NCBI GenBank assembly: GCA_046590575.1
Contig: JBKJUS010000107.1
Coordinates: 9,934 to 73,933, forward strand
Length of the DNA stretch: 64,000 bases
Origin: Mycobacteriales bacterium
GTDB taxonomy: Bacteria; Actinomycetota; Actinomycetes; BP-191
Reading direction: 5' to 3'
In this document: one piece after another, positions 1 through 64,000 of the stretch
Layout: the number at the start of each line of letters is the position of its first letter
How positions within the stretch are numbered: the stretch's first letter is position 1
The notes under the pieces: generated by a model
The model's database searches: none
What the model was told of the DNA's origin: nothing
Seen by the model: the letters and a program-made list of their open reading frames with translations, nothing else
Program-made: the position numbers and the translations under genes

Positions 1-818
1 AGGTCTTCCCTCCGTCGGCAGAGCGACCCACGACCAAACCCCCGAGGTCCTGGTTCTTCCAGGCGAGGTAGATCGAGCCGTCGGCGCCGAAGGCGGGCCG
101 GGAGATCTCGCGAGCCGTCTGCCCCAACGGGCTGGCGGACGTCGGTGCCGACCACGACTCGCCCAGGTCGTCGGACACAGTGACGACGGCGCGGTAGGCC
201 TTGCCGGGACCGGTCCCGGCTTTGGCGATCGAGCTCCAGCCCTCCACCACGATGCGGTCGCCGCTCGGTCGCCGATGCACACCGACTTTGGGGCGGCTGT
301 AGATAGGCTCGACGAGTGGGCCACCAGGCAGCACGACGATGCCCGGGGCGAATGTGCGCCCCCCATCGACCGACGTAGCGAGGATCACCGAGTCGCCCTC
401 GTTGCCACGGATCGAAGAGAACACGGCGTAGACCGCGCCCGCGGAACCGAAGGCCACCCCGCCATCCATCCGGGAGTAACCACCGGAATCGAACTGGATG
501 CACGGCTTGCTGCCAAATCCCTCAGGCGCGCGGAAATCCCCGCCGACCCATGACCGGCCGGCGTCGAACGTGACGCGATACGTGCATTGCCCGGTATAGA
601 AGTTTTGGGCGACCACGACCATGTGTCGGGGGTCTGCCGGGTCGACCGCCAGGCCGGGCACGTCGAATCCCCGAGCCGCCGCCCGGTCACCGGCCACCCT
701 GAGGTTCGCGCTGACCCTGAACTGCGGAGAGCCGCCGCCCCATCCAGGAAGGGGGGCGAGCAGCGTCGCGCTGAGCAGGGCGGAGCCGAAAGCGACTCGG
801 ACCGTGTGGACGCGCATG
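1..818 (-). CDS. BNR/Asp-box repeat (sialidase-like beta-propeller) secreted protein, N-terminal part; gene runs off the window start
   Basis: Not in the ORF track because it is truncated. Reverse-strand translation from the ATG at 818..816 gives MRVHTVRVAFGSALLSATLLAPLPGW... (signal-peptide-like), then ...ATSVDGGRTF..., ...SDDLGESWS..., ...RSADGGKT... Asp-box (SxDxGxTW) motifs. It is paralogous to 2390..4741. Confidence 0.6.
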
Positions 819-819
819 A

Positions 820-2304
820 CTACTCCGGCTTGATCGTGACGGCGGCGAAAACGATGTCCTGCTTGTCGGTGTCGAGCGATCCGTTGCGCGTGTCGGTCCA
901 CACGGCGTACGCCGCCGTTGGGGTCGACACCACGCCGATCCGCGTGCCGGCATCTGCCTTGTCGAGCTCACTGCCCGGTCCGACCTTGGAGTCGAACAGC
1001 ACGTCGGACAGCGGGAGGTTCGTCCAGCTCTCACCCTCGTCGGCGCTCGCGGCGTAGTAGGCCGAGGTCAGCGTGTCGTTGTCGTCGTCATCGCGGCGGT
1101 CGAGGAAGACCACGTCGACGCGACCGGTTGGCGCCACCGACACCCTGGGCAGGTACTGCCGGGCACCAGAGCCGACCTTGTCGTCGTTGACCCGAGACGG
1201 GTTCGACCAGCTGCGCCCGCCGTCGGCGGAACGCCGGAGGAATACGTCGGAGTCGCCGTTGCGGCCGTCGGCCCAGGCGATGTAGAGCGATCCGTTGCGT
1301 GGGTCGATCGCAATGCTCGGGAACTGCGGGAGGTAGACGAGGAAGCGCTCGGTGGGCACCAAGTCGTCGTCGACGACCTCTTCGCTGTCGAAGGTCTTGC
1401 CGCTGTCGGTCGACCGGGCGAGGACCAGGCTGAAGCGGCCGTCGTGGACGGGCCCAGCCGTTCCTTGGAAGTCCGCCTCGTCGTCGCCGAAGTCCTGGTA
1501 GAGGACGTAGACCTCGTCGTCCGGCCCGACGACGGGAGTTGCCGCCCCGACGAGCGAGCGGTCGGCGCTGCTGACTTGGACGGGTTCGGAGAACGACGCC
1601 CCGGCGTCGGTAGACGTCGACATGACGACCGGGTTGGGAGGCGGCGGGAAGCCATTGGGGATGGGCTCGACGGCGTCGGTCGTCTGCACCCAGGTGATGT
1701 GTAAATCGCCGGTCCGGGGATTCACCGCAAGACGCGACTGGAATGCGTTGTCCCCGGTCACCTTGACTGGTGGGCCGAACGTCGTGCCGTCATCGGTGGA
1801 CTGCTCGAGCCAGACTGCGCCCGGGGAGTTGCCCTTGCCTTTCAGCGTTGTGAACACGACGAAGAGGGTGCCATCGGCGTCGTAGGCGACGTCGGGGGCG
1901 AAGGGCCGATCTTCACCTTCGGGCAGCACCAGCGAGGAGTCGGTCCACGTTTGCCCACCGTCGCGTGAAGTGTGCACCGCGGCGGAGAAGCGGGGACGGT
2001 CCACCCGGTCCACCGCGACCAGCGTGTTCGGGTCTGTGGGATTGATCGCAATCGTCGGCGAGTTGTGCGCCGCGATGGTCGTGGACGCTGACGTGATGAC
2101 GACGTTGTCCCCAGCGGTGAGGGCGACCTTCGCTGGAACGTCCCGCAACTGGGCGACCCCGATGCCGGCGGCGACGAGCACCAAGCCGGCCACAAGGGTC
2201 CAGGCGATCCACCGGCGGGGCTGGTCGCTCGACCCTGACGTGGATGGCTGGTCGACGCCCGGACCGTCTGGCGCCGCGTCAACCTCTGTTCGTGCCTGGG
2301 TCAT
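820..2304 (-). CDS. BNR/Asp-box repeat protein (sialidase/glycosyl-hydrolase-like beta-propeller), N-terminal signal-anchor TM
   Basis: 494-aa ORF with at least six Asp-box motifs (SRDGGQTWTD, STDDGTTFG, STDAGASF, STDSGKTFD, SADGGRSWS, SADEGESWT). A hydrophobic helix WIAWTLVAGLVLVAAGIGV follows a charged N-terminus. Confidence 0.75.
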   Translation of the reverse strand: MTQARTEVDAAPDGPGVDQPSTSGSSDQPRRWIAWTLVAGLVLVAAGIGVAQLRDVPAKVALTAGDNVVITSASTTIAAHNSPTIAINPTDPNTLVAVDRVDRPRFSAAVHTSRDGGQTWTDSSLVLPEGEDRPFAPDVAYDADGTLFVVFTTLKGKGNSPGAVWLEQSTDDGTTFGPPVKVTGDNAFQSRLAVNPRTGDLHITWVQTTDAVEPIPNGFPPPPNPVVMSTSTDAGASFSEPVQVSSADRSLVGAATPVVGPDDEVYVLYQDFGDDEADFQGTAGPVHDGRFSLVLARSTDSGKTFDSEEVVDDDLVPTERFLVYLPQFPSIAIDPRNGSLYIAWADGRNGDSDVFLRRSADGGRSWSNPSRVNDDKVGSGARQYLPRVSVAPTGRVDVVFLDRRDDDDNDTLTSAYYAASADEGESWTNLPLSDVLFDSKVGPGSELDKADAGTRIGVVSTPTAAYAVWTDTRNGSLDTDKQDIVFAAVTIKPE

Positions 2305-2389
2305 TGTGTGGTCCTTTCCCCCGTAGTGCGGACTCTGCCCGTTTGGCTGGGTGTGCCGTCGATAGAGGTGGCGCGCGTAGAGCTGGAAG

Positions 2390-4741
2390 TTAGGAGGCTC
2401 GGGCAGTCACATAGCGGTCAACGCGGTCGGTCAGCGTGAGGCGGGTGATGACCGTTCTGGCCGCCTGCTCGTCGGCGCCAGCCGTGAGGAGGAACAGTCC
2501 GCCAAGACGGGCCACGGCGGCGCCGAGGGCGGCAGCCTCGACGGCTCGGCGAGCGTCGGCGACGTACACGACGTTCACCGGGAAGCCCCGGGAGAGCGCG
2601 TGCCGGGCCACGACCTCCGAGGTTGCCGCCGCGCCATTGCCGCCCAGTCTCGTCGGCTTGGGCAGCTGCGCGAGCACTGCCTCACTGATTGCGGCCGGAC
2701 CTCCGATGACCAGCGTCGAGCTGACGCCGAGACGAGTCAACGAGTCGCGGGTCGCAGCCGGCAGGGCGTCACGATCGGTGAGCAGGACGGGCAGCCGTAG
2801 GGTGGCGGCCAAGCCCGCGGCAGCGCCCGCGTCGGCGCTGCGGGGATTGACGATCACGGCCTCGCTGAACGCGGGCTTTCCGACGAGCGGAAGCTTGTCC
2901 GTCTGGGTACGACGGTCGAGGAGGTCGGCGATGCGGACGGCGACGTCCACAGCAGGGCCAGCGAGCCGCACGATCTTGTCCTCGGGCACACCGGCCTGGG
3001 CCAGGTCGGCAATGACCCGATCAGACAGGGAATTCTGGTCGCCGAGCACGTAGGCACCGATCGGCCGCAGCCTGGTCACTTCCTTCTTCAGTGCGGGAGT
3101 GAGGCCGGACGCCGTCGACAGCAGCAACGGTCCGAGCTTGGCCCGGGCGAGCACTGCGCCTGCGGTCGCGGAGCCGACGTCAGTCGCGTTGGCGACGACG
3201 ACGTGGGTGGCGGGTGCGTTGGCGAACCCACCCGTGAGGATCGACTCCCCGCCGGCGGGGTAGGCGAGCCGCGAAAGCTGCACGGAGTAGGCGTCGATGC
3301 CCTGGCCCGCGATCCTGCGGATGGGCGGATTGCCGGCCCCGGTGACCTGAACCCGGTTGAGGTAGATGTCTTGGTTCTCTGAGTCGGCGTTGCCGTCGCG
3401 GGTGTCCATCCAGGCGACCAGGAGAGCATCGTCACCGAGTGGCACCGCCACCGGCCCGAACGACCAGTAGCTGCAGCACTTGTAGTCGAGGCCGAGGTCG
3501 TTGTTGATCGACCGGTCAGTCAGCCGGCGGTTGGGCGAGAACGTCTTGCCTCCGTCGGTCGACATCGACCAGTAGGTATCGCCGATACGCGGCTCGCCGT
3601 TGCCCGCGTGCGCGTCGCTCGGCGAGTTGTAGCCGTGCCTCCGGTCGTGCCAGACGATGTCGATCCGGCCGTTGCGGGCGACTGAGATATTGGGGTGGCG
3701 CTGAGTGATGACGTTGCCGAATCGGTCGTCGTTCACGCGCTGTTGGGGTGCGAAGGTTTTGGCGCCGTCGGTCGAGCGGAAGAACGTGACGTCGGAGTCC
3801 TTGGGGATGAAGTGGTCCTTGCCGGAGACCTGTCCCGGCCGCGGGACGGCGCCGTCGGAGCCGGCGGGTGGCGGTTGGCCGATGACGACATAGACCTGAC
3901 CCGGACGGATGCCGACGGCCAGCTGGGGGAACTTCGACCCGGCTGAGTCGATCGGCCCGGCAGGGGTCTGGGTCCACGTCCGGCCGAAGTCCGACGATCG
4001 GCCGACGACAACGAAGTTCTGAGCTCCGTTGTCGGCCGTGCGCCAGGCGAGGTACAGCGTGCCGTCCGGGCCGATCGCTGGCTGGCTGGCCTCGTCAGCG
4101 GTGGTCGTTGTGGTATTGGCCCGTCGCGGCGGGCTCCAGGTGCGCCCGCCGTCCTCGGACACTGTGACGAAGGCGGCGGTCGGGCTGCCACCGTCGGAGG
4201 CCACAACGATGCGGTCGCCCTGGGGGCGTCGCTGGACGGCGATCTTGGGATACGTGTACCCCGGCATAGTCTCGACGGCGCGGCCGAAGGTCGCACCACC
4301 ATCCGTCGACGTCGCCACCAGGACGAAGATCTCGTTTGCCGCGTTGCGTGCAGAGAACGTCGCGTAGACGCGCTGACCGGTCCCGAAGGCGACTCCACCG
4401 TCGATGTTGCCGAATCCGGCCCCACCGTTGCACGGGTGCTCGGCGTAGCCCACCGGTCCGCGCAGATGTCCGCTGCGCCAGGTGCGACCGCCGTCGCGGC
4501 TCACGTGGTGGTCGCAGTCTCTGCGTCCCACATCGCCGTCGACAGCGACCAGGTGCCGGGCGTCCGCCGGGTTGACCGCCAATCCGGGGGCCACGCGGGC
4601 GCGCCCCTGCGTCTTGTCGGCGCCGAGTCGGTAGTTGGTGCTGGTGCCGCGAGTCTGGCCGCCCTGCGCGCCTGCGGCGGTAGCAATGAGGCCGAGAGCG
4701 ACGCCGAGGGCTAAGGCGTGCCGGGAGGTGAAGGGGGACAT
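2390..4741 (-). CDS. secreted BNR/Asp-box repeat protein with three C-terminal putative cell-wall-binding (CWB2-like) repeats
   Basis: The ORF 2390..4879 is trimmed to an internal ATG that gives MSPFTSRHALALGVALGLIATAAGAQG (signal peptide). Asp-boxes are present (SRDGGRTW, STDGGATFG, SEDGGRTWS, SSDFGRTW, STDGAKTF, STDGGKTFS). The C-terminal ~300 aa is made of three ~100-aa repeats (LLLSTASGLTPALKKEV..., VIVNPRSADAGAAAGLAATLRLPVLLTDRD..., VVYVADARRAVEAAALGAAVARLGGLFLLT...), typical of CWB2 domains. Confidence 0.7.
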   Translation of the reverse strand: MSPFTSRHALALGVALGLIATAAGAQGGQTRGTSTNYRLGADKTQGRARVAPGLAVNPADARHLVAVDGDVGRRDCDHHVSRDGGRTWRSGHLRGPVGYAEHPCNGGAGFGNIDGGVAFGTGQRVYATFSARNAANEIFVLVATSTDGGATFGRAVETMPGYTYPKIAVQRRPQGDRIVVASDGGSPTAAFVTVSEDGGRTWSPPRRANTTTTTADEASQPAIGPDGTLYLAWRTADNGAQNFVVVGRSSDFGRTWTQTPAGPIDSAGSKFPQLAVGIRPGQVYVVIGQPPPAGSDGAVPRPGQVSGKDHFIPKDSDVTFFRSTDGAKTFAPQQRVNDDRFGNVITQRHPNISVARNGRIDIVWHDRRHGYNSPSDAHAGNGEPRIGDTYWSMSTDGGKTFSPNRRLTDRSINNDLGLDYKCCSYWSFGPVAVPLGDDALLVAWMDTRDGNADSENQDIYLNRVQVTGAGNPPIRRIAGQGIDAYSVQLSRLAYPAGGESILTGGFANAPATHVVVANATDVGSATAGAVLARAKLGPLLLSTASGLTPALKKEVTRLRPIGAYVLGDQNSLSDRVIADLAQAGVPEDKIVRLAGPAVDVAVRIADLLDRRTQTDKLPLVGKPAFSEAVIVNPRSADAGAAAGLAATLRLPVLLTDRDALPAATRDSLTRLGVSSTLVIGGPAAISEAVLAQLPKPTRLGGNGAAATSEVVARHALSRGFPVNVVYVADARRAVEAAALGAAVARLGGLFLLTAGADEQAARTVITRLTLTDRVDRYVTARAS

Positions 4742-4918
4742 GCGGATGGACTCGCTTTCACGTGCGTCTGGGTGGTGGGTATAGGTGCAGACTTCTGCGT
4801 TACGACCGTCACTCCTGCGCCGTGGGCGGAACGGGCCGCACAGCGATGAAGGGGCAGCCCAGGCGGGCTGCCCCTTCATCGGACGGTGCTGACGGTCCAG
4901 TGCGACCGCGTGGAGTGC

Positions 4919-5665
4919 CTAGCGGGAGGTGCGCGCCTCGGCCGGGCGGCGACGACGGCTGGCGACGGCGACGGTGCCGGCACCCACGGAGAGCGCGAGG
5001 CCGATGCCGACGAGGGAGAGGGCCAGGAGAAGGCCGTCACCGCGGGGTGCCATGGTGGTGGAACGCCGAGCCGCCGGAGCCGCTGCAGGAGCGCCCTGGA
5101 TGGCCGGGGCAGCTACCGCCGCCGGAGCCGCTGCAGGAGCCGGAGCGACGACGGCGGCAGGCGCCGGAGCGGCGATGCCGGGCTGAACAGCAGAGCCGCC
5201 CTGACGGGCCGGCGCCTGGGCCGGCGCGGCCGGCTGCTGGTTAGCGGCGGCGGGCTGGGCCGGGCGGGCAGCGACTGGCTTGGCGAGCACCTCGAACGGT
5301 GCGCGGGCCGGAGTGCCGCCGATAGGCTGGCCGTTCTGACCCATCTGGGTGGCGATCAGGACGTAATCGCCAGGGGCAGCCTGGGGCACGGTGAAGTTGA
5401 AGGCGATCTTGCCATCAACAGCCGGCCGACCCGACCACAGAACCTGACCATCGCGGGCGTTGAAGTGCACCTCGACCGGGCTGGACAGTGGACTGTTGCT
5501 GAAGCCGGCACCGGTACCGGCGACGTCGGCGCCGACCTGGGCCGCACTCTTGTCAACCTCGAGGGTGGCCAACGCCGTGCAGGCGTAGGCGAACGACATA
5601 GCGGCGAGCGGGACACCCACCAGTCCGGCGATGACGATTGACGATCGTCGGGTCCTGATCCGCAT
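4919..5665 (-). CDS. Pro/Ala-rich secreted, membrane-anchored hypothetical protein
   Basis: The internal ATG MRIRTRRSSIVIAGLVGVPLAAMSFAYA has a strong RBS (aaggagga). The protein has an N-terminal signal/TM, a globular segment, a long PA-rich low-complexity linker, then a C-terminal hydrophobic helix LLLALSLVGIGLALSVGAG followed by a RRRRP tail. The longer ORF start at 6118 has no support. Confidence 0.55.
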   Translation of the reverse strand: MRIRTRRSSIVIAGLVGVPLAAMSFAYACTALATLEVDKSAAQVGADVAGTGAGFSNSPLSSPVEVHFNARDGQVLWSGRPAVDGKIAFNFTVPQAAPGDYVLIATQMGQNGQPIGGTPARAPFEVLAKPVAARPAQPAAANQQPAAPAQAPARQGGSAVQPGIAAPAPAAVVAPAPAAAPAAVAAPAIQGAPAAAPAARRSTTMAPRGDGLLLALSLVGIGLALSVGAGTVAVASRRRRPAEARTSR

Positions 5666-5816
5666 TGCGTCCTCCTTTGGGGGAGACGATGTCTCCACAT
5701 ACTGCACGGCTGGGTGCAAACTGCACCTATTGTCCCGAATCGGGCACTCGGTTGTCAACCACGCGACTTCGCGGGCGCGGCGCGCCCAATCTGTGGCGCG
5801 CAGCCGACCGGTTACG

Positions 5817-7346
5817 GTGTGCGACGTGCCTCGATGTCGCCGCACTTGGCACCATTCAGCCGCCGTTCCTGCGATGGTGGCGGCCCTCCTTGGAGGCGTC
5901 GCCTGTACGCCGGCGACACCCGCTAGCGTCGCGGCGCCGAAGGCTGGGGTCGAGGTCTTCGTCAACACCCCGGGCGCCATCGACGCCAACAACACACCCA
6001 CAATCGTACGAAATCCGCGGCGCCCCAGCACATTGGTGGTCGTCCACCGGGTCGACCGGCCACGCTTCTCCGGGACGCTGCGCTGGAGCCAGGACGACGG
6101 CGCGACCTGGGGCAGCACTGCGCTGCCCTTGCCCTCGGGAAAGGACCGGCCGTTCCACCCGGACGCAGCGTTCGGGCCCGATGGTGTCCTCTACGTCGTA
6201 TACGGCAACCTCACCGGACCGCGCAACATGGGCGACGGGATCTGGGTCGCCACCTCGACGGACGGCGGCCGCACCCTGACGGAGCCCGTCCGCGTTGCCG
6301 CCGCTCGGTCCTTCCAGCCGCGGATCGCGGTGAGCCGCGGCGGCATGGTGCACGTGACCTGGTTGGCGGGCCGGGGCGTTTCGGTCCTCAAGCTTGTCGA
6401 CCCTCCGTCGCCGATCGTGACCGCCCGGTCGACCGACGGCGGCCGCACCTTCGGGAAGCCGGTTCAGGTCAGCGATCTGACGCGCGCGCGGGTGGGGGCC
6501 GGGAAGCCGTTCATTGACGGTCGTGGCGACCTCGCCGTGCTCTACATCGACTACAAGAACGACCGCAGAGACTTCGAGGACGAGCCGGGCCCGCCGTCGG
6601 ACGAGCGTTTCGCGCTGGTGCTTACTCGGTCCGGCGATGGAGGCAAGACGTTCGACCGCGGCGTTGAGATCGAGCGCGACGTGGTGCCGGCTCGTCGCTT
6701 CCTGGCCTTCGTGCCGGAATACGCCGACCTAGCGGTCGGGCCGGACAAGGCGATGTACGCCGTGTGGTCGAGCCGGCTCGACGGCGATGAGGATGTCTAC
6801 CTCCGCAAGTCCACTGACAACGGCGAGACCTGGTCCGAGGCGGTGAGGGTTGGCGCCGCGATGGACAACACCGCCGCCGACAAGTCGTCGCAGTACTTGC
6901 CGTCGGTTGACGTTGCGCCGGACGGGCGGGTGGACGTCCTGTATCTCGACCGCGCTCGTGATCCACGTGACGTGCTCGCGGACGCGACGCTAGCCACGTC
7001 GTACGACGACGGCCAGACATTTCAGGTTGTGCGCCTGTCCTCGAAGTCCTTCGACTCGACTGTCGGCTCGTCGGTCTCGCCCAACCTCCCCGCAGACTTC
7101 GGCAGCCGGCTGGCGCTGCTCAGCGAGACCGGCCGCGCGGTCGCAGCGTGGACCGACACGCGCATGGGGAACGCCGACACCGGTCGGCAGGACATTGCGC
7201 TTGTTCGCATCACGCTGGCTGAGAAACGCGCCGGGCGCGGGCCGCTCTGGAGCGTCGGGGCCGGCGTCGCCGCCGCTGCGCTGGCCGCGTTGGTGGGGAC
7301 ACTCATCTTGCGCCGTCGCAGGCGTCGGGGGAGGGTGGCGCGATGA
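5817..7346 (+). CDS. BNR/Asp-box repeat protein with C-terminal TM anchor (paralog of 820..2304)
   Basis: Asp-boxes are present (SQDDGATWGS, STDGGRTLTEP, STDGGRTFGKP, SGDGGKTFDRG, STDNGETWSEA, SYDDGQTFQ). The C-terminus is LWSVGAGVAAAALAALVGTLILRRRRRR. The start is uncertain: GTG at 5817 or 5826, or ATG at 5874, giving a lipoprotein-like MVAALLGGVAC. The track start at 5631 would overlap the upstream minus-strand gene. The stop overlaps the start of the next gene (ATGA). Confidence 0.7.
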   Translation: MCDVPRCRRTWHHSAAVPAMVAALLGGVACTPATPASVAAPKAGVEVFVNTPGAIDANNTPTIVRNPRRPSTLVVVHRVDRPRFSGTLRWSQDDGATWGSTALPLPSGKDRPFHPDAAFGPDGVLYVVYGNLTGPRNMGDGIWVATSTDGGRTLTEPVRVAAARSFQPRIAVSRGGMVHVTWLAGRGVSVLKLVDPPSPIVTARSTDGGRTFGKPVQVSDLTRARVGAGKPFIDGRGDLAVLYIDYKNDRRDFEDEPGPPSDERFALVLTRSGDGGKTFDRGVEIERDVVPARRFLAFVPEYADLAVGPDKAMYAVWSSRLDGDEDVYLRKSTDNGETWSEAVRVGAAMDNTAADKSSQYLPSVDVAPDGRVDVLYLDRARDPRDVLADATLATSYDDGQTFQVVRLSSKSFDSTVGSSVSPNLPADFGSRLALLSETGRAVAAWTDTRMGNADTGRQDIALVRITLAEKRAGRGPLWSVGAGVAAAALAALVGTLILRRRRRRGRVAR

Positions 7347-8107
7347 GAGTCGCCTTTGTGGGAAAGGGTGGGGCCGGCAAGTCGGCCATCGCCGGCACGT
7401 TCGCCCGGTCGCTCGCGCGTCGCGGCACATCGGTGCTCGCGTTGGACACCGATCCGCTCCCCGGCCTGGCGTTCTCGCTAGGCCTGCCCTCGACAGACGC
7501 GCCGATCCCGGAGGAAGCCACCGAGGAGAAGGCCGAAGGGGAGGATGGCCCGCGCTGGCGATTGCGCTCGGATCTGACGCCAGTAGAGGCAGTAGAGCGG
7601 TACGCCGCAACGGCGCCCGATGGCGTGCGCTTCCTGCAGTTCGGCAAGGTGCGGCGTCAGTGGACGGCGCCGGAGGTTCGCTCGCAGTTCGTCTTCCGGC
7701 AGATCGTTCATTTCCTCCCTGAGGAGCCGTGGAGCCTCGTCGGTGACCTTCCTGGTGGCACCCGACAGGCGTTCGGCGGGTGGGGGGGCTTCGCCCGCAC
7801 CATGCTCGTGGTGGTCGACCCCAGCGCCAAGTCGCTGCTTTCGGCTCGAAGGCTGGCCCGACTCGCCTCGATCGGCGAGGACCCGCCGCGGGTTGTTGCG
7901 GTGGTCAACCGCGTGCGTCAGGACGACGACGAGGCACTGGTGGCGCGGCGTAGTGGGCTCGATGTGGTGGGCGCGGTGCCATGGGACGAAGAATTCGCCG
8001 ATGCCGAACGTCGTGGCCTGGCGCCCATAGACGCCGCGCCGAACTGTCCGGCAGTGAAGGCAGTAGAGTCCCTCGTCGACCGACTGTGCGAGGAGTCCAG
8101 AGCATGA
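7343..8107 (+). CDS. CooC/MinD/ParA-family deviant-Walker-A P-loop ATPase, Cys-less paralog A
   Basis: N-terminus MRVAFVGKGGAGKSAIAGTFARSLARRG (KGGxGK[ST]). The conserved C-terminus is DAERRGLAPIDAAPNCPAVKAVESL. It has no CxC metal-binding motif and is closest to the paralog at 12846..13586. Confidence 0.8.
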   Translation: MRVAFVGKGGAGKSAIAGTFARSLARRGTSVLALDTDPLPGLAFSLGLPSTDAPIPEEATEEKAEGEDGPRWRLRSDLTPVEAVERYAATAPDGVRFLQFGKVRRQWTAPEVRSQFVFRQIVHFLPEEPWSLVGDLPGGTRQAFGGWGGFARTMLVVVDPSAKSLLSARRLARLASIGEDPPRVVAVVNRVRQDDDEALVARRSGLDVVGAVPWDEEFADAERRGLAPIDAAPNCPAVKAVESLVDRLCEESRA

Positions 8108-8844
8108 AGCTAGCCGTCGTCGGCAAGGGTGGGTCGGGCAAAACCACCACCTCCGCGATCATCGCGCGCACCTTCGCCCGAAACGGCGCGAACGTCGTCG
8201 GTCTCGACTGCGACTCCAACCCGAACCTCGGCATTTCGCTAGGTGTCGGCGACGACGAGACGGAGCGGCTTGAGTCCATGCGCCAGGCGCTCGACGAGGG
8301 CGACGAGGAGCACGCGCCGGGCTGGGACGAACTGATCGAGCGGTTCGGCTCCGACGCCCCTGACGGGGTTCGCCTCGCGGTGGTCACCCGCATTCAGAAC
8401 CCGGAGCCCGGCTGCCCTTGATGTGGTCTCTCTCCCGAGCAGTTGCTCGGGTCCGTGGACTTCACCGACACCGTCGTCGTCGCTGACCTCGAGGCCGGCA
8501 TCGGCACGTTGACCCGCATGGGTGACCAGAAGATTGACGTCGTACTCGTCGTCGTCGAGCCGACGCCGAAATCCGTCGAGGTCGGCGTACGGGCGTGCGC
8601 GCTCGTGCGGGAGAAGCAGTCGGCTGGGCAGCTCATCGTCGTGGCCAGCCGCGTGCGCAACGACGACGACCTGGCGATGGTGCGCAAGTCGTTCCCCGAC
8701 GAGGAGGTCGTGCCGATTCCTGACGACCCAGCCATCGTCGCCGCCGACCGCGAAGGGGTGGCCGCGCTGGACCGTACGCCGGACGCACCGGCCGTGCGCG
8801 CCCTGGTTGAACTGGCCGAGCGACTGCTGCCTGCAGGCGTCTAG
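8104..8844 (+). CDS. CooC-like P-loop ATPase with an in-frame TGA (8419..8421); candidate selenoprotein, read-through product 246 aa
   Basis: Track ORFs 7981..8421 and 8443..8844 are in the same frame with no other stop between them. The N-part is MKLAVVGKGGSGKTTTSAIIARTFARNG...NPEPGCP-TGA-CGLSPEQLLGSVDFTDTVVVADLEAGIGT..., so the two halves together equal one full-length paralog. The TGA lies inside the CxC-motif region that Cys paralogs have (GCLCSAHATV.., GCTCSGHATV.., ACVCCGSHAT..). A perfect 7-bp hairpin, cccgagc-agtt-gctcggg, sits at about 8434..8451, 12 nt after the TGA. selABCD are in this window. Confidence 0.6.
8434..8451 (+). promoter_or_regulatory. candidate SECIS-like hairpin 12 nt downstream of in-frame UGA 8419..8421
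   Basis: cccgagc-AGUU-gctcggg forms a 7-bp perfect stem. The spacing matches the roughly 11-nt UGA-to-stem distance of bacterial SECIS elements. Confidence 0.35.
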
Positions 8845-8848
8845 GCGG

Positions 8849-9232
8849 ATGGATTCTCGGCTCGCGCTTCCACTCGCCGGGTTAGCCGTCGGCGGCTGGG
8901 CGCTGCTGCCGCCGTATTCCGGTCCAGCGTTGAACACTGAGACACGCGTTGAGGTCATTGACCACGTCGTCCCCGGCATCGTGCTGCTCGCCGTAGCTGT
9001 GCTGTGCCTCGCTGTTCGTCGCGCCACGCTGCCGTCGGGGCTGATCGTGGCTCTCTGCGGCTTATGGATGGTCGCGACCCACGTGCCGCTGGTGCGCCAG
9101 GCCGCTGACGGCGCCGCGCCGTGGAGCGCCGTCGCCTACCACGCGGCGCCGTCGGTGGCAGTGTTGATGGTAGGTCTGTTGTGGGTGGTCCAGACATGGT
9201 CGGCTGAGGCGAACGAAAGCGCCCGGCACTAG
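8849..9232 (+). CDS. small polytopic membrane protein (about 127 aa, about four hydrophobic helices), hypothetical
   Basis: Internal ATG MDSRLALPLAGLAVGGWALLPPYSG... The sequence is strongly hydrophobic throughout. The longer ORF 8522..9232 would overlap the ATPase gene. Confidence 0.5.
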   Translation: MDSRLALPLAGLAVGGWALLPPYSGPALNTETRVEVIDHVVPGIVLLAVAVLCLAVRRATLPSGLIVALCGLWMVATHVPLVRQAADGAAPWSAVAYHAAPSVAVLMVGLLWVVQTWSAEANESARH

Positions 9233-9245
9233 CATCTGCGCCCTG

Positions 9246-10775
9246 ATGCCCAGCGTGTCGCTCCACCCTTCGCGGCTGCCCGCCGATGCCGACGGCGTTG
9301 CGTCGGGTGAACTGCGCATCCGGAACAACTCTCGTACGACGAAGACGTTCCGCCCGGAGGTGACCGGCGCCGCCGCCGACTGGGCGTCATTCTTTCCGCC
9401 GTCGGTCGCCGTCGGTCCGGGGCAAACCGGTGTGGTCCGATTGAACATGCGCGTGCGTCCCTCCCCGTCGACGCCAGTCGGGGTGGTCGACTTCGCGGTG
9501 GTGATCCACGGTGACGCGAGTGCGAAGCGCACGTTGTCTGTCAACGGGTCGATCGATGTTGCGGCACGGGCGGTGGTGGTGACCACCGTCGGCCCCATCA
9601 CCAACCCTTCGCCGTCTACCTCCATGCAGATGCTGCATATAGAGAACCGCGGAAACGGTGCGGGTCGGATGGCTGTGAGCGCCGCCGGTTCTGGCGTGCT
9701 CGTCGATGTCTCGCCGGAGCAAGCCGAACTGGCACCGGGTGAAGAGGTTGCGGTCGCCGTGCGTGCTCGGGCGGCGCGGCGGACATGGCGGGACAGTCGC
9801 GAGCTGCCCTTCCAGATCGACGTCGATGGCACGGGTGCGGCTCCCCGACGCATAAACGGCGCAGTCGCGCGGCGTCCGCTGCTGACGCGCCGCGCGGGTT
9901 GGGCGGCTACGGCCGGGCTGGCGGTGTTGCTGACGGCGGTCGTGCTGCGTACGACGGTTTTGGCTCCTGCTCCTGAAACGAAGCGGGTCATCGCGAAGGC
10001 GTGCCCGACGGCCGGCCACGAGCCGTCGTTGCGCAATGCGATCTCGTTTCCGCCCGGCCCGCTGAACAAACCGGCGACGGCGTACACCTACTACTCGCTT
10101 GAGCCTGGAAGCTGCGTAGCGCCGCGATTCAACCCGTGTGAGCCGTTGCGGTACGTGCTGAACTCGGACGCGGCACCCGCTGGAGGAGTGGCCGACGCGA
10201 AAGCCGCCCTCGCCATCGTCTCGGCGGCCACCGGCTTGTCCTTCGTCGAGGTCGGCTCGACCGACGAGAAGTTCAGCGCAGTGCGGTCGCCGTACCAGCC
10301 AGAGCGGTACGGCAACGAGTGGGCCCCTCTGCTGATCGGCTGGTACCGCCAAGGTGGCAGTGACAACCGGGTGATCCTCGGCCAGTCGCGCCCCTACGTT
10401 TCTCAAGGTGTTTACGTCAGCGGGTTCATCGGCCTCAATGTCGACGCCTACACCGAAGCCGAGACGAGGAGCCCGCTGAAGAGTGGGTTCGGCCCGGTGC
10501 CCGGCGCCGTGCGGGGACAGCCGATCGGCGCTCGAGGGGTCACTTGGGGCCGGGTGCTGCTGCACGAGCTGGTCCACCTGGTCGGTCTGGCCCACGTCGC
10601 GGACAGGTCACAACTGATGGTGTCCGAGCTCTCCCTGCACACCAATCCGCGGGCGGAGCTCGGCGCCGGAGACGTGGCCGGGCTGCGCACCCTCGGTCGG
10701 GCCGCAGGATGTCTTCCTACGCCGCCGGCGGGCTCACCCGGGCGCTACCCGGCGCCACCTCCTCCTTTCCTCTGA
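9246..10775 (+). CDS. membrane-anchored protein with C-terminal metzincin-type Zn-metalloprotease motif (HExxHxxGxxH)
   Basis: HELVHLVGLAHVAD is near the C-terminus. A single central TM (GWAATAGLAVLLTAVVLRTTVL) is present. The N-terminal region has two Ig/CARDB-like beta-rich segments. Downstream of the TM the protein is Cys-containing and Pro-rich. Confidence 0.65.
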   Translation: MPSVSLHPSRLPADADGVASGELRIRNNSRTTKTFRPEVTGAAADWASFFPPSVAVGPGQTGVVRLNMRVRPSPSTPVGVVDFAVVIHGDASAKRTLSVNGSIDVAARAVVVTTVGPITNPSPSTSMQMLHIENRGNGAGRMAVSAAGSGVLVDVSPEQAELAPGEEVAVAVRARAARRTWRDSRELPFQIDVDGTGAAPRRINGAVARRPLLTRRAGWAATAGLAVLLTAVVLRTTVLAPAPETKRVIAKACPTAGHEPSLRNAISFPPGPLNKPATAYTYYSLEPGSCVAPRFNPCEPLRYVLNSDAAPAGGVADAKAALAIVSAATGLSFVEVGSTDEKFSAVRSPYQPERYGNEWAPLLIGWYRQGGSDNRVILGQSRPYVSQGVYVSGFIGLNVDAYTEAETRSPLKSGFGPVPGAVRGQPIGARGVTWGRVLLHELVHLVGLAHVADRSQLMVSELSLHTNPRAELGAGDVAGLRTLGRAAGCLPTPPAGSPGRYPAPPPPFL

Positions 10776-10799
10776 CGGCGCAAGGGCATACTGGCCGCC

Positions 10800-11573
10800 A
10801 TGAAGCTGGGAGTGGCTGGCAAGGGCGGCGTGGGTAAGACGACGATCTCAGCGGTGCTCGCCCGTTCGCTGGCGCGGCGTGGTCACCGGGTGGTCGCTGT
10901 CGACTGCGACTCCGACCCCAACCTAGCCGCCAACACAGGACTCACTGAGGTCGAGGCGGCCGGTGTCCGCACCCTGCTCGACCAGTCTTCGGCGGTGCGC
11001 TCGGTGCCGGTCGGAGTAGGTCCCCGAGGGCTGCTTGCGGAGTACGGCCGGAGTGGACCGGACGACATCACTCTTCTGACTGCGGCGCGAGCAGAGCGAG
11101 CCGGCTCTGGTTGAACGGGTGCCGCCCACGTCACGGTCCGTGACTTCCTGCAGCAGTTCGACTCTGAGATCGCGTCGGGCGTCGTCATCGCCGACATGGA
11201 GGCAGGTCTTGAGCACCTGTCCTGGGCGGGCGGCACCCTGCGCCACATCGACCTGCTCCTCGTCGTGGTGCAGCCCTCGCCCAAGGTTCAGCTCACGGCG
11301 CGTCGAATCGTGGCGTTGGCCCGTCAGCTCGGCATCCCGCGCACCGCGTTCGTCGGCAACCGGCTGCGCGACGGCGACCTCGAACAGCTGCGCACTTTTG
11401 CCGGCGAATGTGGCGTCGAGCTGCTGGCCACCATCCCCGAGGACGTTGCGGTGCAGGCGGCTGACCGCGTCGGCGATTGCCTGCTCGACTCCGCCCCGGA
11501 CTCCGATCTGGTGCGGGCCGTAGACGGTCTAGCCGCGCGGCTCGAAGCGGACTTCCTCTCCGTCCTGTCGTAG
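10800..11573 (+). CDS. CooC-like P-loop ATPase with an in-frame TGA (11112..11114); candidate selenoprotein, read-through product 257 aa
   Basis: Track ORFs 10800..11114 and 11196..11573 are in the same frame with no other stops. The read-through sequence ...AARAERAGSG-U-TGAAHVTVRDFLQQFDSEIASGVVIADMEAGLEHLSWAGGTL... aligns residue for residue with paralog 13583..14338, ...NEAGAGCTCSGHATVRSFLGDALADQADITLVDMEAGLEHLSRAGGTL... The TGA falls exactly on the first Cys of the CxC motif. A 6-bp hairpin gtcacg-gtc-cgtgac with a GUC loop lies at about 11130..11144, 15 nt after the TGA. Confidence 0.65.
11130..11144 (+). promoter_or_regulatory. candidate SECIS-like hairpin 15 nt downstream of in-frame UGA 11112..11114
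   Basis: gucacg-GUC-cgugac forms a 6-bp stem with a GUC apical loop, which recalls the G/U apical loop of the E. coli fdhF SECIS. Confidence 0.35.
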
Positions 11574-11688
11574 CGGCGCCAGCACGCGAGCGCGCCGCTG
11601 GTATCCCTGTCCGCCTTGCTGGCACCAGTAGATGCCGTGCGCATATACTCGCGCCGGACTGCGCGGTGACCAGGTTGGTGGATGGCGG

Positions 11689-12069
11689 ATGGCGAACAGG
11701 GCTGGGGCCAGCGGGGAGTTCACGGTGAAGAGTCGTCGTGGCTCTTTCCTGACGCAGTCTCTGTTGCTCTTGCTCGAAGAGCGCCCCGACCACGGGTACG
11801 ACCTGCTTGACCGGATGGAGCACCTGGGTCTCGCGCGAGACTCCGGCGGGATGTACCGCACACTGCGCAGCCTCGAGGCGGAGGGGCTCGTCCGGAGCCA
11901 GCGCGCGCCCTCGCTGGCCGGACCGGAGCGGCGACACTACTCACTCACCCAGGACGGCCGACAGCGGCTCGACGAGGACGCCGGGGAGATCGCCGAGACC
12001 GTGCGCCTGCTTCAGCGATTCCTTCGGCGGCACCGGGCCGCAATCGCACTTCGGCACCCGACGGATTAG
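11689..12069 (+). CDS. PadR-family transcriptional regulator
   Basis: LLLLLEERPDHGYDLLDRMEHLGL...MYRTLRSLEAEGLV...RRHYSLTQDG matches the PadR winged-HTH signature. The start is taken at the internal ATG MANRAG. Confidence 0.8.
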   Translation: MANRAGASGEFTVKSRRGSFLTQSLLLLLEERPDHGYDLLDRMEHLGLARDSGGMYRTLRSLEAEGLVRSQRAPSLAGPERRHYSLTQDGRQRLDEDAGEIAETVRLLQRFLRRHRAAIALRHPTD

Positions 12070-12105
12070 CTCGGCACCCCGCAGATTGCCTGCACTGCAG
12101 TGCCG

Positions 12106-12849
12106 TCAGCCGTCGAGGAGCCGTGTCGTGAGCTCGTCGATGGCGACCATCGCCGGGGACCCCGCGTCGTGGTCCAACGGTGAGATGCCGAGATGGTCAG
12201 CCCGCTGCACGGAGGGGTCGTCCGGAATCGCGATGGTCTCCACGCCGAGCAGCTCCGAGAGCCGGACCCGCTCTGCCTCGGAGTGACAGCGCGCCGCGAC
12301 ACCGATGATCCTCTTGACGCCGAGGGTGTCGGCGATGTCGCGCGCCCGCCGGGCTACTTCGAACGCCTTCGCACTGGGCTCAGCGACCGCGATGACGACG
12401 TCCGTCGAGCCGGGCTTGGCCCAGATCAGGTCGTTGAGACCCGCCTCGAGATCGGCGATGACAGTGCGCCCGTCATCGGAGAGGGCACTGAAGAGCTCGC
12501 GAGTCGTCGCGTGCGAGCCGCAGCAGACGCAGGCATTGGGGATGCGCTCGATCTTGCCGGTCGCGACGAGGCGTACGCCGTCCGGGGTGTCGACGCCGTA
12601 CCGTTCGAGCAGCATCTCCGGGTCAGGGCGCGGGTCGTTGTGCGTGTGGCCGCTGCGGATCAGCCCGTTGAGCACCGCGTCCATCGACTCGACCGCATCG
12701 ATGGACAGGCCGAGCGTGACTCCGAGGTTGGGGCTCGGGTCGCAGTCGACGGCCACGACGCTCTGACCGCGGCGGGCGAGCAGCCGGGCCATGGTCCCGG
12801 AGACAGTGGTCTTGCCTGCTCCGCCCTTGCCGGTGACGACGACTTTCAT
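12106..12849 (-). CDS. CooC-like P-loop ATPase, Cys paralog D (CVCC motif)
   Basis: MKVVVTGKGGAGKTTVSGTMARLLARRG...IPNACVCCGSHATTRELF...VIADLEAGLNDL. The start overlaps the stop of the upstream gene. Confidence 0.85.
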   Translation of the reverse strand: MKVVVTGKGGAGKTTVSGTMARLLARRGQSVVAVDCDPSPNLGVTLGLSIDAVESMDAVLNGLIRSGHTHNDPRPDPEMLLERYGVDTPDGVRLVATGKIERIPNACVCCGSHATTRELFSALSDDGRTVIADLEAGLNDLIWAKPGSTDVVIAVAEPSAKAFEVARRARDIADTLGVKRIIGVAARCHSEAERVRLSELLGVETIAIPDDPSVQRADHLGISPLDHDAGSPAMVAIDELTTRLLDG

Positions 12850-13586
12850 AGTCGGACCTCCTCGCGCACCAGCAGGCCGGCGAGCGTCTCGATTGCGCCG
12901 ATGACGGGGGAGTCCGGGCAGGCGTCCAACGGAGCGAGACCGCGGCGTTCTGCGTCGGCCACGTCACGGTCGAATGGAATGCGAACGTCGGGCGCGAGGC
13001 CCTCGTGGTCCGACTCGCCGGTGAACTTGCTGGCCACCACGATGTAGGGGAGTCCGGGGAAGAGCCCGGCGAGGCGGCGGGCCGCCAGCGCGGACTTCCA
13101 CGCGGGTGTCACGACCAGCACCAGCCGCTGGGCGAAGCTGCTGTAGCCCTCGTACGGCGTCGTCGTACCCGCCTCGAGGTCGCCGATGACATCCCAGGAG
13201 GAGTCGGCCTCCCCGACGATCTGCCGCACTGCACCGAGGGAATGGCTGACCAGGTGGTTCGGCCTGTCGATCTTGCCGGGGCTGAGGTATCGCACCCCGT
13301 CGGGACTCTCGGTCGCGACCCGTTCCAGGATGTCTATGGAATTCACGTCCGGTGCCAGACCCCACCCGTAAAGTCCCTTGGGCACCTCGGCGATGAACTC
13401 ATCAGGAAGTCCCGCATCAGTGGGCTCGCTGCCTAAGCTCCACGCGAGGCCGGGGTTGGGGTCGAGGTCCACGGCGAGCACCTTCCGCCCGCGTCGGGCG
13501 AGGAGGCGGGCCAAGGTCCCGGAGATCATCGACTTGCCGGCGCCGCCGTTTCCCACGACGGCGACGCGCAGACCGACGCTGCTCAC
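12846..13586 (-). CDS. CooC-like P-loop ATPase, Cys-less paralog E with degenerate Walker A (GNGGAGKS, signature Lys replaced by Asn)
   Basis: A GTG start overlaps the upstream TGA (GTGA). The sequence is VSSVGLRVAVVGNGGAGKSMISGTLARLLARRG...VADAERRGLAPLDACPDSPVIGAIETL, similar to paralog A. The 150-aa Arg-rich N-terminal extension of the track ORF is spurious. Confidence 0.7.
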   Translation of the reverse strand: MSSVGLRVAVVGNGGAGKSMISGTLARLLARRGRKVLAVDLDPNPGLAWSLGSEPTDAGLPDEFIAEVPKGLYGWGLAPDVNSIDILERVATESPDGVRYLSPGKIDRPNHLVSHSLGAVRQIVGEADSSWDVIGDLEAGTTTPYEGYSSFAQRLVLVVTPAWKSALAARRLAGLFPGLPYIVVASKFTGESDHEGLAPDVRIPFDRDVADAERRGLAPLDACPDSPVIGAIETLAGLLVREEVRL

Positions 13587-14338
13587 CCGACCAGCGCCCC
13601 GTCGAGGTAGTCGAGGACCCGCTCCAGCTCGTCGCGCACAGCGTTGCCGCTCCCGAACTCCAGCCGGGCCCCGGAACGGTCGGCGTCGACGATGTCTGGT
13701 TCGAAGGGGATCACGCCGATGAGCGGTACGCCGTACTCGGCGCAGACGTCGCGGAAGAAGTCGCCGTCCTCGGGCATCCGGGCCTTGTTGCCGATGCCGT
13801 AGGTGCGGGGGATGCCGAGCTCTTCGGCGAGGGCGACGGTGCGCGCGCCGGTGAGGATCGACTTGCGGCTGGGTTCCATCACCATCAGCAGGACGTCGGC
13901 GTAGGCCAACGTGCCACCCGCGCGGCTCAGGTGCTCCAGACCGGCCTCCATGTCGACGAGGGTGATGTCGGCCTGGTCGGCGAGCGCGTCGCCGAGGAAA
14001 CTGCGGACGGTCGCGTGGCCCGAGCAAGTGCAGCCCGCACCGGCCTCATTGACCCGAATCGCCGAGAGCAGGGTCGCGCCTGACGGCGTGGGCCGGCCGT
14101 ACTCGCTGATCAGTTCTTCGGCGGTGGTGTCGCCCTTGGCGCCGACGATGAGCATGCGTGGCATGACCGGGACGGCCTCCATCTCCGCCATCGACAAGCC
14201 CAAGGAGAGCCCGAGGTTGGGGTTGGAGTCGGTGTCGATGGCCACCACCCGCTTGCCGCGCCTGGTGTAGGACTCCGCGATAAGGCCGGACATCGTGGTC
14301 TTGCCCACGCCGCCCTTGCCGACGATGCCGAGCTTCAT
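13583..14338 (-). CDS. CooC-like P-loop ATPase, Cys paralog F (GCTCSGH motif)
   Basis: Internal ATG MKLGIVGKGGVGKTTMSGLIAESYTRRG...AGAGCTCSGHATVRSFLGD...LVDMEAGLEHL. This is the closest Cys-containing homolog of the TGA-containing gene 10800..11573. Confidence 0.85.
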   Translation of the reverse strand: MKLGIVGKGGVGKTTMSGLIAESYTRRGKRVVAIDTDSNPNLGLSLGLSMAEMEAVPVMPRMLIVGAKGDTTAEELISEYGRPTPSGATLLSAIRVNEAGAGCTCSGHATVRSFLGDALADQADITLVDMEAGLEHLSRAGGTLAYADVLLMVMEPSRKSILTGARTVALAEELGIPRTYGIGNKARMPEDGDFFRDVCAEYGVPLIGVIPFEPDIVDADRSGARLEFGSGNAVRDELERVLDYLDGALVG

Positions 14339-14488
14339 GACCGGACCTCCACATGCTTGGCTGGCGATGACCCGCACTGGCGCGCACACTCTCACGAGAC
14401 CGTCTCATCGCACGGTGTCGCGGAAAGTTTGGCGCCGTGCCATCCTGCGGCTGAGGCGGGTGATGTGCAACCAAGGGAGCAGCTTCGA

Positions 14489-15268
14489 ATGAGAGTGGCC
14501 CTCGCCGGTAAGGGCGGCGCCGGCAAGACGTCCATCTCGGCCACGCTGGCCCGCTCGATAGCGCGGACCGGGGTGCAGGTCGTGGCGATCGACGCGGACA
14601 GCAATCCCAACCTCGCTCTCGCCCTCGGCATCCAGCGCGAAGCGGCGCTGAGCGCCGGCTACCTGCCCCACCAGCTCGTGTCGCGCAAGCTCACGGGGCT
14701 GTCGATGGTCGAGAGCGTGGACACCGTTCTGGCCCAGCACGCCTTGCCCGGTCCGGACGGTATCTCCGTGGTTCTGATGGGGGCACCCGCCCATGCCTCG
14801 GCCGGCTGCCTGTGCTCCGCGCACGCCACAGTGAGTGCGCTGCTCGGTGACCTGGGCGAGCGCCCCGAGATCGTCACCGTCGTGGACATGGAAGCCTCGC
14901 CTGAGCACCTGAGCCGGGGCACCGTGCAGCACGCCGACGTCTTGCTCCTCGTCGTGGAGAGCTACTTCCGCGCCCTGGAGTCCGGACGCCGGCTGGCCGT
15001 GCTCGCGGCCGAGCTGCCGATCCCGCGGGTCGCCGTCGTCGCCAACAAGGTGCGCTCATCGGAGGACTCCGCCGTCATCCGGGAGTTCTGCGAGCGGCAC
15101 GACATGGAGCTGATCGCCGAGGTGCCTTGGAGTGATTCGGTCACGTCGGCCGACGTCCGATCCGTCCCTGTCATCGATGCACCGGGCAACGAAGCGGTAG
15201 TCGCAGCGGTGCTCGGCCTAGCCAATAGGATCCTGCCCTCCCTTCCGCTAGTGGCGCCACGCACCTAG
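14489..15268 (+). CDS. CooC-like P-loop ATPase, Cys paralog G (GCLCSAH motif)
   Basis: The internal ATG has the RBS aagggagc. The sequence is MRVALAGKGGAGKTSISATLARSIARTG...ASAGCLCSAHATVSALLGD...VVDMEASPEHL. Confidence 0.85.
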   Translation: MRVALAGKGGAGKTSISATLARSIARTGVQVVAIDADSNPNLALALGIQREAALSAGYLPHQLVSRKLTGLSMVESVDTVLAQHALPGPDGISVVLMGAPAHASAGCLCSAHATVSALLGDLGERPEIVTVVDMEASPEHLSRGTVQHADVLLLVVESYFRALESGRRLAVLAAELPIPRVAVVANKVRSSEDSAVIREFCERHDMELIAEVPWSDSVTSADVRSVPVIDAPGNEAVVAAVLGLANRILPSLPLVAPRT

Positions 15269-15277
15269 GGTCGACGG

Positions 15278-16108
15278 ATGTCCCGGCTGCTCATCGTGAC
15301 GACCCGATCCCGGCTGCACGGCGTTCGATCGTTCCCGGCGATGCTGCTGGCTACCCGTCGGGTTCGGCGTCAGCTCCAGAACACCGAGGGGGTGGTGCGC
15401 TGGGCAAGCGTGGTCGCCAGTCCCACCGAGTTCTGGACCATCACGGCCTGGCGCAGCCGCCACGAGATGCAGGAGTTCATGCGCTCGGATGCGCACGGCG
15501 ACATCATGTGGCGTTTCTCCTCGCTGCTCAGCTCGCTCTGGCTGGTCCGCTGGCGGCCGACCGACCACGAGGTCGGCAGTTGGTCCGGCGTGCAGCTCGC
15601 ACCCGCCCATGCTGCCGAGCCGATCGAAGTTCCTACGGAGCGAGCTTCGGCCCGCCCCGCCCCCGAGGATCTGCCCCCGGAGCTGCGTGAAGTCATGGGC
15701 CCCGACGGCACGATCAGCTTCGAGGCGTCGCCGTACGCCCGCCGAGCGCGAGAGCAGCTCAAAGGGGTCGGGGGAGCGGTGCTCAGTGTCCAGTCCAGCC
15801 GGGTCGGCGCGCCGATTGCATTGTTTCGGCTGGCCCGCCATCGGCGGCGGCTCTTTCGGGACCCGGCGCTTCTGCGCAGCATCGTCGGCTTGGGCACCGG
15901 GGGCTCGGTCTACCTGCTGAGTGTCTGGCGCACCCCTGCGGACGCGGCTCGGATGCTCGAAAGCGACTGGGCCAGGCAGCAGCGACAACGGTACGGCGGC
16001 CGCTACTGGGCCAATGAGTGGGCGCCGGAGAGCGAGTTTGGGCATTGGGACGGCCTGCGGCTGCGCGGCGAGCAGCGGCGGGTACCGCACGCGCCGGACG
16101 CTGCCTGA
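15278..16108 (+). CDS. hypothetical protein with two tandem ~130-aa repeats (possible ABM/Dabb-like or DUF3291-like halves)
   Basis: Internal duplication: LLIVTTRSRLHGVRSFPAMLLATRRV...WTITAWRSRHEMQEF versus AVLSVQSSRVGAPIALFRLARHRRRL...LLSVWRTPADAARMLE. No catalytic motif was recognised. Confidence 0.4.
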   Translation: MSRLLIVTTRSRLHGVRSFPAMLLATRRVRRQLQNTEGVVRWASVVASPTEFWTITAWRSRHEMQEFMRSDAHGDIMWRFSSLLSSLWLVRWRPTDHEVGSWSGVQLAPAHAAEPIEVPTERASARPAPEDLPPELREVMGPDGTISFEASPYARRAREQLKGVGGAVLSVQSSRVGAPIALFRLARHRRRLFRDPALLRSIVGLGTGGSVYLLSVWRTPADAARMLESDWARQQRQRYGGRYWANEWAPESEFGHWDGLRLRGEQRRVPHAPDAA

Positions 16109-16216
16109 CTGGACCGATCGGAGCGGATGGGCAGGAGTGGACGAGCTGTTGGCGAAATGCAGCGATCAAGCGCGCGAGTCGACGACGGCCGGCGGCCAAC
16201 TCCAGGAGCTTTCATC

Positions 16217-17140
16217 ATGCGTAGGTCCCGCCTAGCCCTTGCGGGCGCAATGACGGTCAGCGTCCTCGTCCTCCCTGCTGCGTCCGGCGCGGCCCCGGTG
16301 CAGAACGGGCTGCTGGTCTGCGGTGGCAATGGGGAGGCCGGCAACTCGGACGTCTACACCATGAATCCAGACGGCAGTGGGCTGCGCTTCCTCACCAACA
16401 ACGAGGTGTCTGACAGCGACCCGTCGTGGTCCGCGGACGGCAAGCACATCGCGTTTTCAAGCAGTCGAGAGCTCGGCTCCGAGGCTTACCGGATGAAGGC
16501 CGACGGCAAGGCCCAGAGAATGCTCACGAAAAACGGCTCGGCGCCGGATACGTCCACCTCGTGGACCCGCGACGGCAAGCACATCGTATTCCAGAGCGCC
16601 CGCGACGGCGACTTCGAGGTCTACCGAATGAATGCCGACGGCACCAACCAGGTGAACCTCACTAACAGCCCCGACACCGAGGACAGCCTGCCGACGCTTT
16701 CGCCCGATGGCCGCAAGATCGCCTTCAACTCCACCCGCGACGACCCGCTCACCGACGTCTACGTGATGAACATCGACGGCGCCGAAGTTACCCGCATCAC
16801 GACGCTGCCCGGCCAGGATGCCGGCGCCTCGTGGTCGCCGGACGGCAAGCAGCTCGTCTTTCACAGCGGCGTGCCCGCCACGGTGCCCGGCGGCCTCGGC
16901 ATCTTCCGGATGAACGCCGACGGCACCGGGCGCACCCGACTCACGCCGTTCCCGGACCGGTACTTCAATGCGTTCGCGGTCTGGTCCCCTGACGGCAAGC
17001 GGATCGCGTGGACCAGCAACCGTAACGACGAGGGCGACTTCGAGGTCTACTCGATGAACGCCGCTGACGGCAGCGATATCCGCCGCCTCACGAACAACGC
17101 CGGGTTCGACGGTCGCTGCGACTGGGCGCGCCGGCGCTGA
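16217..17140 (+). CDS. secreted TolB-like beta-propeller protein (PD40/WD40-like repeats)
   Basis: The signal peptide is MRRSRLALAGAMTVSVLVLPAASGAAP. There are six or more repeats of the form DxxPSWSADGKHIAF, SWTRDGKHIVF, PTLSPDGRKIAF, SWSPDGKQLVF and WSPDGKRIAW. Confidence 0.8.
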   Translation: MRRSRLALAGAMTVSVLVLPAASGAAPVQNGLLVCGGNGEAGNSDVYTMNPDGSGLRFLTNNEVSDSDPSWSADGKHIAFSSSRELGSEAYRMKADGKAQRMLTKNGSAPDTSTSWTRDGKHIVFQSARDGDFEVYRMNADGTNQVNLTNSPDTEDSLPTLSPDGRKIAFNSTRDDPLTDVYVMNIDGAEVTRITTLPGQDAGASWSPDGKQLVFHSGVPATVPGGLGIFRMNADGTGRTRLTPFPDRYFNAFAVWSPDGKRIAWTSNRNDEGDFEVYSMNAADGSDIRRLTNNAGFDGRCDWARRR

Positions 17141-17156
17141 TTCCTCGAGCGGGCAG

Positions 17157-17558
17157 TCAGCTCTTGGGTGGCACGGCGGTCTTCTGCGACTCGCCGGGCG
17201 CGGACTCGGTGACGAAGTGGTCGTAGCGGTCGATGAAGCCGTCGATGGTCCGTCGGGCCTCTCGCAGCGTGCCGGCCCAGGCGTGCAGCCAGTCGGTGCC
17301 CTCGTCGCTGAGTCGGTAGGTGCGTCGCGGCGGGCCGAGGTCAGAGCTCTCCCAGCCGGATTCGATGAGACCTTCTTGTTCCATCGCACGGAGAGAGCGG
17401 TAGAGACCCCCGGGGTCGTTGCGTCGGAATCCCAGGTCGGCGAGGCGCACGAGCAGGTCGTAGCCGTGCGACGGAGCCTCGCCGATGAGCAACAGGAGAC
17501 AGGGGCGCAGGAAGTTGCGCGGTAGGCCTACCTGCAGGTCGTCGATGTCGCGGGTCAT
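17157..17558 (-). CDS. PadR-family transcriptional regulator
   Basis: LLLLIGEAPSHGYDLLVRLADLGF...LYRSLRAMEQEGLIES...RRTYRLSDEG. Confidence 0.8.
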   Translation of the reverse strand: MTRDIDDLQVGLPRNFLRPCLLLLIGEAPSHGYDLLVRLADLGFRRNDPGGLYRSLRAMEQEGLIESGWESSDLGPPRRTYRLSDEGTDWLHAWAGTLREARRTIDGFIDRYDHFVTESAPGESQKTAVPPKS

Positions 17559-17565
17559 GTCAGCC

Positions 17566-17958
17566 TCAGTGGTTGTGGGAGGGGTCGGCGAATCGTCGCT
17601 CGACGCAGGCTTCCGCCTCGTCCGGCGATGAGTGGCACCAGCAGTCCGCGCCGCACTCGCCGTGACCTGGCTTGGTCATGTCGGCGAAGTCCTCGGCAAA
17701 GACCCGCGCTCCGTGCGCCCGGCCAGTCTCGGTCAGTTCGTACAGACCGCCGAGGGAGTCGAGCAGACCCTCCTCGACCAATCGGTCCAGGTAACGCACG
17801 CCGACCCCGGCTTCGACGCCGAGGAACCGCTGCAGTAGCGAGGGGTCGACCTGGTCGCCGAACCCCTCGCCACGGATCCAGTACATGAGTTGAAGGATCT
17901 CGTCGCGCCAGAAGAGGGCGCGCATGGCCTCGGACTTGGGCTGGTGCAGCTCGTCCAT
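17566..17958 (-). CDS. hypothetical winged-helix-like protein with C-terminal Cys/His-rich motif (HGECGADCWCH...EAC); co-operonic with the PadR gene
   Basis: Internal ATG MDELHQPKSEAMRALFWRDEILQLMYWIRGEGFG... The stop is 8 nt upstream of the PadR start. The putative metal-binding cluster is at the C-terminus. Confidence 0.45.
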   Translation of the reverse strand: MDELHQPKSEAMRALFWRDEILQLMYWIRGEGFGDQVDPSLLQRFLGVEAGVGVRYLDRLVEEGLLDSLGGLYELTETGRAHGARVFAEDFADMTKPGHGECGADCWCHSSPDEAEACVERRFADPSHNH

Positions 17959-18039
17959 GCAGGCCTCCGGCGTACGACGGCGTCGTCGCCGTGGCACGAG
18001 TCTAGATGTTTGACACATCGACAGCATAGGGTCGCTGTC

Positions 18040-18555
18040 ATGGACTTCGACGAGCTGGCCGGCCGCCTAGAGGTGATGTTAGGCGAGCTGGACAGCCTGC
18101 CGCCGGATACCCGGGACATGGTGTTCGTCTTTCTTGATGACCTCGACACGCTGCACCGTCGGGCGGTGACCGGGCTCGCGACCGGGATCGAGCCGGCCGC
18201 GTTGGACGCCATGCGCGAGCGGGACCCGGCCGTCGCGTGGCTCTGCCACGCCTACGGGCTGGGGGTCGACGAGATCGAGGCGGCGGAGGCGGCGCTCGAG
18301 TCGATCCGGCCCTACATCGAGAGCCATGGGGGCAAGGTCGAGGTGCTCGGGGCAGCCGAAGGCGTTGTGCGCCTGCGGATGTCGGGCAGCTGTGCCGGCT
18401 GCTCGGCGTCGGCCGTGACACTCAGCCAGGGCATCGAAGAGGCTCTGCGTGAGCACTTCCCGGGCTATGCCGGCATGGAGGTGGCAGAAGACACCGCACC
18501 CAGTCATCCGCCGCCGGGCCCGACGCTGCTGCAGATCCAGCCGCGACCCACGTGA
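18040..18555 (+). CDS. NifU/Nfu-like Fe-S cluster assembly domain protein (hydrogenase-associated)
   Basis: The C-terminal half, HGGKVEVLGAAEGVVRLRMSGSCAGCSASAVTLSQGIEEALREHFPG, matches the Nfu domain CxxC signature. It is adjacent to a hydrogenase maturation protease gene. Confidence 0.7.
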   Translation: MDFDELAGRLEVMLGELDSLPPDTRDMVFVFLDDLDTLHRRAVTGLATGIEPAALDAMRERDPAVAWLCHAYGLGVDEIEAAEAALESIRPYIESHGGKVEVLGAAEGVVRLRMSGSCAGCSASAVTLSQGIEEALREHFPGYAGMEVAEDTAPSHPPPGPTLLQIQPRPT

Positions 18556-18575
18556 GGGCGCTTCTGCATGTGGCG

Positions 18576-19070
18576 TCAGCTCCAGGCGACGCCGGCCTCG
18601 GTCACGAGTCTGCGGACCTCAACCGCCGCCAGCGGCACCGCACGCCGTACGACGTGGGACAGCTCCTGCCCGACGCTCTGCGCGTCGACGGGCTGGCAGC
18701 CGACCAGCCAGCGCACGGCCGGCAGCACGCCGAGACCGCGGGCCAGCATCATCGCGCGCTCCGGAGTGGCGTAGTGCATGTCGCCGAGCTGGTCGTGACG
18801 CTCGGTCAGCGTCATCGCCCCGACGTCGACCACGGTCGGTTCGATCACCATCACGGTGCCCGGCGGCCGGCCGTGGTCGACCGCATCGACGATCACCAGG
18901 GCATCCGTGGTGTCGAAGAGCGCCTGGACGAGGTGAATGCCGCCGATGCCGATCTCCATGACTCGGACTCCCTCCGGGACGCCGAGGTCGATCAGATGGT
19001 GCGCGACCGCACAGCCGAATCCGTCGTCGCTTCGCAGCACGTTGCCGACGCCGGCGACCAGGATGTTCAT
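18576..19070 (-). CDS. [NiFe]-hydrogenase maturation endopeptidase (HyaD/HybD/HupD family)
   Basis: MNILVAGVGNVLRSDDGFGCAVAHHL... matches the conserved ILVLGIGNxLxxDDGxG N-terminus. Length 164 aa. Confidence 0.85.
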   Translation of the reverse strand: MNILVAGVGNVLRSDDGFGCAVAHHLIDLGVPEGVRVMEIGIGGIHLVQALFDTTDALVIVDAVDHGRPPGTVMVIEPTVVDVGAMTLTERHDQLGDMHYATPERAMMLARGLGVLPAVRWLVGCQPVDAQSVGQELSHVVRRAVPLAAVEVRRLVTEAGVAWS

Positions 19071-19111
19071 CTGCGCAGAATAGGGATTGCGATGGCTCGG
19101 GTAGGGACGCG

Positions 19112-20350
19112 ATGACCAGCGAGGCGATGCCGCTGGACGACACGGTGACTCAGCTGCGCAGCGACCTGCTGCGCTTCCCTGCCGACCGTTACCCCGTGCA
19201 GCATGCGACCGCGCAGTTCCACCTCGGCGTGATGCTCACCAACGCCGCGCGAGTCGAGGAGGCGGACACGGCGCTGCAAGTTGCCGTCGAGCTCTTCGAC
19301 CCGGCCGTGCTCCCCGGGGAGCACGGCAAGGCGCTCAACGCGTGGGGTGCTGCGCTGCGCATGGCCGGCCGCTTCGACGAGGCAGCCGCCGCCTTTGCCT
19401 CGGCCGCGGCTGCGCTGAAGACTGCGGGGCTGACCCCCGAGCGCGGTGCCGCCCTGTTCAACCTGGGCCTGGTTTTCCGCGACCTCGGGCTCGACCACAA
19501 GGCCGCAGGGGCGTGGGCGAAGGCCCGAGACCACCTCGACCCTGAGGTCGTCCCGGCCCAGGCGGCCGCCGTCCTGCGCGAGCTGGGCGTGCTGCGGCTG
19601 CACCTGGGGGACTTCGACGGCGCGCACGACGTGCTGACGAAAGCCGTCGAGCTCGCCATGCGCGCCTCCGACGAGTTCGGCCTCGCTGCCGCGTCGAACG
19701 CGCTGGGACTAGTCGAGCTGGCCCGCGGCCGACCCGAGAATGCGGTGACCGCTTTTCGGGACGTGGTCGCGGCCCATCCGCGCTCCGTGCGACCTGACGG
19801 ATACGCGATGGGGAAGGCTAACCTCGCGCTGGCCCACGAGCAGGCAGGGGAGCCCGAGCGCGCTCGACTGGCCGCGCGGCAGGCGCTCGGCTCACCGGTC
19901 ATTCCCGACGCGGTGCGCCAGCAGGCGCTCGCCCTGCTCGGGCGGGTCGGCGACGCGCCCGGCGGGATCTTCGCGGCCCTCGACGACGAGCGGATGGACC
20001 GGTGGCCGGCGCTGGTGCGCGAGGAGCTAGTCCGCTGGGTCGATGCCGACGAGACGGAACGTGTCGCGGAGAGCGCTGCCTGGATCGAGGGCCAGCTGGT
20101 CCGCCGCGAGGCCGCGCCGGACCTCGTCGAGGCGTGGCTGAACGCGCTGCTCGAGCTCCCGCCAGAGGCGATGCGGGCCGTCATGCACAGCACGCTGACC
20201 GCACTGGCGGATCGCGAGGAGGAGCACATCGCTCGATTCCGATCGGTGGTGATGCGTACGACGGCCCGCTTCCACGTCCCGCAGATGCAACGGCTCGAGG
20301 ACAGTTTCAGCCGCATCAGCGAGGAGCTGGGCCAAGATCCATGGACCTAG
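19112..20350 (+). CDS. TPR-like helical repeat protein, hypothetical
   Basis: 412 aa, Ala/Leu-rich with repeated helix-turn patterns (ALNAWGAALRMAGRFDEAAAAF..., AALFNLGLVFRDLGLDHKAAGAW...). Confidence 0.5.
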   Translation: MTSEAMPLDDTVTQLRSDLLRFPADRYPVQHATAQFHLGVMLTNAARVEEADTALQVAVELFDPAVLPGEHGKALNAWGAALRMAGRFDEAAAAFASAAAALKTAGLTPERGAALFNLGLVFRDLGLDHKAAGAWAKARDHLDPEVVPAQAAAVLRELGVLRLHLGDFDGAHDVLTKAVELAMRASDEFGLAAASNALGLVELARGRPENAVTAFRDVVAAHPRSVRPDGYAMGKANLALAHEQAGEPERARLAARQALGSPVIPDAVRQQALALLGRVGDAPGGIFAALDDERMDRWPALVREELVRWVDADETERVAESAAWIEGQLVRREAAPDLVEAWLNALLELPPEAMRAVMHSTLTALADREEEHIARFRSVVMRTTARFHVPQMQRLEDSFSRISEELGQDPWT

Positions 20351-20354
20351 CCCC

Positions 20355-21209
20355 GTGGACCTAGACGAGGATCTGAGCAGTGACGTGCTCGAGCGCGCGA
20401 TGCCGGGTCGAGCGCTCCGCTGCTATCCAGCGATGCTCTCGACGGAGTCCGACGCGCTCGGCTGGGCGAGGTCCGGGGGGCCAGCCGGTGCCGTCGTTGT
20501 TGCGGGCTACCAGGCATCACCGAGGGGGCGCGCCGGACTGACCTGGGAGGTACGTCCAGGGCTCGACCTGGGCTTCTCGCTCGTGCTTCGGCCGACGCTG
20601 ACCAGTCAACGGGAGGGCTGGGTCTACTCCACCTCCCTCCTCGGCGTCTGTGACGTGCTGGGCCAGGACCTGACGCTCAGCTGGCCGGACGAGGTCTATC
20701 AGGGAACGCGCCGGGTGGCGGCCATCGGGGCCCATGTCGAGCTCGGTCCGGACGGCGTGGCCTGGGCGGTCGTCAATGTCCTGGTGCCAGACGTCTCTCC
20801 ACCTCGCGGACGGCTGCTGGCTGAGCTCGTCGGAGCCATCGAGGCGCGGGCCCTTGCCGACCCCGACGGAACGCTCGCCGACTACAACGCCCGATGCGAC
20901 ACCATCGGCCGCGCGGTCTGCGCTCGGCTCATCCCGATGGGCTCTGCCGGGCCACAGGTGCGCGGCACGGCAGTGACCACACTGGCGGACGGGGCGCTGG
21001 TCATCCTCACCGCGAAGGGCAACCGGGTCGCCGTACCGCCGCACAACCTCGGGCTCCTCGACGACCTGTCGGAGGCCGGGTTGGCTGCCTCGGCACTAGA
21101 CCTGAGATTCGAGCGGCTGCAGCCGGTCGATCTCCTCGATGAGCGCCCACCACAGGCCCCAGTCGACGTGGTCCATCCCCTCGCCGGTGAGCCCCTCGGC
21201 GATCTGTAG
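20355..21209 (+). CDS. biotin/lipoate protein ligase (BPL/LplA/BirA catalytic-domain) family protein
   Basis: QASPRGRAGLTWEVRPG is like the BirA GRGRRGRxW motif, and LTLSWPDEVYQG...AIGAHVELG resembles KWPNDL...GIGIN. The 3' end overlaps the convergent gene 21096..21791 by 114 nt, so one of the two ends is uncertain. Confidence 0.55.
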   Translation: MDLDEDLSSDVLERAMPGRALRCYPAMLSTESDALGWARSGGPAGAVVVAGYQASPRGRAGLTWEVRPGLDLGFSLVLRPTLTSQREGWVYSTSLLGVCDVLGQDLTLSWPDEVYQGTRRVAAIGAHVELGPDGVAWAVVNVLVPDVSPPRGRLLAELVGAIEARALADPDGTLADYNARCDTIGRAVCARLIPMGSAGPQVRGTAVTTLADGALVILTAKGNRVAVPPHNLGLLDDLSEAGLAASALDLRFERLQPVDLLDERPPQAPVDVVHPLAGEPLGDL

Positions 21210-21791
21210 GCGCAGCCGGTCGCGGAGGGCGAACGTCGTACCCCAGCGCCCGTCATCGTCGAGAGTGCGCAGCTCGTCGAGCAGCGCACGGAGGGTGACG
21301 ACCGCTGGGACCTCCTCGAGGCGGTCCCCCTCGACCAGCCCACGAAGCACAGTGGCGAGGCTCAGCAGGGGAGTGCGGCGCACCTCGGCCCGAACCAGCT
21401 CCAGCACCTCCGGCAGGGCGGCCTGGGCCAGCGGGGACAGCCGTTCGGCCAGCCGGCCGTTGACGCGGTCGTCGGCTGGCTCGACCTCGATCGCCACCGT
21501 GCGCTCCGGCAGCCGACCCAGGCCCGCGCAGACCTCGACGAGCAGGTCGATGGTGACGTAGCCGGTGCCGGCGTCGTTCATCGCGAGCTGCACCTCGGCG
21601 GGTGACAGGTGCAGATCGCGCACCCGGCGCCGGGTGACCGTCCCGGGCGGTAGCCCACGCGGAATGGCTCCGACCAGGATCAAGCCCTCCGGACACAGCT
21701 CCTCGAGGCGCTGTGCTACGGCAAGCGCGCCGTAGTGCAGCTCCTCGACCAGAGCGAGCGGCCCGAGGTCCTCGCCGGCGAGCATCTCCAC
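21096..21791 (-). CDS. hydrogenase-associated protein with hydrogenase-maturation-protease-like C-terminal-half motif
   Basis: It lies immediately downstream of the hydrogenase large subunit in the same operon. The segment LLVEVCAGLGRLPERTVAIEVEPADDRVNGRLAERLSPLAQAALPEV resembles the conserved C-terminal half of HybD/HupD endopeptidases (LGRLPERIVLFGIQP...LSPPV). The N-terminal half is atypical. Confidence 0.5.
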   Translation of the reverse strand: MEMLAGEDLGPLALVEELHYGALAVAQRLEELCPEGLILVGAIPRGLPPGTVTRRRVRDLHLSPAEVQLAMNDAGTGYVTIDLLVEVCAGLGRLPERTVAIEVEPADDRVNGRLAERLSPLAQAALPEVLELVRAEVRRTPLLSLATVLRGLVEGDRLEEVPAVVTLRALLDELRTLDDDGRWGTTFALRDRLRLQIAEGLTGEGMDHVDWGLWWALIEEIDRLQPLESQV

Positions 21792-21859
21792 CGCGACTCG
21801 ACCGAGGTCGAGGTCGCCCTGCAGCAGCTCGCCGACGCCGCCGACGAGGACCGACGGGC

Positions 21860-23761
21860 TCAGTCGGCGCCGCAGGAGCAGGTGTTGACCTCGCGCACGA
21901 CGGTGCCGTCACCGGTGTCGACGTGCGTCGTACACGGCATGCACGGGTCGAAGCTACGGATCGCCCGGAGCATGTCGATCGAGGTGAACTTGGACGGGTC
22001 GGAGACGTCTTCGATGATCGGCGTGTTCATCACGGCCTCCTCGTACGGACCTGGCTGGTCCCACGGGTCGCGCGGCGACGCGTTGATCGTCGAGGGTGTG
22101 CAGATCTGGTAGTTGGTGATCTTGCCCTTGTCCATAACCATGTGGTGCGTGAGCCAGCCGCGGCCGGCCCCCCACCAGCCGACGCTGATCTGCTCGTCCT
22201 TGGGGATGTGCTTGTCCAGCTCGTCCGGGGGAATCGCGGCGACCTGACGCTCGCCGGACTTGAACAGCTTGTAGGCCTCCAGCAGGCTGATCAGGCCGAC
22301 GAGCTGCGAGAACACGTAGTGGTAGGCCCGACCGCGGTTGCGCTCCAGGGCGTTCCAGTGCTCCGGGATGTGCCACTCGACCTCGAGCTCCGGCGTCAGA
22401 CCCTTGGGGATGAACATCCGCAGGCTGTGGCCGGTGGACTCGATGTAGTCGTTCTGCGGGATCTTCTGCGCCATGGCGGTCATGAACAGCCGGGCGTAGC
22501 AGCCGGCCTCCACCACCTCGCGGTCCCATCGCGGCGCGCAGGACCAGGTGTACTTGTCCTTCCAGGACCGCTCACCCGGCTTGGGGATCGTCACCTTGTT
22601 CCAGGGGTGGTACGGGCTGATCGGGTTGCCGAGCGGGTCGGTGGGGTAGCGGTCGCCCTTCCACTGCTCGTAGTAGGAGTGCTCGATGAACTCCTCCCAC
22701 CCGATGTTGATGTCAGTCAGGCGCGTGGTGCGCAGCTTGCCGTCGATGATGACGCCGGGAGTGGAGAAGCGCTTCTCACCCCACTCGTTGCAGTTCTCAT
22801 ACGTCGCGTCGTAGGCGTAGGGGTCGTCCCAGAAGCCCGGGTCGATGAGGTTGACCTTGCGGGCACCGACCTGGGTGTAGCGCTCGTCGCACTCGTAGAA
22901 GAAGTCCGGGATGTCGTTCCACACCGCGAGCATCCGCTGGGCGTAGTCGAAGAGCCGACCCAGCTTGGCCTGGTACTCGTTCAGGGTCTGCAGCGTGACG
23001 GTGGACGAAACGCCGCCGGGCACCACGGTCTGCGGGTGCGGGTACTTGCCGGCGAGAATCACGAACATCTCACGGGAGAAACGGGTGAACTCCAGGCCCT
23101 CGCGGTAGAGCGACCCGGTGAGCGGGTTGAGGGCGACCATCAGGTCGGCCATGGTCTTGAAGCCGTGCTGACGCACCCCCGGGCAGAGCCACTTCTCGGC
23201 CTTTGGCCAGAGCTCGGGGTTGACCGCCTTGATGACGGCCTCGGAGTAGTCAGGTCCGCAGAGCAGGTAGAGGTGCAGCGGGTTGTCGTAGCCCATCTCC
23301 GCGGCTTCCTGCATGTTGCGGATGACGGTGCCCAGTGGCGGCGGCTTAAGGCCCATCGCCATCTCGATGGCATAGGCCGCGGCGTGCGCGTGCACTCCGC
23401 CGCACACCCCGCACGCGCGGGATGATACGAAGATCGCGTCCCGCGGGTCACGGCCCATGAGGATGATCTCGTAGCCGCGGAAGAGCGTGGCCTGCGAGTG
23501 CGCGTCCAGATAGCGCTTGTTCTTCATGTCCGCGGTGACGTGGATGGCCAGCGCGCCGGCGACCCGGGTGACCGGGTCCATGTTGAGGTCCTTGATGTGG
23601 CCGTTGCGGGCCATCAGCTTCTGGATCTGCGCCTCGCGGTCGGCATCGGTCATGTCGACGGAAGGCTTGGCGATCTCTACGTCGTACGGATTGGGAATGC
23701 CTCCGCGCAAGGACGCCGAGCCGCTGGAGTCGAAGTCAACGAGCAGGTTCTTGAAGCACAT
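21860..23761 (-). CDS. [NiFe]-hydrogenase large subunit (Cys-type; no Tat partner; actinobacterial uptake type, group 1h/2a-like)
   Basis: The L1 motif is RACGVCGGVHAHAA. The C-terminal motif DPCMPCTTH is followed by a cleavable extension. Length 633 aa. The RBS gaaggagc is 9 nt upstream of the ATG. Confidence 0.9.
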   Translation of the reverse strand: MCFKNLLVDFDSSGSASLRGGIPNPYDVEIAKPSVDMTDADREAQIQKLMARNGHIKDLNMDPVTRVAGALAIHVTADMKNKRYLDAHSQATLFRGYEIILMGRDPRDAIFVSSRACGVCGGVHAHAAAYAIEMAMGLKPPPLGTVIRNMQEAAEMGYDNPLHLYLLCGPDYSEAVIKAVNPELWPKAEKWLCPGVRQHGFKTMADLMVALNPLTGSLYREGLEFTRFSREMFVILAGKYPHPQTVVPGGVSSTVTLQTLNEYQAKLGRLFDYAQRMLAVWNDIPDFFYECDERYTQVGARKVNLIDPGFWDDPYAYDATYENCNEWGEKRFSTPGVIIDGKLRTTRLTDINIGWEEFIEHSYYEQWKGDRYPTDPLGNPISPYHPWNKVTIPKPGERSWKDKYTWSCAPRWDREVVEAGCYARLFMTAMAQKIPQNDYIESTGHSLRMFIPKGLTPELEVEWHIPEHWNALERNRGRAYHYVFSQLVGLISLLEAYKLFKSGERQVAAIPPDELDKHIPKDEQISVGWWGAGRGWLTHHMVMDKGKITNYQICTPSTINASPRDPWDQPGPYEEAVMNTPIIEDVSDPSKFTSIDMLRAIRSFDPCMPCTTHVDTGDGTVVREVNTCSCGAD

Positions 23762-23789
23762 GGGCTAAGGGCTCCTTCGTGCGCTGGGA

Positions 23790-25154
23790 TCAGCGCTTAC
23801 CGGACGTCTTGGCTTGCTCGCTACGGATCTCCTTCGCCGACTTCACGCCGGCCTTGCCCCACTCGTTGCCGCGCTTCTTGCTGGTGTCGGTGCTGCGACG
23901 GAGTACGTCGTAGAACTTGTGCGTGATGTCGTTGAACTTGTTGTCTTCCACGGTCTCTCGAGACCAGCCACTGGAGGTCTCTCCGAGCTCATCCCAGCGC
24001 CGCTCGCGGTTGAGGTTGTTGTTGCTGAACTTGCGCAGGGGCCGAACGATGCCGCCCATCATCCGGGCCATCGTCGAGGAGACAAGCGAGCCGGGAGCAC
24101 TCTTGTAGAACGGCGTGAACTTGTCCGGGAAGCCGGGCATCGTGCAGCCGATGCAGGCAGCGCCGGCGTTCATGCAGCCGCCGACGTGGTTGATCGCGCC
24201 GCGAGAGGCGATGTTGCAGTTGACGACCGGCCCCCAGCACCCGATCTCGACGAGGCACTCTGGGTCGCCGAACTCCTTGGCGAAGGAGCCTTCCTCGTAG
24301 TACGCGCCGCGGACGCAGTGCCGGTGCACGGTCTCGCCGAACAGCCAGGCCGGCCGGCCGAGTGCGTCGAACTCCGGCAGCGGACCGAAGCCCTGCAGGA
24401 AGTAGCAGATCGCGGCGATCGTCTCGGTGATGTTGTCGCCGACCGGAGAGCAGCCGGGGATGTTGACCACCGGGACGCCGAACGAGCTGCGGTAGTCCTT
24501 GCCGAGGAAGTCCATGAGTCCCATGGACCCGGTCATGTTGCCCTCGGCGGCGGGGATGCCACCCCAGGTGGCGCACGTGCCGACCGCGATCGCGGCGGCT
24601 GCACCCGGGGCTAGGCGGGCGATCCACTCGCAGGTCGACACCTGGCGCAGTTCGCCATTGTGTCCCCACGGCTCTTCGCCTTGGCCGGAGAAGTAACCGC
24701 CGGGCGTGACATCCATCGCGAGCGTCTCGTCAGAGGCAGAGCCCTCGAGGATGATGACGTAGGGCGCGTTGAGCGTGCCCTTGATCGCGTCCTCGTGCGC
24801 TCGGAGGTAGTGCGCTCCGGACTCGATGTTGAGCACCGGGTGGTGGAGGATCACCCGGGGCAGCCCGGGGTGCGCGCCGAGCAGCAGGCCCTCGACCGAC
24901 GGGGAGGTGGCGCCGGTGGCGGCCACCGAGCAGCCGTCGCAGCTCATGCCGGCGAACCAGAACGCGTGCACAGCCTCAAGCGGGCCCAGCCGGCTACGCG
25001 GGCTCGCCTTCGCGATCGGCTCGAGGTAGGCCTCCATGGTGACCCGCGCGGGCATCCCGAAGTCGCCGAGCTCCTCGAAGTCGTGCCACTGGTCGACCGG
25101 ACCGAGCCGGTCGAGTAGCTCCTCGGCCGGCGTGCGACGGACCGTCACTGCCAT
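23790..25154 (-). CDS. [NiFe]-hydrogenase small subunit without twin-arginine signal, long C-terminal tail
   Basis: FWFAGMSCDGCSVA (CxxC), IPGCSP, and distal Fe-S Cys clusters CLVEIGCWGPVVNC...GGCMNAGAACIGC. There is no RRxFxK motif. Length 454 aa. Confidence 0.9.
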   Translation of the reverse strand: MAVTVRRTPAEELLDRLGPVDQWHDFEELGDFGMPARVTMEAYLEPIAKASPRSRLGPLEAVHAFWFAGMSCDGCSVAATGATSPSVEGLLLGAHPGLPRVILHHPVLNIESGAHYLRAHEDAIKGTLNAPYVIILEGSASDETLAMDVTPGGYFSGQGEEPWGHNGELRQVSTCEWIARLAPGAAAAIAVGTCATWGGIPAAEGNMTGSMGLMDFLGKDYRSSFGVPVVNIPGCSPVGDNITETIAAICYFLQGFGPLPEFDALGRPAWLFGETVHRHCVRGAYYEEGSFAKEFGDPECLVEIGCWGPVVNCNIASRGAINHVGGCMNAGAACIGCTMPGFPDKFTPFYKSAPGSLVSSTMARMMGGIVRPLRKFSNNNLNRERRWDELGETSSGWSRETVEDNKFNDITHKFYDVLRRSTDTSKKRGNEWGKAGVKSAKEIRSEQAKTSGKR

Positions 25155-25309
25155 GGGCGGAACCCCTTACGTATGTGACCGCTGCACCTACTGGCGAGGA
25201 CCTTACAACGCGCGGCTCGCATTGTGAACGTAGGTGGACTATCCGTTTCGACCGAACATGAGCGACACTGAGTGCCGGACACATCCACTGACCTCGGACG
25301 GAGTTTTGC

Positions 25310-25582
25310 ATGTGCCTCGGCATCCCCGGTGAGATCGTCGAGCTCGGGCCGGCAGACGAGCTCGCCATGGTCAATGTGGGTGGCGTGCGCCGGCAGGTGA
25401 ACGTTGGACTGCTGACGGGTGAGGACGCCGTCGGCGTCGGCGACTGGGTGCTGATCCACGTCGGCTTCGCGATGAGCAAGATCGACGAGGCCGAGGCCGC
25501 GTCGACATTGGAGTTCCTCCACAGCCTTGGGGCGACCTTCGACGAAGAGCTGGCCGCCCTGATTGAGAGCCAGATCGAATGA
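25310..25582 (+). CDS. hypC: hydrogenase maturation factor HypC/HupF
   Basis: Begins MCLGIPGEIVEL, the invariant MC(L/I)(G/A)(I/V)P start. Length 90 aa. Confidence 0.9.
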   Translation: MCLGIPGEIVELGPADELAMVNVGGVRRQVNVGLLTGEDAVGVGDWVLIHVGFAMSKIDEAEAASTLEFLHSLGATFDEELAALIESQIE

Positions 25583-26712
25583 AGTACGTCGACGACTTCA
25601 GGGACACCGGGACCGCGCGGGTGCTGCAAGCCCAGATCGCCAAGCTGGTTGATCCCGTCCGTCACTACAAAGTCATGGAGGTGTGCGGAGGACACACGCA
25701 CACCATCTACAAGCACGGCCTCGAAGATTTCCTGCCCGACAACGTCGAGCTGGTTCATGGCCCGGGCTGCCCGGTGTGCGTCATCCCGATGGGTCGGGTC
25801 GATGACGCCATCGCTCTCGCGCTGCGACCTGAGGTCACCCTCTGCTGCTTCGGCGACATGATCCGGGTGCCCGGCGGTGACGGCAGCCTGCTCGACGCCA
25901 AGGCGAGGGGGGCCGACGTACGCGTCGTGTACTCACCGCTTGACGCGCTGCGTATCGCCCGGTCCGAGCCGGACCGGCAGGTCGTCTTCCTCGCCATCGG
26001 GTTCGAGACCACGGCCCCGTCCACCGCGATGACTCTGCTGCGGGCCAGAGCGGAGGGCATCGGCAACTTCTCAGTGTTCTGCAACCACGTGACGATCGTT
26101 CCGCCGCTCAGAGCGATCCTCGAGTCGCCGGACCTGCGCCTGGACGGCTTTCTCGGCCCGGGCCACGTCGCCGTCGTCGTCGGCTGTCGGCCACTGGAGT
26201 TCGTGGCCACCGAGTGGCACAAGCCGATCGTCGTCACGGGTTTCGAGCCGTTGGACATCCTGCAGGCCGTGTACCTGGTCCTCAAGCAGGTGGCTGAAGG
26301 GCGTGCCGAGCTGGAGAACCAGTATTCGCGCGTGGTGCCCTACGCCGGCAACCCCCGGGCGCTGCAGGTGATGTCCGAGGTGTTCGAGCTGCGCCCGCAC
26401 TTCGAGTGGCGGGGGTTGGGCTTCATTGCGCGGTCGGCGCTGGCGCTGTCCGAGGTGTGGGCGGACTTCGACGCGGAGCAGCGCTTCGGCGTGCCCGGTG
26501 TGCGGGTGGCCGATCCGAAGGCCTGCCAGTGCGGCGAGGTGCTCAAGGGCGTCCTGAAGCCCTGGGAGTGCAAGGTGTTCGGCACGGCGTGCACTCCGGA
26601 GACGCCGATCGGCACCTGCATGGTGTCCTCCGAGGGAGCGTGCGCGGCGTACTACAACTTCGGCCGCTTCGCCCGCGAACGGATGCCCGTGCACGTCGAG
26701 ATCGGGCGATGA
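25579..26712 (+). CDS. hypD: hydrogenase maturation factor HypD
   Basis: Contains CGGHTH, GPGCPVC and IGFETTAP motifs. Length 377 aa. The start overlaps the hypC stop. Confidence 0.9.
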   Translation: MKYVDDFRDTGTARVLQAQIAKLVDPVRHYKVMEVCGGHTHTIYKHGLEDFLPDNVELVHGPGCPVCVIPMGRVDDAIALALRPEVTLCCFGDMIRVPGGDGSLLDAKARGADVRVVYSPLDALRIARSEPDRQVVFLAIGFETTAPSTAMTLLRARAEGIGNFSVFCNHVTIVPPLRAILESPDLRLDGFLGPGHVAVVVGCRPLEFVATEWHKPIVVTGFEPLDILQAVYLVLKQVAEGRAELENQYSRVVPYAGNPRALQVMSEVFELRPHFEWRGLGFIARSALALSEVWADFDAEQRFGVPGVRVADPKACQCGEVLKGVLKPWECKVFGTACTPETPIGTCMVSSEGACAAYYNFGRFARERMPVHVEIGR

Positions 26713-27782
26713 GCCGGACCGAGTCCGAGGTGCAGGCCGGCATCGAGCGCGCTCGTCGGGCGCGGCCCCGATTGCGTGACGAGCGCATCACGATGGCGCA
26801 CGGCGCGGGAGGCAAGGCCAGCGCGACGCTGATCGAGGCCCTCTTCCTGCCGGCGTTGCACAATCCTTCGCTCGCCATGCTGTCCGATGCTGGGCTGGTC
26901 GATGTGCCGGGCGGCACGCTGGCGATGTCGACCGACGCGTACGTCGTACGCCCGCTGCGTTTCCCAGGTGGCTCCATCGGCGAGCTCGCCGTCAATGGCA
27001 CGATCAACGACTTGGCTGTCTCTGGAGCCCGAGCACTCGCACTCTCGCTGGCCTTCGTGCTCGAAGAGGGCTTGGACATGGAGGTGCTCAGGGCAGAGGT
27101 GGCTGCCGTTGCTAGCGCCGCAGCAGCCGCGGGCGTGCCGGTTATCACCGGGGACACCAAGGTGGTCGAGCGCGGAAAGGCCGATGGGATGTACGTCGTC
27201 ACCACGGGTGTCGGCGTAGTCGAGCTCGCCGGCCTCGGTGCCACGGCGATGCGCCCGGGTGACAAGGTCCTCCTCTCCGGGGCGGTCGGTGACCACGGGA
27301 TCGCCATCCTGCTGGCCCGCGGTGACCTCGGTCTCGAGGCCGACGTCGAGTCCGACACGAAGCCACTGTGGTCGGCGGTGAAGACGCTGGGGGAGGCGGC
27401 TGGCTCGGGGTTGCGAGTCATGCGCGACGCGACCCGGGGCGGGGTTGCGACAGTCCTCAACGAGCTGGCCCAGGCGGCTGACCTCGGCGTCGTGGTCGAC
27501 GAAGGTGCCGTGCCCGTGCACACCGCCGTACGTGGGGCGTGCGAGCTGCTCGGCCTTGATCCACTCTACGTCGCCAACGAGGGCTTGTTGGTGGCTGTCG
27601 TCGCGCCCGGGGTCGCCGATGAGGCTCTGGCGGCACTGCAGGCGATGCCCCGCGGAGGGGAGGCAGCTGTGGTCGGAGAGATCGCCGCTGAGCCGCCTGG
27701 GATGGTGCTGGTCCGCACTGAGGTTGGTGGGCACCGAATCATGGACATGCTGATCGGCGACCCGCTGCCCCGGATCTGCTGA
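26709..27782 (+). CDS. hypE: hydrogenase maturation factor HypE (carbamoyl dehydratase)
   Basis: AIR-synthase-like fold ending in PRIC. The ATG overlaps the hypD stop (ATGA). The track ORF 26406..27782 has a spurious N-terminal extension. Confidence 0.9.
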   Translation: MSRTESEVQAGIERARRARPRLRDERITMAHGAGGKASATLIEALFLPALHNPSLAMLSDAGLVDVPGGTLAMSTDAYVVRPLRFPGGSIGELAVNGTINDLAVSGARALALSLAFVLEEGLDMEVLRAEVAAVASAAAAAGVPVITGDTKVVERGKADGMYVVTTGVGVVELAGLGATAMRPGDKVLLSGAVGDHGIAILLARGDLGLEADVESDTKPLWSAVKTLGEAAGSGLRVMRDATRGGVATVLNELAQAADLGVVVDEGAVPVHTAVRGACELLGLDPLYVANEGLLVAVVAPGVADEALAALQAMPRGGEAAVVGEIAAEPPGMVLVRTEVGGHRIMDMLIGDPLPRIC

Positions 27783-28762
27783 TGTCGATCGTGGCGGCCG
27801 CCCGCAAGGTGGCCGAGCGGCTGGGCGGTGGAGGGACGCTGCTCGTGCACGGCGAGGGCGAGTGGGCGCTCGACGCGCACCACGTCTCCGTCGAGTTCGT
27901 CCACCCGGTAATCGTCGGGAAGCGGTCCTTTCCGGCGATGGTCGTGACGGACCCAGCCGCCCTCGTCGTGGTCGCGCGGCCGGGTGACGTCGTGCTGACT
28001 CTCGGGGCAGCGCTGGAGATGGTCGATGCGGCGCGTCGGGCCGATCTGCCGGTGGTCCCCTTGGTGGCGCAGCGCAAGGACGACATGGTGGCGCAGTACC
28101 ACCTGCTCTGGGAGCTGGCCCACCTCTTTCTCGAAGATGGGGGGATCACTGAGGACGCGGATCTGGCGTTTCTCTACGGCAGCGCCGACGCGGCGGACCT
28201 CGAGCGCGGCGCGGAGCAGTCGTGCGCGGCAAAGTCACGCGAAATCGGAGAGCTTCGCCGCCAGGTTTTGGAGCAGCAGGACGCCGCGCTCGACGCGTGC
28301 GCCCGGTTGATCGCCGGTCGTGTCCGCGAGGGTGGGCGAGTGCTGACCTTCGGCAACGGCGGCAGTGCCACGGACGCCGCGTCGGTCGCTGCTGCGTTCC
28401 GCCGCTGCGGAGTGGCCGCGCACTGCCTCACCGATGAGCCGGCGGTGCTGACTGCACTAGCCAACGACGTGGGCTTTGAGGTCGTCTTCGCCCGTCAGGT
28501 GGCAACGTTCGGGGGAGCGCTCGACGTGGCCATCGGGCTCTCGACGAGCGGCGGGTCAACCAACCTGCTCGCAGCGTTTGTCCAGGCACGAGAGCGCGGG
28601 TTGCTCACCGTGGGCTTTGCCGGGTACGACGGTGGTGCGATGGCGTCCGCTGGCACCATTGACCACCTGTTCGTCGTGCCTTCGGAGAGTGTCCACCGGA
28701 TCCAAGAAGCGCAGAGCTCGCTCTATGCCGAGCTGGTCGAGCGGGCGGCGGCGCTCAGGTAG
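27782..28762 (+). CDS. tandem SIS-domain protein (phosphoheptose-isomerase-like), hyp-operon associated
   Basis: FGNGGSATDAAS and LSTSGGSTNLL are SIS signatures. The start overlaps the hypE stop. Confidence 0.7.
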   Translation: MSIVAAARKVAERLGGGGTLLVHGEGEWALDAHHVSVEFVHPVIVGKRSFPAMVVTDPAALVVVARPGDVVLTLGAALEMVDAARRADLPVVPLVAQRKDDMVAQYHLLWELAHLFLEDGGITEDADLAFLYGSADAADLERGAEQSCAAKSREIGELRRQVLEQQDAALDACARLIAGRVREGGRVLTFGNGGSATDAASVAAAFRRCGVAAHCLTDEPAVLTALANDVGFEVVFARQVATFGGALDVAIGLSTSGGSTNLLAAFVQARERGLLTVGFAGYDGGAMASAGTIDHLFVVPSESVHRIQEAQSSLYAELVERAAALR

Positions 28763-29396
28763 CGGCAGCCACTGCTGCAGCAGGCTCCTCGACGGCCACC
28801 AGTCCGACGGCGTCCGGGTCGAATTCCGCTGATCCCCGACCGGTGAGCCGGTCGAACTCATCCAGCAGCTCGGTGAGAAAGGAGACCAGGGCAGCGGCGT
28901 ACGCGGCGGCGTGGGCGGCGGCGAAGAGGAACAGGTCGTCGTAGGCGTCGGCCCGCACCCGCGCCGCGGCCAGGTCGGCAGCGGCTTGGCACTCCCGTTC
29001 CACGAAGCTGTCGTCGTACCACCCGCGTTCCGCGTCGGTGCTCCGCGACCACCATGCCTGCGAGGTGGACCGCACCCGACCCCGCGTCCGGTCGGCGCAC
29101 CAGCGAGCGAGGCCCGCGTCGACCGTTTCGTCGATCCGTGCGGTGCCGGTCAGGCGAGGGATGAGGGGGACCAGCAGGTCGCGATGTTCGTCGTCCAGTC
29201 GGTCATTGATGATTTGCGCGGCGCGAGCAATCCGCGGGTGCGTGCAGGCGGGATGGTCACTCCACTGCTCACCAGCGAGGAAGCTGACCAGCTCCATGAC
29301 GCACCCACCGTCATCGACGGCCGGGTGCGCACCGGCTGACAGCATTGGTGCACGACGTCCTTCGACCATGGGGCACTCCACCTTGTCGTCGACCAC
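28755..29396 (-). CDS. hypothetical protein
   Basis: 213-aa ORF convergent with the SIS gene. No recognised motif, and the start is uncertain. Confidence 0.3.
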   Translation of the reverse strand: MVDDKVECPMVEGRRAPMLSAGAHPAVDDGGCVMELVSFLAGEQWSDHPACTHPRIARAAQIINDRLDDEHRDLLVPLIPRLTGTARIDETVDAGLARWCADRTRGRVRSTSQAWWSRSTDAERGWYDDSFVERECQAAADLAAARVRADAYDDLFLFAAAHAAAYAAALVSFLTELLDEFDRLTGRGSAEFDPDAVGLVAVEEPAAAVAAAT

Positions 29397-29464
29397 GTGA
29401 AGCCACCATGCGCGACTCGGGTCCTCCTGACAAGGGGGGTATTTCCTGGCCTCGTTCGGAGTGG

Positions 29465-31492
29465 TTAGCCGGTGAGCGCTCGGCGGACGAATCGGTCCAG
29501 CCGGATCTCGGAGTATGACGCGAGCCCACGCTCGACAGAGGCGACATCGCGCTCGGCGAGGCCGTTCACTCGCTGCGCCTCGGTGAGCTCGCGGACCAGT
29601 CGCTCTCGGACTAGCGCCGCCTTGTGGCGACCCCCTGATGCGTGGCGGTCCAACCGTGACTGCCGGACGGCCTCCCGGCGGCGCACCGACGCCGCGTAGG
29701 TCGCGGCGTCGGCGGGCAGCTGCGCATTGCGTTCGTCCAGCACCTTCGCTTGCCGGTAGTACTTGGCCCGGATCGCAGCCGCGAGAGCGCTCGGGAGCGC
29801 GGCGGGCTGCGTGGCACGTGCTGCAGTTTCGGTATCACGGCGCCAGGCGCGGATCGTCTGGATCCGGTCGAAGCCGAAGCCGGGCACCCGCCTCGTCTGG
29901 CCGGACCGAATCCAGAAGAACGCGCTGTGGTCGAATCGACCCTCCACCCGCGCGGGAGTCACCGTCGTGAAGTCCGCCGCCGTCCGGATGCCGGACGCGG
30001 CGAGCGCGCGGAGGGAGCGGGACGGAAGTCCCTGCAGATGTCGAGGGTCCAGCGGCGTAGCGGCGAGCGCGCCGATCACGTGAGCACGCTGCAGCAGCCT
30101 CAGGGAGTTGGCGAGCTCGCTGAGCTCGGCACCGCGCAAGGCAGCGCGCTCCATCTCGTACGCCGTGCGTCGGTGTGCGACCCAGCGCTCAATGTCGGCG
30201 AGCTCAGCGCGCTGCTGCTCAGTCTGGTCGGTGGATCGTGAACCACGAGGGCCGTCACGACGGTCCCATTCGCGATCGTGGGCGCGCAGGGCCACTTCGG
30301 CGGCCTCAACGGCGATGGATGCGAGACGGGCTGTCCGGCGACGATCGCGCACTACGGCGCCCTGGCATCGGCGACGGCGGTACTCGGGCGTGGATAAGAA
30401 GAACAGCCACTGAGTGACCGTGCTCGCGACCGCGACGAGCGCGACCAGGAGTGCAGCCGCACTCCCCGCAACAATGCCTGACACTGCGAGAATGAGGACG
30501 ATCGCAGCCAGCACCGGCATCGCCCATGCCGCGGTTCTAGTCGGCGCCCCGACCTCGCGGAACCGGACGGTGAGGTCGGCGGGAACCATCCCCGCTGTGG
30601 AGTCGAGTGGGGGGACGCTGCCGCGCTGCGCCTCCTCGCAGATCCGGCGCAAGGCATCTCCGGCGTCGCGCAAAGGGGGCAGGTCATGCTCCTGCAGGGC
30701 GCGGCGGGCTGGCGTGGTAGGCCCTCCGAAGTCGGTCTGGCGGAATAGGAGGCAGTCGTCACCCCCATCGAGCGCGATCCACAGACTGGGGTCGTGCACC
30801 AAGGCGACGAGGCAGAGGTGGATGACCCAGCACGAGAAGGCATCGACCTGCGGGCCGAAGTCCTCGAGCCGACGGCCCGGCGGCTGGTAGTGCGGGTGCC
30901 CGCGCTCGGTGCCCGTGCACCCGTCGAGTGCGGGCACGTACATCCCGTCGTAGTCGATGAGGCGCAGAGTGCCGTCCTCGGTCACCAGCAGGTTGCCGTG
31001 CTGCAGGTCGCCGTGTGCCAGGCCGTCCAACCGTAGTGAGCCCACGAGAGCGCCGAACTGCTTGGCGAGGGCGGCCAGCCGCTCCGGCTCCCACAGATGC
31101 GTTTCGATGTAGCCGATGAGGCTCTGAGCTTCGACCCACTCCATCTTCAGCGCTGGATACCAGCGGCCGTACACCCGGACACCGCGCTCGAGCAGCTCGA
31201 AGCCGACGGCCCACGGACGTGGTCGCGCTCGCAGCTCCTCGCCGATCGCGGCGTAGCGCCGCTGCTGGTCCGGGGCGAACCGGGTGAAGCACTTCACCGC
31301 GAAACGCTGGCCGGTCGGCGTCACGACCCGGAAGACGCTGGCGAAGTTGCCGCTGCGCGGCCGCGGGAGACCAATGGAGTCCAGCTCGACGACGCCCGCT
31401 GCCAGGTCCGGGTCGGCAAAACAGGACGCCGGGTTCTGCAGCGCGTCGCGGTAGTCCGCGCCCGTCGGGAAGCTGGTCGGCAGGAGTGTCAT
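29465..31492 (-). CDS. membrane-anchored Ser/Thr protein-kinase-like protein (TerY-P triad kinase)
   Basis: Kinase core: FAVKCF (VAIK-like), HGDLQHGNLLV (catalytic loop) and IDYDG (DFG-like). A central TM helix is followed by a long coiled-coil tail. The start overlaps the stop of the PP2C gene. Confidence 0.7.
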   Translation of the reverse strand: MTLLPTSFPTGADYRDALQNPASCFADPDLAAGVVELDSIGLPRPRSGNFASVFRVVTPTGQRFAVKCFTRFAPDQQRRYAAIGEELRARPRPWAVGFELLERGVRVYGRWYPALKMEWVEAQSLIGYIETHLWEPERLAALAKQFGALVGSLRLDGLAHGDLQHGNLLVTEDGTLRLIDYDGMYVPALDGCTGTERGHPHYQPPGRRLEDFGPQVDAFSCWVIHLCLVALVHDPSLWIALDGGDDCLLFRQTDFGGPTTPARRALQEHDLPPLRDAGDALRRICEEAQRGSVPPLDSTAGMVPADLTVRFREVGAPTRTAAWAMPVLAAIVLILAVSGIVAGSAAALLVALVAVASTVTQWLFFLSTPEYRRRRCQGAVVRDRRRTARLASIAVEAAEVALRAHDREWDRRDGPRGSRSTDQTEQQRAELADIERWVAHRRTAYEMERAALRGAELSELANSLRLLQRAHVIGALAATPLDPRHLQGLPSRSLRALAASGIRTAADFTTVTPARVEGRFDHSAFFWIRSGQTRRVPGFGFDRIQTIRAWRRDTETAARATQPAALPSALAAAIRAKYYRQAKVLDERNAQLPADAATYAASVRRREAVRQSRLDRHASGGRHKAALVRERLVRELTEAQRVNGLAERDVASVERGLASYSEIRLDRFVRRALTG

Positions 31493-32256
31493 CGGCTGCT
31501 TGCCGGCTCGAGCACCAGGGCGGTCACGTCGTCGTCGCGCATCTCACCGGTACGCCGCAGTCCGCTTGCCCAGGCGCGCTGGGCCGTCCGACCCTCCCGG
31601 GCAACCTCAGTGAGGTGGTCGACCGGGGGTGAGTTCTGCTCGCACTGCGCAAGAAACCACTGCGCCACCGCGTCGGTGGCTAACACGAATCGGTCCCCGG
31701 TCATCCACGCACCTTGCATCAATTCGACCTCTGGTGCAGCACCGAGGCTCGACACGAGCGCGGGTCGGTTGCCGAAATCCGCCGCCGCCGTGAGCGGAAA
31801 AGCGGTCAGGAGACGACCGTCACGGAGGTGGAACAGGCAAGCGTCGCCGACCGCGGCGCAGCTGAACTGGCCCCCAGCCGCGTCGGCTTCAGAAGTCAGC
31901 TCCAGTGACAGCACGGTCGCCCAGGCGCCGCGCTCCAGCTTCGCCTGCTCGTACCAGCGGATCGGTGTGCCGCGCCGGGCCCGGGCGTCGCGGTAGCGAC
32001 CGACGGCTGCGGGCCACGCGGCGACCGCGCGTTCGACCGCAATGTGGATGTCCGCTGGGGTTGCCCGGGTGCAGCAGCGGACCAGCAGCTGCGCCCACAG
32101 GCCGGCCAGCACGCTCTCGGTCGCACCGTCGGCCACCGCTGCCTGGAGACGGGGAACCGCCTCCTCCACGATTCGGTGGGGCCAGGAGGCGTCTTCGTAC
32201 TCGCGGTCGGTGCTGCCCTCTTTGGGAACCCGGACGCGTGCCAGCTGGGCGCGCAC
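31489..32256 (-). CDS. PP2C-family (PPM) protein phosphatase (TerY-P triad phosphatase)
   Basis: ...DASWPH..., FSCAAVGDACLFH, DRFVLATDAV and DDVTALVL are PP2C-like motifs. It is translationally coupled between the vWA and kinase genes. Confidence 0.65.
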   Translation of the reverse strand: MRAQLARVRVPKEGSTDREYEDASWPHRIVEEAVPRLQAAVADGATESVLAGLWAQLLVRCCTRATPADIHIAVERAVAAWPAAVGRYRDARARRGTPIRWYEQAKLERGAWATVLSLELTSEADAAGGQFSCAAVGDACLFHLRDGRLLTAFPLTAAADFGNRPALVSSLGAAPEVELMQGAWMTGDRFVLATDAVAQWFLAQCEQNSPPVDHLTEVAREGRTAQRAWASGLRRTGEMRDDDVTALVLEPASSR

Positions 32257-33095
32257 TAGCGAACGTCGCCGGCCTGGGTGCCGATGTCGAGGAACTGCAC
32301 CACAGCGGTCACGTCCGCGTTGAACACGAAGCCGCGGGTGGCTTCGGAGACCCGGTATCCCTGCTGCTCGGCGAAGGTGCGCATGTGCCCCGGGAGCAGG
32401 CTCGACATCGCGAAGAGGGTGCGGGCATATGGATCGGGAAGACCGACCTCGGTGTCGGGGAAGGCCACCGGAGCGGAGCGGTCGGAGGAGACGTGCAGGT
32501 TGAAAAGCAGCACCCGGCCGTCCTCGCTGCTGAGCTCACGAACAGCTTCAGCTGCTGGTGAGGGGTCACCCTCGGACGACTCGCCGTCGGTCAGGTTGAG
32601 CACGACCGGCGGGAAGCAGCGGGGGTGCTCCGCAAGCCACCCAGCAAGGGTGGTCCGAGCTAGCTCGAGAGCTTGCGGCATCGGGGTTCCGCCGTCGGCC
32701 CGCGGCTCTACCCACGTCGGGAACTGCACAGTGGTGGCGACCAGGCCCCCGGCGCCGTCCGGCACCATCTTCTTGCGCTCCTCGAGCCGGGTGGGTGAGT
32801 CGGCAACCTCGCTGAGTGGGACGAGCAGCCGGTCTGCGAGAGACCCGCCGAGAGCGGGTCCCAGAGTGGCGCCGTACCCAATGACCCCGATGTGGAAGTA
32901 GTCGCGCACGCCCTCTTCCTTGGCACATTTGACTGATAGCTCGGACAACAGCCGGTTGAGGGAATCAGCGACGACATCAGACTTGCGCTGCGGCACCTCG
33001 CCGCCGCCGATCCGATCGGACATCGACGCGGACTGGTCGAGCAAGAATAAGAAGCACGTCGGATTGCCGCGGCTGATCTGCGCCGTGTACGCCAT
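32256..33095 (-). CDS. von Willebrand factor A (vWA) domain protein, TerY-like
   Basis: The MIDAS motif is FLLDQSASM and NLTDGES. A cytosolic vWA sits upstream of the PP2C and kinase genes. Confidence 0.8.
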   Translation of the reverse strand: MAYTAQISRGNPTCFLFLLDQSASMSDRIGGGEVPQRKSDVVADSLNRLLSELSVKCAKEEGVRDYFHIGVIGYGATLGPALGGSLADRLLVPLSEVADSPTRLEERKKMVPDGAGGLVATTVQFPTWVEPRADGGTPMPQALELARTTLAGWLAEHPRCFPPVVLNLTDGESSEGDPSPAAEAVRELSSEDGRVLLFNLHVSSDRSAPVAFPDTEVGLPDPYARTLFAMSSLLPGHMRTFAEQQGYRVSEATRGFVFNADVTAVVQFLDIGTQAGDVR

Positions 33096-33158
33096 GGTCC
33101 TGCCTCTCGCAGCGGCTGGCCGAGTGGCCAGGGTAACCCGAGGTTCAGCCGCTTGCCG

Positions 33159-34964
33159 CTACGGCAGGGGGCCAGGAGCAGCCACCACCACGCGCTGGGA
33201 GTCGTCAATGCGGCGGGTGAGACCGAGTCGGTCGAGGTGCTCGAGCAGCGGGACCGCAACCCGACGTGTGGTGCCCAGCGCTTGGCGCGCCTGGCTCATG
33301 GAGAAGGGCTGAGGAAGCGCTGCAAGCGTCGGCAGTGCCGATTCGACGGCGTCCGGGAGAAGGTAGATCCCGTCCGTCAGCGCCAGCAACATCCCGTGCC
33401 GCACCGCCGTCGCAAGAACGGTTGCGGTCAATCCGAGTGAGTCGAGATCCGCGGCGGCCGGCGCGGCGTACGGCGTCTCCGCAAGACGTCGGGCAACCTG
33501 GCTCAGCGCGTCGCTTTGGCCGTCAGTGAAGCCAGGCGCGGCGCCGGCCCGGCGTACCAAGCCGCCGCTCGACTCCAGAGTCGGCACATCGGCGGCCAAC
33601 GCCGAAAGCAGCCTGGCGTCAGGGGCACCGACGGCTTGCCGTGCTGCCTCTGTCGGCAGACCACCGCGCAGCGGGTGCCGGTGTTCGTCATCTGCCACCG
33701 CGGCCACCAGTAAGTGCTGCCATTGCTGCCATTGCGCGGCGGAGATCAACCAGTTCCCCACCTCCACCGTGTCCTCGGGGGCTGGGTCGTCCTGGTGGAT
33801 CACTCCCCACGCCGCGAGCTCTTCCCGGCGGACCGCACCGCGTCGGCGCACCTCGCCAGCCGGGTCCGGTGCGCCGCTCATGCCCTGCAGAGACGTGGCG
33901 CGCCTCGCCGCCCCGCCGCGCCGTGACAGCGGCTCCGGCGCGGCGTCGAGAACGACCACTCCGGCGACCACCCGCTGCTCTCCTGGGTCACGCAGCAGGG
34001 CCCGATCGCCGGGCTGAAGCGGTAGTGCCGCTGTGAGGTGCAGCCGGGCGGTGTCATCGCCGAGTCGGCGTACGTCGACGGCCACAGCGGCGGATCCGAC
34101 GTGCATCAGCAGGGTGGCCGGCAAGCGGGCCGAGCCTTCCGACCCAGCGTCCAGCCGCACGTCGACCAGGTCGGTGGTTCGCCAGCCGCCGACGGTCACC
34201 AGCGCATTGCCCCGGCGTACGTCGGAGACATCGACACCTCGCAGGTTGACCGCGACGCGAGCTACGGCCTCGACCTGGTCGGCATGACGTTTGAGGCTCT
34301 CCAGCCCGCGGACCCGTACCTGGAGGCCCTGCGGGGAGATCTGCAGCGTGTCTCCCACGCGCAGGGTTCCCGCGCCGAGCGTGCCGGTCACCACCGTGCC
34401 GCTGCCCCGGATGGTGAACGCCCGGTCGACCCACAAGCGAACGCGCGCAGCAGGGTCCGGCTCCGGGAGATCACCTACTAGACGATCGAGCGCACTCCGC
34501 AGGTCGTCGACACCTGCACCGGTGACTCCGCTCACCGCTACCGCTTCGACATCACCGAGAGCCGTGGCCCGGAGGTGCTCCAACGCTTCCGCCATGGCCG
34601 GGCCGGGGCTGGCGAGGTCGCAGCGGGTGATCGCGAGCACGCCATGCCGGACCTGAAGTGCGTCCAGCGCTGCCAAGTGCTCGACCGACTGCCGACTCCA
34701 ACCTTCGTCAGCAGCCACGACGAAGAGGACCGCCGGCGCCGGCCCGACGCCGGCGAGCATGTTGGGCACGAAGCGCTGGTGCCCCGGAACGTCGACGAAG
34801 GCGATCTCCACTCCGGACGGCAACGTGGTCCAGCCGAATCCGAGGTCGATCGTCATGCCCCGCCGGCGTTCCTCCGCCCAGCGGTCAGGCTCCATGCCGG
34901 TGAGCGCGCGGACCAACGTCGACTTGCCGTGATCCACATGGCCTGCTGTCGCGACGACGTGCAA
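33159..34964 (-). CDS. selB: selenocysteine-specific translation elongation factor SelB
   Basis: MHVVATAGHVDHGKSTLVRALTGMEPDRWAEERRRGMTIDLGF...FVDVPGHQRF is collinear with E. coli SelB (GHVDHGKTTL...RGMTIDLGY...DVPGHEKF). Length 601 aa with a long C-terminal SECIS-binding extension. Confidence 0.9.
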   Translation of the reverse strand: MHVVATAGHVDHGKSTLVRALTGMEPDRWAEERRRGMTIDLGFGWTTLPSGVEIAFVDVPGHQRFVPNMLAGVGPAPAVLFVVAADEGWSRQSVEHLAALDALQVRHGVLAITRCDLASPGPAMAEALEHLRATALGDVEAVAVSGVTGAGVDDLRSALDRLVGDLPEPDPAARVRLWVDRAFTIRGSGTVVTGTLGAGTLRVGDTLQISPQGLQVRVRGLESLKRHADQVEAVARVAVNLRGVDVSDVRRGNALVTVGGWRTTDLVDVRLDAGSEGSARLPATLLMHVGSAAVAVDVRRLGDDTARLHLTAALPLQPGDRALLRDPGEQRVVAGVVVLDAAPEPLSRRGGAARRATSLQGMSGAPDPAGEVRRRGAVRREELAAWGVIHQDDPAPEDTVEVGNWLISAAQWQQWQHLLVAAVADDEHRHPLRGGLPTEAARQAVGAPDARLLSALAADVPTLESSGGLVRRAGAAPGFTDGQSDALSQVARRLAETPYAAPAAADLDSLGLTATVLATAVRHGMLLALTDGIYLLPDAVESALPTLAALPQPFSMSQARQALGTTRRVAVPLLEHLDRLGLTRRIDDSQRVVVAAPGPLP

Positions 34965-34967
34965 ACG

Positions 34968-36269
34968 TCAGCCCGCCGCTCCGGCAACAGCCAACACCGC
35001 GTCGCAGAGCTCGGCATCACGCGCAGCGGGAACGCAGCGGAGGTCGAGCAGACAACGGTCGCGCTCGACCCGGCCGACGACACAGGGGTCGCCGAGCCGC
35101 AGCGGCTCGGCAAAGCCAGGAGGCAGGGTGACCGCGGCGCCGGGCAGCACGAGACCGGGCGCGCCGCCGCCCCCGACCGCACCGTCGGAGTCCTCCACGG
35201 TGGCGTCGACACCGCGGCTCACCAAGTCGGCGACCATGGCCGCTGCCCGGAGACGCAACCCATCCTGGCTCTCCGCGAGCGCCGATTGGGTCGGCGTAGC
35301 CGGCCCGCGGATAGTTGCTTCGAGAGCTGCGAGGGTGAGCTTGTCGACACGCAGCGCGCGGGCCAGCGGATGCCGTCGTAGTCGTTCAACCAGGTCCGCG
35401 CGGCCGAGGATCAGACCGGCCTGCGGTCCGCCGAGCAGCTTGTCGCCGCTGCACGTCACCAAGCCAGCACCGGCCTCAAGCGCAGAGGTCGCATCCGGCT
35501 CCGCCGGCAGGATGGGATCGGGGTGGAGCAACCCAGAGCCGATGTCGACGACGAGCGGTGGGCCGAGCGCGGCGAGCGCAGCCACGCTGACCGAGCTGGT
35601 GTAGCCCACGACGGCAAAGTTCGACGGGTGAATCTTCACGATGCACCCGGTGGATTCGTTGACCGCGTCGGCGTAGTCCTCAGCCGAGGTCCGGTTGGTA
35701 GTGCCCACCTCACGGATCCGCGCTCCGGTCGAGCAGATCAGCTCCGGCAGGCGGAACCCGTCCCCGATCTCCACCAGCTCACCCCGGCTGACGACAACCT
35801 CGCGTTCGGCAGCCAGGGCGGTGACCGCAAGGACAAGGGCTGCTGCTCCGTTGTTGACGGTGAGGGCTGCCTCTGCGGCGGGCACTGCCGAGAGCAGCGC
35901 TGACGTCGTGCCGCGTCCCCGCGACGCGCGACGTCCGGTGGCCACGTCGTACTCAAGGTCGACGTAGCCCGCGGCCATCGTGACGGCGGCCACCGCCTGG
36001 TCCGAGAGAGCGGCCCGGCCAAGATTGGTGTGCAGCACGACGCCGGTTGCGTTCAGCACCGGGCGCATCCGCACCGGCACGCCGGCCAGGGCGCGGGCGA
36101 CCTCGTCGGCGACCTGATCGGGTGCGATCTCTCCGGCGCGGGCGCGGGCCACGGTATCGATCACGACCCGTTTTGCTTCCGTCCGGTTCACGCGCTCGAG
36201 CGCGGCGAGCACGCGGGGCTCGGCGAGCACGGAGTCGACACGTGGCAGCTGACGCCTGCTGTCTGTCAT
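34968..36269 (-). CDS. selA: L-seryl-tRNA(Sec) selenium transferase SelA
   Basis: LPRVDSVL, NATGVVLHTNLGRA and the PLP-fold region match SelA. The stop abuts the selB start, and the start is the ATG at 36269. Confidence 0.9.
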   Translation of the reverse strand: MTDSRRQLPRVDSVLAEPRVLAALERVNRTEAKRVVIDTVARARAGEIAPDQVADEVARALAGVPVRMRPVLNATGVVLHTNLGRAALSDQAVAAVTMAAGYVDLEYDVATGRRASRGRGTTSALLSAVPAAEAALTVNNGAAALVLAVTALAAEREVVVSRGELVEIGDGFRLPELICSTGARIREVGTTNRTSAEDYADAVNESTGCIVKIHPSNFAVVGYTSSVSVAALAALGPPLVVDIGSGLLHPDPILPAEPDATSALEAGAGLVTCSGDKLLGGPQAGLILGRADLVERLRRHPLARALRVDKLTLAALEATIRGPATPTQSALAESQDGLRLRAAAMVADLVSRGVDATVEDSDGAVGGGGAPGLVLPGAAVTLPPGFAEPLRLGDPCVVGRVERDRCLLDLRCVPAARDAELCDAVLAVAGAAG

Positions 36270-36567
36270 GAGCTCCCTCGGCCACACCGGTTTTGAAGCC
36301 TGACCTTACCGATTTCGGCGACCCTGCTGAGCGGCGCAGCCTTGGCCGTGACGGCGGAACTCGGACAGGAAACCTCCACCGTTGGGCGGACGCTTCCGCG
36401 CCGGGCGCGATGCATCCTGTGCTGATGCCGTCCTCGGGACTCTCGCCAGTCACCCTGTCCGCATCCACGCTCCGGACGCATCCATCGGAGACCCCGTGAA
36501 GCTTCCTGTTCGTTCCGCACTCGTCGTCGCCGCGGCTTCCGCTCTGGTGTTCCGTAGTCAGAGCATG

Positions 36568-36663
36568 TGGCGGAGGCGGACGGGAATCGAACCCGCCTGA
36601 CCGAGATCCTCGGCCACACCGGTTTTGAAGACCGGGAGGGCCACCAGGCACCTGTACGCCTCC
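36568..36663 (-). tRNA. selC: tRNA-Sec (selC), anticodon UCA, 96 nt, CCA encoded
   Basis: The reverse complement reads GGAGGCGTACAGGTGCCTGGTGGCCCTCCCGGTCTTCAAAACCGGTGTGGCCGAGGATCTCGGTCAGGCGGGTTCGATTCCCGTCCGCCTCCGCCA. The anticodon loop CUUCAAA carries UCA, there is a long variable arm, the GTTCGATTC T-loop is present, and it has an extended acceptor stem. It lies between selA and selD. Confidence 0.85.
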
Positions 36664-36725
36664 AGCGCAGGAGCCTATTGCAGCGGCGCGACACACATCG
36701 TGGCCATCGACATAGCATCGCGGCT

Positions 36726-37739
36726 ATGACGGTGACGGAGAGCGCGAAAACGTATCGGCTGACGCAGTTTGCCCACGGGGGTGGCTGTGCCTGCAAGATC
36801 CCGCCCGGCGAGCTCGAGCAGATCGTCGCCGGTCTGGTCGGACTTGATCCGTCCGACGGGACCGCGGAGCTGCTCGTCGGTCTGGACGGGGGTGACGACG
36901 CTGCAGCGGTGCGCATCGATGCGAAGACCGCGGTGCTGTCGACGGCCGACTTCTTCACCCCCGTCGTCGACGACGCCTACGACTGGGGCCGGATCGCTGC
37001 CGCCAACGCGTTGTCGGACATCTACGCGATGGGCGGCACCCCTCTGCTCGCCATCAACTTGCTCGCGTGGCCGCGAGACGTCCTGCCCCTGGAGCTGGCG
37101 ACCGAAGTGCTCAGAGGCGGTTTGGATGTTGCCCGCGAGGCACGCTGCCACGTGGCCGGCGGACACAGCATCGACGATCCCGAGCCGAAGTACGGCATGG
37201 CCGTCACCGGGGTCGCCCATCCCGATCGCCTGTTCCGCAATGACGCGGGACGCCCGGGCGACGTGCTCTCGTTGACCAAGCCGCTGGGCATCGGCGTGCT
37301 TAACAGCCGGCACAAGCAGACGGGGGAGGTTTTTCCCCAGGCCATCGACGCTATGACTTCTTTGAACCGCGATGCGGCAGGTCACGCGCTGGCTGCCGGT
37401 GTCCGTTGCGCGACGGATGTGACTGGCTTCGGCCTGCTGGGCCATCTGTACAAACTCGCGCGCGCCAGTGGAGTCACCGCCGAGATCGACTCCAGCGCTG
37501 TGCCCTATCTCGACGGCGCAGTGGCCGCGGCGCGCGACGGCTTTGTTAGTGGTGGGACGCGCCGCAACCTCGACTGGGTCGACCCGCACGTCGACTTCGG
37601 CACCATGGATGAGGTGCAGCGGCTGCTCTTGGCCGACGCGCAGACGTCAGGGGGCCTCCTCGTCGCCGGTGAGGTGCCGGGCGCGCCGATCATCGGACGC
37701 CTGGTCGCGCGCGACGGAGTGACCGTTCGGGTCCGGTGA
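36726..37739 (+). CDS. selD: selenide, water dikinase SelD (selenophosphate synthetase), Cys-type
   Basis: MTVTESAKTYRLTQFAHGGGCACKIPPG... is collinear with E. coli SelD (RLTQYSHGAGCGCKISP). The active-site residue is Cys, not Sec. Confidence 0.9.
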   Translation: MTVTESAKTYRLTQFAHGGGCACKIPPGELEQIVAGLVGLDPSDGTAELLVGLDGGDDAAAVRIDAKTAVLSTADFFTPVVDDAYDWGRIAAANALSDIYAMGGTPLLAINLLAWPRDVLPLELATEVLRGGLDVAREARCHVAGGHSIDDPEPKYGMAVTGVAHPDRLFRNDAGRPGDVLSLTKPLGIGVLNSRHKQTGEVFPQAIDAMTSLNRDAAGHALAAGVRCATDVTGFGLLGHLYKLARASGVTAEIDSSAVPYLDGAVAAARDGFVSGGTRRNLDWVDPHVDFGTMDEVQRLLLADAQTSGGLLVAGEVPGAPIIGRLVARDGVTVRVR

Positions 37740-37858
37740 AAGGGCGGACGACGTCGACGCGAAGATTCCCGGTGATCAAGACTTGTCTCGACCGCCGCCG
37801 AAGGCGATAGTGCCTATATGTGATCGGCCCATAGGGCCGCCGTTCGCGAGGAGCCGCC

Positions 37859-38107
37859 GTGGTGCTGTGGTGGATCGGCAACGCCGTCCTACTGCTGGTT
37901 GTGGTCCCGCTCGTCGTCATTCTTGCGGACCGACTGCTCAAGCCAGTGCGCGAGATCCGCGCTTACGCCGACGACATCCTCGACCACGGGGTCAGCCTGA
38001 CCAGCGCCCTCGACTCCGTGCCTAAGCTGGTGACGACCACTGAGCTGACGGGCGTCGCTAAGGGCCTCGTCGGTCGCTACGGTGCGGCGCTGCAAAAACT
38101 GCTGTGA
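37859..38107 (+). CDS. small single-pass membrane protein, member 1 of a 5-gene paralogous family
   Basis: 82 aa with an N-terminal TM (WWIGNAVLLLVVVPLVVILA) and a ~50-aa helical tail similar to the following ORFs. Confidence 0.5.
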   Translation: MVLWWIGNAVLLLVVVPLVVILADRLLKPVREIRAYADDILDHGVSLTSALDSVPKLVTTTELTGVAKGLVGRYGAALQKLL

Positions 38108-38150
38108 ACAGCCCCGGCGCCACCATGACAGCCACCCCGGAAGGGACACG

Positions 38151-38429
38151 ATGAGCGCGGCCGCGATTACCACCCTGGTCGGCGTCGGACTGCTCGCCGG
38201 CGCACTGGTGCTCTACCTCAGCATCGTCGCCTACCACCTGTCGAAGGTGAACTTCGCTCTCGGCACCGTCGTCATTGGGGTGCGGGCGATTGCCAACCAG
38301 ACCCAGCCGGTCGAGGCCGTCGTCGGCAGCATCGCCGGCGACGTGGCCGCAATCGACGACGCGCTCAAGGCCTTGGTAGTGCTCGCGACCACTCCGAAGC
38401 CGGGCGTTCGCGCCCGGGCATCCCGCTGA
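38151..38429 (+). CDS. small single-pass membrane protein, family member 2
   Basis: The internal ATG has the RBS aagggacacg. The sequence is MSAAAITTLVGVGLLAGALVLYLSIVAY... followed by a helical tail. Confidence 0.5.
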   Translation: MSAAAITTLVGVGLLAGALVLYLSIVAYHLSKVNFALGTVVIGVRAIANQTQPVEAVVGSIAGDVAAIDDALKALVVLATTPKPGVRARASR

Positions 38430-38454
38430 CCGAACGCTGACGAGAGGACGCCGC

Positions 38455-38631
38455 ATGGCTTACAAGTGGGGTTGACGGGATTCCGACCACACCTGCAGGT
38501 GGCAGGCCAAGGGCGAGACCGAAGAAGAGTTGTTGGCGAAGATCGCTGAGCACGTGAAGAAGAAGCACGCCGTTCACACCGTGTCGGACACCATCGTCAA
38601 CTTCGTGGTTCAGGACGTGAAGAAGACGTGA
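38455..38631 (+). CDS. DUF1059-like mini-protein with in-frame TGA at codon 7 (38473..38475); candidate selenoprotein
   Basis: The RBS gagagga is 6 nt upstream of the ATG. The translation is MAYKWG-U-RDSDHTCRWQAKGETEEELLAKIAEHVKKKHAVHTVSDTIVNFVVQDVKKT. It resembles the DUF1059 layout (Mxx-aromatic-xCxD...C...TEEEL...HAKxxHG) with the TGA at the first conserved Cys. A GC hairpin cacc-tgca-ggtg starts about 14 nt after the TGA. Not in the ORF track because it is under the size cutoff. Confidence 0.5.
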
Positions 38632-38652
38632 GCTCGCCGAAGGAGAGTTCGG

Positions 38653-38922
38653 ATGGATGACCTTGTTGCGGTCAGCCTCAGGGGCTGGTACATCGGATTC
38701 GCCATCGCCGGTGTCGCGATCGCGGTGGTCGTCGTGCTCGTCGCGATCATCATGACGATGGCTCGTCGGATCGCGATCCAGGCGGCGGCCATCACCGAGG
38801 GGCTCGACCAGGCGCGGGTGCACACGCTTGCGCTGTGGGATGTCGCGAAGGTCAACGAAGGCCTGACGAGCATCGTGGGTAGCGCCGCAGCCGCGCGAGG
38901 GGTCTTGGAGGCAAAGCTGTGA
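38653..38922 (+). CDS. small single-pass membrane protein, family member 3
   Basis: 89 aa, TM at IGFAIAGVAIAVVVVLVAIIM. The stop overlaps the next start. Confidence 0.5.
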   Translation: MDDLVAVSLRGWYIGFAIAGVAIAVVVVLVAIIMTMARRIAIQAAAITEGLDQARVHTLALWDVAKVNEGLTSIVGSAAAARGVLEAKL

Positions 38923-39200
38923 ACGTCGCGCTGGCCGACAACGAGATCACCATCTGGTGGGTGACCCTTGGCCTTGGTCTTACCGTCGCGCTCGTGGTCA
39001 TCATCCTGCTCTCACTGCTGACGGGTCTGGTGCGCGACATCGACCACAACGTCGACGACGTGTGGCAGACCGCGACCCGCGTCGCCCGTAACACCACGAC
39101 GGTGTGGATACTTGGTCAGACAGCCGGCCTATCGGCGGCGTTGCGCGACGAGGTCGCCCAGCATGCCGCTCTCTTCGAGGCTAACAAGAGGCGACGATGA
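38919..39200 (+). CDS. small single-pass membrane protein, family member 4
   Basis: 93 aa, TM at IWWVTLGLGLTVALVVIILLSLL. ATGA overlap with the next gene. Confidence 0.5.
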   Translation: MNVALADNEITIWWVTLGLGLTVALVVIILLSLLTGLVRDIDHNVDDVWQTATRVARNTTTVWILGQTAGLSAALRDEVAQHAALFEANKRRR

Positions 39201-39451
39201 CACTGCGCATCACCTTGTCGGTGCTGGAGATCGTTCTGGTCGTCGCGATCCTCGCCTTCTTCCTCATCCGCATCTCTCGCCTGCTCCGGCGCATCTCGAT
39301 CACGCTCGCAAGGGTGACGTGGGGGGTGCGCACCGTGGAGAAGCAGTGCTTCCAGATCGGCCCGGCTGCCGACCGCATCAACGCCAATCTGGCCACTGCT
39401 GCGGCCGGTCTCGAGAGCGCCGCAGTGATGGCCGAGCGTCTCGGTCGCTGA
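39197..39451 (+). CDS. small single-pass membrane protein, family member 5
   Basis: 84 aa, TM at LSVLEIVLVVAILAFFLI. Confidence 0.5.
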   Translation: MTLRITLSVLEIVLVVAILAFFLIRISRLLRRISITLARVTWGVRTVEKQCFQIGPAADRINANLATAAAGLESAAVMAERLGR

Positions 39452-39455
39452 TGCC

Positions 39456-40589
39456 ATGACCGATGGGGACGCGGAGCCAAGCCGCCCCCCCGACGATGAC
39501 GACGTCGCACTTTCCTTCATCCGAGGTGAGTCGGGGAGGTCATCGTCGGACCTCTCGATCGCCGATGACGTCTTGCTCGCCGCAGGGAAGGTGGCGGCGG
39601 CCTTGCGAGTCGGAGCAGCGACGGTGTTCGTGCGCGCGGACCTGCCCGATGAGTTGGCTCATGCGAAGCTTGCTGTCGAGCGGGCGCTGAGCACAGATGG
39701 TCTGCTTCCGCTCGATCAGAACACCGCCCTCGCCTTGCCGGTGGCTCGACGCCTCGCCAGCGTGGAAGCAGCGAGTTGGGACCTCTGGGGCCGGGACCTG
39801 GCCGACGTCTTCGCGTCGCTGCAGGCGCAGGAACCGGCGGGGGTGGCGACCGCGGGCCCGCCGACCGACGACGTCTCGCTGCCCGAGACGGCCGAGGCGA
39901 GTCAGGTCCCGGTCGAGGAGGCGCCACCCGCGATCCTCGCGGATGAGGAGCTGGCTCGGGACTCGCCGGCCGGGGGTCGCACTCTGGTGGTCGCTGGGAT
40001 CGCGGGTGTCCTCCTGCTGGCGGCGCTGGGTGGCACGTTGACCTATGCACTGCGGGAGCGCGACGCAGCACGCGACGGCGCCAACCCCGGCCCCACGGCC
40101 AGCTCAGGCACAGGCGCGTCCACTGCGCCGGAGGCGCTGGTCGACTACACCGACCCGCGTGGGCGATTCACGATGAGTTACCCCGCCAGTTGGCAGCAGG
40201 TGCAGTCAGACGACACCGACATCGCCCTGCTGCTGCTGGCCGGCGGCAGCGACTCGATGCTCGTTCGCCTCGTCCAGTTGCAGCGAGCCATCGACCCTGC
40301 GGATATCGCTGATGTGAAGTCGGTGACTGATGTCATCGTGCAAACCTCGACGGTCCGGGTTCTGGAGGAGAAGCCGATCACCCTGGGGCCAGGAGTGCAG
40401 GGCTACTACTACCTCTACACGTTCACTGACCCAGTCACGAAGCAGGAGGGGGTGCACTCGCACTTCTTCCTCTTCGAAGGCGCGGTGATGCACACGCTGG
40501 TCTTCCAGGCCCTGCCAGGGGATGGCTTCGGAGCCCTCGCTCCTGACTTCGACCGGATCGCTCTGAGCTACCGCCCCGCGAAGACCTGA
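39456..40589 (+). CDS. membrane-anchored hypothetical protein with extracytoplasmic C-terminal domain
   Basis: 377 aa with an acidic N-terminus, a central TM (LVVAGIAGVLLLAALGGTLTYAL) and a C-terminal globular domain. The start is 5 nt after the previous stop. Confidence 0.5.
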   Translation: MTDGDAEPSRPPDDDDVALSFIRGESGRSSSDLSIADDVLLAAGKVAAALRVGAATVFVRADLPDELAHAKLAVERALSTDGLLPLDQNTALALPVARRLASVEAASWDLWGRDLADVFASLQAQEPAGVATAGPPTDDVSLPETAEASQVPVEEAPPAILADEELARDSPAGGRTLVVAGIAGVLLLAALGGTLTYALRERDAARDGANPGPTASSGTGASTAPEALVDYTDPRGRFTMSYPASWQQVQSDDTDIALLLLAGGSDSMLVRLVQLQRAIDPADIADVKSVTDVIVQTSTVRVLEEKPITLGPGVQGYYYLYTFTDPVTKQEGVHSHFFLFEGAVMHTLVFQALPGDGFGALAPDFDRIALSYRPAKT

Positions 40590-40607
40590 CCTGACCTGAC
40601 CTGACCT
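40583..40607. repeat. (GACCT)5 pentanucleotide microsatellite spanning the stop codon of 39456..40589
   Basis: aagacctgacctgacctgacctgacctta is visible directly in the sequence. Confidence 0.8.
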
Positions 40608-40624
40608 TAGGCGGGCGTGACCGG

Positions 40625-41242
40625 CTAGCGGGCGCAGGCCTGCCCGCGAACCGCTGCGCTGCAGTCGATGGAGTTGGCGTGCTCGTTGACGTTGGTGGCT
40701 TGGGCCAGGATGTTGCCCGTGTCGGTCTTGATTCCGCGCACCAGAGAGATGACGACGTCCGCGCGTTGGTTGATCCCCTGCACCCCGTTGTTGATCGATG
40801 TGACGACGGGTGACAGGGACTGGAACGAGCCGAGGATGGACGACGCATTGCGGTTGATCGCCGACGCGGTGGAGTTGATCTGCATCACAGTCGAATTGAT
40901 CGCGGAGGCATTGCCGAGGATCGCCTCGACGTTGCCGTCGATCGCCGTTGCCGCGTCGATGATCTGACCCGCTTGGGCTGAAAGGGGCTCGGCTGCTGCC
41001 AGGATCTCAGCAGTCAACCGGTCTGTGTCGTCGAGCACCGCAGTGCCCGCAGTCTCGATGTCTACTGGGTCCACCGACGTGACGATGTCCTTCACCCGGT
41101 CGTCGATCTGCGCAGCGGCGATCGTCGTCCGGGTCAACGTCGTGACGGCGAAGAGGGCGAAGGCGACCACCACAGTCATGTGCGTGGCAATGATGCCGTC
41201 GTCATTGCGCACGACCCGCAGGCGAGAGGTCATCGATTGCAC
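40625..41242 (-). CDS. single-pass membrane protein with heptad-like xINSTAx repeats and C-terminal Cys pair, paralog 1 of 3
   Basis: TM at VVVAFALFAVTTL. Repeats include AINSTV, INSTASAINRNASSILG and GINQRA. The C-terminus is SIDCSAAVRGQACAR. An alternative start at 41233 would give an ATGA overlap. Confidence 0.5.
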   Translation of the reverse strand: MQSMTSRLRVVRNDDGIIATHMTVVVAFALFAVTTLTRTTIAAAQIDDRVKDIVTSVDPVDIETAGTAVLDDTDRLTAEILAAAEPLSAQAGQIIDAATAIDGNVEAILGNASAINSTVMQINSTASAINRNASSILGSFQSLSPVVTSINNGVQGINQRADVVISLVRGIKTDTGNILAQATNVNEHANSIDCSAAVRGQACAR

Positions 41243-41904
41243 GAGGGCCCCCCGCGGACGGCAGCCGAGTTGCAGATGCTCTCGAGGTGGACGTTGACGT
41301 CCTTCAGCCTGACCAGGATGTTCGCCGTGTCCTGCCGGGCCGGCGCCAGCACGCTGTTGGCGACCGCGACTCGACGGTGGATGTTCTGCACGCCCAGCTT
41401 GTCAGCGGGGTCGTCGGCGTCGATCAGGGTGCCCCGGATGCCCGTGGCCAGCCTGAGCACGGAGACGAGAACGCTGGAGGTGTCCTTCAGCGACCCGTCG
41501 GTGTCCTGCAGGGAGCCGTCGGTGTTCTTCAGCGAGCTGTCGACCGAACTGAGGCGGCCGTTGATCGAGCCAAGAGCGCCGACGATCTGGTCAGCCTGAC
41601 CGGAGATCGGCTTTAGCGCCGTGTCGATGCCGGTCAGGTTCTTGTTCGCGATCTCGATCTGGTCCGGGAGCGTCTTGACGTTGCCGCCGGCACCGGTCAC
41701 CGAACGGTCAGCGACGCCGAGGTTCTTATTGATCGAGGCCAGTGAGTTGGTGATGACCACGAGGTAGACGACGACCACCAGGGTGACCAGTGTCAGCAGG
41801 ACGACCCAGATCTTGATCCAGCGGTCGTAATAGCTCTTGTCAGCGTTGCGGGCGGCCGGTCGGGCGGTGAGCGAACGCTCGTCAGGTGCAGTCGCAATAG
41901 GCAT
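41230..41904 (-). CDS. single-pass membrane protein with repeats and C-terminal Cys pair, paralog 2
   Basis: The internal ATG at 41904 has the RBS agggggac. TM at IWVVLLTLVTLVVVVYLVVI. The C-terminus is SICNSAAVRGGPSCNR. Confidence 0.5.
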   Translation of the reverse strand: MPIATAPDERSLTARPAARNADKSYYDRWIKIWVVLLTLVTLVVVVYLVVITNSLASINKNLGVADRSVTGAGGNVKTLPDQIEIANKNLTGIDTALKPISGQADQIVGALGSINGRLSSVDSSLKNTDGSLQDTDGSLKDTSSVLVSVLRLATGIRGTLIDADDPADKLGVQNIHRRVAVANSVLAPARQDTANILVRLKDVNVHLESICNSAAVRGGPSCNR

Positions 41905-41914
41905 CAGGGTCCCC

Positions 41915-42526
41915 CTAGGCGCAATCGCCGTCGGCGCCACGGGCGCCGCCGAGTCCACGGTCGATGCAGGCGGCCTTCACGTGGGCGCGCTGTGCCTCGG
42001 TGACCAAATTGGTCGTATCGCTGCGAATCAGCTTGGCAATGGCGATGGTGCGGTCGAGGTTGAGGTTGATGAGCTCGACTCCACGGTTGATCCGTTTGGC
42101 GACGTCGAGGATCTGCGCTGCCTCGTTGTTGATCCCGCCGGCCGTGCTGTTAATCGCTCCGGCCGTGCTGTTAATGCTGCGGGCGGTGGAGTTGATGCTG
42201 CCGGCGCTGCCATTGATCGTCCCGGCGAGACCGTTGACCGAGCCGGCTAGGCGGACGATCTCCGCTAGCTTGCCCTGCAGTGGTGAGGCTGAGTCGAGGA
42301 TTGATGTCGCGAGCGCGTTGGTCTTCTCCAGCTGGATGATCGCGTCGGTCGACTCGTTGATGCCGCGCCCGGTGCGGGCGATCCGCTCCGCCTTCTCGTT
42401 GATGCGCTCCGCAGTCCAGGCCGTGCGCTGCAGCAGGCCGGCGGCTGCCACCACCACGACCAGCGTCGCGATCAGCCCGAGGACCGCAAGTCCGGAGTCA
42501 CCTTGAGGACGTGGTCGCGATCGCAT
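41915..42526 (-). CDS. single-pass membrane protein with SINSTAx heptad repeats and C-terminal Cys pair, paralog 3
   Basis: TM at LAVLGLIATLVVVVAAAGLL. Repeats are GTINGSAGSINSTARSINSTAGAINSTAGGINNEAA. The C-terminus is AACIDRGLGGARGADGDCA. Confidence 0.55.
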   Translation of the reverse strand: MRSRPRPQGDSGLAVLGLIATLVVVVAAAGLLQRTAWTAERINEKAERIARTGRGINESTDAIIQLEKTNALATSILDSASPLQGKLAEIVRLAGSVNGLAGTINGSAGSINSTARSINSTAGAINSTAGGINNEAAQILDVAKRINRGVELINLNLDRTIAIAKLIRSDTTNLVTEAQRAHVKAACIDRGLGGARGADGDCA

Positions 42527-42683
42527 GGGTCCAACCTCTCGCAGAGGACGTTCGACACATGCTCGTTACGTCCGTGTTAGCAGTGGCCGAACACTAGGAC
42601 ATAACGGCATATGTGTGAAGCATCTACGAGGGTGATTTGCACCAATCCCACGATTCTTCCCTCTAACGGGGGAGGAGCGGGGC

Positions 42684-42751
42684 CGGCTTACGGTGCGTCC
42701 GGCATCGTGTGCACGCCCGGCTTACGGTGCGTCCGGCATCGTTTACACGCC
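42684..42751. repeat. 34-bp tandem direct repeat, two copies with two mismatches (ccggcttacggtgcgtccggcatcgtgtgcacgc / ...gtttacacgc)
   Basis: Read from the sequence. It lies about 160-225 nt upstream of the start of the minus-strand gene 41915..42526. Confidence 0.8.
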
Positions 42752-43092
42752 CGGGACCGGGAGCGGACTAGCGGGCACGACGCGCTCGCCCGGGGCGTGG
42801 GCAGCGCCCTCGACGCCCGTAGCGCTGTCGTTCTCCATCTGCTCCGCGGCCTCGGCGGCGTCTGCCTTGTCCTCTGCCGTCGGCGGCAGGTTGTCCATCT
42901 GCAGGGGGGGCGGCGGTGGGCTAGGTGTGGAATCTGATTCGGTCACAGGTCCTCCATAGCGTGCCAGTTGGCGGGAGTCTGCCCATTCGCGGTGGCTGAC
43001 AACCGCCGGGTATCCTCGCAATCCCGCACGGGGTAGGTCCGCTCGGGAAATGTCCGCAGGCGCGACCAAAAAGCTGAGGGAGTACCTAGGCC

Positions 43093-43494
43093 ATGGCTGT
43101 GATGCAAGTGGAGTTGGTGTCCGCTGAGCGGCGCCTTTGGTCTGGCGAGGCCGAGATGGTCGTGGCGCGCACGACCGAAGGCGAGATCGGCATCTTGCCC
43201 GGTCACGCCCCGGTGCTCGGCGAGTTGGCCAGCGGGCTGCTGCGCGTGATCCAGGCGGGCGGCTCGGAGGTCGTCGCGGCTATCCACGGCGGCTTCCTGT
43301 CCGTGTCGGCGACCGGCGTGTCGGTGCTTGCTGACATCGCCGAACTTGCTGATGACATCGACCTGGCGCGTGCGCAGGAGGCCTACGACCGGGCCCAGCA
43401 TTCGATCTCAGGCGACGACGACCCTGAGGCGAAGGCCGCCCTGGACCGCGCCGCCACCCGGCTCAAGGCCAAGGGCGTTGCCGTCCCGGCGTAG
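43093..43494 (+). CDS. atpC: F0F1 ATP synthase epsilon subunit
   Basis: [45 protein letters not shown] is the canonical epsilon N-terminus. The RBS is gagggagta. No atpD lies upstream in this window. Confidence 0.85.
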
Positions 43495-43503
43495 GGCCCG
43501 CCC

Positions 43504-44082
43504 TCAGGCGCCGGTGCCCGGCTTCCAGAGGACATCGGCGCGACCGTCGTCGTTCGCTATCCGAGCGAGGATGAAGAGCAGGTCCGAGAGCCGGTTGAGG
43601 TACGTGGCCGGCGTACGGCTAGTCCGCACCGGTTCGGCCTCGACGAGCGCCCAGGTGAGTCGCTCGGCGCGGCGTACGACGGTGCGTGCAACGTGTAGCA
43701 GCGCTGCCCCGGCGGAGCCGCCCGGCAGAATAAAGCTGTCGAGCGGCGTGAGCCGGGCGTTGAACGTGTCGCATGCCTGTTCGAGTCGAGCGACATAGGC
43801 GTCGGTGACCCGCAGCGGTGCCCACTCCGGATCGGGTACCACCGGGGTGCAGAGGTCGGCACCGACGTCGAAGAGGTCGTTCTGCACCTGGCTGAGCACC
43901 TTGCGTACGTCCTCGGGTAGCTCGCTGAGGGCAAGAGCGACGCCGATAGCGGAGTTGGCCTCGTCCACGTCGGCGAAGGCAGCCAGTCTCGGGTCGGTCT
44001 TGGCCACCCGGCTCATGTCGCCGAGCGCCGTGGTGCCGTCGTCACCGGTCTTCGTATAGATCTTGGTCAGGTGGATCGCCAT
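43504..44082 (-). CDS. PduO-type ATP:cob(I)alamin adenosyltransferase
   Basis: MAIHLTKIYTKTGDDGTTALGDMSRV matches the IYTKTGDxGxT signature. Length 192 aa. The position after atpC matches mycobacterial synteny. Confidence 0.8.
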   Translation of the reverse strand: MAIHLTKIYTKTGDDGTTALGDMSRVAKTDPRLAAFADVDEANSAIGVALALSELPEDVRKVLSQVQNDLFDVGADLCTPVVPDPEWAPLRVTDAYVARLEQACDTFNARLTPLDSFILPGGSAGAALLHVARTVVRRAERLTWALVEAEPVRTSRTPATYLNRLSDLLFILARIANDDGRADVLWKPGTGA

Positions 44083-44111
44083 ACCGCCAGCCTAATGCCG
44101 AGCCCGACCAG

Positions 44112-44188
44112 CCCGACTTCACCCACTAAAACCACCGGGATCGGGCCATTTCGACGAGTTTTGGGTGGTTTTAGTGGGTGAAGTCGGG
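44112..44188. repeat. perfect 25-bp inverted repeat (cccgacttcacccactaaaaccacc / ggtggttttagtgggtgaagtcggg) with 27-nt spacer in the divergent PduO-murA intergenic region
   Basis: Read directly from the sequence. The arms are exact reverse complements and the region is locally AT-rich in a roughly 70 percent GC genome. Confidence 0.8.
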
Positions 44189-44298
44189 TGGGTGGGGCGT
44201 GGTCAGTCTTCGCTGGCCAGGTCGATGGGTCCGTCGACCGTCCGTCGATGTGGGCTCGCAGGTTGCATCGCAGGTGATGCGGCACTCACCATGCCCGG

Positions 44299-45591
44299 AT
44301 GGAGCGGATTCGAGTGGTCGGCGGGGCCCGCCTAGTCGGCGACGTGGCGGTCACGGGCGCCAAGAACAGCGTGCTCAAGCTCATGGCGGCGAGCCTGCTG
44401 GCGCGTGGAGTCACCACGGTCGCGGACGTGCCAGGCATTCTCGACGTCGACGACATGGGAGTGGTGCTGACCCGCCTCGGCGCCGAGGTCGTGCATGACG
44501 GCACCAGCGTGCGCATCGATGTGCCGGACAACCTCGGCTCGGACATCGACTACTCGCTCGTACGCCGGATGCGGGCAGCCATCAATCTCCTCGGCCCGTT
44601 GCTCGCCCGCTGCGGGCGGGCCCGGGTCGCGCTGCCGGGTGGCGACAACATCGGCTCGCGGGCGCTGGACCTGCACATCGCCGGTCTGGCCAAGATGGGC
44701 GCCGAGATCGAGAGCGCGCACGGCTACCTCATCGCGCACGCACCAACCCTCAGCGGCGCCCAGGTCTTCCTCGACTTCCCCAGCGTCGGCGCGACCGAGA
44801 ACCTCCTGATGGCGGCCGTGTTGGCCAAAGGGACGACGGTCATCGACAACGCGGCTCGCGAGCCGGAGATCGTCGACCTCTGCACGATGCTGATCCAGAT
44901 GGGCGCCCAGATCGGCGGCGCCGGCTCCTCGACGCTGGAGATCGACGGAGTCGAGTCACTGTCGCCGGTCACGCATGCCACGGTGCCGGATCGCATAGTG
45001 GTCGGCACGTTTGCGATGGCTGCAGCTATGACGCAGGGCGACGTCTCCATCCGTGGAGCACGTCCGGAGCACTTGGAGCTGGTGCTCTACAAGCTGGCTG
45101 AAGCAGGTGCGGCCGTCGAAGCCCTCGGTGACGGAGTCCGCGTGTCGATGGACCGGCGACCCCTCGCGGTCGACATCGTCACGTTGCCCTACCCAGGCTT
45201 CCCCACCGATCTGCAGCCGATGGCGATGGCGTTGGCGGCGGTGTCCGACGGCGCAGCGATGATCACCGAGAACATCTTCGAGTCGCGCTTCATGTTCGTC
45301 GATGAGCTGATCCGGCTTGGCGCCGACGTCCGTACCGACGGCCACCATGCCGTCGTGCGGGGGCGCGAGCGGCTCTCGGGGGCGCCGGTGCGAGCGACCG
45401 ACGTACGCGCCGGTGCCGGTCTCGTCCTTGCCGGCATCGTTGCGGACGGCGTCACCGAGGTCTCCGAGGTCTACCACGTCGACCGCGGCTACGCGGGCTT
45501 CGCCGAGCAGCTCTGCGGCCTCGGGGCTGATGTCACGCGAGTTCAAGGAGAAGACGACGTGGACTTCTCGACCCCAGCCTGGCTTCGGTGA
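44299..45591 (+). CDS. murA: UDP-N-acetylglucosamine 1-carboxyvinyltransferase
   Basis: [35 protein letters not shown]... Length 430 aa with MurA-wide collinearity. Confidence 0.9.
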
Positions 45592-45654
45592 CTGACGGCC
45601 ATAGGTGCTGCATTAGGGTGACGTCGTCGTCGATGCGCCAGTCAGGAGCAGTTC

Positions 45655-46509
45655 GTGGGCAAGAAGCTGGCCGTCGTCGGTGCCGGGCTGATGGGATCAG
45701 GAATCGCCCAGGTCGCCGCCCAGGCCGGGTTTGACGTCGTTCTTCGCGACGTGTCCGACGCCTCGCTCGAGCGCGGCATGGCCGGCATCCGCTCGTCGTA
45801 TGGGAAGTTCGTGGACAAGGGTCGGCTCAGCGCTGACGATCGCGACGCTGCGCTGGCTCGCATCGTCACCACCACGGACCTCGATGCCGCAGCAGATGCA
45901 GACTTGGTGGTCGAGGCGATTTTCGAGCGTCTCGACGTCAAGCGTGAGCTCTTCTCGACGCTCGACAAGCTCTGCAACCCGGAGGCGGTGCTCGCAACCA
46001 ACACCAGCGCGCTGCCCATCACGCAGATTGCCGCGGCTACCTCGCGACCGGAAAGCGTTGTCGGGACGCACTTCTTTTCACCGGTGCCGATGATGCGGCT
46101 CTGCGAACTCGTCCGCGGTTTGAAGACGAGCGATCACACCCTCGCCAAAGCGCGAGCGTTCGCCGAGGACGTCGGCAAGACGTGCATCGTCGTCAACCGT
46201 GACGTCGCCGGCTTCGTGACGACGCGGTTGATCGCTGCGCTGTCGGTCGAAGCCGCCAAGTTGGTGGAGAGCGGAGTAGCAAGCGCAGAGGACGTCGACC
46301 TCGCCTGCCAGCTCGGATTCGGCCATGCGATGGGTCCGCTGCGGACGATGGACATGACCGGCGTCGACATCATGGTCAACGCGGCACGCAACATCTATAC
46401 GGAGACCCAGGACGAGAAGTTCTTTCCTCCAGAGGTGCTGGCCCGGATGGTCGCTGCAGGAGACCTCGGCCGCAAGACCGGCCGCGGTTGGTATTCCTAC
46501 GACGCTTGA
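45655..46509 (+). CDS. 3-hydroxybutyryl-CoA dehydrogenase (Hbd/FadB2-like)
   Basis: A GTG start gives KKLAVVGAGLMGSGIAQVAAQAGFDVVL, an NAD Rossmann fold. Length 284 aa with the C-terminal dimerisation domain. Confidence 0.85.
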   Translation: MGKKLAVVGAGLMGSGIAQVAAQAGFDVVLRDVSDASLERGMAGIRSSYGKFVDKGRLSADDRDAALARIVTTTDLDAAADADLVVEAIFERLDVKRELFSTLDKLCNPEAVLATNTSALPITQIAAATSRPESVVGTHFFSPVPMMRLCELVRGLKTSDHTLAKARAFAEDVGKTCIVVNRDVAGFVTTRLIAALSVEAAKLVESGVASAEDVDLACQLGFGHAMGPLRTMDMTGVDIMVNAARNIYTETQDEKFFPPEVLARMVAAGDLGRKTGRGWYSYDA

Positions 46510-46521
46510 GGAGAGGTCCGC

Positions 46522-46950
46522 ATGCCACAGTTCCCCAGCCCGGAATGGCTGGCTGAGTTTCAGGAAGTGGTCAACGCGTCGGCCGAGTACGCCGACGCAG
46601 CCGCTACGTGGGAGGGCGACCTTGTCTTCGTCTACGAGAAGGAGCCGGACAAGGGGGTGCCGGTCGATGTCTACGCATGGCTCGACCTGTGGCACGGCAA
46701 GTGCCGTGACTCGGCGATCCTCGACGGTCCCGAGGACCCGCGGGCGGTAGCCGCGCAGTTCACCATCACGGCGCCTTACAGCCGGTGGAAGTCGGTGATG
46801 AAGAAGGAGCTGGACCCGGTTAAGGCGATGATGCAGGGAAAGCTGAAGGTCAAGGGCGACCTGCCGACGATCGTGCGCTACGTCCGTGCCTCCAACGTGC
46901 TGACCGATCTCACCACCCAGCTCGACACGCAGTTCATCGACGAGCAGTAG
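46522..46950 (+). CDS. SCP2 sterol-carrier-like domain protein
   Basis: MMQGKLKVKGDLPTIVRY matches the SCP2 signature. Confidence 0.65.
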   Translation: MPQFPSPEWLAEFQEVVNASAEYADAAATWEGDLVFVYEKEPDKGVPVDVYAWLDLWHGKCRDSAILDGPEDPRAVAAQFTITAPYSRWKSVMKKELDPVKAMMQGKLKVKGDLPTIVRYVRASNVLTDLTTQLDTQFIDEQ

Positions 46951-46952
46951 CG

Positions 46953-47363
46953 GTGGCGCACGTCGTCCTCGCCGACCCTGACGCGGCGGGACTCGATGCC
47001 ATGCTGGCGGGCCTCATCGAGGCGGCTATCGCTGATCCCGCCAAGGCTGCGGTGCTGGACGCCATGCGAGGCACCATCACGATCAGCGTGCCGGACGCCG
47101 GCGTCGAGGTGGGGCTTCGCTTCGCCCATGGCACCTGTCGGGTGGAGTCCGGTCCGATCCCCGGCGCCACCGTATTGCTCTCGATGCCGTCGGACGTCCT
47201 GCTCGACCTGCCGAGCGTGCCGCTGCTCGCCGGTCTCCCGTCGGTCCTCACTCCCGGCGGACGCGCCTTCGCCCGCAAGGTGCTGACCAGAGAAGTGACG
47301 ATCGGTGGTCTCCGGCACATCGGACTGCTGACCCAGCTCAACCGGCTGCTGACATTGGTCTGA
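46953..47363 (+). CDS. hypothetical protein (possibly SCP2-like)
   Basis: 136-aa ORF adjacent to the SCP2 gene. No motif recognised. Confidence 0.35.
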   Translation: MAHVVLADPDAAGLDAMLAGLIEAAIADPAKAAVLDAMRGTITISVPDAGVEVGLRFAHGTCRVESGPIPGATVLLSMPSDVLLDLPSVPLLAGLPSVLTPGGRAFARKVLTREVTIGGLRHIGLLTQLNRLLTLV

Positions 47364-47394
47364 GTGGGCCGGCGCGCGCCGTACGATCGAGCAC

Positions 47395-47616
47395 ATGGAC
47401 GCCCCAGACCGCACGGCGATCGAGCGCGCGCTCGACGAAGTCCGTCCGCACCTACACGGCGAGATCGAGCTCGTCGACGTCGTCGGCGCCGAGGTGCAGG
47501 TGCGGCTGCTCGGTCGTTGCGCGGACTGCACGATGCAGCAGCACACGCTGCGGGCCGGCGTGGAGCAGGTGCTATTGGCCCGGGTGCCCGGCGTCGGCGC
47601 GGTGGTGGCTGTCTAA
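47395..47616 (+). CDS. Nfu/NifU C-terminal domain Fe-S cluster protein
   Basis: HGGEIELVDVVGAEVQVRLLGRCADCTMQQHTLRAGVEQ carries the Nfu CxxC motif. Length 73 aa. Confidence 0.7.
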   Translation: MDAPDRTAIERALDEVRPHLHGEIELVDVVGAEVQVRLLGRCADCTMQQHTLRAGVEQVLLARVPGVGAVVAV

Positions 47617-47646
47617 GGACCGTCTCGCCCCGTCTAGACTCGCGCT

Positions 47647-49662
47647 GTGCCAGACAAGCCCTGGGTGATGCGCACATACGCCGGCCACTCGTCGCCCGCG
47701 GAGTCCAACGCGTTGTACCGGCGAAACCTCGAGAAGGGTCAGACCGGCCTCTCGGTGGCCTTCGACCTGCCCACGCAGACCGGATACGACCCCGACCACG
47801 AGCTGGCCCGCGGAGAGGTCGGCAAGGTCGGCGTCCCTGTCAGCCACCTCGGCGACATGCGCGCCCTCTTCGACGGGATTCCGCTGGCCGGGATGAACAC
47901 GTCGATGACCATCAACGCCACTGCGATGTGGCTGCTGGCGCTTTACCAGGTGGTGGCGGAGGAGCAGGGTGCGGAAATCTCGCAGCTCACTGGCACCACG
48001 CAGAACGACATCATCAAGGAGTACTTGTCGCGGGGAACCTATGTGTTCCCGCCAGCGCCGTCGCTGCGCCTCATCACGGACATCGTTGCCTACACGGTCG
48101 CGGTGATGCCGCGGTGGAACCCGATCAACATCTGCAGCTACCACTTGCAGGAGGCCGGTGCGACACCGGTGCAGGAGATCGCGTACTCGATGTGCACGGC
48201 GATCGCCGTGCTCGACGCGGTACGTGACGCCGGCCAGGTGCCAGCTGAACGATTCGGTGAGGTCGTCGCACGGATGAGTTTCTTCGTCAATGCCGGCGTG
48301 CGCTTCGTCGAGGAGATGTGCAAGATGCGCGCGTTCGGCGCCCTATGGGACGAGATCACGCAGGAGCGGTACGGCGTCACTGACGAGCACCAGCGGCTGT
48401 TCCGATACGGCGTGCAGGTCAACTCGCTGGGCCTCACTGAGGCGCAGCCGGAGAACAACGTTCAGCGGATCGTCTTGGAGATGCTCGCGGTCACCTTGTC
48501 CAAGGACGCACGGGCACGGGCGGTGCAGTTGCCGGCGTGGAACGAAGCGCTCGGTCTGCCGCGACCTTGGGACCAGCAGTGGTCACTCCGGCTGCAGCAG
48601 GTGCTGGCCTACGAGACTGACTTGCTGGAATACGACGACCTCTTCATTGGCAGCCTTGTCGTTGAGAACAAGGTCAACGAGCTGCTGGTTGGCGCGCGAG
48701 AGGAGATCGCGCGGGTGCAGGACCAGGGGGGAGCTGTGGCTGCGGTGGAGAACGGCTACATGAAGTCTGCGCTGGTCCGCTCTCATGCTGAGCACCGGTC
48801 TCGGGTGGAGTCCGGCGAGCGGGTGGTGGTCGGGGTGAACCGCTTTACCACCACGGAGCCCAACCCGCTGACCGCCGACCTTGATGCGGCGATCATGACG
48901 GTCGACCCGGCGGTGGAGAAGAAAGCTGTTGTGGCGCTCGAGGAGTGGCGGGCACACCGCAACGATGCCGCCGCTCAGACGGCCTTGCGGGCGCTTGAAG
49001 AGGCAGCCGGCACCGAGACCAACCTCGTTGGGCCCACGCTGGACTGCGTGCGCGCTGGGGTGACCACCGGCGAGTGGGCGGCCGCCCTGCGGACGGTGTT
49101 CGGGGAGTATCGGGCACCGACAGGCGTCGGGGGGACGGCGGGCACCGCGACATCCAGTACCGAGATTGCGCAGGTACGCGAGCTCGTCCGGCGTACCGGC
49201 GAAGAGCTCGGGCGCCGGCTGAAACTGCTCGTCGGCAAGCCGGGTCTCGACGGTCACTCCAACGGTGCTGAGCAGATCGCGGTCCGCGCCCGGGACGTCG
49301 GCTTCGAGGTCGTCTACCAGGGCATCCGGCTGACGCCAGCGCAGATCGTGGCAGCGGCGGTGGAGGAGGACGTGCACTGCGTGGGGCTCTCCATCCTGTC
49401 CGGGAGCCACCTCGAGCTGATCCCGAAAGTGCTGACCGGTCTTCGAGATGCTGGTCTGGAGGACGTGCCGGTCATCGTAGGAGGCATCATTCCGGACGCC
49501 GACGCCCGTGTCCTCGAAGCGGCTGGCGTAGCCCGGGTCTTCACCCCCAAGGACTACGCCATGAGCACGATCATGGCCGAGATCGTCAGTGTCATTCGAT
49601 CTGCCCACGGTCTCGCGAATGCGGCGGAGTCGCTCGGTTTGGTTACCCCAATATCGGGGTAA
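47647..49662 (+). CDS. B12-dependent acyl-CoA mutase (methylmalonyl/ethylmalonyl-CoA mutase family), catalytic plus B12-binding domains fused
   Basis: MRTYAGHSSPAESNALYRRNLEKGQTGLSVAFDLPTQ is the MCM N-terminus. The C-terminal B12 domain has DGHSNGAEQIAVRARDVGFEVVYQG. Length 671 aa. Confidence 0.85.
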   Translation: MPDKPWVMRTYAGHSSPAESNALYRRNLEKGQTGLSVAFDLPTQTGYDPDHELARGEVGKVGVPVSHLGDMRALFDGIPLAGMNTSMTINATAMWLLALYQVVAEEQGAEISQLTGTTQNDIIKEYLSRGTYVFPPAPSLRLITDIVAYTVAVMPRWNPINICSYHLQEAGATPVQEIAYSMCTAIAVLDAVRDAGQVPAERFGEVVARMSFFVNAGVRFVEEMCKMRAFGALWDEITQERYGVTDEHQRLFRYGVQVNSLGLTEAQPENNVQRIVLEMLAVTLSKDARARAVQLPAWNEALGLPRPWDQQWSLRLQQVLAYETDLLEYDDLFIGSLVVENKVNELLVGAREEIARVQDQGGAVAAVENGYMKSALVRSHAEHRSRVESGERVVVGVNRFTTTEPNPLTADLDAAIMTVDPAVEKKAVVALEEWRAHRNDAAAQTALRALEEAAGTETNLVGPTLDCVRAGVTTGEWAAALRTVFGEYRAPTGVGGTAGTATSSTEIAQVRELVRRTGEELGRRLKLLVGKPGLDGHSNGAEQIAVRARDVGFEVVYQGIRLTPAQIVAAAVEEDVHCVGLSILSGSHLELIPKVLTGLRDAGLEDVPVIVGGIIPDADARVLEAAGVARVFTPKDYAMSTIMAEIVSVIRSAHGLANAAESLGLVTPISG

Positions 49663-49695
49663 ACACATGCCGCGTGAACTCAGCCGAGGGGACAT

Positions 49696-50187
49696 GTGGG
49701 ACTGACCGAGCCAGTTCGCCATGCGGTGCTGGTGCTGGCCGCGTCGCCGGGCAGTGCGGCCCGGGCTCGTCGATTCACCAAGGATTCGCTGCGGGGCATG
49801 CGCGGCGTGCTACCAATGGACGATCTGCTTCTCGTCGTCAGCGAGCTGGTGACCAACGCCGTCCGCTACGGCAGGGGTGCGCCGACGCTGTCTCTCCACG
49901 CGGGTCATGACTGGGTTCGTGTCGAGGTCACCGACAACGGCGAACTGCTGCCGAGAGGCGCCAGTCCGTCCGATGAGGAGCGCGGGCGCGGCTTGCATCT
50001 CGTCGACGCGTTGACGAGGAAGTGGGGCATCGAAGAGCGTACGCGCGGCAAGACCATCTGGGCGGAACTCGCCGCTGGAGCCCAACTAGTCCTCGATCGT
50101 GAACATGCGGGTCATCCCGGTCAGGGCGAGAAGCTTGCGCACGGAAGCGCTGGGCTGCCGCAGAACGAGAGAATTCTCGGCGGGTAG
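49696..50187 (+). CDS. anti-sigma factor / serine protein kinase (RsbW-like HATPase)
   Basis: VSELVTNAVRYG...VEVTDNG...GRGLHLVDALTRKWG are HATPase_c motifs. The 3' end overlaps the convergent STAS gene by about 100 nt, so the true stop is uncertain. Confidence 0.6.
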   Translation: MGLTEPVRHAVLVLAASPGSAARARRFTKDSLRGMRGVLPMDDLLLVVSELVTNAVRYGRGAPTLSLHAGHDWVRVEVTDNGELLPRGASPSDEERGRGLHLVDALTRKWGIEERTRGKTIWAELAAGAQLVLDREHAGHPGQGEKLAHGSAGLPQNERILGG

Positions 50188-50454
50188 GAGTTGGCGAGCG
50201 GCGATCAACGCGCCGAGGCCACTCGAGTCACAGAACGTCACGTGGCTCAGATCGATCACCGCGGGCGGACCGCCTGCACTCGCCAACTCGGTCACCGCCG
50301 CCATGAGCGACGGAGCGGTAGCGAGGTCAAGCTCGCCGCTGACGGTCAGCATGACTAGGCCGTCGATTTCACCGGAAGACACCGTGAAGCCGTCGGATTC
50401 TGCTGCGGGCACTGACCCTCCTGCGTCCCGTTGGAACAGAGGTGCCAGACGCAC
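50086..50454 (-). CDS. STAS-domain anti-sigma-factor antagonist (SpoIIAA-like)
   Basis: LVMLTVSGELDLATAPSLMAAV...FCDSSGLGALIAARQ. Length 122 aa. Confidence 0.7.
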   Translation of the reverse strand: MRLAPLFQRDAGGSVPAAESDGFTVSSGEIDGLVMLTVSGELDLATAPSLMAAVTELASAGGPPAVIDLSHVTFCDSSGLGALIAARQLLPAENSLVLRQPSASVRKLLALTGMTRMFTIED

Positions 50455-50530
50455 CCTGCCGGTGACTGAAGGGCTGTGTGCTCAACCGCTCGACGTATGT
50501 CTATCTCACCTGCGCCGATACGAGGAAGTC

Positions 50531-51202
50531 TCAGTGGTCCGGCAAGGCGTCCACGACAGCCTGGGCGATCTCGCGGAGTTTGCGGTTGGTGCGCTGCGAC
50601 ATCTCAGTGAGGCGCTGAAAAGCCGCATCGGCTGAGCAGCGGTACTCAGTCATGAGCGAGCCCTTTGCCTGCTCGATGACAGCTCGATGCTCCATCGCCT
50701 CCTGCAGCTGAGCGTTCAACGTACTCGCGCTGCGGTAGACCTGGGCGTTAGCTAGGGCGGCTCCGGCCTGGCCGGCGAAGAGTGAGATCATGGCTTCGTC
50801 GAGCTTGTCGAAGCCTCGCGGAAGCCGGCTGTACAGGTTGAGCGCGCCGATTACGTGGTCTCGCACCTCAAGGGGCGCGGCGAGGAAGCTGGCGATCCCG
50901 TGCTGCTCAGCGAGCCGGCAGAAGTCTGGCCACCTCGCCTCGGCGGTGACCTCGTCGACCCGGTTGGTACGGCGACTGCGGATGGCGTCCAGGCACGGTC
51001 CGTCATCCACGCGGTACTGATCCTCGTCCACGGTCCGGGCCGTCGAGCTGGTGCTGGCCGCGGTGATGAAGCCGTCGCCGGATCGAATGGTCACGCTGCA
51101 CGCATCACACCCATCGATGACCTGGGCGGCCAGGTCTGCCACTCGCTGAAGAGTGGTCTCTAAGGTCTCCTCGCTGAGCAGCAGACCACCCAACTCGGTC
51201 AT
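50531..51202 (-). CDS. GAF-ANTAR RNA-binding antitermination regulator
   Basis: A GAF segment is followed by the ANTAR helix AVIEQAKGSLMTEYRCSADAAFQRLTEMSQRTNRKLREIAQAV. The start is set at the internal ATG (MTELGG); the upstream part of the track ORF is unsupported. Confidence 0.7.
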   Translation of the reverse strand: MTELGGLLLSEETLETTLQRVADLAAQVIDGCDACSVTIRSGDGFITAASTSSTARTVDEDQYRVDDGPCLDAIRSRRTNRVDEVTAEARWPDFCRLAEQHGIASFLAAPLEVRDHVIGALNLYSRLPRGFDKLDEAMISLFAGQAGAALANAQVYRSASTLNAQLQEAMEHRAVIEQAKGSLMTEYRCSADAAFQRLTEMSQRTNRKLREIAQAVVDALPDH

Positions 51203-51367
51203 GCGCAGTGCAAGCGAGTCCTCGATCACATCGACCCCCCGGGTGCGAACTCCGCCGACCCGTCGTGGGCCGTGGGAGGCAAGGTACCGCGCGCCGGGCC
51301 GGGATTCGCGGGCGCCATCCGTCGACTGAGAGACTGCCAGCATCAGTGGCGACGGCGAGGAGCAAGC

Positions 51368-53143
51368 GTGGCACGAGATTTCGTCAAGGTGGGCGTAGTC
51401 GGCCTGGGCACGATGGGTGCGGGCATCGCGGAGGTCCTCGCTCGTTCGGGTATCGACGTCGTGGGGGTCGAGGTCAGCGACGAGTCCCTCACTCGAGGTC
51501 GTGGTCACGTGCAGCACTCAACCGACCGCGCGGTACGCCGGGGCAAGCTCACGGAGGCTGAGCAGGGGGCGGTAGTCGGCCGGATCGAGTTCACGACCGA
51601 CCTCGAGCGGCTCTCCGACGTCGACCTCGTCGTCGAGGCCATTCCAGAGCGGTTGGAACTCAAGACCGACCTCTTCGTCAAGCTGGACCGCATCTGCCCG
51701 CCGGACACCGTGCTCGCCACCAACACCTCGGCCCTCTCGGTCACCCAGATTGCCGTCGCGACCCAGCGCCCGAGCCGCGTGCTGGGGATGCATTGGTTCA
51801 ATCCAGCGCCGGTCATGGGCCTGGTCGAGATCATCCGCACTGTCGTGACCGACCAAGCCGTTGTCGACGACGTCGAGGCTCTGGTCGCGAAGGTCGGCAA
51901 AACCGATGTCACCGCGGGCGACAAGGCCGGCTTCATCGCCAACGCGCTTCTCTTCGGTTACCTCAACAACGCCGTGCGGATGCTCGAGTCGCGTTATGCG
52001 ACGCGCGAGGACATCGACGCGGCGATGCGGTTCGGCTGTGGGCACCCCATGGGTCCGCTGGCGCTGCTCGACCTCATCGGACTGGACTCGGCGTACGAGA
52101 TCCTCGACACGATGTACCACCAGAGCCGCGACCACCTGCATGCCCCGGCACCGATTCTCAAGCAGTTGGTCACTGCGGGGTACCTCGGCCGCAAGACAGG
52201 TCGCGGCTTCTATGTGTACGCCGCCCCCGACTCGCCCGACGTGGTGGACGCAGCCTCCACGACCGAGGACGTCGGCGAGACGGCACGCGCCGTACGCCGG
52301 ATCGGCGTCGTCGGCACCGGCACGATGGCAACCGGCATCGTCGAGGTATGCGCCAAGGCGGGGTACGACGTGGTCTACCGGGCCCGGAGCGCCGATAAGG
52401 TATCCGCCGTCCGCGCCGCGATCGAGAAGAGCCTCGAGAAGGCAGTGCAGCGCGGCAAGCTCGACGAAGTCGGCCGTGGTGCTGCGTTGGGGCGCATCGT
52501 CGGCACAGTCGAGCTTGACGACCTCGCCGACTGTGACCTCGTCGTCGAGGCGGTGGTCGAGGACCTGCCGACCAAGCGCGCGCTCTTCGCCGCGCTGGAC
52601 GAGGTCGTCAAGCCAGGCGCGGTGCTTGCGACGACCACCAGCAGTCTCCCCGTCATCGAGTGCGCCGCTGCGACGAGTCGCCCGGCTGACGTCGTCGGGA
52701 TGCACTGGTTCAACCCGGCAAATCTGATGAAGCTGGTCGAGATCGTGCCCACCGTCCGGACGGCACCCGACGTCGTGGCCACCATCAAGAGCGTGTGCGC
52801 AACCGCCGGGAAGCATGCGGTGGTGTGCGGTGACCGGGCCGGGTTCATTGTCAATGCCCTGCTCTTTCCCTACCTCAACGACGCCGTGAAGATGCTGGAG
52901 GAGCACTACGCCACTGTCGACGACATCGACTTCGCGATGAAGCTCGGGTGCGGGCACCCGATGGGTCCCTTCGAGCTGCTCGACGTCGTGGGCCTCGATG
53001 TCGCCCTCGCGATCGAAGAGACTCTCTACCTGGAGTTCCGTGAGCCCGGATTCGCGCCTGCGCCCTTGTTGGAGCACCTCGTGACCGCCGGCTACCTGGG
53101 GCGCAAGAGCGGTCGCGGGTTCCGCGACTACTCCGCACGCTGA
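51368..53143 (+). CDS. fused tandem 3-hydroxyacyl-CoA dehydrogenase (two complete HBD units)
   Basis: Two Rossmann starts (VGVVGLGTMGAGIAEV and IGVVGTGTMATGIVEV), each followed by a dimerisation domain. A GTG start has the RBS ggcgaggag. Confidence 0.8.
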   Translation: MARDFVKVGVVGLGTMGAGIAEVLARSGIDVVGVEVSDESLTRGRGHVQHSTDRAVRRGKLTEAEQGAVVGRIEFTTDLERLSDVDLVVEAIPERLELKTDLFVKLDRICPPDTVLATNTSALSVTQIAVATQRPSRVLGMHWFNPAPVMGLVEIIRTVVTDQAVVDDVEALVAKVGKTDVTAGDKAGFIANALLFGYLNNAVRMLESRYATREDIDAAMRFGCGHPMGPLALLDLIGLDSAYEILDTMYHQSRDHLHAPAPILKQLVTAGYLGRKTGRGFYVYAAPDSPDVVDAASTTEDVGETARAVRRIGVVGTGTMATGIVEVCAKAGYDVVYRARSADKVSAVRAAIEKSLEKAVQRGKLDEVGRGAALGRIVGTVELDDLADCDLVVEAVVEDLPTKRALFAALDEVVKPGAVLATTTSSLPVIECAAATSRPADVVGMHWFNPANLMKLVEIVPTVRTAPDVVATIKSVCATAGKHAVVCGDRAGFIVNALLFPYLNDAVKMLEEHYATVDDIDFAMKLGCGHPMGPFELLDVVGLDVALAIEETLYLEFREPGFAPAPLLEHLVTAGYLGRKSGRGFRDYSAR

Positions 53144-53159
53144 CGGGCAGGACCTCGTC

Positions 53160-53633
53160 ATGGCAATGGACAAGGCGCGGTTAAGGTCACTGGCTCGCGA
53201 GGCAGGAGCGTTCCTGCCTGATGTTGTCAGGCTCTTCCGTGATGTAGCTCGTGACGAGCGGGTGCCACGCCGGGTGAAGGTCGAGGTCGGTCTGGCCGCG
53301 GGCTACCTCTTGATGCCCATCGACGTCATCCCGGACTTCCTTCCCGGCATCGGCCAGCTGGACGACGTGGCGGTCATCGGCTGGGCAGTGCGGAGACTGC
53401 TGTTGGGAGCGGGCGAAGGAATCTTGCGGGAGCACTGGCACGGAAGCGACCGCGGGCTGGAGGTGCTCCTGCAGATCGCGTCGGCTGGTTTCAACCCCAG
53501 ACGGCTTCTCGCTGGGCTCGCGTTGGGCGGGCTGGCCGGTCGTTCCGGTCCCGGCCAGAGCGGACCGAGTGTCGTGGAGGGGGAGGTCGTCAAGGACCCG
53601 ACGCCAGCGCGACCGGAGGGCTCTCGCGGGTGA
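53160..53633 (+). CDS. DUF1232/YkvA-like membrane protein
   Basis: VPRRVKVEVGLAAGYLLMPIDVIPDFLPGIGQLDDVAVIGWAV. Confidence 0.6.
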   Translation: MAMDKARLRSLAREAGAFLPDVVRLFRDVARDERVPRRVKVEVGLAAGYLLMPIDVIPDFLPGIGQLDDVAVIGWAVRRLLLGAGEGILREHWHGSDRGLEVLLQIASAGFNPRRLLAGLALGGLAGRSGPGQSGPSVVEGEVVKDPTPARPEGSRG

Positions 53634-53878
53634 AGGACGAGTTTGTCGACGGGCCCGACGGTCGGGAGTACGTCGAGCGCCGGGTGACCGGAGCGGCATC
53701 GACGAAGGCCTACCGATGCCCGGGTTGTGATCAGCAGATCCGGCCGACAACACCTCACGTCGTCGCGTGGCCGGTGGCGGATGTAGCGGACCGCCGGCAC
53801 TGGCACACGGCGTGCTGGGGTACTCGGGGCAGTCGGCGCCCGAAGCAGTTCCGGGGTCGCGGTGCGCCGCGCTACTGA
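53630..53878 (+). CDS. small CxxC zinc-ribbon-like hypothetical protein
   Basis: 82 aa with the motif YRCPGCDQ...HTACW. Confidence 0.4.
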   Translation: MKDEFVDGPDGREYVERRVTGAASTKAYRCPGCDQQIRPTTPHVVAWPVADVADRRHWHTACWGTRGSRRPKQFRGRGAPRY

Positions 53879-53890
53879 GAGGGTGCTCCC

Positions 53891-54601
53891 GTGACCGAGA
53901 TTCGCGCCAACACCGTCCTGCCGGCGGATCGTCGCCCGGTCACTCTGCACACGGCAGACGGCCTCTCGCTCGAGGGTGAGCTTGCTCTCCCGGTTCTTGC
54001 AGCTCCAGTTGCCACCGTCGTCTGCCTGCACCCGTTGCCTACGCACGGCGGGAGCATGGACAGCCACCTGCTGCGCAAGATGGGGTGGCGGCTGCCAGCT
54101 CTCGCTGAGATGGCGGTGCTGCGCCTGAACACCCGGGGGACCGGAGCGAGCCAGGGTTCCTATGACGCGGGCGATGCCGAACGTCTCGACATCGCCGCTG
54201 CTCTCGACGTCGTCGAGGCCGAGAGTCTGCCGGCGCCGTGGCTGGTGGGCTGGTCTTTCGGCTCCGAGCTTGCCCTGATGTACGGCGCCGCCGATCCGTC
54301 CGTTGTCGGCGCGGTGCTGCTGGCACCGCCGCTGAAGCGCTCCGGAGACGAGCATCTGGAGCAGTGGGCGCAGTCCGGCAAGCCGCTGGTGGCGATCGTG
54401 CCGGAGCACGACGACTACCTGCAGCCGGCGGCGGCGATCGTGCGATTTGCCGCTGTGCCACAGGCAGTCGTCGTCCCGGTACCAGGTTCCAAGCACTTGT
54501 TCGTGGGCTTCGCCGAGGAGGTTCTCGACGAGGTCGTCCGGTACGTCGCGCCGGCCCACTTCCCCCTGCCTACCAGCTGGCCGCCAAGGGAGTCTTCATG
54601 A
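53891..54601 (+). CDS. alpha/beta hydrolase (dienelactone-hydrolase-like)
   Basis: The nucleophile elbow is GWSFG. Length 236 aa. Confidence 0.7.
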   Translation: MTEIRANTVLPADRRPVTLHTADGLSLEGELALPVLAAPVATVVCLHPLPTHGGSMDSHLLRKMGWRLPALAEMAVLRLNTRGTGASQGSYDAGDAERLDIAAALDVVEAESLPAPWLVGWSFGSELALMYGAADPSVVGAVLLAPPLKRSGDEHLEQWAQSGKPLVAIVPEHDDYLQPAAAIVRFAAVPQAVVVPVPGSKHLFVGFAEEVLDEVVRYVAPAHFPLPTSWPPRESS

Positions 54602-55356
54602 TTGCTGATCTTCAGGGCAAAGCCGCCCTCGTCACGGGTGCGAGTCGAGGGATCGGCCGGGCGATTGCGGTCGGACTGGCTCGGGCTGGCGTCGACGTGG
54701 CGATCAACGCACGCTCCGCGGAAGCACTCGAGGACACTCGGATGGCGGTCGAGGCGCTCGGACGGCGGGCTGTCGTGGTGCCGGCTGATGTGACTGACCG
54801 CGATGCCGTCATCGCCATGGTTGCGGGCTCCATCGAGGGACTTGATCACCTCGACATCGTCGTCAACAACGCCGGTGGGACATCGTTCATCGTGCCCTTC
54901 ACCGACTTGCGCTTCTCCGGCTGGGACAAGGTCATGGCGCTCAACACGTCGTCGGTCGTGCACGTGTGCCAGGCAGTTGGTCCGCATCTGCTCGAACGTG
55001 GGCGGGGATCCGTCATCAACGTCGCCTCTGTCGCTGGGCTCGGTGGTACGCCGGCGCTCGCGCCGTACGGCGCCTCCAAGGCAGCTGTGATCAGCCTCAC
55101 CAGGTCGCTGGCGATGGAGTGGGCGCACGCGGGCGTCCGGGTCAATGCGCTCTGTCCAGGATGGACCGCGACAGATCTCAACTCGTCCATTCGGGAGGAC
55201 CCAGCTGCGGCGGCGAGGTTCGTGGAGCGCGTGCCGTTGCAACGTTGGGGGACCGCCGAGGAAATGGTGGGTCCGACCCTCTTTCTCGCCAGCGACGCGT
55301 CGTCGTACATGACCGGCCAGGCGCTGATCGTCGACGGTGGCATGACGGCAGGGTGA
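54598..55356 (+). CDS. SDR-family oxidoreductase (FabG-like)
   Basis: MIADLQGKAALVTGASRGIGRAIA, then NNAG and YGASKAA. The ATG overlaps the previous stop. Confidence 0.85.
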   Translation: MIADLQGKAALVTGASRGIGRAIAVGLARAGVDVAINARSAEALEDTRMAVEALGRRAVVVPADVTDRDAVIAMVAGSIEGLDHLDIVVNNAGGTSFIVPFTDLRFSGWDKVMALNTSSVVHVCQAVGPHLLERGRGSVINVASVAGLGGTPALAPYGASKAAVISLTRSLAMEWAHAGVRVNALCPGWTATDLNSSIREDPAAAARFVERVPLQRWGTAEEMVGPTLFLASDASSYMTGQALIVDGGMTAG

Positions 55357-55388
55357 CCCCGGACTATGGTGCGGCCTGAGGAGGCGTT

Positions 55389-56186
55389 GTGCGGGTCGAG
55401 CCCTATGTGATCGAGACCGGCCGAGGCCGCCCGGTCGTCCTGCTTCACGCCTTCCCTCTCAATGCGTCGATGTGGATGCCGCAGCGCGAGGCAATTGGGA
55501 TCACTCACCGGGTGATCACCCCGGATCAGCGAGGTTTCGGCGGCACGCAGCTCGGCCACGACCAGCCATCACTCGACGAGGTCGCCGATGACCTTGCCGC
55601 GATGCTCACCGCGCGCAAGATCGACCGCGTGGTCCTCGGCGGACTGTCGATGGGCGGCTACGTGGCGATGGCGTTCCTCCGTCGGCATCCAGAACGCGTT
55701 GCGGCTCTGGTGCTCGCTGACACAAAGATCGGCGCGGATTCCCCTGAGGCAGCGGAGAACCGACGCCGCATCGCCAGTGAGGTGATCGCCTCCGGAACGT
55801 CATCTCAGCTCGTCGAGGAGATGCTGCCGTCGCTGCTCGGTCGGACGTCGTTGGACAGACGTGCCCTTGTGCTCGGGCGAGTGAAGGCGCTGCTCGAGAA
55901 GGCACCGCCGTACGCCGTCGCCTGGGCGCAGCGGGCGATGGCGCTGCGGCCGGACTCCACCGCCGACCTTGCCGCGGTCTCCGTGCCGACTCTGGTCGTC
56001 GTCGGCGAAGAAGACACCATCTCGCCGCCCGAGGAGGCCGAGCTGATTGCGAAGACGGTGCCGGGCGCCGAGCTCGTGCGGATCCCCGACGCCGGGCATC
56101 TCAGTGCGATCGAGGCTCCGGCGGAGTTCAACGAGGCGTTGGCCGGCTTCCTCGCCGGACTACCAGCGGACAACCCGCCTGACTAG
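55389..56186 (+). CDS. alpha/beta hydrolase fold protein
   Basis: VVLLHAFPLNASMW, a GLSMGG elbow and a C-terminal His. Confidence 0.75.
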   Translation: MRVEPYVIETGRGRPVVLLHAFPLNASMWMPQREAIGITHRVITPDQRGFGGTQLGHDQPSLDEVADDLAAMLTARKIDRVVLGGLSMGGYVAMAFLRRHPERVAALVLADTKIGADSPEAAENRRRIASEVIASGTSSQLVEEMLPSLLGRTSLDRRALVLGRVKALLEKAPPYAVAWAQRAMALRPDSTADLAAVSVPTLVVVGEEDTISPPEEAELIAKTVPGAELVRIPDAGHLSAIEAPAEFNEALAGFLAGLPADNPPD

Positions 56187-57229
56187 CTGCCGGGCTGCTC
56201 GACGACGACGCGAATCGGATTTCCCTCTTTGGTCTCCAGCACTCGTAAGGCGCGGTCGAAATCTTGGAGACCGAAGCGGTGGGTGATGGTCCCGGTCAGG
56301 TCGAGCGCCCCACCTGCGACCAGCGCGACTAACTCTGCCAGCTCATCCTGTCCGCACCCGAATGAGCCCTGCACCCGCAGCTCGTTCGCGACCAGCAGAG
56401 CCTGAGGTAGCAGGCTGAGCGGCTCCGGCGTCACACCGACGACCGTGCAGGTGCCACCGGGTCGAAGTGACTTGACTGCCTGGTCGACCACGGCGGCGCT
56501 GCCGACGAACTCGAAGGCGTGATCAGCTCCGCCACCGGTGAGTACGCGAATGGCGTTGGCCGGTCTGCCCCCCGTCGCGTCGACGACGTCATCCGCACCG
56601 AAGCGGAGAGCGCGCTCCAGCGCCCCCGGATAGCGATCCACCCCGATCACGTGTGCGCCGACCACCTGCTTGAGGATGGTGAGGGCATGCAGGCCCAGGC
56701 CGCCTAGACCGAAGACCGCGGCAGTGTGCCCACGGGTCACACCAGACCTCTTGATGGCGTGAAACGGCGTCGACACCGCGTCCATCAGGATGGCACCGGT
56801 CGCGAAGTCGACATGGTCGGGCAAAGCGATGAGGGTGCGAGCAGGTACGACGACGTAGGTCGCTTGCGATCCGTCCCGAGTGATGCCAGGGATCTCCAGG
56901 CGCGGGCAGATGTTGCTGTGCCCTGCGTCGCATGCGGGACAGTTGCCGCACCCGTAGCCGGCTGCGATGCATACACGGTCGCCGATCGACCAGTCCGTGA
57001 CGTTTTCGCCCAGTTGGTCGACGATGCCGGCCGGCTCGTGGCCGAGGACGAGCGGCAGTGGACCGGTCGGCGTCGATCCGCGGACGATGTGCACGTCGGA
57101 GCCGCACAGACCGCACGCGCGGACGGCGACGCGTACCTCGTTGGGGCCGGGCTCCGGCACGGGAACTTTGTCCAGCGTCGGTCTCTGTCCCACTGCGTGC
57201 AGCCGGACGGCCTCCATCATGGCCGTCAC
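56183..57229 (-). CDS. Zn-dependent alcohol dehydrogenase (MDR superfamily)
   Basis: CGLCGSDVH, GHEPAG, CGNCPAC and GLGGLG motifs. Confidence 0.85.
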   Translation of the reverse strand: MTAMMEAVRLHAVGQRPTLDKVPVPEPGPNEVRVAVRACGLCGSDVHIVRGSTPTGPLPLVLGHEPAGIVDQLGENVTDWSIGDRVCIAAGYGCGNCPACDAGHSNICPRLEIPGITRDGSQATYVVVPARTLIALPDHVDFATGAILMDAVSTPFHAIKRSGVTRGHTAAVFGLGGLGLHALTILKQVVGAHVIGVDRYPGALERALRFGADDVVDATGGRPANAIRVLTGGGADHAFEFVGSAAVVDQAVKSLRPGGTCTVVGVTPEPLSLLPQALLVANELRVQGSFGCGQDELAELVALVAGGALDLTGTITHRFGLQDFDRALRVLETKEGNPIRVVVEQPGS

Positions 57230-58611
57230 ATGGCGTCCTGTCGGGGGAGCACGACCTCATTGCTGATGAGCTGCACGGCTGCGGCGACCGGGATCGCGAG
57301 CAGTGCGCCGATCACGCCGAGCAGGCTGCCTCCGATGAGCACCGCGATGATGGTGGTGATCGGCGAGACGTCGACGGTGCGCTGCATCACTCTCGGCACC
57401 AGCACGTAGTTCTCGAACTGCTGGTAGGTCAGGAAGAAGGCGGCTGTGATCAGGCCCACCGGCACGGATACGAAGAAGGCTACGACGACGCAGACCAACG
57501 CAGCGAGCGATGCGCCGATGAGCGGAATCAGGTCGAGGAATGCGACCAGCACCGCCAAGGCCACGGGATAGGGCACTCCGGCGATCAGCAGGTAGACGAA
57601 GGCGACCACACCGGCGACGAGAGACGTCGCGATGTTGCCAAGAACGTAGCCGCCGACCCGGGAGAGGATCTCGTCGGCGAGCAGCCCCACTCTCGGACGT
57701 CGGGACCGTGGCACGACGCGGTACGCCGACCGCTTCATGCTCGGATAGGAGCTCAGGAAGTAGAGCGTCAGGATCAGCACCGTGAGGATGCTGAAGATGG
57801 CGTTGAAGATGCCCTTCACGACGCCGAAGGCGCCCCCGAGGAGCCCGATGCCGTTCTCCGGCGCCTTATCTACTTGCATCTGCAGCTTCGCGACGAGGTC
57901 GTACTTGTCGTCGAGCTCTCGGAACTGCTTGTTGTCGCGGAGCCGCTCGCCGTACTCCGGCAGCTGTTCGAACAGACCCGTGCCCTGATCGGCGATCGGC
58001 GGGACGACCGCAGCGCCGAAGCCGATGAAGACCAACAGGATCCCGGCGAAGACCGCGAGGACCGCTCGGTTGCGGCGTAACCCGCGAGCCTGGAACCACT
58101 CGACGACGGGGTTGAAGCCGATGGCGAGGAAAGCGGCGATCAGGATCAGGACCAGAATCTGGCGAACGGCAACGAGTGCGGTGAGCAACGCGTAGGCGAG
58201 CGCGACGCCGAGGGCGGCCGAGAAGGCGATGCGAAACGGGGAGCGCGGCGCGATCGGTCGGCCGGGCTCTCCGAACGGCTTCTCCTCGGTCGCGCCAGCC
58301 TCGATCTGGCGGATCGCCGTGTCCAGCAGCGGGTCGTCCTCGTCGGCGTCGGACTCAGCCCGCATCGCCGCTGCCGCCGCCCGTCGGGACTCGTCCTCCG
58401 CGTCGACGGTCGGGATCTTCGCGGCCTTGCTGCTTGCGGTGCCGGCAGCAGAGGTGGCGCGTTTCGCCGCGACCTTTCGCCGCGCCTTACCGACATCTGG
58501 GTCCTTGGCGTCAACGGAGGCGCTGCTCGCCTGATCGGCGGCCAGGCTGACCTCGTCCTCGGCCTTACTGATCCTGTCCTTGCGGGTCGCCACGTGCTCG
58601 CTCCTGGTCAT
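57226..58611 (-). CDS. AI-2E family transporter (PerM/UPF0118)
   Basis: Eight hydrophobic helices after a low-complexity N-terminus, plus the C-terminal motif LIPLIGASLAALVCVVVAF. Confidence 0.7.
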   Translation of the reverse strand: MTRSEHVATRKDRISKAEDEVSLAADQASSASVDAKDPDVGKARRKVAAKRATSAAGTASSKAAKIPTVDAEDESRRAAAAAMRAESDADEDDPLLDTAIRQIEAGATEEKPFGEPGRPIAPRSPFRIAFSAALGVALAYALLTALVAVRQILVLILIAAFLAIGFNPVVEWFQARGLRRNRAVLAVFAGILLVFIGFGAAVVPPIADQGTGLFEQLPEYGERLRDNKQFRELDDKYDLVAKLQMQVDKAPENGIGLLGGAFGVVKGIFNAIFSILTVLILTLYFLSSYPSMKRSAYRVVPRSRRPRVGLLADEILSRVGGYVLGNIATSLVAGVVAFVYLLIAGVPYPVALAVLVAFLDLIPLIGASLAALVCVVVAFFVSVPVGLITAAFFLTYQQFENYVLVPRVMQRTVDVSPITTIIAVLIGGSLLGVIGALLAIPVAAAVQLISNEVVLPRQDAM

Positions 58612-58636
58612 GACTCGGGGGCGCTACCGTAGTCGC

Positions 58637-59479
58637 TCAGGCGCTGGCGCTGGTGAACGTCACCTCCCGCGATTCGGTCACCCACTCGTAGCCCAGCCGC
58701 TGGTAGAGGGCGTTCGACGTCGGGTTGTCTAGGTCGGTATAGAGGAAGCAACGCTCTGCGCCCTGGTCGAAGCAGCGCCGGGTAACCGCGGCGGTCGCCG
58801 CGCCGGCGTACCCGCGCCCGCGGTACTGCTCCGGCGTGAAGACCGGACCGACGCGCGCGCCGCGAGGGGTGCGCCCGGCGACGCCGGCCGTCGACACCGG
58901 AACCCCGTCGACGGACCAGAGCACGATGTCTCCGGCGGCGATCCGGGCCGCGGTCATCTCCCGTCGAATTGCGGCACCCAGACCGACCTCGTCGTGGAAG
59001 GCCGTGAACCAGGCGAAGACGAGGTCCCCGTCCGCGTCGGTCGCCACTCGGGCGGCGCCATGCACGGGTGCTGGCGGAGTGAGCGCCCGGACGGCGTAGA
59101 TCCCCTGGCGGCGGACGCGGTCGACTCCGGCACCGGTGCGCAGGCGCCACTCGTCGACCACCAGGTCGACGTCTTCCGGTGGTCCGATCACCAGCGGCGG
59201 GGTGTAGCCACGAGCCAGAACGGCGTCGACCAGAGGGCCGGCGGCACCGCCGGGCAGCCCGGTCAGGAGCAGCCCGTGTGGCGGGGTGTGCAGGACAGCA
59301 AACTCGTCCGGTCCATCACTCACGACGGCCAGCAGCGGTATTGCGGTGGGGGTCAGCCGGCCAGTCCGCAGCGAGTCGATGACGGTCAGGGCCATGTTGA
59401 ACCGCGCTTCGTCGGCGACGAGACGCGGTAGTACGCGGGCGGCGTACTCAGCAGCGTCGGAAAAGGTAGTGATCTCCAT
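58637..59479 (-). CDS. GNAT-family N-acetyltransferase with N-terminal extra domain
   Basis: QYRGRGYAGAATAAVT...YTDLDNPTSNALYQRLGY is GNAT motif A/B. Confidence 0.7.
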   Translation of the reverse strand: MEITTFSDAAEYAARVLPRLVADEARFNMALTVIDSLRTGRLTPTAIPLLAVVSDGPDEFAVLHTPPHGLLLTGLPGGAAGPLVDAVLARGYTPPLVIGPPEDVDLVVDEWRLRTGAGVDRVRRQGIYAVRALTPPAPVHGAARVATDADGDLVFAWFTAFHDEVGLGAAIRREMTAARIAAGDIVLWSVDGVPVSTAGVAGRTPRGARVGPVFTPEQYRGRGYAGAATAAVTRRCFDQGAERCFLYTDLDNPTSNALYQRLGYEWVTESREVTFTSASA

Positions 59480-59503
59480 CGCGACGCCGGGGAATCTCGG
59501 CGA

Positions 59504-60847
59504 TCAGGCGTCGCGGAAGCGGTTGATCGCGTCGAGGTGTAGCGCGCGACGCGTGTCATCGCGTACGCCTAGCTCGGGCTCGGGCGCGAGGCAGAGGACG
59601 CCGACCTTGCCCTGATGGGCGTTGCGATGGACGTCGTACGCCGCCTGCCCCACCTCTTCCATCGGATAGGCCCTCGACAGGGTCGGGTGGATGGCGCCTT
59701 TGGCGATGAGTCGGTTGGCCTCCCACGCCTCGCGGTAGTTGGCGAAATGCGAGCTCTTGATGGTCTTGAGATTCATCCAGAGGTAGCGGTTGTCGTATTG
59801 GTGCAGGTAGCCGCTGGTCGAGGCGCAGGTCACGATCATGCCGCCCTTGCGCGCCACGTAGACGCTCGCGCCGAAGGTCTCCCGACCCGGATGCTCGAAC
59901 ACGATGTCGGGATCCTCACCACCGGTGAGCTCGCGGATCTTCGCGCCGAAGCGCTGCCACTCCTTCGGGTCCTGGTTGTGCTCGTCCTTCCAGAAGGTGT
60001 ACGCCTCCGCACTGCGGTCGATCACATGCTCGGCGCCCATCCGTCTGCAGATCTCAGCCTTCTCGGGCGACGAGACGACACAGACCGGGATCGCGCCGCC
60101 ATTGAGGGCAAACTGCGTGGCGTAGGAGCCGAGCCCGCCGCTCGCGCCCCAGATGAGGACGACGTCGCCTTGCTTCATGTTCGCCCCGTTGGCGGACACC
60201 AGCTGCCGGTACGCCGTGGAGTTGACGAGGCCCGGGCAGGCTGATTCCTCCCAGGTCAGGTGAGCCGGCTTGGGCATGAGCTGGTTGGCCTTGACGAGGG
60301 CGAGCTCGGCCAGCCCACCGAAGTTGGTCTCGAATCCCCAGATGCGCTGCTCCGGGTCCAGCATTGTGTCGTTGTGCCCGTCCGGACTCTCCAGCTCGAC
60401 GGAGAGGCAGTGCGCGACCACCTCGTCGCCGGGCTTCCACGCGTGGACGCCGGGTCCCGTGCGCAGCACGACGCCTGAGAGGTCGGAGCCGACCACGTGG
60501 TAGGGCAGGTCGTGGCGCTTGGTGAGCGGCGAGAGGCGGCCGTAGCGCTCCAGGAATTTGAACGTCGACACCGGCTCGAAGATCGACGTCCAAACGGTGT
60601 TGTAGTTGATCGCGCTGGCCATCACCGCGACGACCGCTTCGCCCGGGCCGAGCTCGGGGGTGGGCACCTCATCGATGTGCAACGACTGGCGGGGGTCCTT
60701 GTCCCGCGTGGCGAGATCGGCGAACATCTCCTGCTCCTCGCGGCGCACCACGACGCCTCGGTAGGACTCAGGGATGGCCAGTGCCGCGTACTCCTCGCCT
60801 GTCGTGTCGCCGGCCAGGATCGCCTCGCGGATCTCCTTCACGTGCAT
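59504..60847 (-). CDS. ccr: crotonyl-CoA carboxylase/reductase
   Basis: The sequence is collinear with Ccr: KDPRQSLHIDEVPTPELGPGEAVVAVMASAINYNTVWTSIF...GFETNFGGLAE...IWGASGGLGSY. The start is at the internal ATG MHVKEI. Confidence 0.85.
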   Translation of the reverse strand: MHVKEIREAILAGDTTGEEYAALAIPESYRGVVVRREEQEMFADLATRDKDPRQSLHIDEVPTPELGPGEAVVAVMASAINYNTVWTSIFEPVSTFKFLERYGRLSPLTKRHDLPYHVVGSDLSGVVLRTGPGVHAWKPGDEVVAHCLSVELESPDGHNDTMLDPEQRIWGFETNFGGLAELALVKANQLMPKPAHLTWEESACPGLVNSTAYRQLVSANGANMKQGDVVLIWGASGGLGSYATQFALNGGAIPVCVVSSPEKAEICRRMGAEHVIDRSAEAYTFWKDEHNQDPKEWQRFGAKIRELTGGEDPDIVFEHPGRETFGASVYVARKGGMIVTCASTSGYLHQYDNRYLWMNLKTIKSSHFANYREAWEANRLIAKGAIHPTLSRAYPMEEVGQAAYDVHRNAHQGKVGVLCLAPEPELGVRDDTRRALHLDAINRFRDA

Positions 60848-60997
60848 GCCTCCTACCGTGGTCACGCCGTTGGGTTCCGGCGATGTTACTCATGGGTACG
60901 GTCGGGGTAGCAAACCCGGGGTTTCGACCGATTCCGGCAGGAATGGTCACCGGTACGGCGAATTCGACTGCATTGCCCCGACTTTCGGAGGTGCCTG

Positions 60998-61834
60998 ATG
61001 CGCGCTCGCCCATGGGTCGGTGCCGCCTTGCTCGTTGGCCTCGTCGCCGTACCCCCCCTCGCGTGGGCCGACCACGACTGCGGCAACGGCAAGAGTCAGG
61101 ACCAGCACGACGAGGACAAGGACTGCAAGAAGGACCGTGACGAGCACCGGCGTCAGCGCGGTGGACGTTCGACCCCACCACCGCCGCCGCGGGAGGAGTG
61201 GACCGAGCGTGGAGCCGCCCGCACAGAGTTCCGGCTGTCCGTCCAGGCCTCCGTCGTCGCGCCGTATGTGCCAGCGCGCTACCAGGTCGCGCTGAGCGGC
61301 GACCGGGCCACCGTGGTGGTGACGGCCCGCTCGTTCGAGGGCGACACCGCTGACTCGTCCACCGTCCTGCACGAGGCGTCCGTGCTCGTCACCGCTCCAG
61401 ACGCCTCGGCAGGCGTTCACGCCTACGTGATGTGGCAGGTCACCGACAGCAGCGGGCTCGCTGCGAAGCTGCGTCGGATGGGCCTGCCGGTCACTCAGTT
61501 GGCGGCGCCGTACTCCTCCACCTCTGCCGGCGTTGCCGCCCATCTTCGGGGTGACGTCGACTTGGCCGGTGCGAGCTACTCCTTCGTCGGCTCGGTCAGC
61601 GAGTCGGCCGGGGCCTCGACCGGCACTCCGGCGGTGCTCTGGTACGACGGCGCACTGGGCACCGTGCGGGTGACCACCACCTGCGCACCATGCGGGACGC
61701 CTGGCACGGGCGCCGTGGCACTGAGCGCCTCGGCCGATTCGAGAGTCGCTACTTTCATGTCCGCAGAAGCGAACGTCACGCCTGCCTCTTTCGTCCGGTC
61801 GTCCGGGACCAGCGTCGCTCTGGTCGTTAGTTAG
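60998..61834 (+). CDS. secreted hypothetical protein
   Basis: Signal peptide MRARPWVGAALLVGLVAVPPLAWA, a charged low-complexity segment, then a beta-rich domain. Confidence 0.45.
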   Translation: MRARPWVGAALLVGLVAVPPLAWADHDCGNGKSQDQHDEDKDCKKDRDEHRRQRGGRSTPPPPPREEWTERGAARTEFRLSVQASVVAPYVPARYQVALSGDRATVVVTARSFEGDTADSSTVLHEASVLVTAPDASAGVHAYVMWQVTDSSGLAAKLRRMGLPVTQLAAPYSSTSAGVAAHLRGDVDLAGASYSFVGSVSESAGASTGTPAVLWYDGALGTVRVTTTCAPCGTPGTGAVALSASADSRVATFMSAEANVTPASFVRSSGTSVALVVS

Positions 61835-61880
61835 GAACTTCCGATCCGGCCGATCCATGCGGCCCGCTAAAGGATGCCCA

Positions 61881-63422
61881 ATGAGGAACCCCCGGCTCGT
61901 ACTCGCCGCTATGTCCGTCGCCCTGTTGGCCGGCGCCCTCGTGGCTCCCTCCACCGCTGCGCCGGCCCCGACCACGACAGACGGGTGCCTGGAGTCGGTG
62001 CCGGAGACGCCGGGCGGCGCGCCGGTGCGGATTTGCTACTCGATCCACAAGCCCGCCACCGCCAGCAAACTCAGGAAAGTGCCGATGGTCCTGCACAGCC
62101 ACGGTTGGGCGGGCGCACGCAACAAGTCAGCTGACTCCTTCACCAGCTGGCTCGACCAGGGGTTCGGCATCCTCTCGATCGACCAGCGTGGGTTCGGCGA
62201 GAGCGGTGGTCAGGCCCACGTCGAGGACCCGGACTTCGAGGGCCAGGACATCATGCGCATCGTCGACGTCGTCGCCGGCCTGGACTGGGTGGCTCAGCAG
62301 CGCAAGGGCGACCCCGTCCTTGGGGCGATCGGCGGGTCCTACGGCGGCGGCTACCAGCTCGTCGGCGCCTTCACCGAGCTGATGACCAAGGGCAAGACCC
62401 GATTCGACGCCCTGGCGCCGGAGATCACCTGGTGGAGCCTCTCCGAGAGCCTCGCTCCCAACGCCGTACCGAAGAGCACCTGGAGCTCCGCCCTCTACGC
62501 CGCAGGCATGGCGTCGGACGCACACACCGCCACGGTGCACCAGGGCTTGGCCTACGCCACCACCACAGGTCAGTGGCCAGACGGCACCGTGCCCGGCTTC
62601 GACCTTGAGTCCTACTTCGAGAACAACGGGCCGGCCTGGCATGTGGCGCAGGGCCGCAAGCTGGACATCCCGGTGCTCTTCCGCCAAGGCGTCACCGACT
62701 CGCTCTTCCCGCTTGACCAGGGGCTGAAGATCTTCGACCAGGCGCTGACCAAGCGGGCTCGGGCCAAGAGCATCTTCACCGGCTACAACGGCGGCCACGT
62801 GCTGCCCGCGACCTTCCCGCTCGGCCTGGCCACCGGGGCGGACACCTGTTCGGCCAAGCTCGGCAGCAAGAGCTTCACCGACTTGGCGCAGCGCTTTATG
62901 AAGACGCACCTCTTGGGCCTCGCCGCCGGCCTCAAGGGCGTCGGGAAGTACCACCTCACCACCGCGGATGGCGTTGGCTGCCTCACTGTCGACTCGGTGA
63001 AAGCCGACGCGACGTACAAGGTCGGCATGGTCGCGTCCACCGCAGGGGCCGGCGCACCGGTGTCGATCAAAGTCGCGGACGGCCCCATCTCCATCGCCGG
63101 TACGCCGACGCTGCAGGCGCTGGTCACCTCGGCCGGCATCGACAACCGCGTCTTCACCGCGCTGTCCGTCGGCACCAGCCCGGCTGACGCGCGCACCGTG
63201 CAGGGCGTCATGCAGCCGCAGCGCGAGTTGTTGCCGGTGCAGGGGGCGCAACGCACCTGGACGCTGCCGTCGGTGAGCATCTCGGTGCCGGCTGGGCAGT
63301 CGTTGTTCCTGACGCTGTCACCGGTGTCGGAGATGTTCGCCATGCACGGCAGCCGCACCCCGGGAGCCTGGCTGCTCCAGGATGCCGTCGTGTCCCTGCC
63401 GCTCGTGGAGCAGGTCCGCTAA
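61881..63422 (+). CDS. secreted alpha/beta hydrolase of the CocE/NonD (X-Pro dipeptidyl-peptidase S15) family
   Basis: Signal peptide MRNPRLVLAAMSVALLAGALVAPSTAAP, then IDQRGFGESGG and the elbow GGSYGGG. Confidence 0.75.
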   Translation: MRNPRLVLAAMSVALLAGALVAPSTAAPAPTTTDGCLESVPETPGGAPVRICYSIHKPATASKLRKVPMVLHSHGWAGARNKSADSFTSWLDQGFGILSIDQRGFGESGGQAHVEDPDFEGQDIMRIVDVVAGLDWVAQQRKGDPVLGAIGGSYGGGYQLVGAFTELMTKGKTRFDALAPEITWWSLSESLAPNAVPKSTWSSALYAAGMASDAHTATVHQGLAYATTTGQWPDGTVPGFDLESYFENNGPAWHVAQGRKLDIPVLFRQGVTDSLFPLDQGLKIFDQALTKRARAKSIFTGYNGGHVLPATFPLGLATGADTCSAKLGSKSFTDLAQRFMKTHLLGLAAGLKGVGKYHLTTADGVGCLTVDSVKADATYKVGMVASTAGAGAPVSIKVADGPISIAGTPTLQALVTSAGIDNRVFTALSVGTSPADARTVQGVMQPQRELLPVQGAQRTWTLPSVSISVPAGQSLFLTLSPVSEMFAMHGSRTPGAWLLQDAVVSLPLVEQVR

Positions 63423-63423
63423 G

Positions 63424-63825
63424 TCAGCGGGACTGAACGAGCTCGGTCAGGACGCCGCCCATGCCTTTGGGGTGCAGGAAGGCGATTGCGGCGCCCATCG
63501 AGCCGTGCCGCGGGCGTTGGTCGACGAGGGGCACACCCTGCAGGCCGAGCTGCTCGAGCGACGCGGCGATGTCGTCGACGCCGTACCCGACGTGGTGCAC
63601 ACCCTCGCCGTGACGCGCTAAGAACTTCCCGACAGGGGAATCCGGGCGGGTGGGCTGCAGCAGCTGAACGTACGAGCCGGGAGCGACCAGCAACATGGCT
63701 TCGTGAACGCCCTGCTCCTCGTTGGTCTCGCGGTGCGCGACGGTCAGTCCGAAGGTCGTCTCGTAGAAATCGATCCGCTCCTCAAGGTCGTGGCAGGCGA
63801 TTCCAACGTGGTCGATGCGGGTGAG
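63424..63825 (-). CDS. methylmalonyl-CoA epimerase (VOC/glyoxalase family)
   Basis: MLTRIDHVGIACHDLEERIDFYETTFG...EGVHHVGYGVDD. Length 134 aa from the internal ATG. Confidence 0.75.
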   Translation of the reverse strand, partial: LTRIDHVGIACHDLEERIDFYETTFGLTVAHRETNEEQGVHEAMLLVAPGSYVQLLQPTRPDSPVGKFLARHGEGVHHVGYGVDDIAASLEQLGLQGVPLVDQRPRHGSMGAAIAFLHPKGMGGVLTELVQSR

Positions 63826-63936
63826 CATGGCTGCCTGCTTTCCCTCGGATACGGCGGACCTCGTATTCTTGCCGCACATTCCACGACTCGCTCTTCAGTT
63901 GGCCCGCGGGGCCACTCAAAAGCAGGGAGGCCCCTG

Positions 63937-64000
63937 TGGCCGGTTCCGTCATCGTCTCCGGTGCTCGCACCCCGATCGGCAAGTTGCAAGGGTCGCTGGC
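63937..64000 (+). CDS. acetyl-CoA acetyltransferase (thiolase), N-terminal fragment running off the window
   Basis: A GTG start with the RBS agcagggagg gives VAGSVIVSGARTPIGKLQGSLA, the thiolase N-terminal signature. Confidence 0.6.

Follow-up and report, generated by a model that had tools for sequence, protein, structure and literature searches.

Our results indicate that a 58-codon gene of the DUF1059 family, located in a 64,000-nucleotide stretch of DNA from a Mycobacteriales bacterium (the window), very likely encodes a selenoprotein. As judged from its conservation among related genes, the UGA at codon 7 is almost certainly a conserved sense codon, read as selenocysteine (Sec), and the gene product is very probably a previously unlisted selenoprotein. 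Comparison with related genes shows purifying selection acting on the coding sequence on both sides of the UGA. There is good support for the SECIS hairpin and for the Sec machinery being present, and insertion of selenium at codon 7 is what we infer from these sequences. An earlier sequence-only reading had proposed a selenoprotein-type DUF1059 gene with UGA in the place of a Cys codon; that proposal is supported here, and each check that was run came out in its favor.

The elements of the reading frame that had been recognized at the outset, namely a Shine-Dalgarno site, an ATG, the string MAYKWG-TGA and read-through to a downstream stop, are all present in the sequence (Table 1). From ATG 38455 the frame passes through MAYKWG to the TGA at 38473-38475 (MAYKWG-TGA-RDSDHTC), continues for 51 sense codons that end in KKT, and closes with the TGA stop at 38629-38631. 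The GC content at codon positions 1/2/3 of this frame (0.55/0.31/0.88, in surrounding sequence of 68% G+C) is that of a real gene. The first in-frame ATG, GTG or TTG on the 3' side of the UGA is TTG 38530, at codon 26, and because codons 8-25 are without any start codon, residues 8-25 can be produced only by decoding the UGA.

According to our model, a ribosome would start at ATG 38455, and at codon 7 SelB would supply Sec-tRNA(Sec) to the UGA, which is brought into place by a small G+C-rich hairpin with its AGGUG loop starting 21 nt 3' of the UGA. From there translation would run on to TGA 38629 and give a DUF1059 protein of 58 residues, for which a beta-beta-alpha-alpha fold is predicted. 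Sec7 would stand in for Cys7 in an invariant set of four residues (Cys7, Cys14, His33 and His38) that most likely bind one metal ion. Directly downstream of selD, the gene would share a transcript with genes that encode small single-helix membrane proteins, and its product would probably act as a metal- or electron-handling accessory of the [NiFe]-hydrogenase system.

Table 1. Features of the proposed selenoprotein gene and its surroundings (coordinates are positions in the window; aa, amino acids).
Feature	Coordinates	Strand	Basis or remarks
selB, Sec-specific elongation factor	33159..34964	-	Pfam GTP_EFTU, SelB-wing_3, below-cut-off Beta-barrel_SelB
selA, selenocysteine synthase	34968..36287	-	Pfam SelA, 326 bits
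selC, tRNA-Sec, anticodon UCA	36568..36663	-	ARAGORN; Rfam RF01852, 78.6 bits
selD, selenophosphate synthetase, Cys type (GGGCACK)	about 36726..37739	+	Pfam AIRS, AIRS_C; start codon inferred
82-aa single-helix membrane protein, conserved partner	37859..38107	+	69.5% identity to L053 neighbor, 57% to L067 neighbor
About 92-aa single-helix membrane protein, conserved partner	38151..38429	+	66% identity to L053 neighbor, 50% to L067 neighbor
Shine-Dalgarno-like GAGAGGA	38442..38448	+	6 nt 5' of ATG; read directly from sequence
DUF1059 selenoprotein gene, proposed	38455..38631	+	58 sense codons including UGA (M1...U7...C14...H33...H38...T58) plus TGA stop
In-frame UGA, proposed Sec codon 7	38473..38475	+	Column of invariant first Cys
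Proposed SECIS apical hairpin CCUGC-AGGUG-GCAGG	38492..38506	+	RNAalifold, ten main-group sequences
Cys14 codon, candidate second invariant ligand	38494..38496	+	Alignment of homologs
His33 (38551-38553) and His38 (38566-38568) codons	38551..38568	+	Invariant H-x4-H on long helix
Three more small single-helix membrane-protein genes	38653-38922, 38919-39200, 39197-39451	+	65-77% identity to L053 array

Membership of the DUF1059 family, which had been suspected from the layout of the protein, was confirmed by profile. With Cys at the UGA position the read-through product scores 47.8 bits against Pfam PF06348 (E = 1.8e-12, residues 4-56; gathering score 21.1 bits), and with X at the UGA, or with residues 8-58 alone, the score is 41 bits. 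A profile search yielded 657 DUF1059 proteins, and among the matches listed every full-length homolog (120 of 120) has Cys in the UGA column; the N-termini are of the form M-A-Y-x-F-x-C, with x-K-S-F-x-C in a second subgroup. When 55 sequences were aligned, no columns but C7, C14, H33 and H38 proved invariant, and to these align U7, C14, H33 and H38 of the 58-aa window protein. The alignment with Cys-containing homologs bears out the Cys layout first described, with the UGA in column 7 and the second Cys at residue 14; the TEEEL...HAKxxHG core given along with it has to be corrected to TEEELLAKIAEHVKKKH. Exceptions at column 7 are Gly in P0129 and Leu in P0005, both of them single-contig homologs. 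Cys-type DUF1059 proteins resemble the window protein in their 56-60 aa core, the four invariant positions and the MAYxFxC start, and the closest of them, P0028, is 63% identical to it; they differ in that the first Cys is specified by a Cys codon, whereas the window gene has UGA. Other searches returned little: NCBIfam holds no model for the DUF1059 product and gave no selenoprotein-model match, its sole match being sub-threshold and unrelated; a word-indexed homolog search with the read-through protein gave no matches; and a scan of species-representative genome contigs, a set that does not contain the source genome, found only three distant Cys-type loci, in Nitrososphaerales.

The in-frame TGA recurs in relatives of the gene. 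Thirteen matches were obtained when 1.8 billion representative proteins were scanned with residues 8-58 only as the query, and three of these (P0004, P0010 and P0012) were unusually short. A profile of the post-UGA part collected about 85 clusters (90% identity), mostly ORFs of 28-33 aa, with a few of 41-51 aa; the 28-33 aa ORFs share one internal Met/Leu start position (M-x-K-V-[A/S]-[D/E]-H-V...). DNA was compared for nine clusters (P0004, P0010, P0133, P0137, P0149, P0156, P0165, P0177 and P0196), the loci being from different samples (assemblies in ENA, JGI, NCBI and Logan). In each of the nine, one TGA stands in frame at column 7, with [M/V]-A-Y-x-F-[R/A/G] encoded 5' of it (V-P-Q-F-R in L067) and a GGAGG ribosome-binding site 5' of the start, and the identity of their proteins to that of the window is 35-67% (tblastn across the stop). 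Counting the window, the TGA at column 7 is found in ten lineages, which are independent by sequence comparison. Termination of the homologs at the UGA, which could have spoken against the sequence-only reading, was not what we saw: the TGA recurs in the nine lineages with coding conserved on both sides. Those relatives that have names are Actinomycetota MAGs. Two other routes to TGA forms were discarded, namely the 46-aa match P0013, which proved to be a truncated variant with no TGA form upstream of it, and a degenerate TGA-containing DNA pattern, which gave 46 matches on metagenome contigs, all by chance.

We know of no function for the DUF1059 family. The AlphaFold2 model of P0028, the closest Cys homolog (pLDDT 91.5), has strands at residues 3-6 and 17-20 and helices at 7-10, 23-38 and 45-53. 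The placement of the four invariant residues (Cys/Sec-x6-Cys-x18-His-x4-His) on this strand-strand-helix scaffold points to a single four-ligand metal site, which we regard as the most likely arrangement given the alignment and the model, and it is somewhat probable that Sec7 would itself be a metal ligand. The metal-binding reading rests on the four invariant residues and on annotation, some DUF1059 source records being titled “predicted small metal-binding protein”. Solved structures gave no significant match to the P0028 model or DUF1059, and a classical C2H2 zinc finger was rejected, as neither its spacing (C-x2-4-C-x12-H-x3-5-H) nor the zf-C2H2 profile fits the protein. Precedents for Sec as an actual or possible metal ligand are FdhA (Mo/W) and the large subunit of [NiFeSe] hydrogenase (Ni), and predicted cases include MbdU, YHS-domain, CopZ-like and SaoB/SaoC proteins (PMC13188914). 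As in these selenoproteins, Sec in the window protein would replace a Cys of a conserved ligand set; unlike them, the window protein has another fold and belongs to an unlisted family, and its ligand set, Sec-x6-Cys-x18-His-x4-His, is not the CU, UxxC or UxxU of known Sec metal sites.

The main functional rival to a metal site is a redox role, in which the gene would still encode a selenoprotein but Sec7 and Cys14 would form a redox-active selenenylsulfide (U-x6-C) in a thiol-oxidoreductase-like protein. Such a role would agree with the observation that redox proteins make up the majority of predicted prokaryotic selenoproteins (PMC13188914), and the model places the Sec/Cys pair on a short loop-helix segment. 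However, the two His are as invariant as the two Cys, a pattern typical for metal sites with four ligands, which a dithiol mechanism would leave unexplained; the protein has no thioredoxin-like fold and no CxxC or UxxC spacing, and its gene neighbors (CooC-type ATPases, HypC, HypD, HypE and a NifU-like protein) belong to metal-center assembly. We consider a redox role unlikely, and favor the metal site in what follows.

RNAalifold, applied to ten distinct main-group sequences, found one local hairpin on the 3' side of the UGA, paired in all ten (50 of 50 cells). In the window its stem is formed by 38492-38496 and 38502-38506 and its loop, AGGUG, lies at 38497-38501; the stem starts 16 nt and the loop 21 nt 3' of the UGA, and the structure overlaps codons 13-18 (T-C-R-W-Q-A). 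The L053 stem (CGUGC/GCGCG) shows one double compensatory change, C:G to G:C, and one change of U:A to U:G, and shifting the 3' arm by 1-3 columns lowers pairing to 24-68%. Covariation is weak because L053 is the only sequence that differs in the stem: its score is equalled in 41 of 500 column shuffles. Main-group loops are AGGUG, AGUUG or CGUUG (N-G-[G/U]-U-G) on stems of 5-7 bp. The window hairpin has a folding energy of -6.6 kcal/mol alone and -8.8 kcal/mol for 38488-38517, and main-group hairpins with flanks range from -8.0 to -11.3 kcal/mol; the first 68 nt fold no more stably than shuffled sequence does (z = -0.07). The published bSECIS model specifies a loop of 3-9 nt with a G among its first two nucleotides followed by G or U, an upper stem of at least 4 bp, a spacing of 16-37 nt and an energy of -7.5 kcal/mol or lower (PMC13188914), and the window hairpin with its flanks lies within these published constraints. 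A search for a SECIS, proposed earlier as a check, has thus led to a conserved hairpin that matches the published bacterial model, and on the strength of this conservation the hairpin at 38492-38506 is probably the SECIS of the gene.

The sequence-only reading had also described a GC hairpin about 14 nt downstream of the UGA; a hairpin is indeed there, but the best-supported one starts at 16 nt. An alternative hairpin, CCAC-A-C...G-GUGG with loop CUGCA, is probably the one described, and was rejected because only three of its pairs are kept in L053 and L058; CCUGC/GCAGG is preferred since, by inspection of the alignment, it is kept in all sequences. Rfam gave no SECIS family match, either at gathering thresholds or at E values up to 10, and such a match was unexpected in any case.

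The peptide encoded by the hairpin provides a further line of evidence. All ten main-group Sec forms have C-[R/S]-W-[Q/R]-[G/A] at residues 14-18, fixed there because these residues also encode the hairpin, unlike in Cys-type DUF1059 proteins, where this peptide occurs in none of 124 full-length forms (the nearest being C-GWRG). Such a restriction to Sec forms is expected if the RNA structure constrains coding only where a UGA needs to be recoded. The L005/L081 subgroup is without the main-group hairpin and has instead GAGCGA-CCUG-UCGCUU, which is shifted 5' and shows one compensatory change of A:U to C:G; its loop, CCUG, breaks the rule of a G among the first two nucleotides.

The genes required for reading such an element are close at hand. 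selB, selA, the tRNA-Sec gene and selD lie 0.7-5 kb upstream of the DUF1059 gene and make up a complete set at 33159-37739. No tRNA-Sec was found in the flanks of the other TGA-form loci, which are short. In fdhF of Escherichia coli, a UGA is followed immediately 3', inside the coding region, by a SECIS hairpin that is read by SelB. The window has in common with fdhF-type recoding the in-frame UGA, the hairpin within the ORF and selA, selB, selC and selD, as well as a small apical loop with G then G/U, at a distance of 21 nt from the UGA, where the model allows 16-37 nt; the string UGCAGGU of the E. coli apical sequence, UGCAGGUCUGCA, is common to the window hairpin. The two differ in that the window stem is shorter (5-7 bp) and shows no conserved lower stem or bulged U, so far as seen, and SelB binding to it is a prediction only.

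Recoding of the UGA could also take place without selenium, through near-cognate insertion of Trp or Cys or through Cys carried on tRNA-Sec, in which case the hairpin would only stimulate read-through, an effect of 3' structures that is known in principle. Against this, column 7 is an invariant Cys and not Trp, selA, selB, selC and selD adjoin the gene, and the sequence and spacing of the hairpin loop are those of SelB-dependent elements. Moreover, other genes of the window, such as selD and those of the hydrogenase subunits, end normally at TGA, as does the DUF1059 gene itself. Insertion of an amino acid other than Sec is distinctly improbable in our judgment, and SelB-dependent insertion of Sec remains the preferred reading.

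The DUF1059 gene had been described as the third case of UGA at a Cys position in the window, and our analysis is consistent with this count. The two other in-frame UGAs defined by homology are located at 8419 and 11112, in CooC-type ATPase genes, and it is the CxC metal motif of these two CooC paralogs that carries the UGA. The hairpins that follow these two UGAs and one UGA in L067 read CCCGAGC-AGUU-GCUCGGG, GUCAC-GGUCC-GUGAC and GCUGC-CGUGC-GCAGC, with loops 19-21 nt 3' of the UGA. As a background value, 34 of the 1466 TGA triplets of the window (2.3%) are followed by a hairpin of this kind, by criteria that were set once the data had been seen. Also considered were TGA junctions in the same frame at 46507, 59506, 12108, 16106 and 47350, which were set aside as ordinary stops followed by new genes.

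The selective constraint on the codons that follow the UGA bears on whether the UGA is translated at all. For codons 8-26, the mean dN is 0.23 and the mean dS 1.14, a ratio of 0.20 (25 pairs from eight distinct main-group genes), and for codons 27-58 the ratio is 0.42. From the dN/dS of about 0.2 it follows that codons 8-26 are translated. Were the UGA a true stop, the locus would encode a six-residue leader peptide and a separate 33-residue protein starting at TTG 38530; gene callers do predict an internal start in about 85 clusters, and in many relatives that internal codon is ATG. However, codons 8-25 fit the DUF1059 profile (41 bits without the N-terminus) and hold the invariant Cys14, and codons 8-26 are more constrained than the C-terminal half (0.20 versus 0.42). 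In addition, no Shine-Dalgarno site precedes the internal start in the window, the 33-residue fragment would be without two of the four invariant residues, and the internal Met is an ordinary Leu/Met/Val position in the Cys forms. Since the stretch following the UGA is the most protein-constrained part of the gene, a leader peptide with a separate 33-aa ORF is very unlikely, and a pseudogene is excluded on the same ground. A pseudogene or sequencing error, by which a TGC or TGT Cys codon would have become TGA and nothing useful would be made, needs just one base change (TGC to TGA) and could appeal to the absence of the exact 33-aa truncated ORF of the window from records elsewhere and to the public annotation of relatives as 29-33 aa fragments, but it is scarcely credible in view of same-column TGAs in nine lineages that are 35-67% identical and come from different samples and sequencing projects, intact start codons, Shine-Dalgarno sites and frames, a dN/dS of 0.20 downstream of the UGA, and the adjoining sel locus.

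The recoding mechanism is the canonical bacterial one, and what is new is the selenoprotein family, not the mechanism. A review of May 2026 lists 119 prokaryotic selenoprotein families with domain identifiers, and neither DUF1059 nor PF06348 is in Table 1 of those families (PMC13188914); it is from this absence that we take DUF1059 to be a new selenoprotein family. In the literature searched, nothing was found that links DUF1059, PF06348 or COG5466 to selenoproteins. The prokaryotic selenoproteome would accordingly gain one protein family, and the uncharacterized DUF1059 a first functional clue, insofar that column 7 appears to be important enough for an upgrade to Sec. The TGA-form relatives would be mis-annotated in public metagenomes, where about 85 clusters appear as fragments of 29-33 aa. 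Our results also suggest a compact hairpin consensus for these Actinomycetota, with a stem of 5-7 bp, an N-G-[G/U]-U-N loop and a distance of 19-21 nt from the UGA, which could be used to find more selenoproteins in their genomes.

The five small same-strand genes around the DUF1059 gene each begin with one hydrophobic helix, in agreement with the array of small membrane-protein genes noted earlier, and none has a Pfam match above any family's gathering score. The same-strand order after selD is the 82-aa gene, the gene of about 92 aa (its ORF is listed from 38082, and ATG 38151 was picked by alignment), DUF1059, three small membrane proteins and a 377-aa protein, with gaps of 21-25 nt or overlaps, and no terminator-like site was found before 39491 on the + strand. 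As they overlap or abut, the genes at 38653-39451 are probably one operon. The membrane-protein/DUF1059 array is syntenic in L053/L054, where the neighbors are 65-77% identical, and in L067 genes of 82-87 aa and 113-118 aa precede the DUF1059-Sec gene (50-57% identity); in the window, L053/L054 and L067 alike, the DUF1059-Sec gene is preceded by membrane-protein genes of 82 aa and roughly 115 aa. The neighbors are unrelated in L055-57 and L058-66, and no genes for membrane proteins, a hydrogenase or the sel functions adjoin the Sec gene in L055 and L058.

The rest of the window holds six CooC-type ATPase paralogs, a NifU-like protein, a TPR protein, HypC, HypD and HypE, and the DUF1059 gene is located about 13 kb from the [NiFe]-hydrogenase and hyp cluster. 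The large subunit of this hydrogenase (21860-23761) has the motif DPCMPCTTH, of the Cys type; a [NiFeSe] hydrogenase, considered for the 47 high-GC3 codons that follow the large-subunit stop, was rejected on account of this motif and of a tail that is not protein-like. Ray et al. 2022 described group 1m [NiFe]-hydrogenase clusters of Actinobacteriota, which encode a new high-affinity hydrogenase and contain DUF1059, two single-helix proteins of 82-92 aa, a CooC-type ATPase, a TPR protein and an Fe-S assembly protein; selenium and selenocysteine go unmentioned in that report (PMC9561532). All these genes are present in the window, over about 30 kb, as are adjacent hydrogenase subunits, so that the likeness is one of gene content. 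Unlike in group 1m clusters, a kinase/phosphatase/vWA block and the sel genes stand between the DUF1059 block and the hydrogenase in the window, where, again unlike in the group 1m set, no BirA homolog was identified.

The nearby genes for Ni/Fe center assembly and the two UGA-bearing CooC paralogs suggest that the DUF1059-Sec protein serves the [NiFe]-hydrogenase as a metal-handling accessory, a role that we put forward tentatively, as one possibility. Selenium use would then be tied to accessory genes of atmospheric-hydrogen-oxidizing bacteria, where selenium has so far not been considered. It is also conceivable, if doubtful, that the DUF1059-Sec protein and the two Sec-containing CooC-type ATPases make up one selenium-dependent pathway for delivery or protection of a metal, probably nickel, that serves an oxygen-tolerant, high-affinity [NiFe]-hydrogenase of aerobic soil Actinomycetota. 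Selenium would in that case have its place in hydrogenase assembly and not in the active site, and the position of the sel operon between the hydrogenase and the DUF1059 genes would also be explained.

A CooC-type P-loop ATPase gene in the hydrogenase island (window 7343-28762) is a candidate for a selenoprotein family absent from the May 2026 catalogue of 119 prokaryotic selenoprotein families (PMC13188914). Its in-frame TGA interrupts the CooC-type metal-binding motif (...RIQNPEPGCP-TGA-CGLSPEQLL...VVADLEAGIGTL), and coding composition is maintained both 5' and 3' of this codon, which is followed by a 7-bp hairpin (CCCGAGC-AGUU-GCUCGGG) with its loop 19 nt downstream. A second CooC-type paralogue carries an in-frame TGA where a Cys paralogue on the minus strand (12106-12849) reads NACVCCGSH, and a hairpin (GUCAC-GGUCC-GUGAC) lies 20 nt downstream of this TGA. 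The same TGA arrangement recurs in a CooC-type gene of L067, a database locus carrying a DUF1059-Sec homologue; this gene, which the annotation splits into 103-aa and 143-aa pieces, ends ∼0.9 kb upstream of the DUF1059-Sec gene.

Features of the window and of related loci
Feature	Location	Coordinates	Strand	Detail
CooC-type ATPase paralogues (six)	hydrogenase island	7343-8107, 8104-8844, 10797-11573, 12106-12849, 13583-14395, 14357-15268		
CooC-type P-loop ATPase with TGA	window	8104-8844	+	TGA 8419-8421; protein MKLAVVGKGGSGKTT...
Second CooC-type paralogue with TGA	window	10797-11573	+	TGA 11112-11114; ...AERAGSG-TGA-TGAAHVTVRDF...
NifU-like protein	hydrogenase island	17890-18555		
TPR protein	hydrogenase island	19112-20350		
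[NiFe] large subunit	hydrogenase island	21860-23761	-	
[NiFe] small subunit	hydrogenase island	23790-25154	-	
HypC, HypD, HypE	hydrogenase island	25292-27782		
SIS-domain protein	hydrogenase island			
Three paralogous proteins, 203-242 aa	window	40625-42526	-	
CooC-type gene with TGA	L067	1303-2067		...QAGAG-TGA-TCSSHAAV...
Divergent DUF1059-Sec gene	L005	285-461		MAY[QE]FR-TGA-VDAGATC...
Divergent DUF1059-Sec gene	L081	1238-1414		MAY[QE]FR-TGA-VDAGATC...

Formate dehydrogenase is the usual anchor of Sec use; none is present within the 64-kb window. The selD gene beside the Sec machinery (36726-37739, plus strand) is of the Cys type (FAHGGGCACKIPP), and is thus itself no selenoprotein. The [NiFe] large subunit has Cys and no Sec in its DPCMPCTTH motif. 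In gene content, the island is similar to the “group 1m” [NiFe]-hydrogenase clusters of Actinobacteriota (Ray et al. 2022, PMC9561532).

Within the DUF1059 family, the divergent genes of two database loci (L005 and L081) have a GTG codon immediately 3' of the TGA, and consequently gene callers report them as 51-aa proteins. Their downstream hairpin, unlike that of the main group, has a CCUG loop and lies ∼6 nt nearer the 5' end; it may represent a second SECIS type within the family. Two single-contig homologues have neither Sec nor Cys at the column that otherwise carries one of them: P0129 has Gly (MAYQFRGRDADDACRWRG...) and P0005 has Leu (MPAQFRLKDSTGTCKWQ...). Since P0129 retains “CRWRG”, the hairpin peptide of the Sec forms, its Gly looks, from the protein sequence, as if TGA had recently mutated to GGA or the read were in error. 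The top match in the representative protein search (P0001, 591 aa) consists of ∼8 tandem copies of a ∼55-residue unit (…NCYRSNTFQWSANQNTKEELLQKQYLSMISKPKHQRGIV…) and the match covers residues 5-39 only; P0001 may be a relative with a repeated unit, or the similarity may be due to chance.

The three paralogous proteins near the DUF1059-Sec gene each possess a single membrane helix at the N-terminus, an extended helical stretch made repetitive by INST/INGS repeats, and a pair of Cys residues at the C-terminus. None was assigned to a Pfam family, and all have counterparts (43-49% identity) in L067 (3406-5840), adjoining the DUF1059-Sec gene there.
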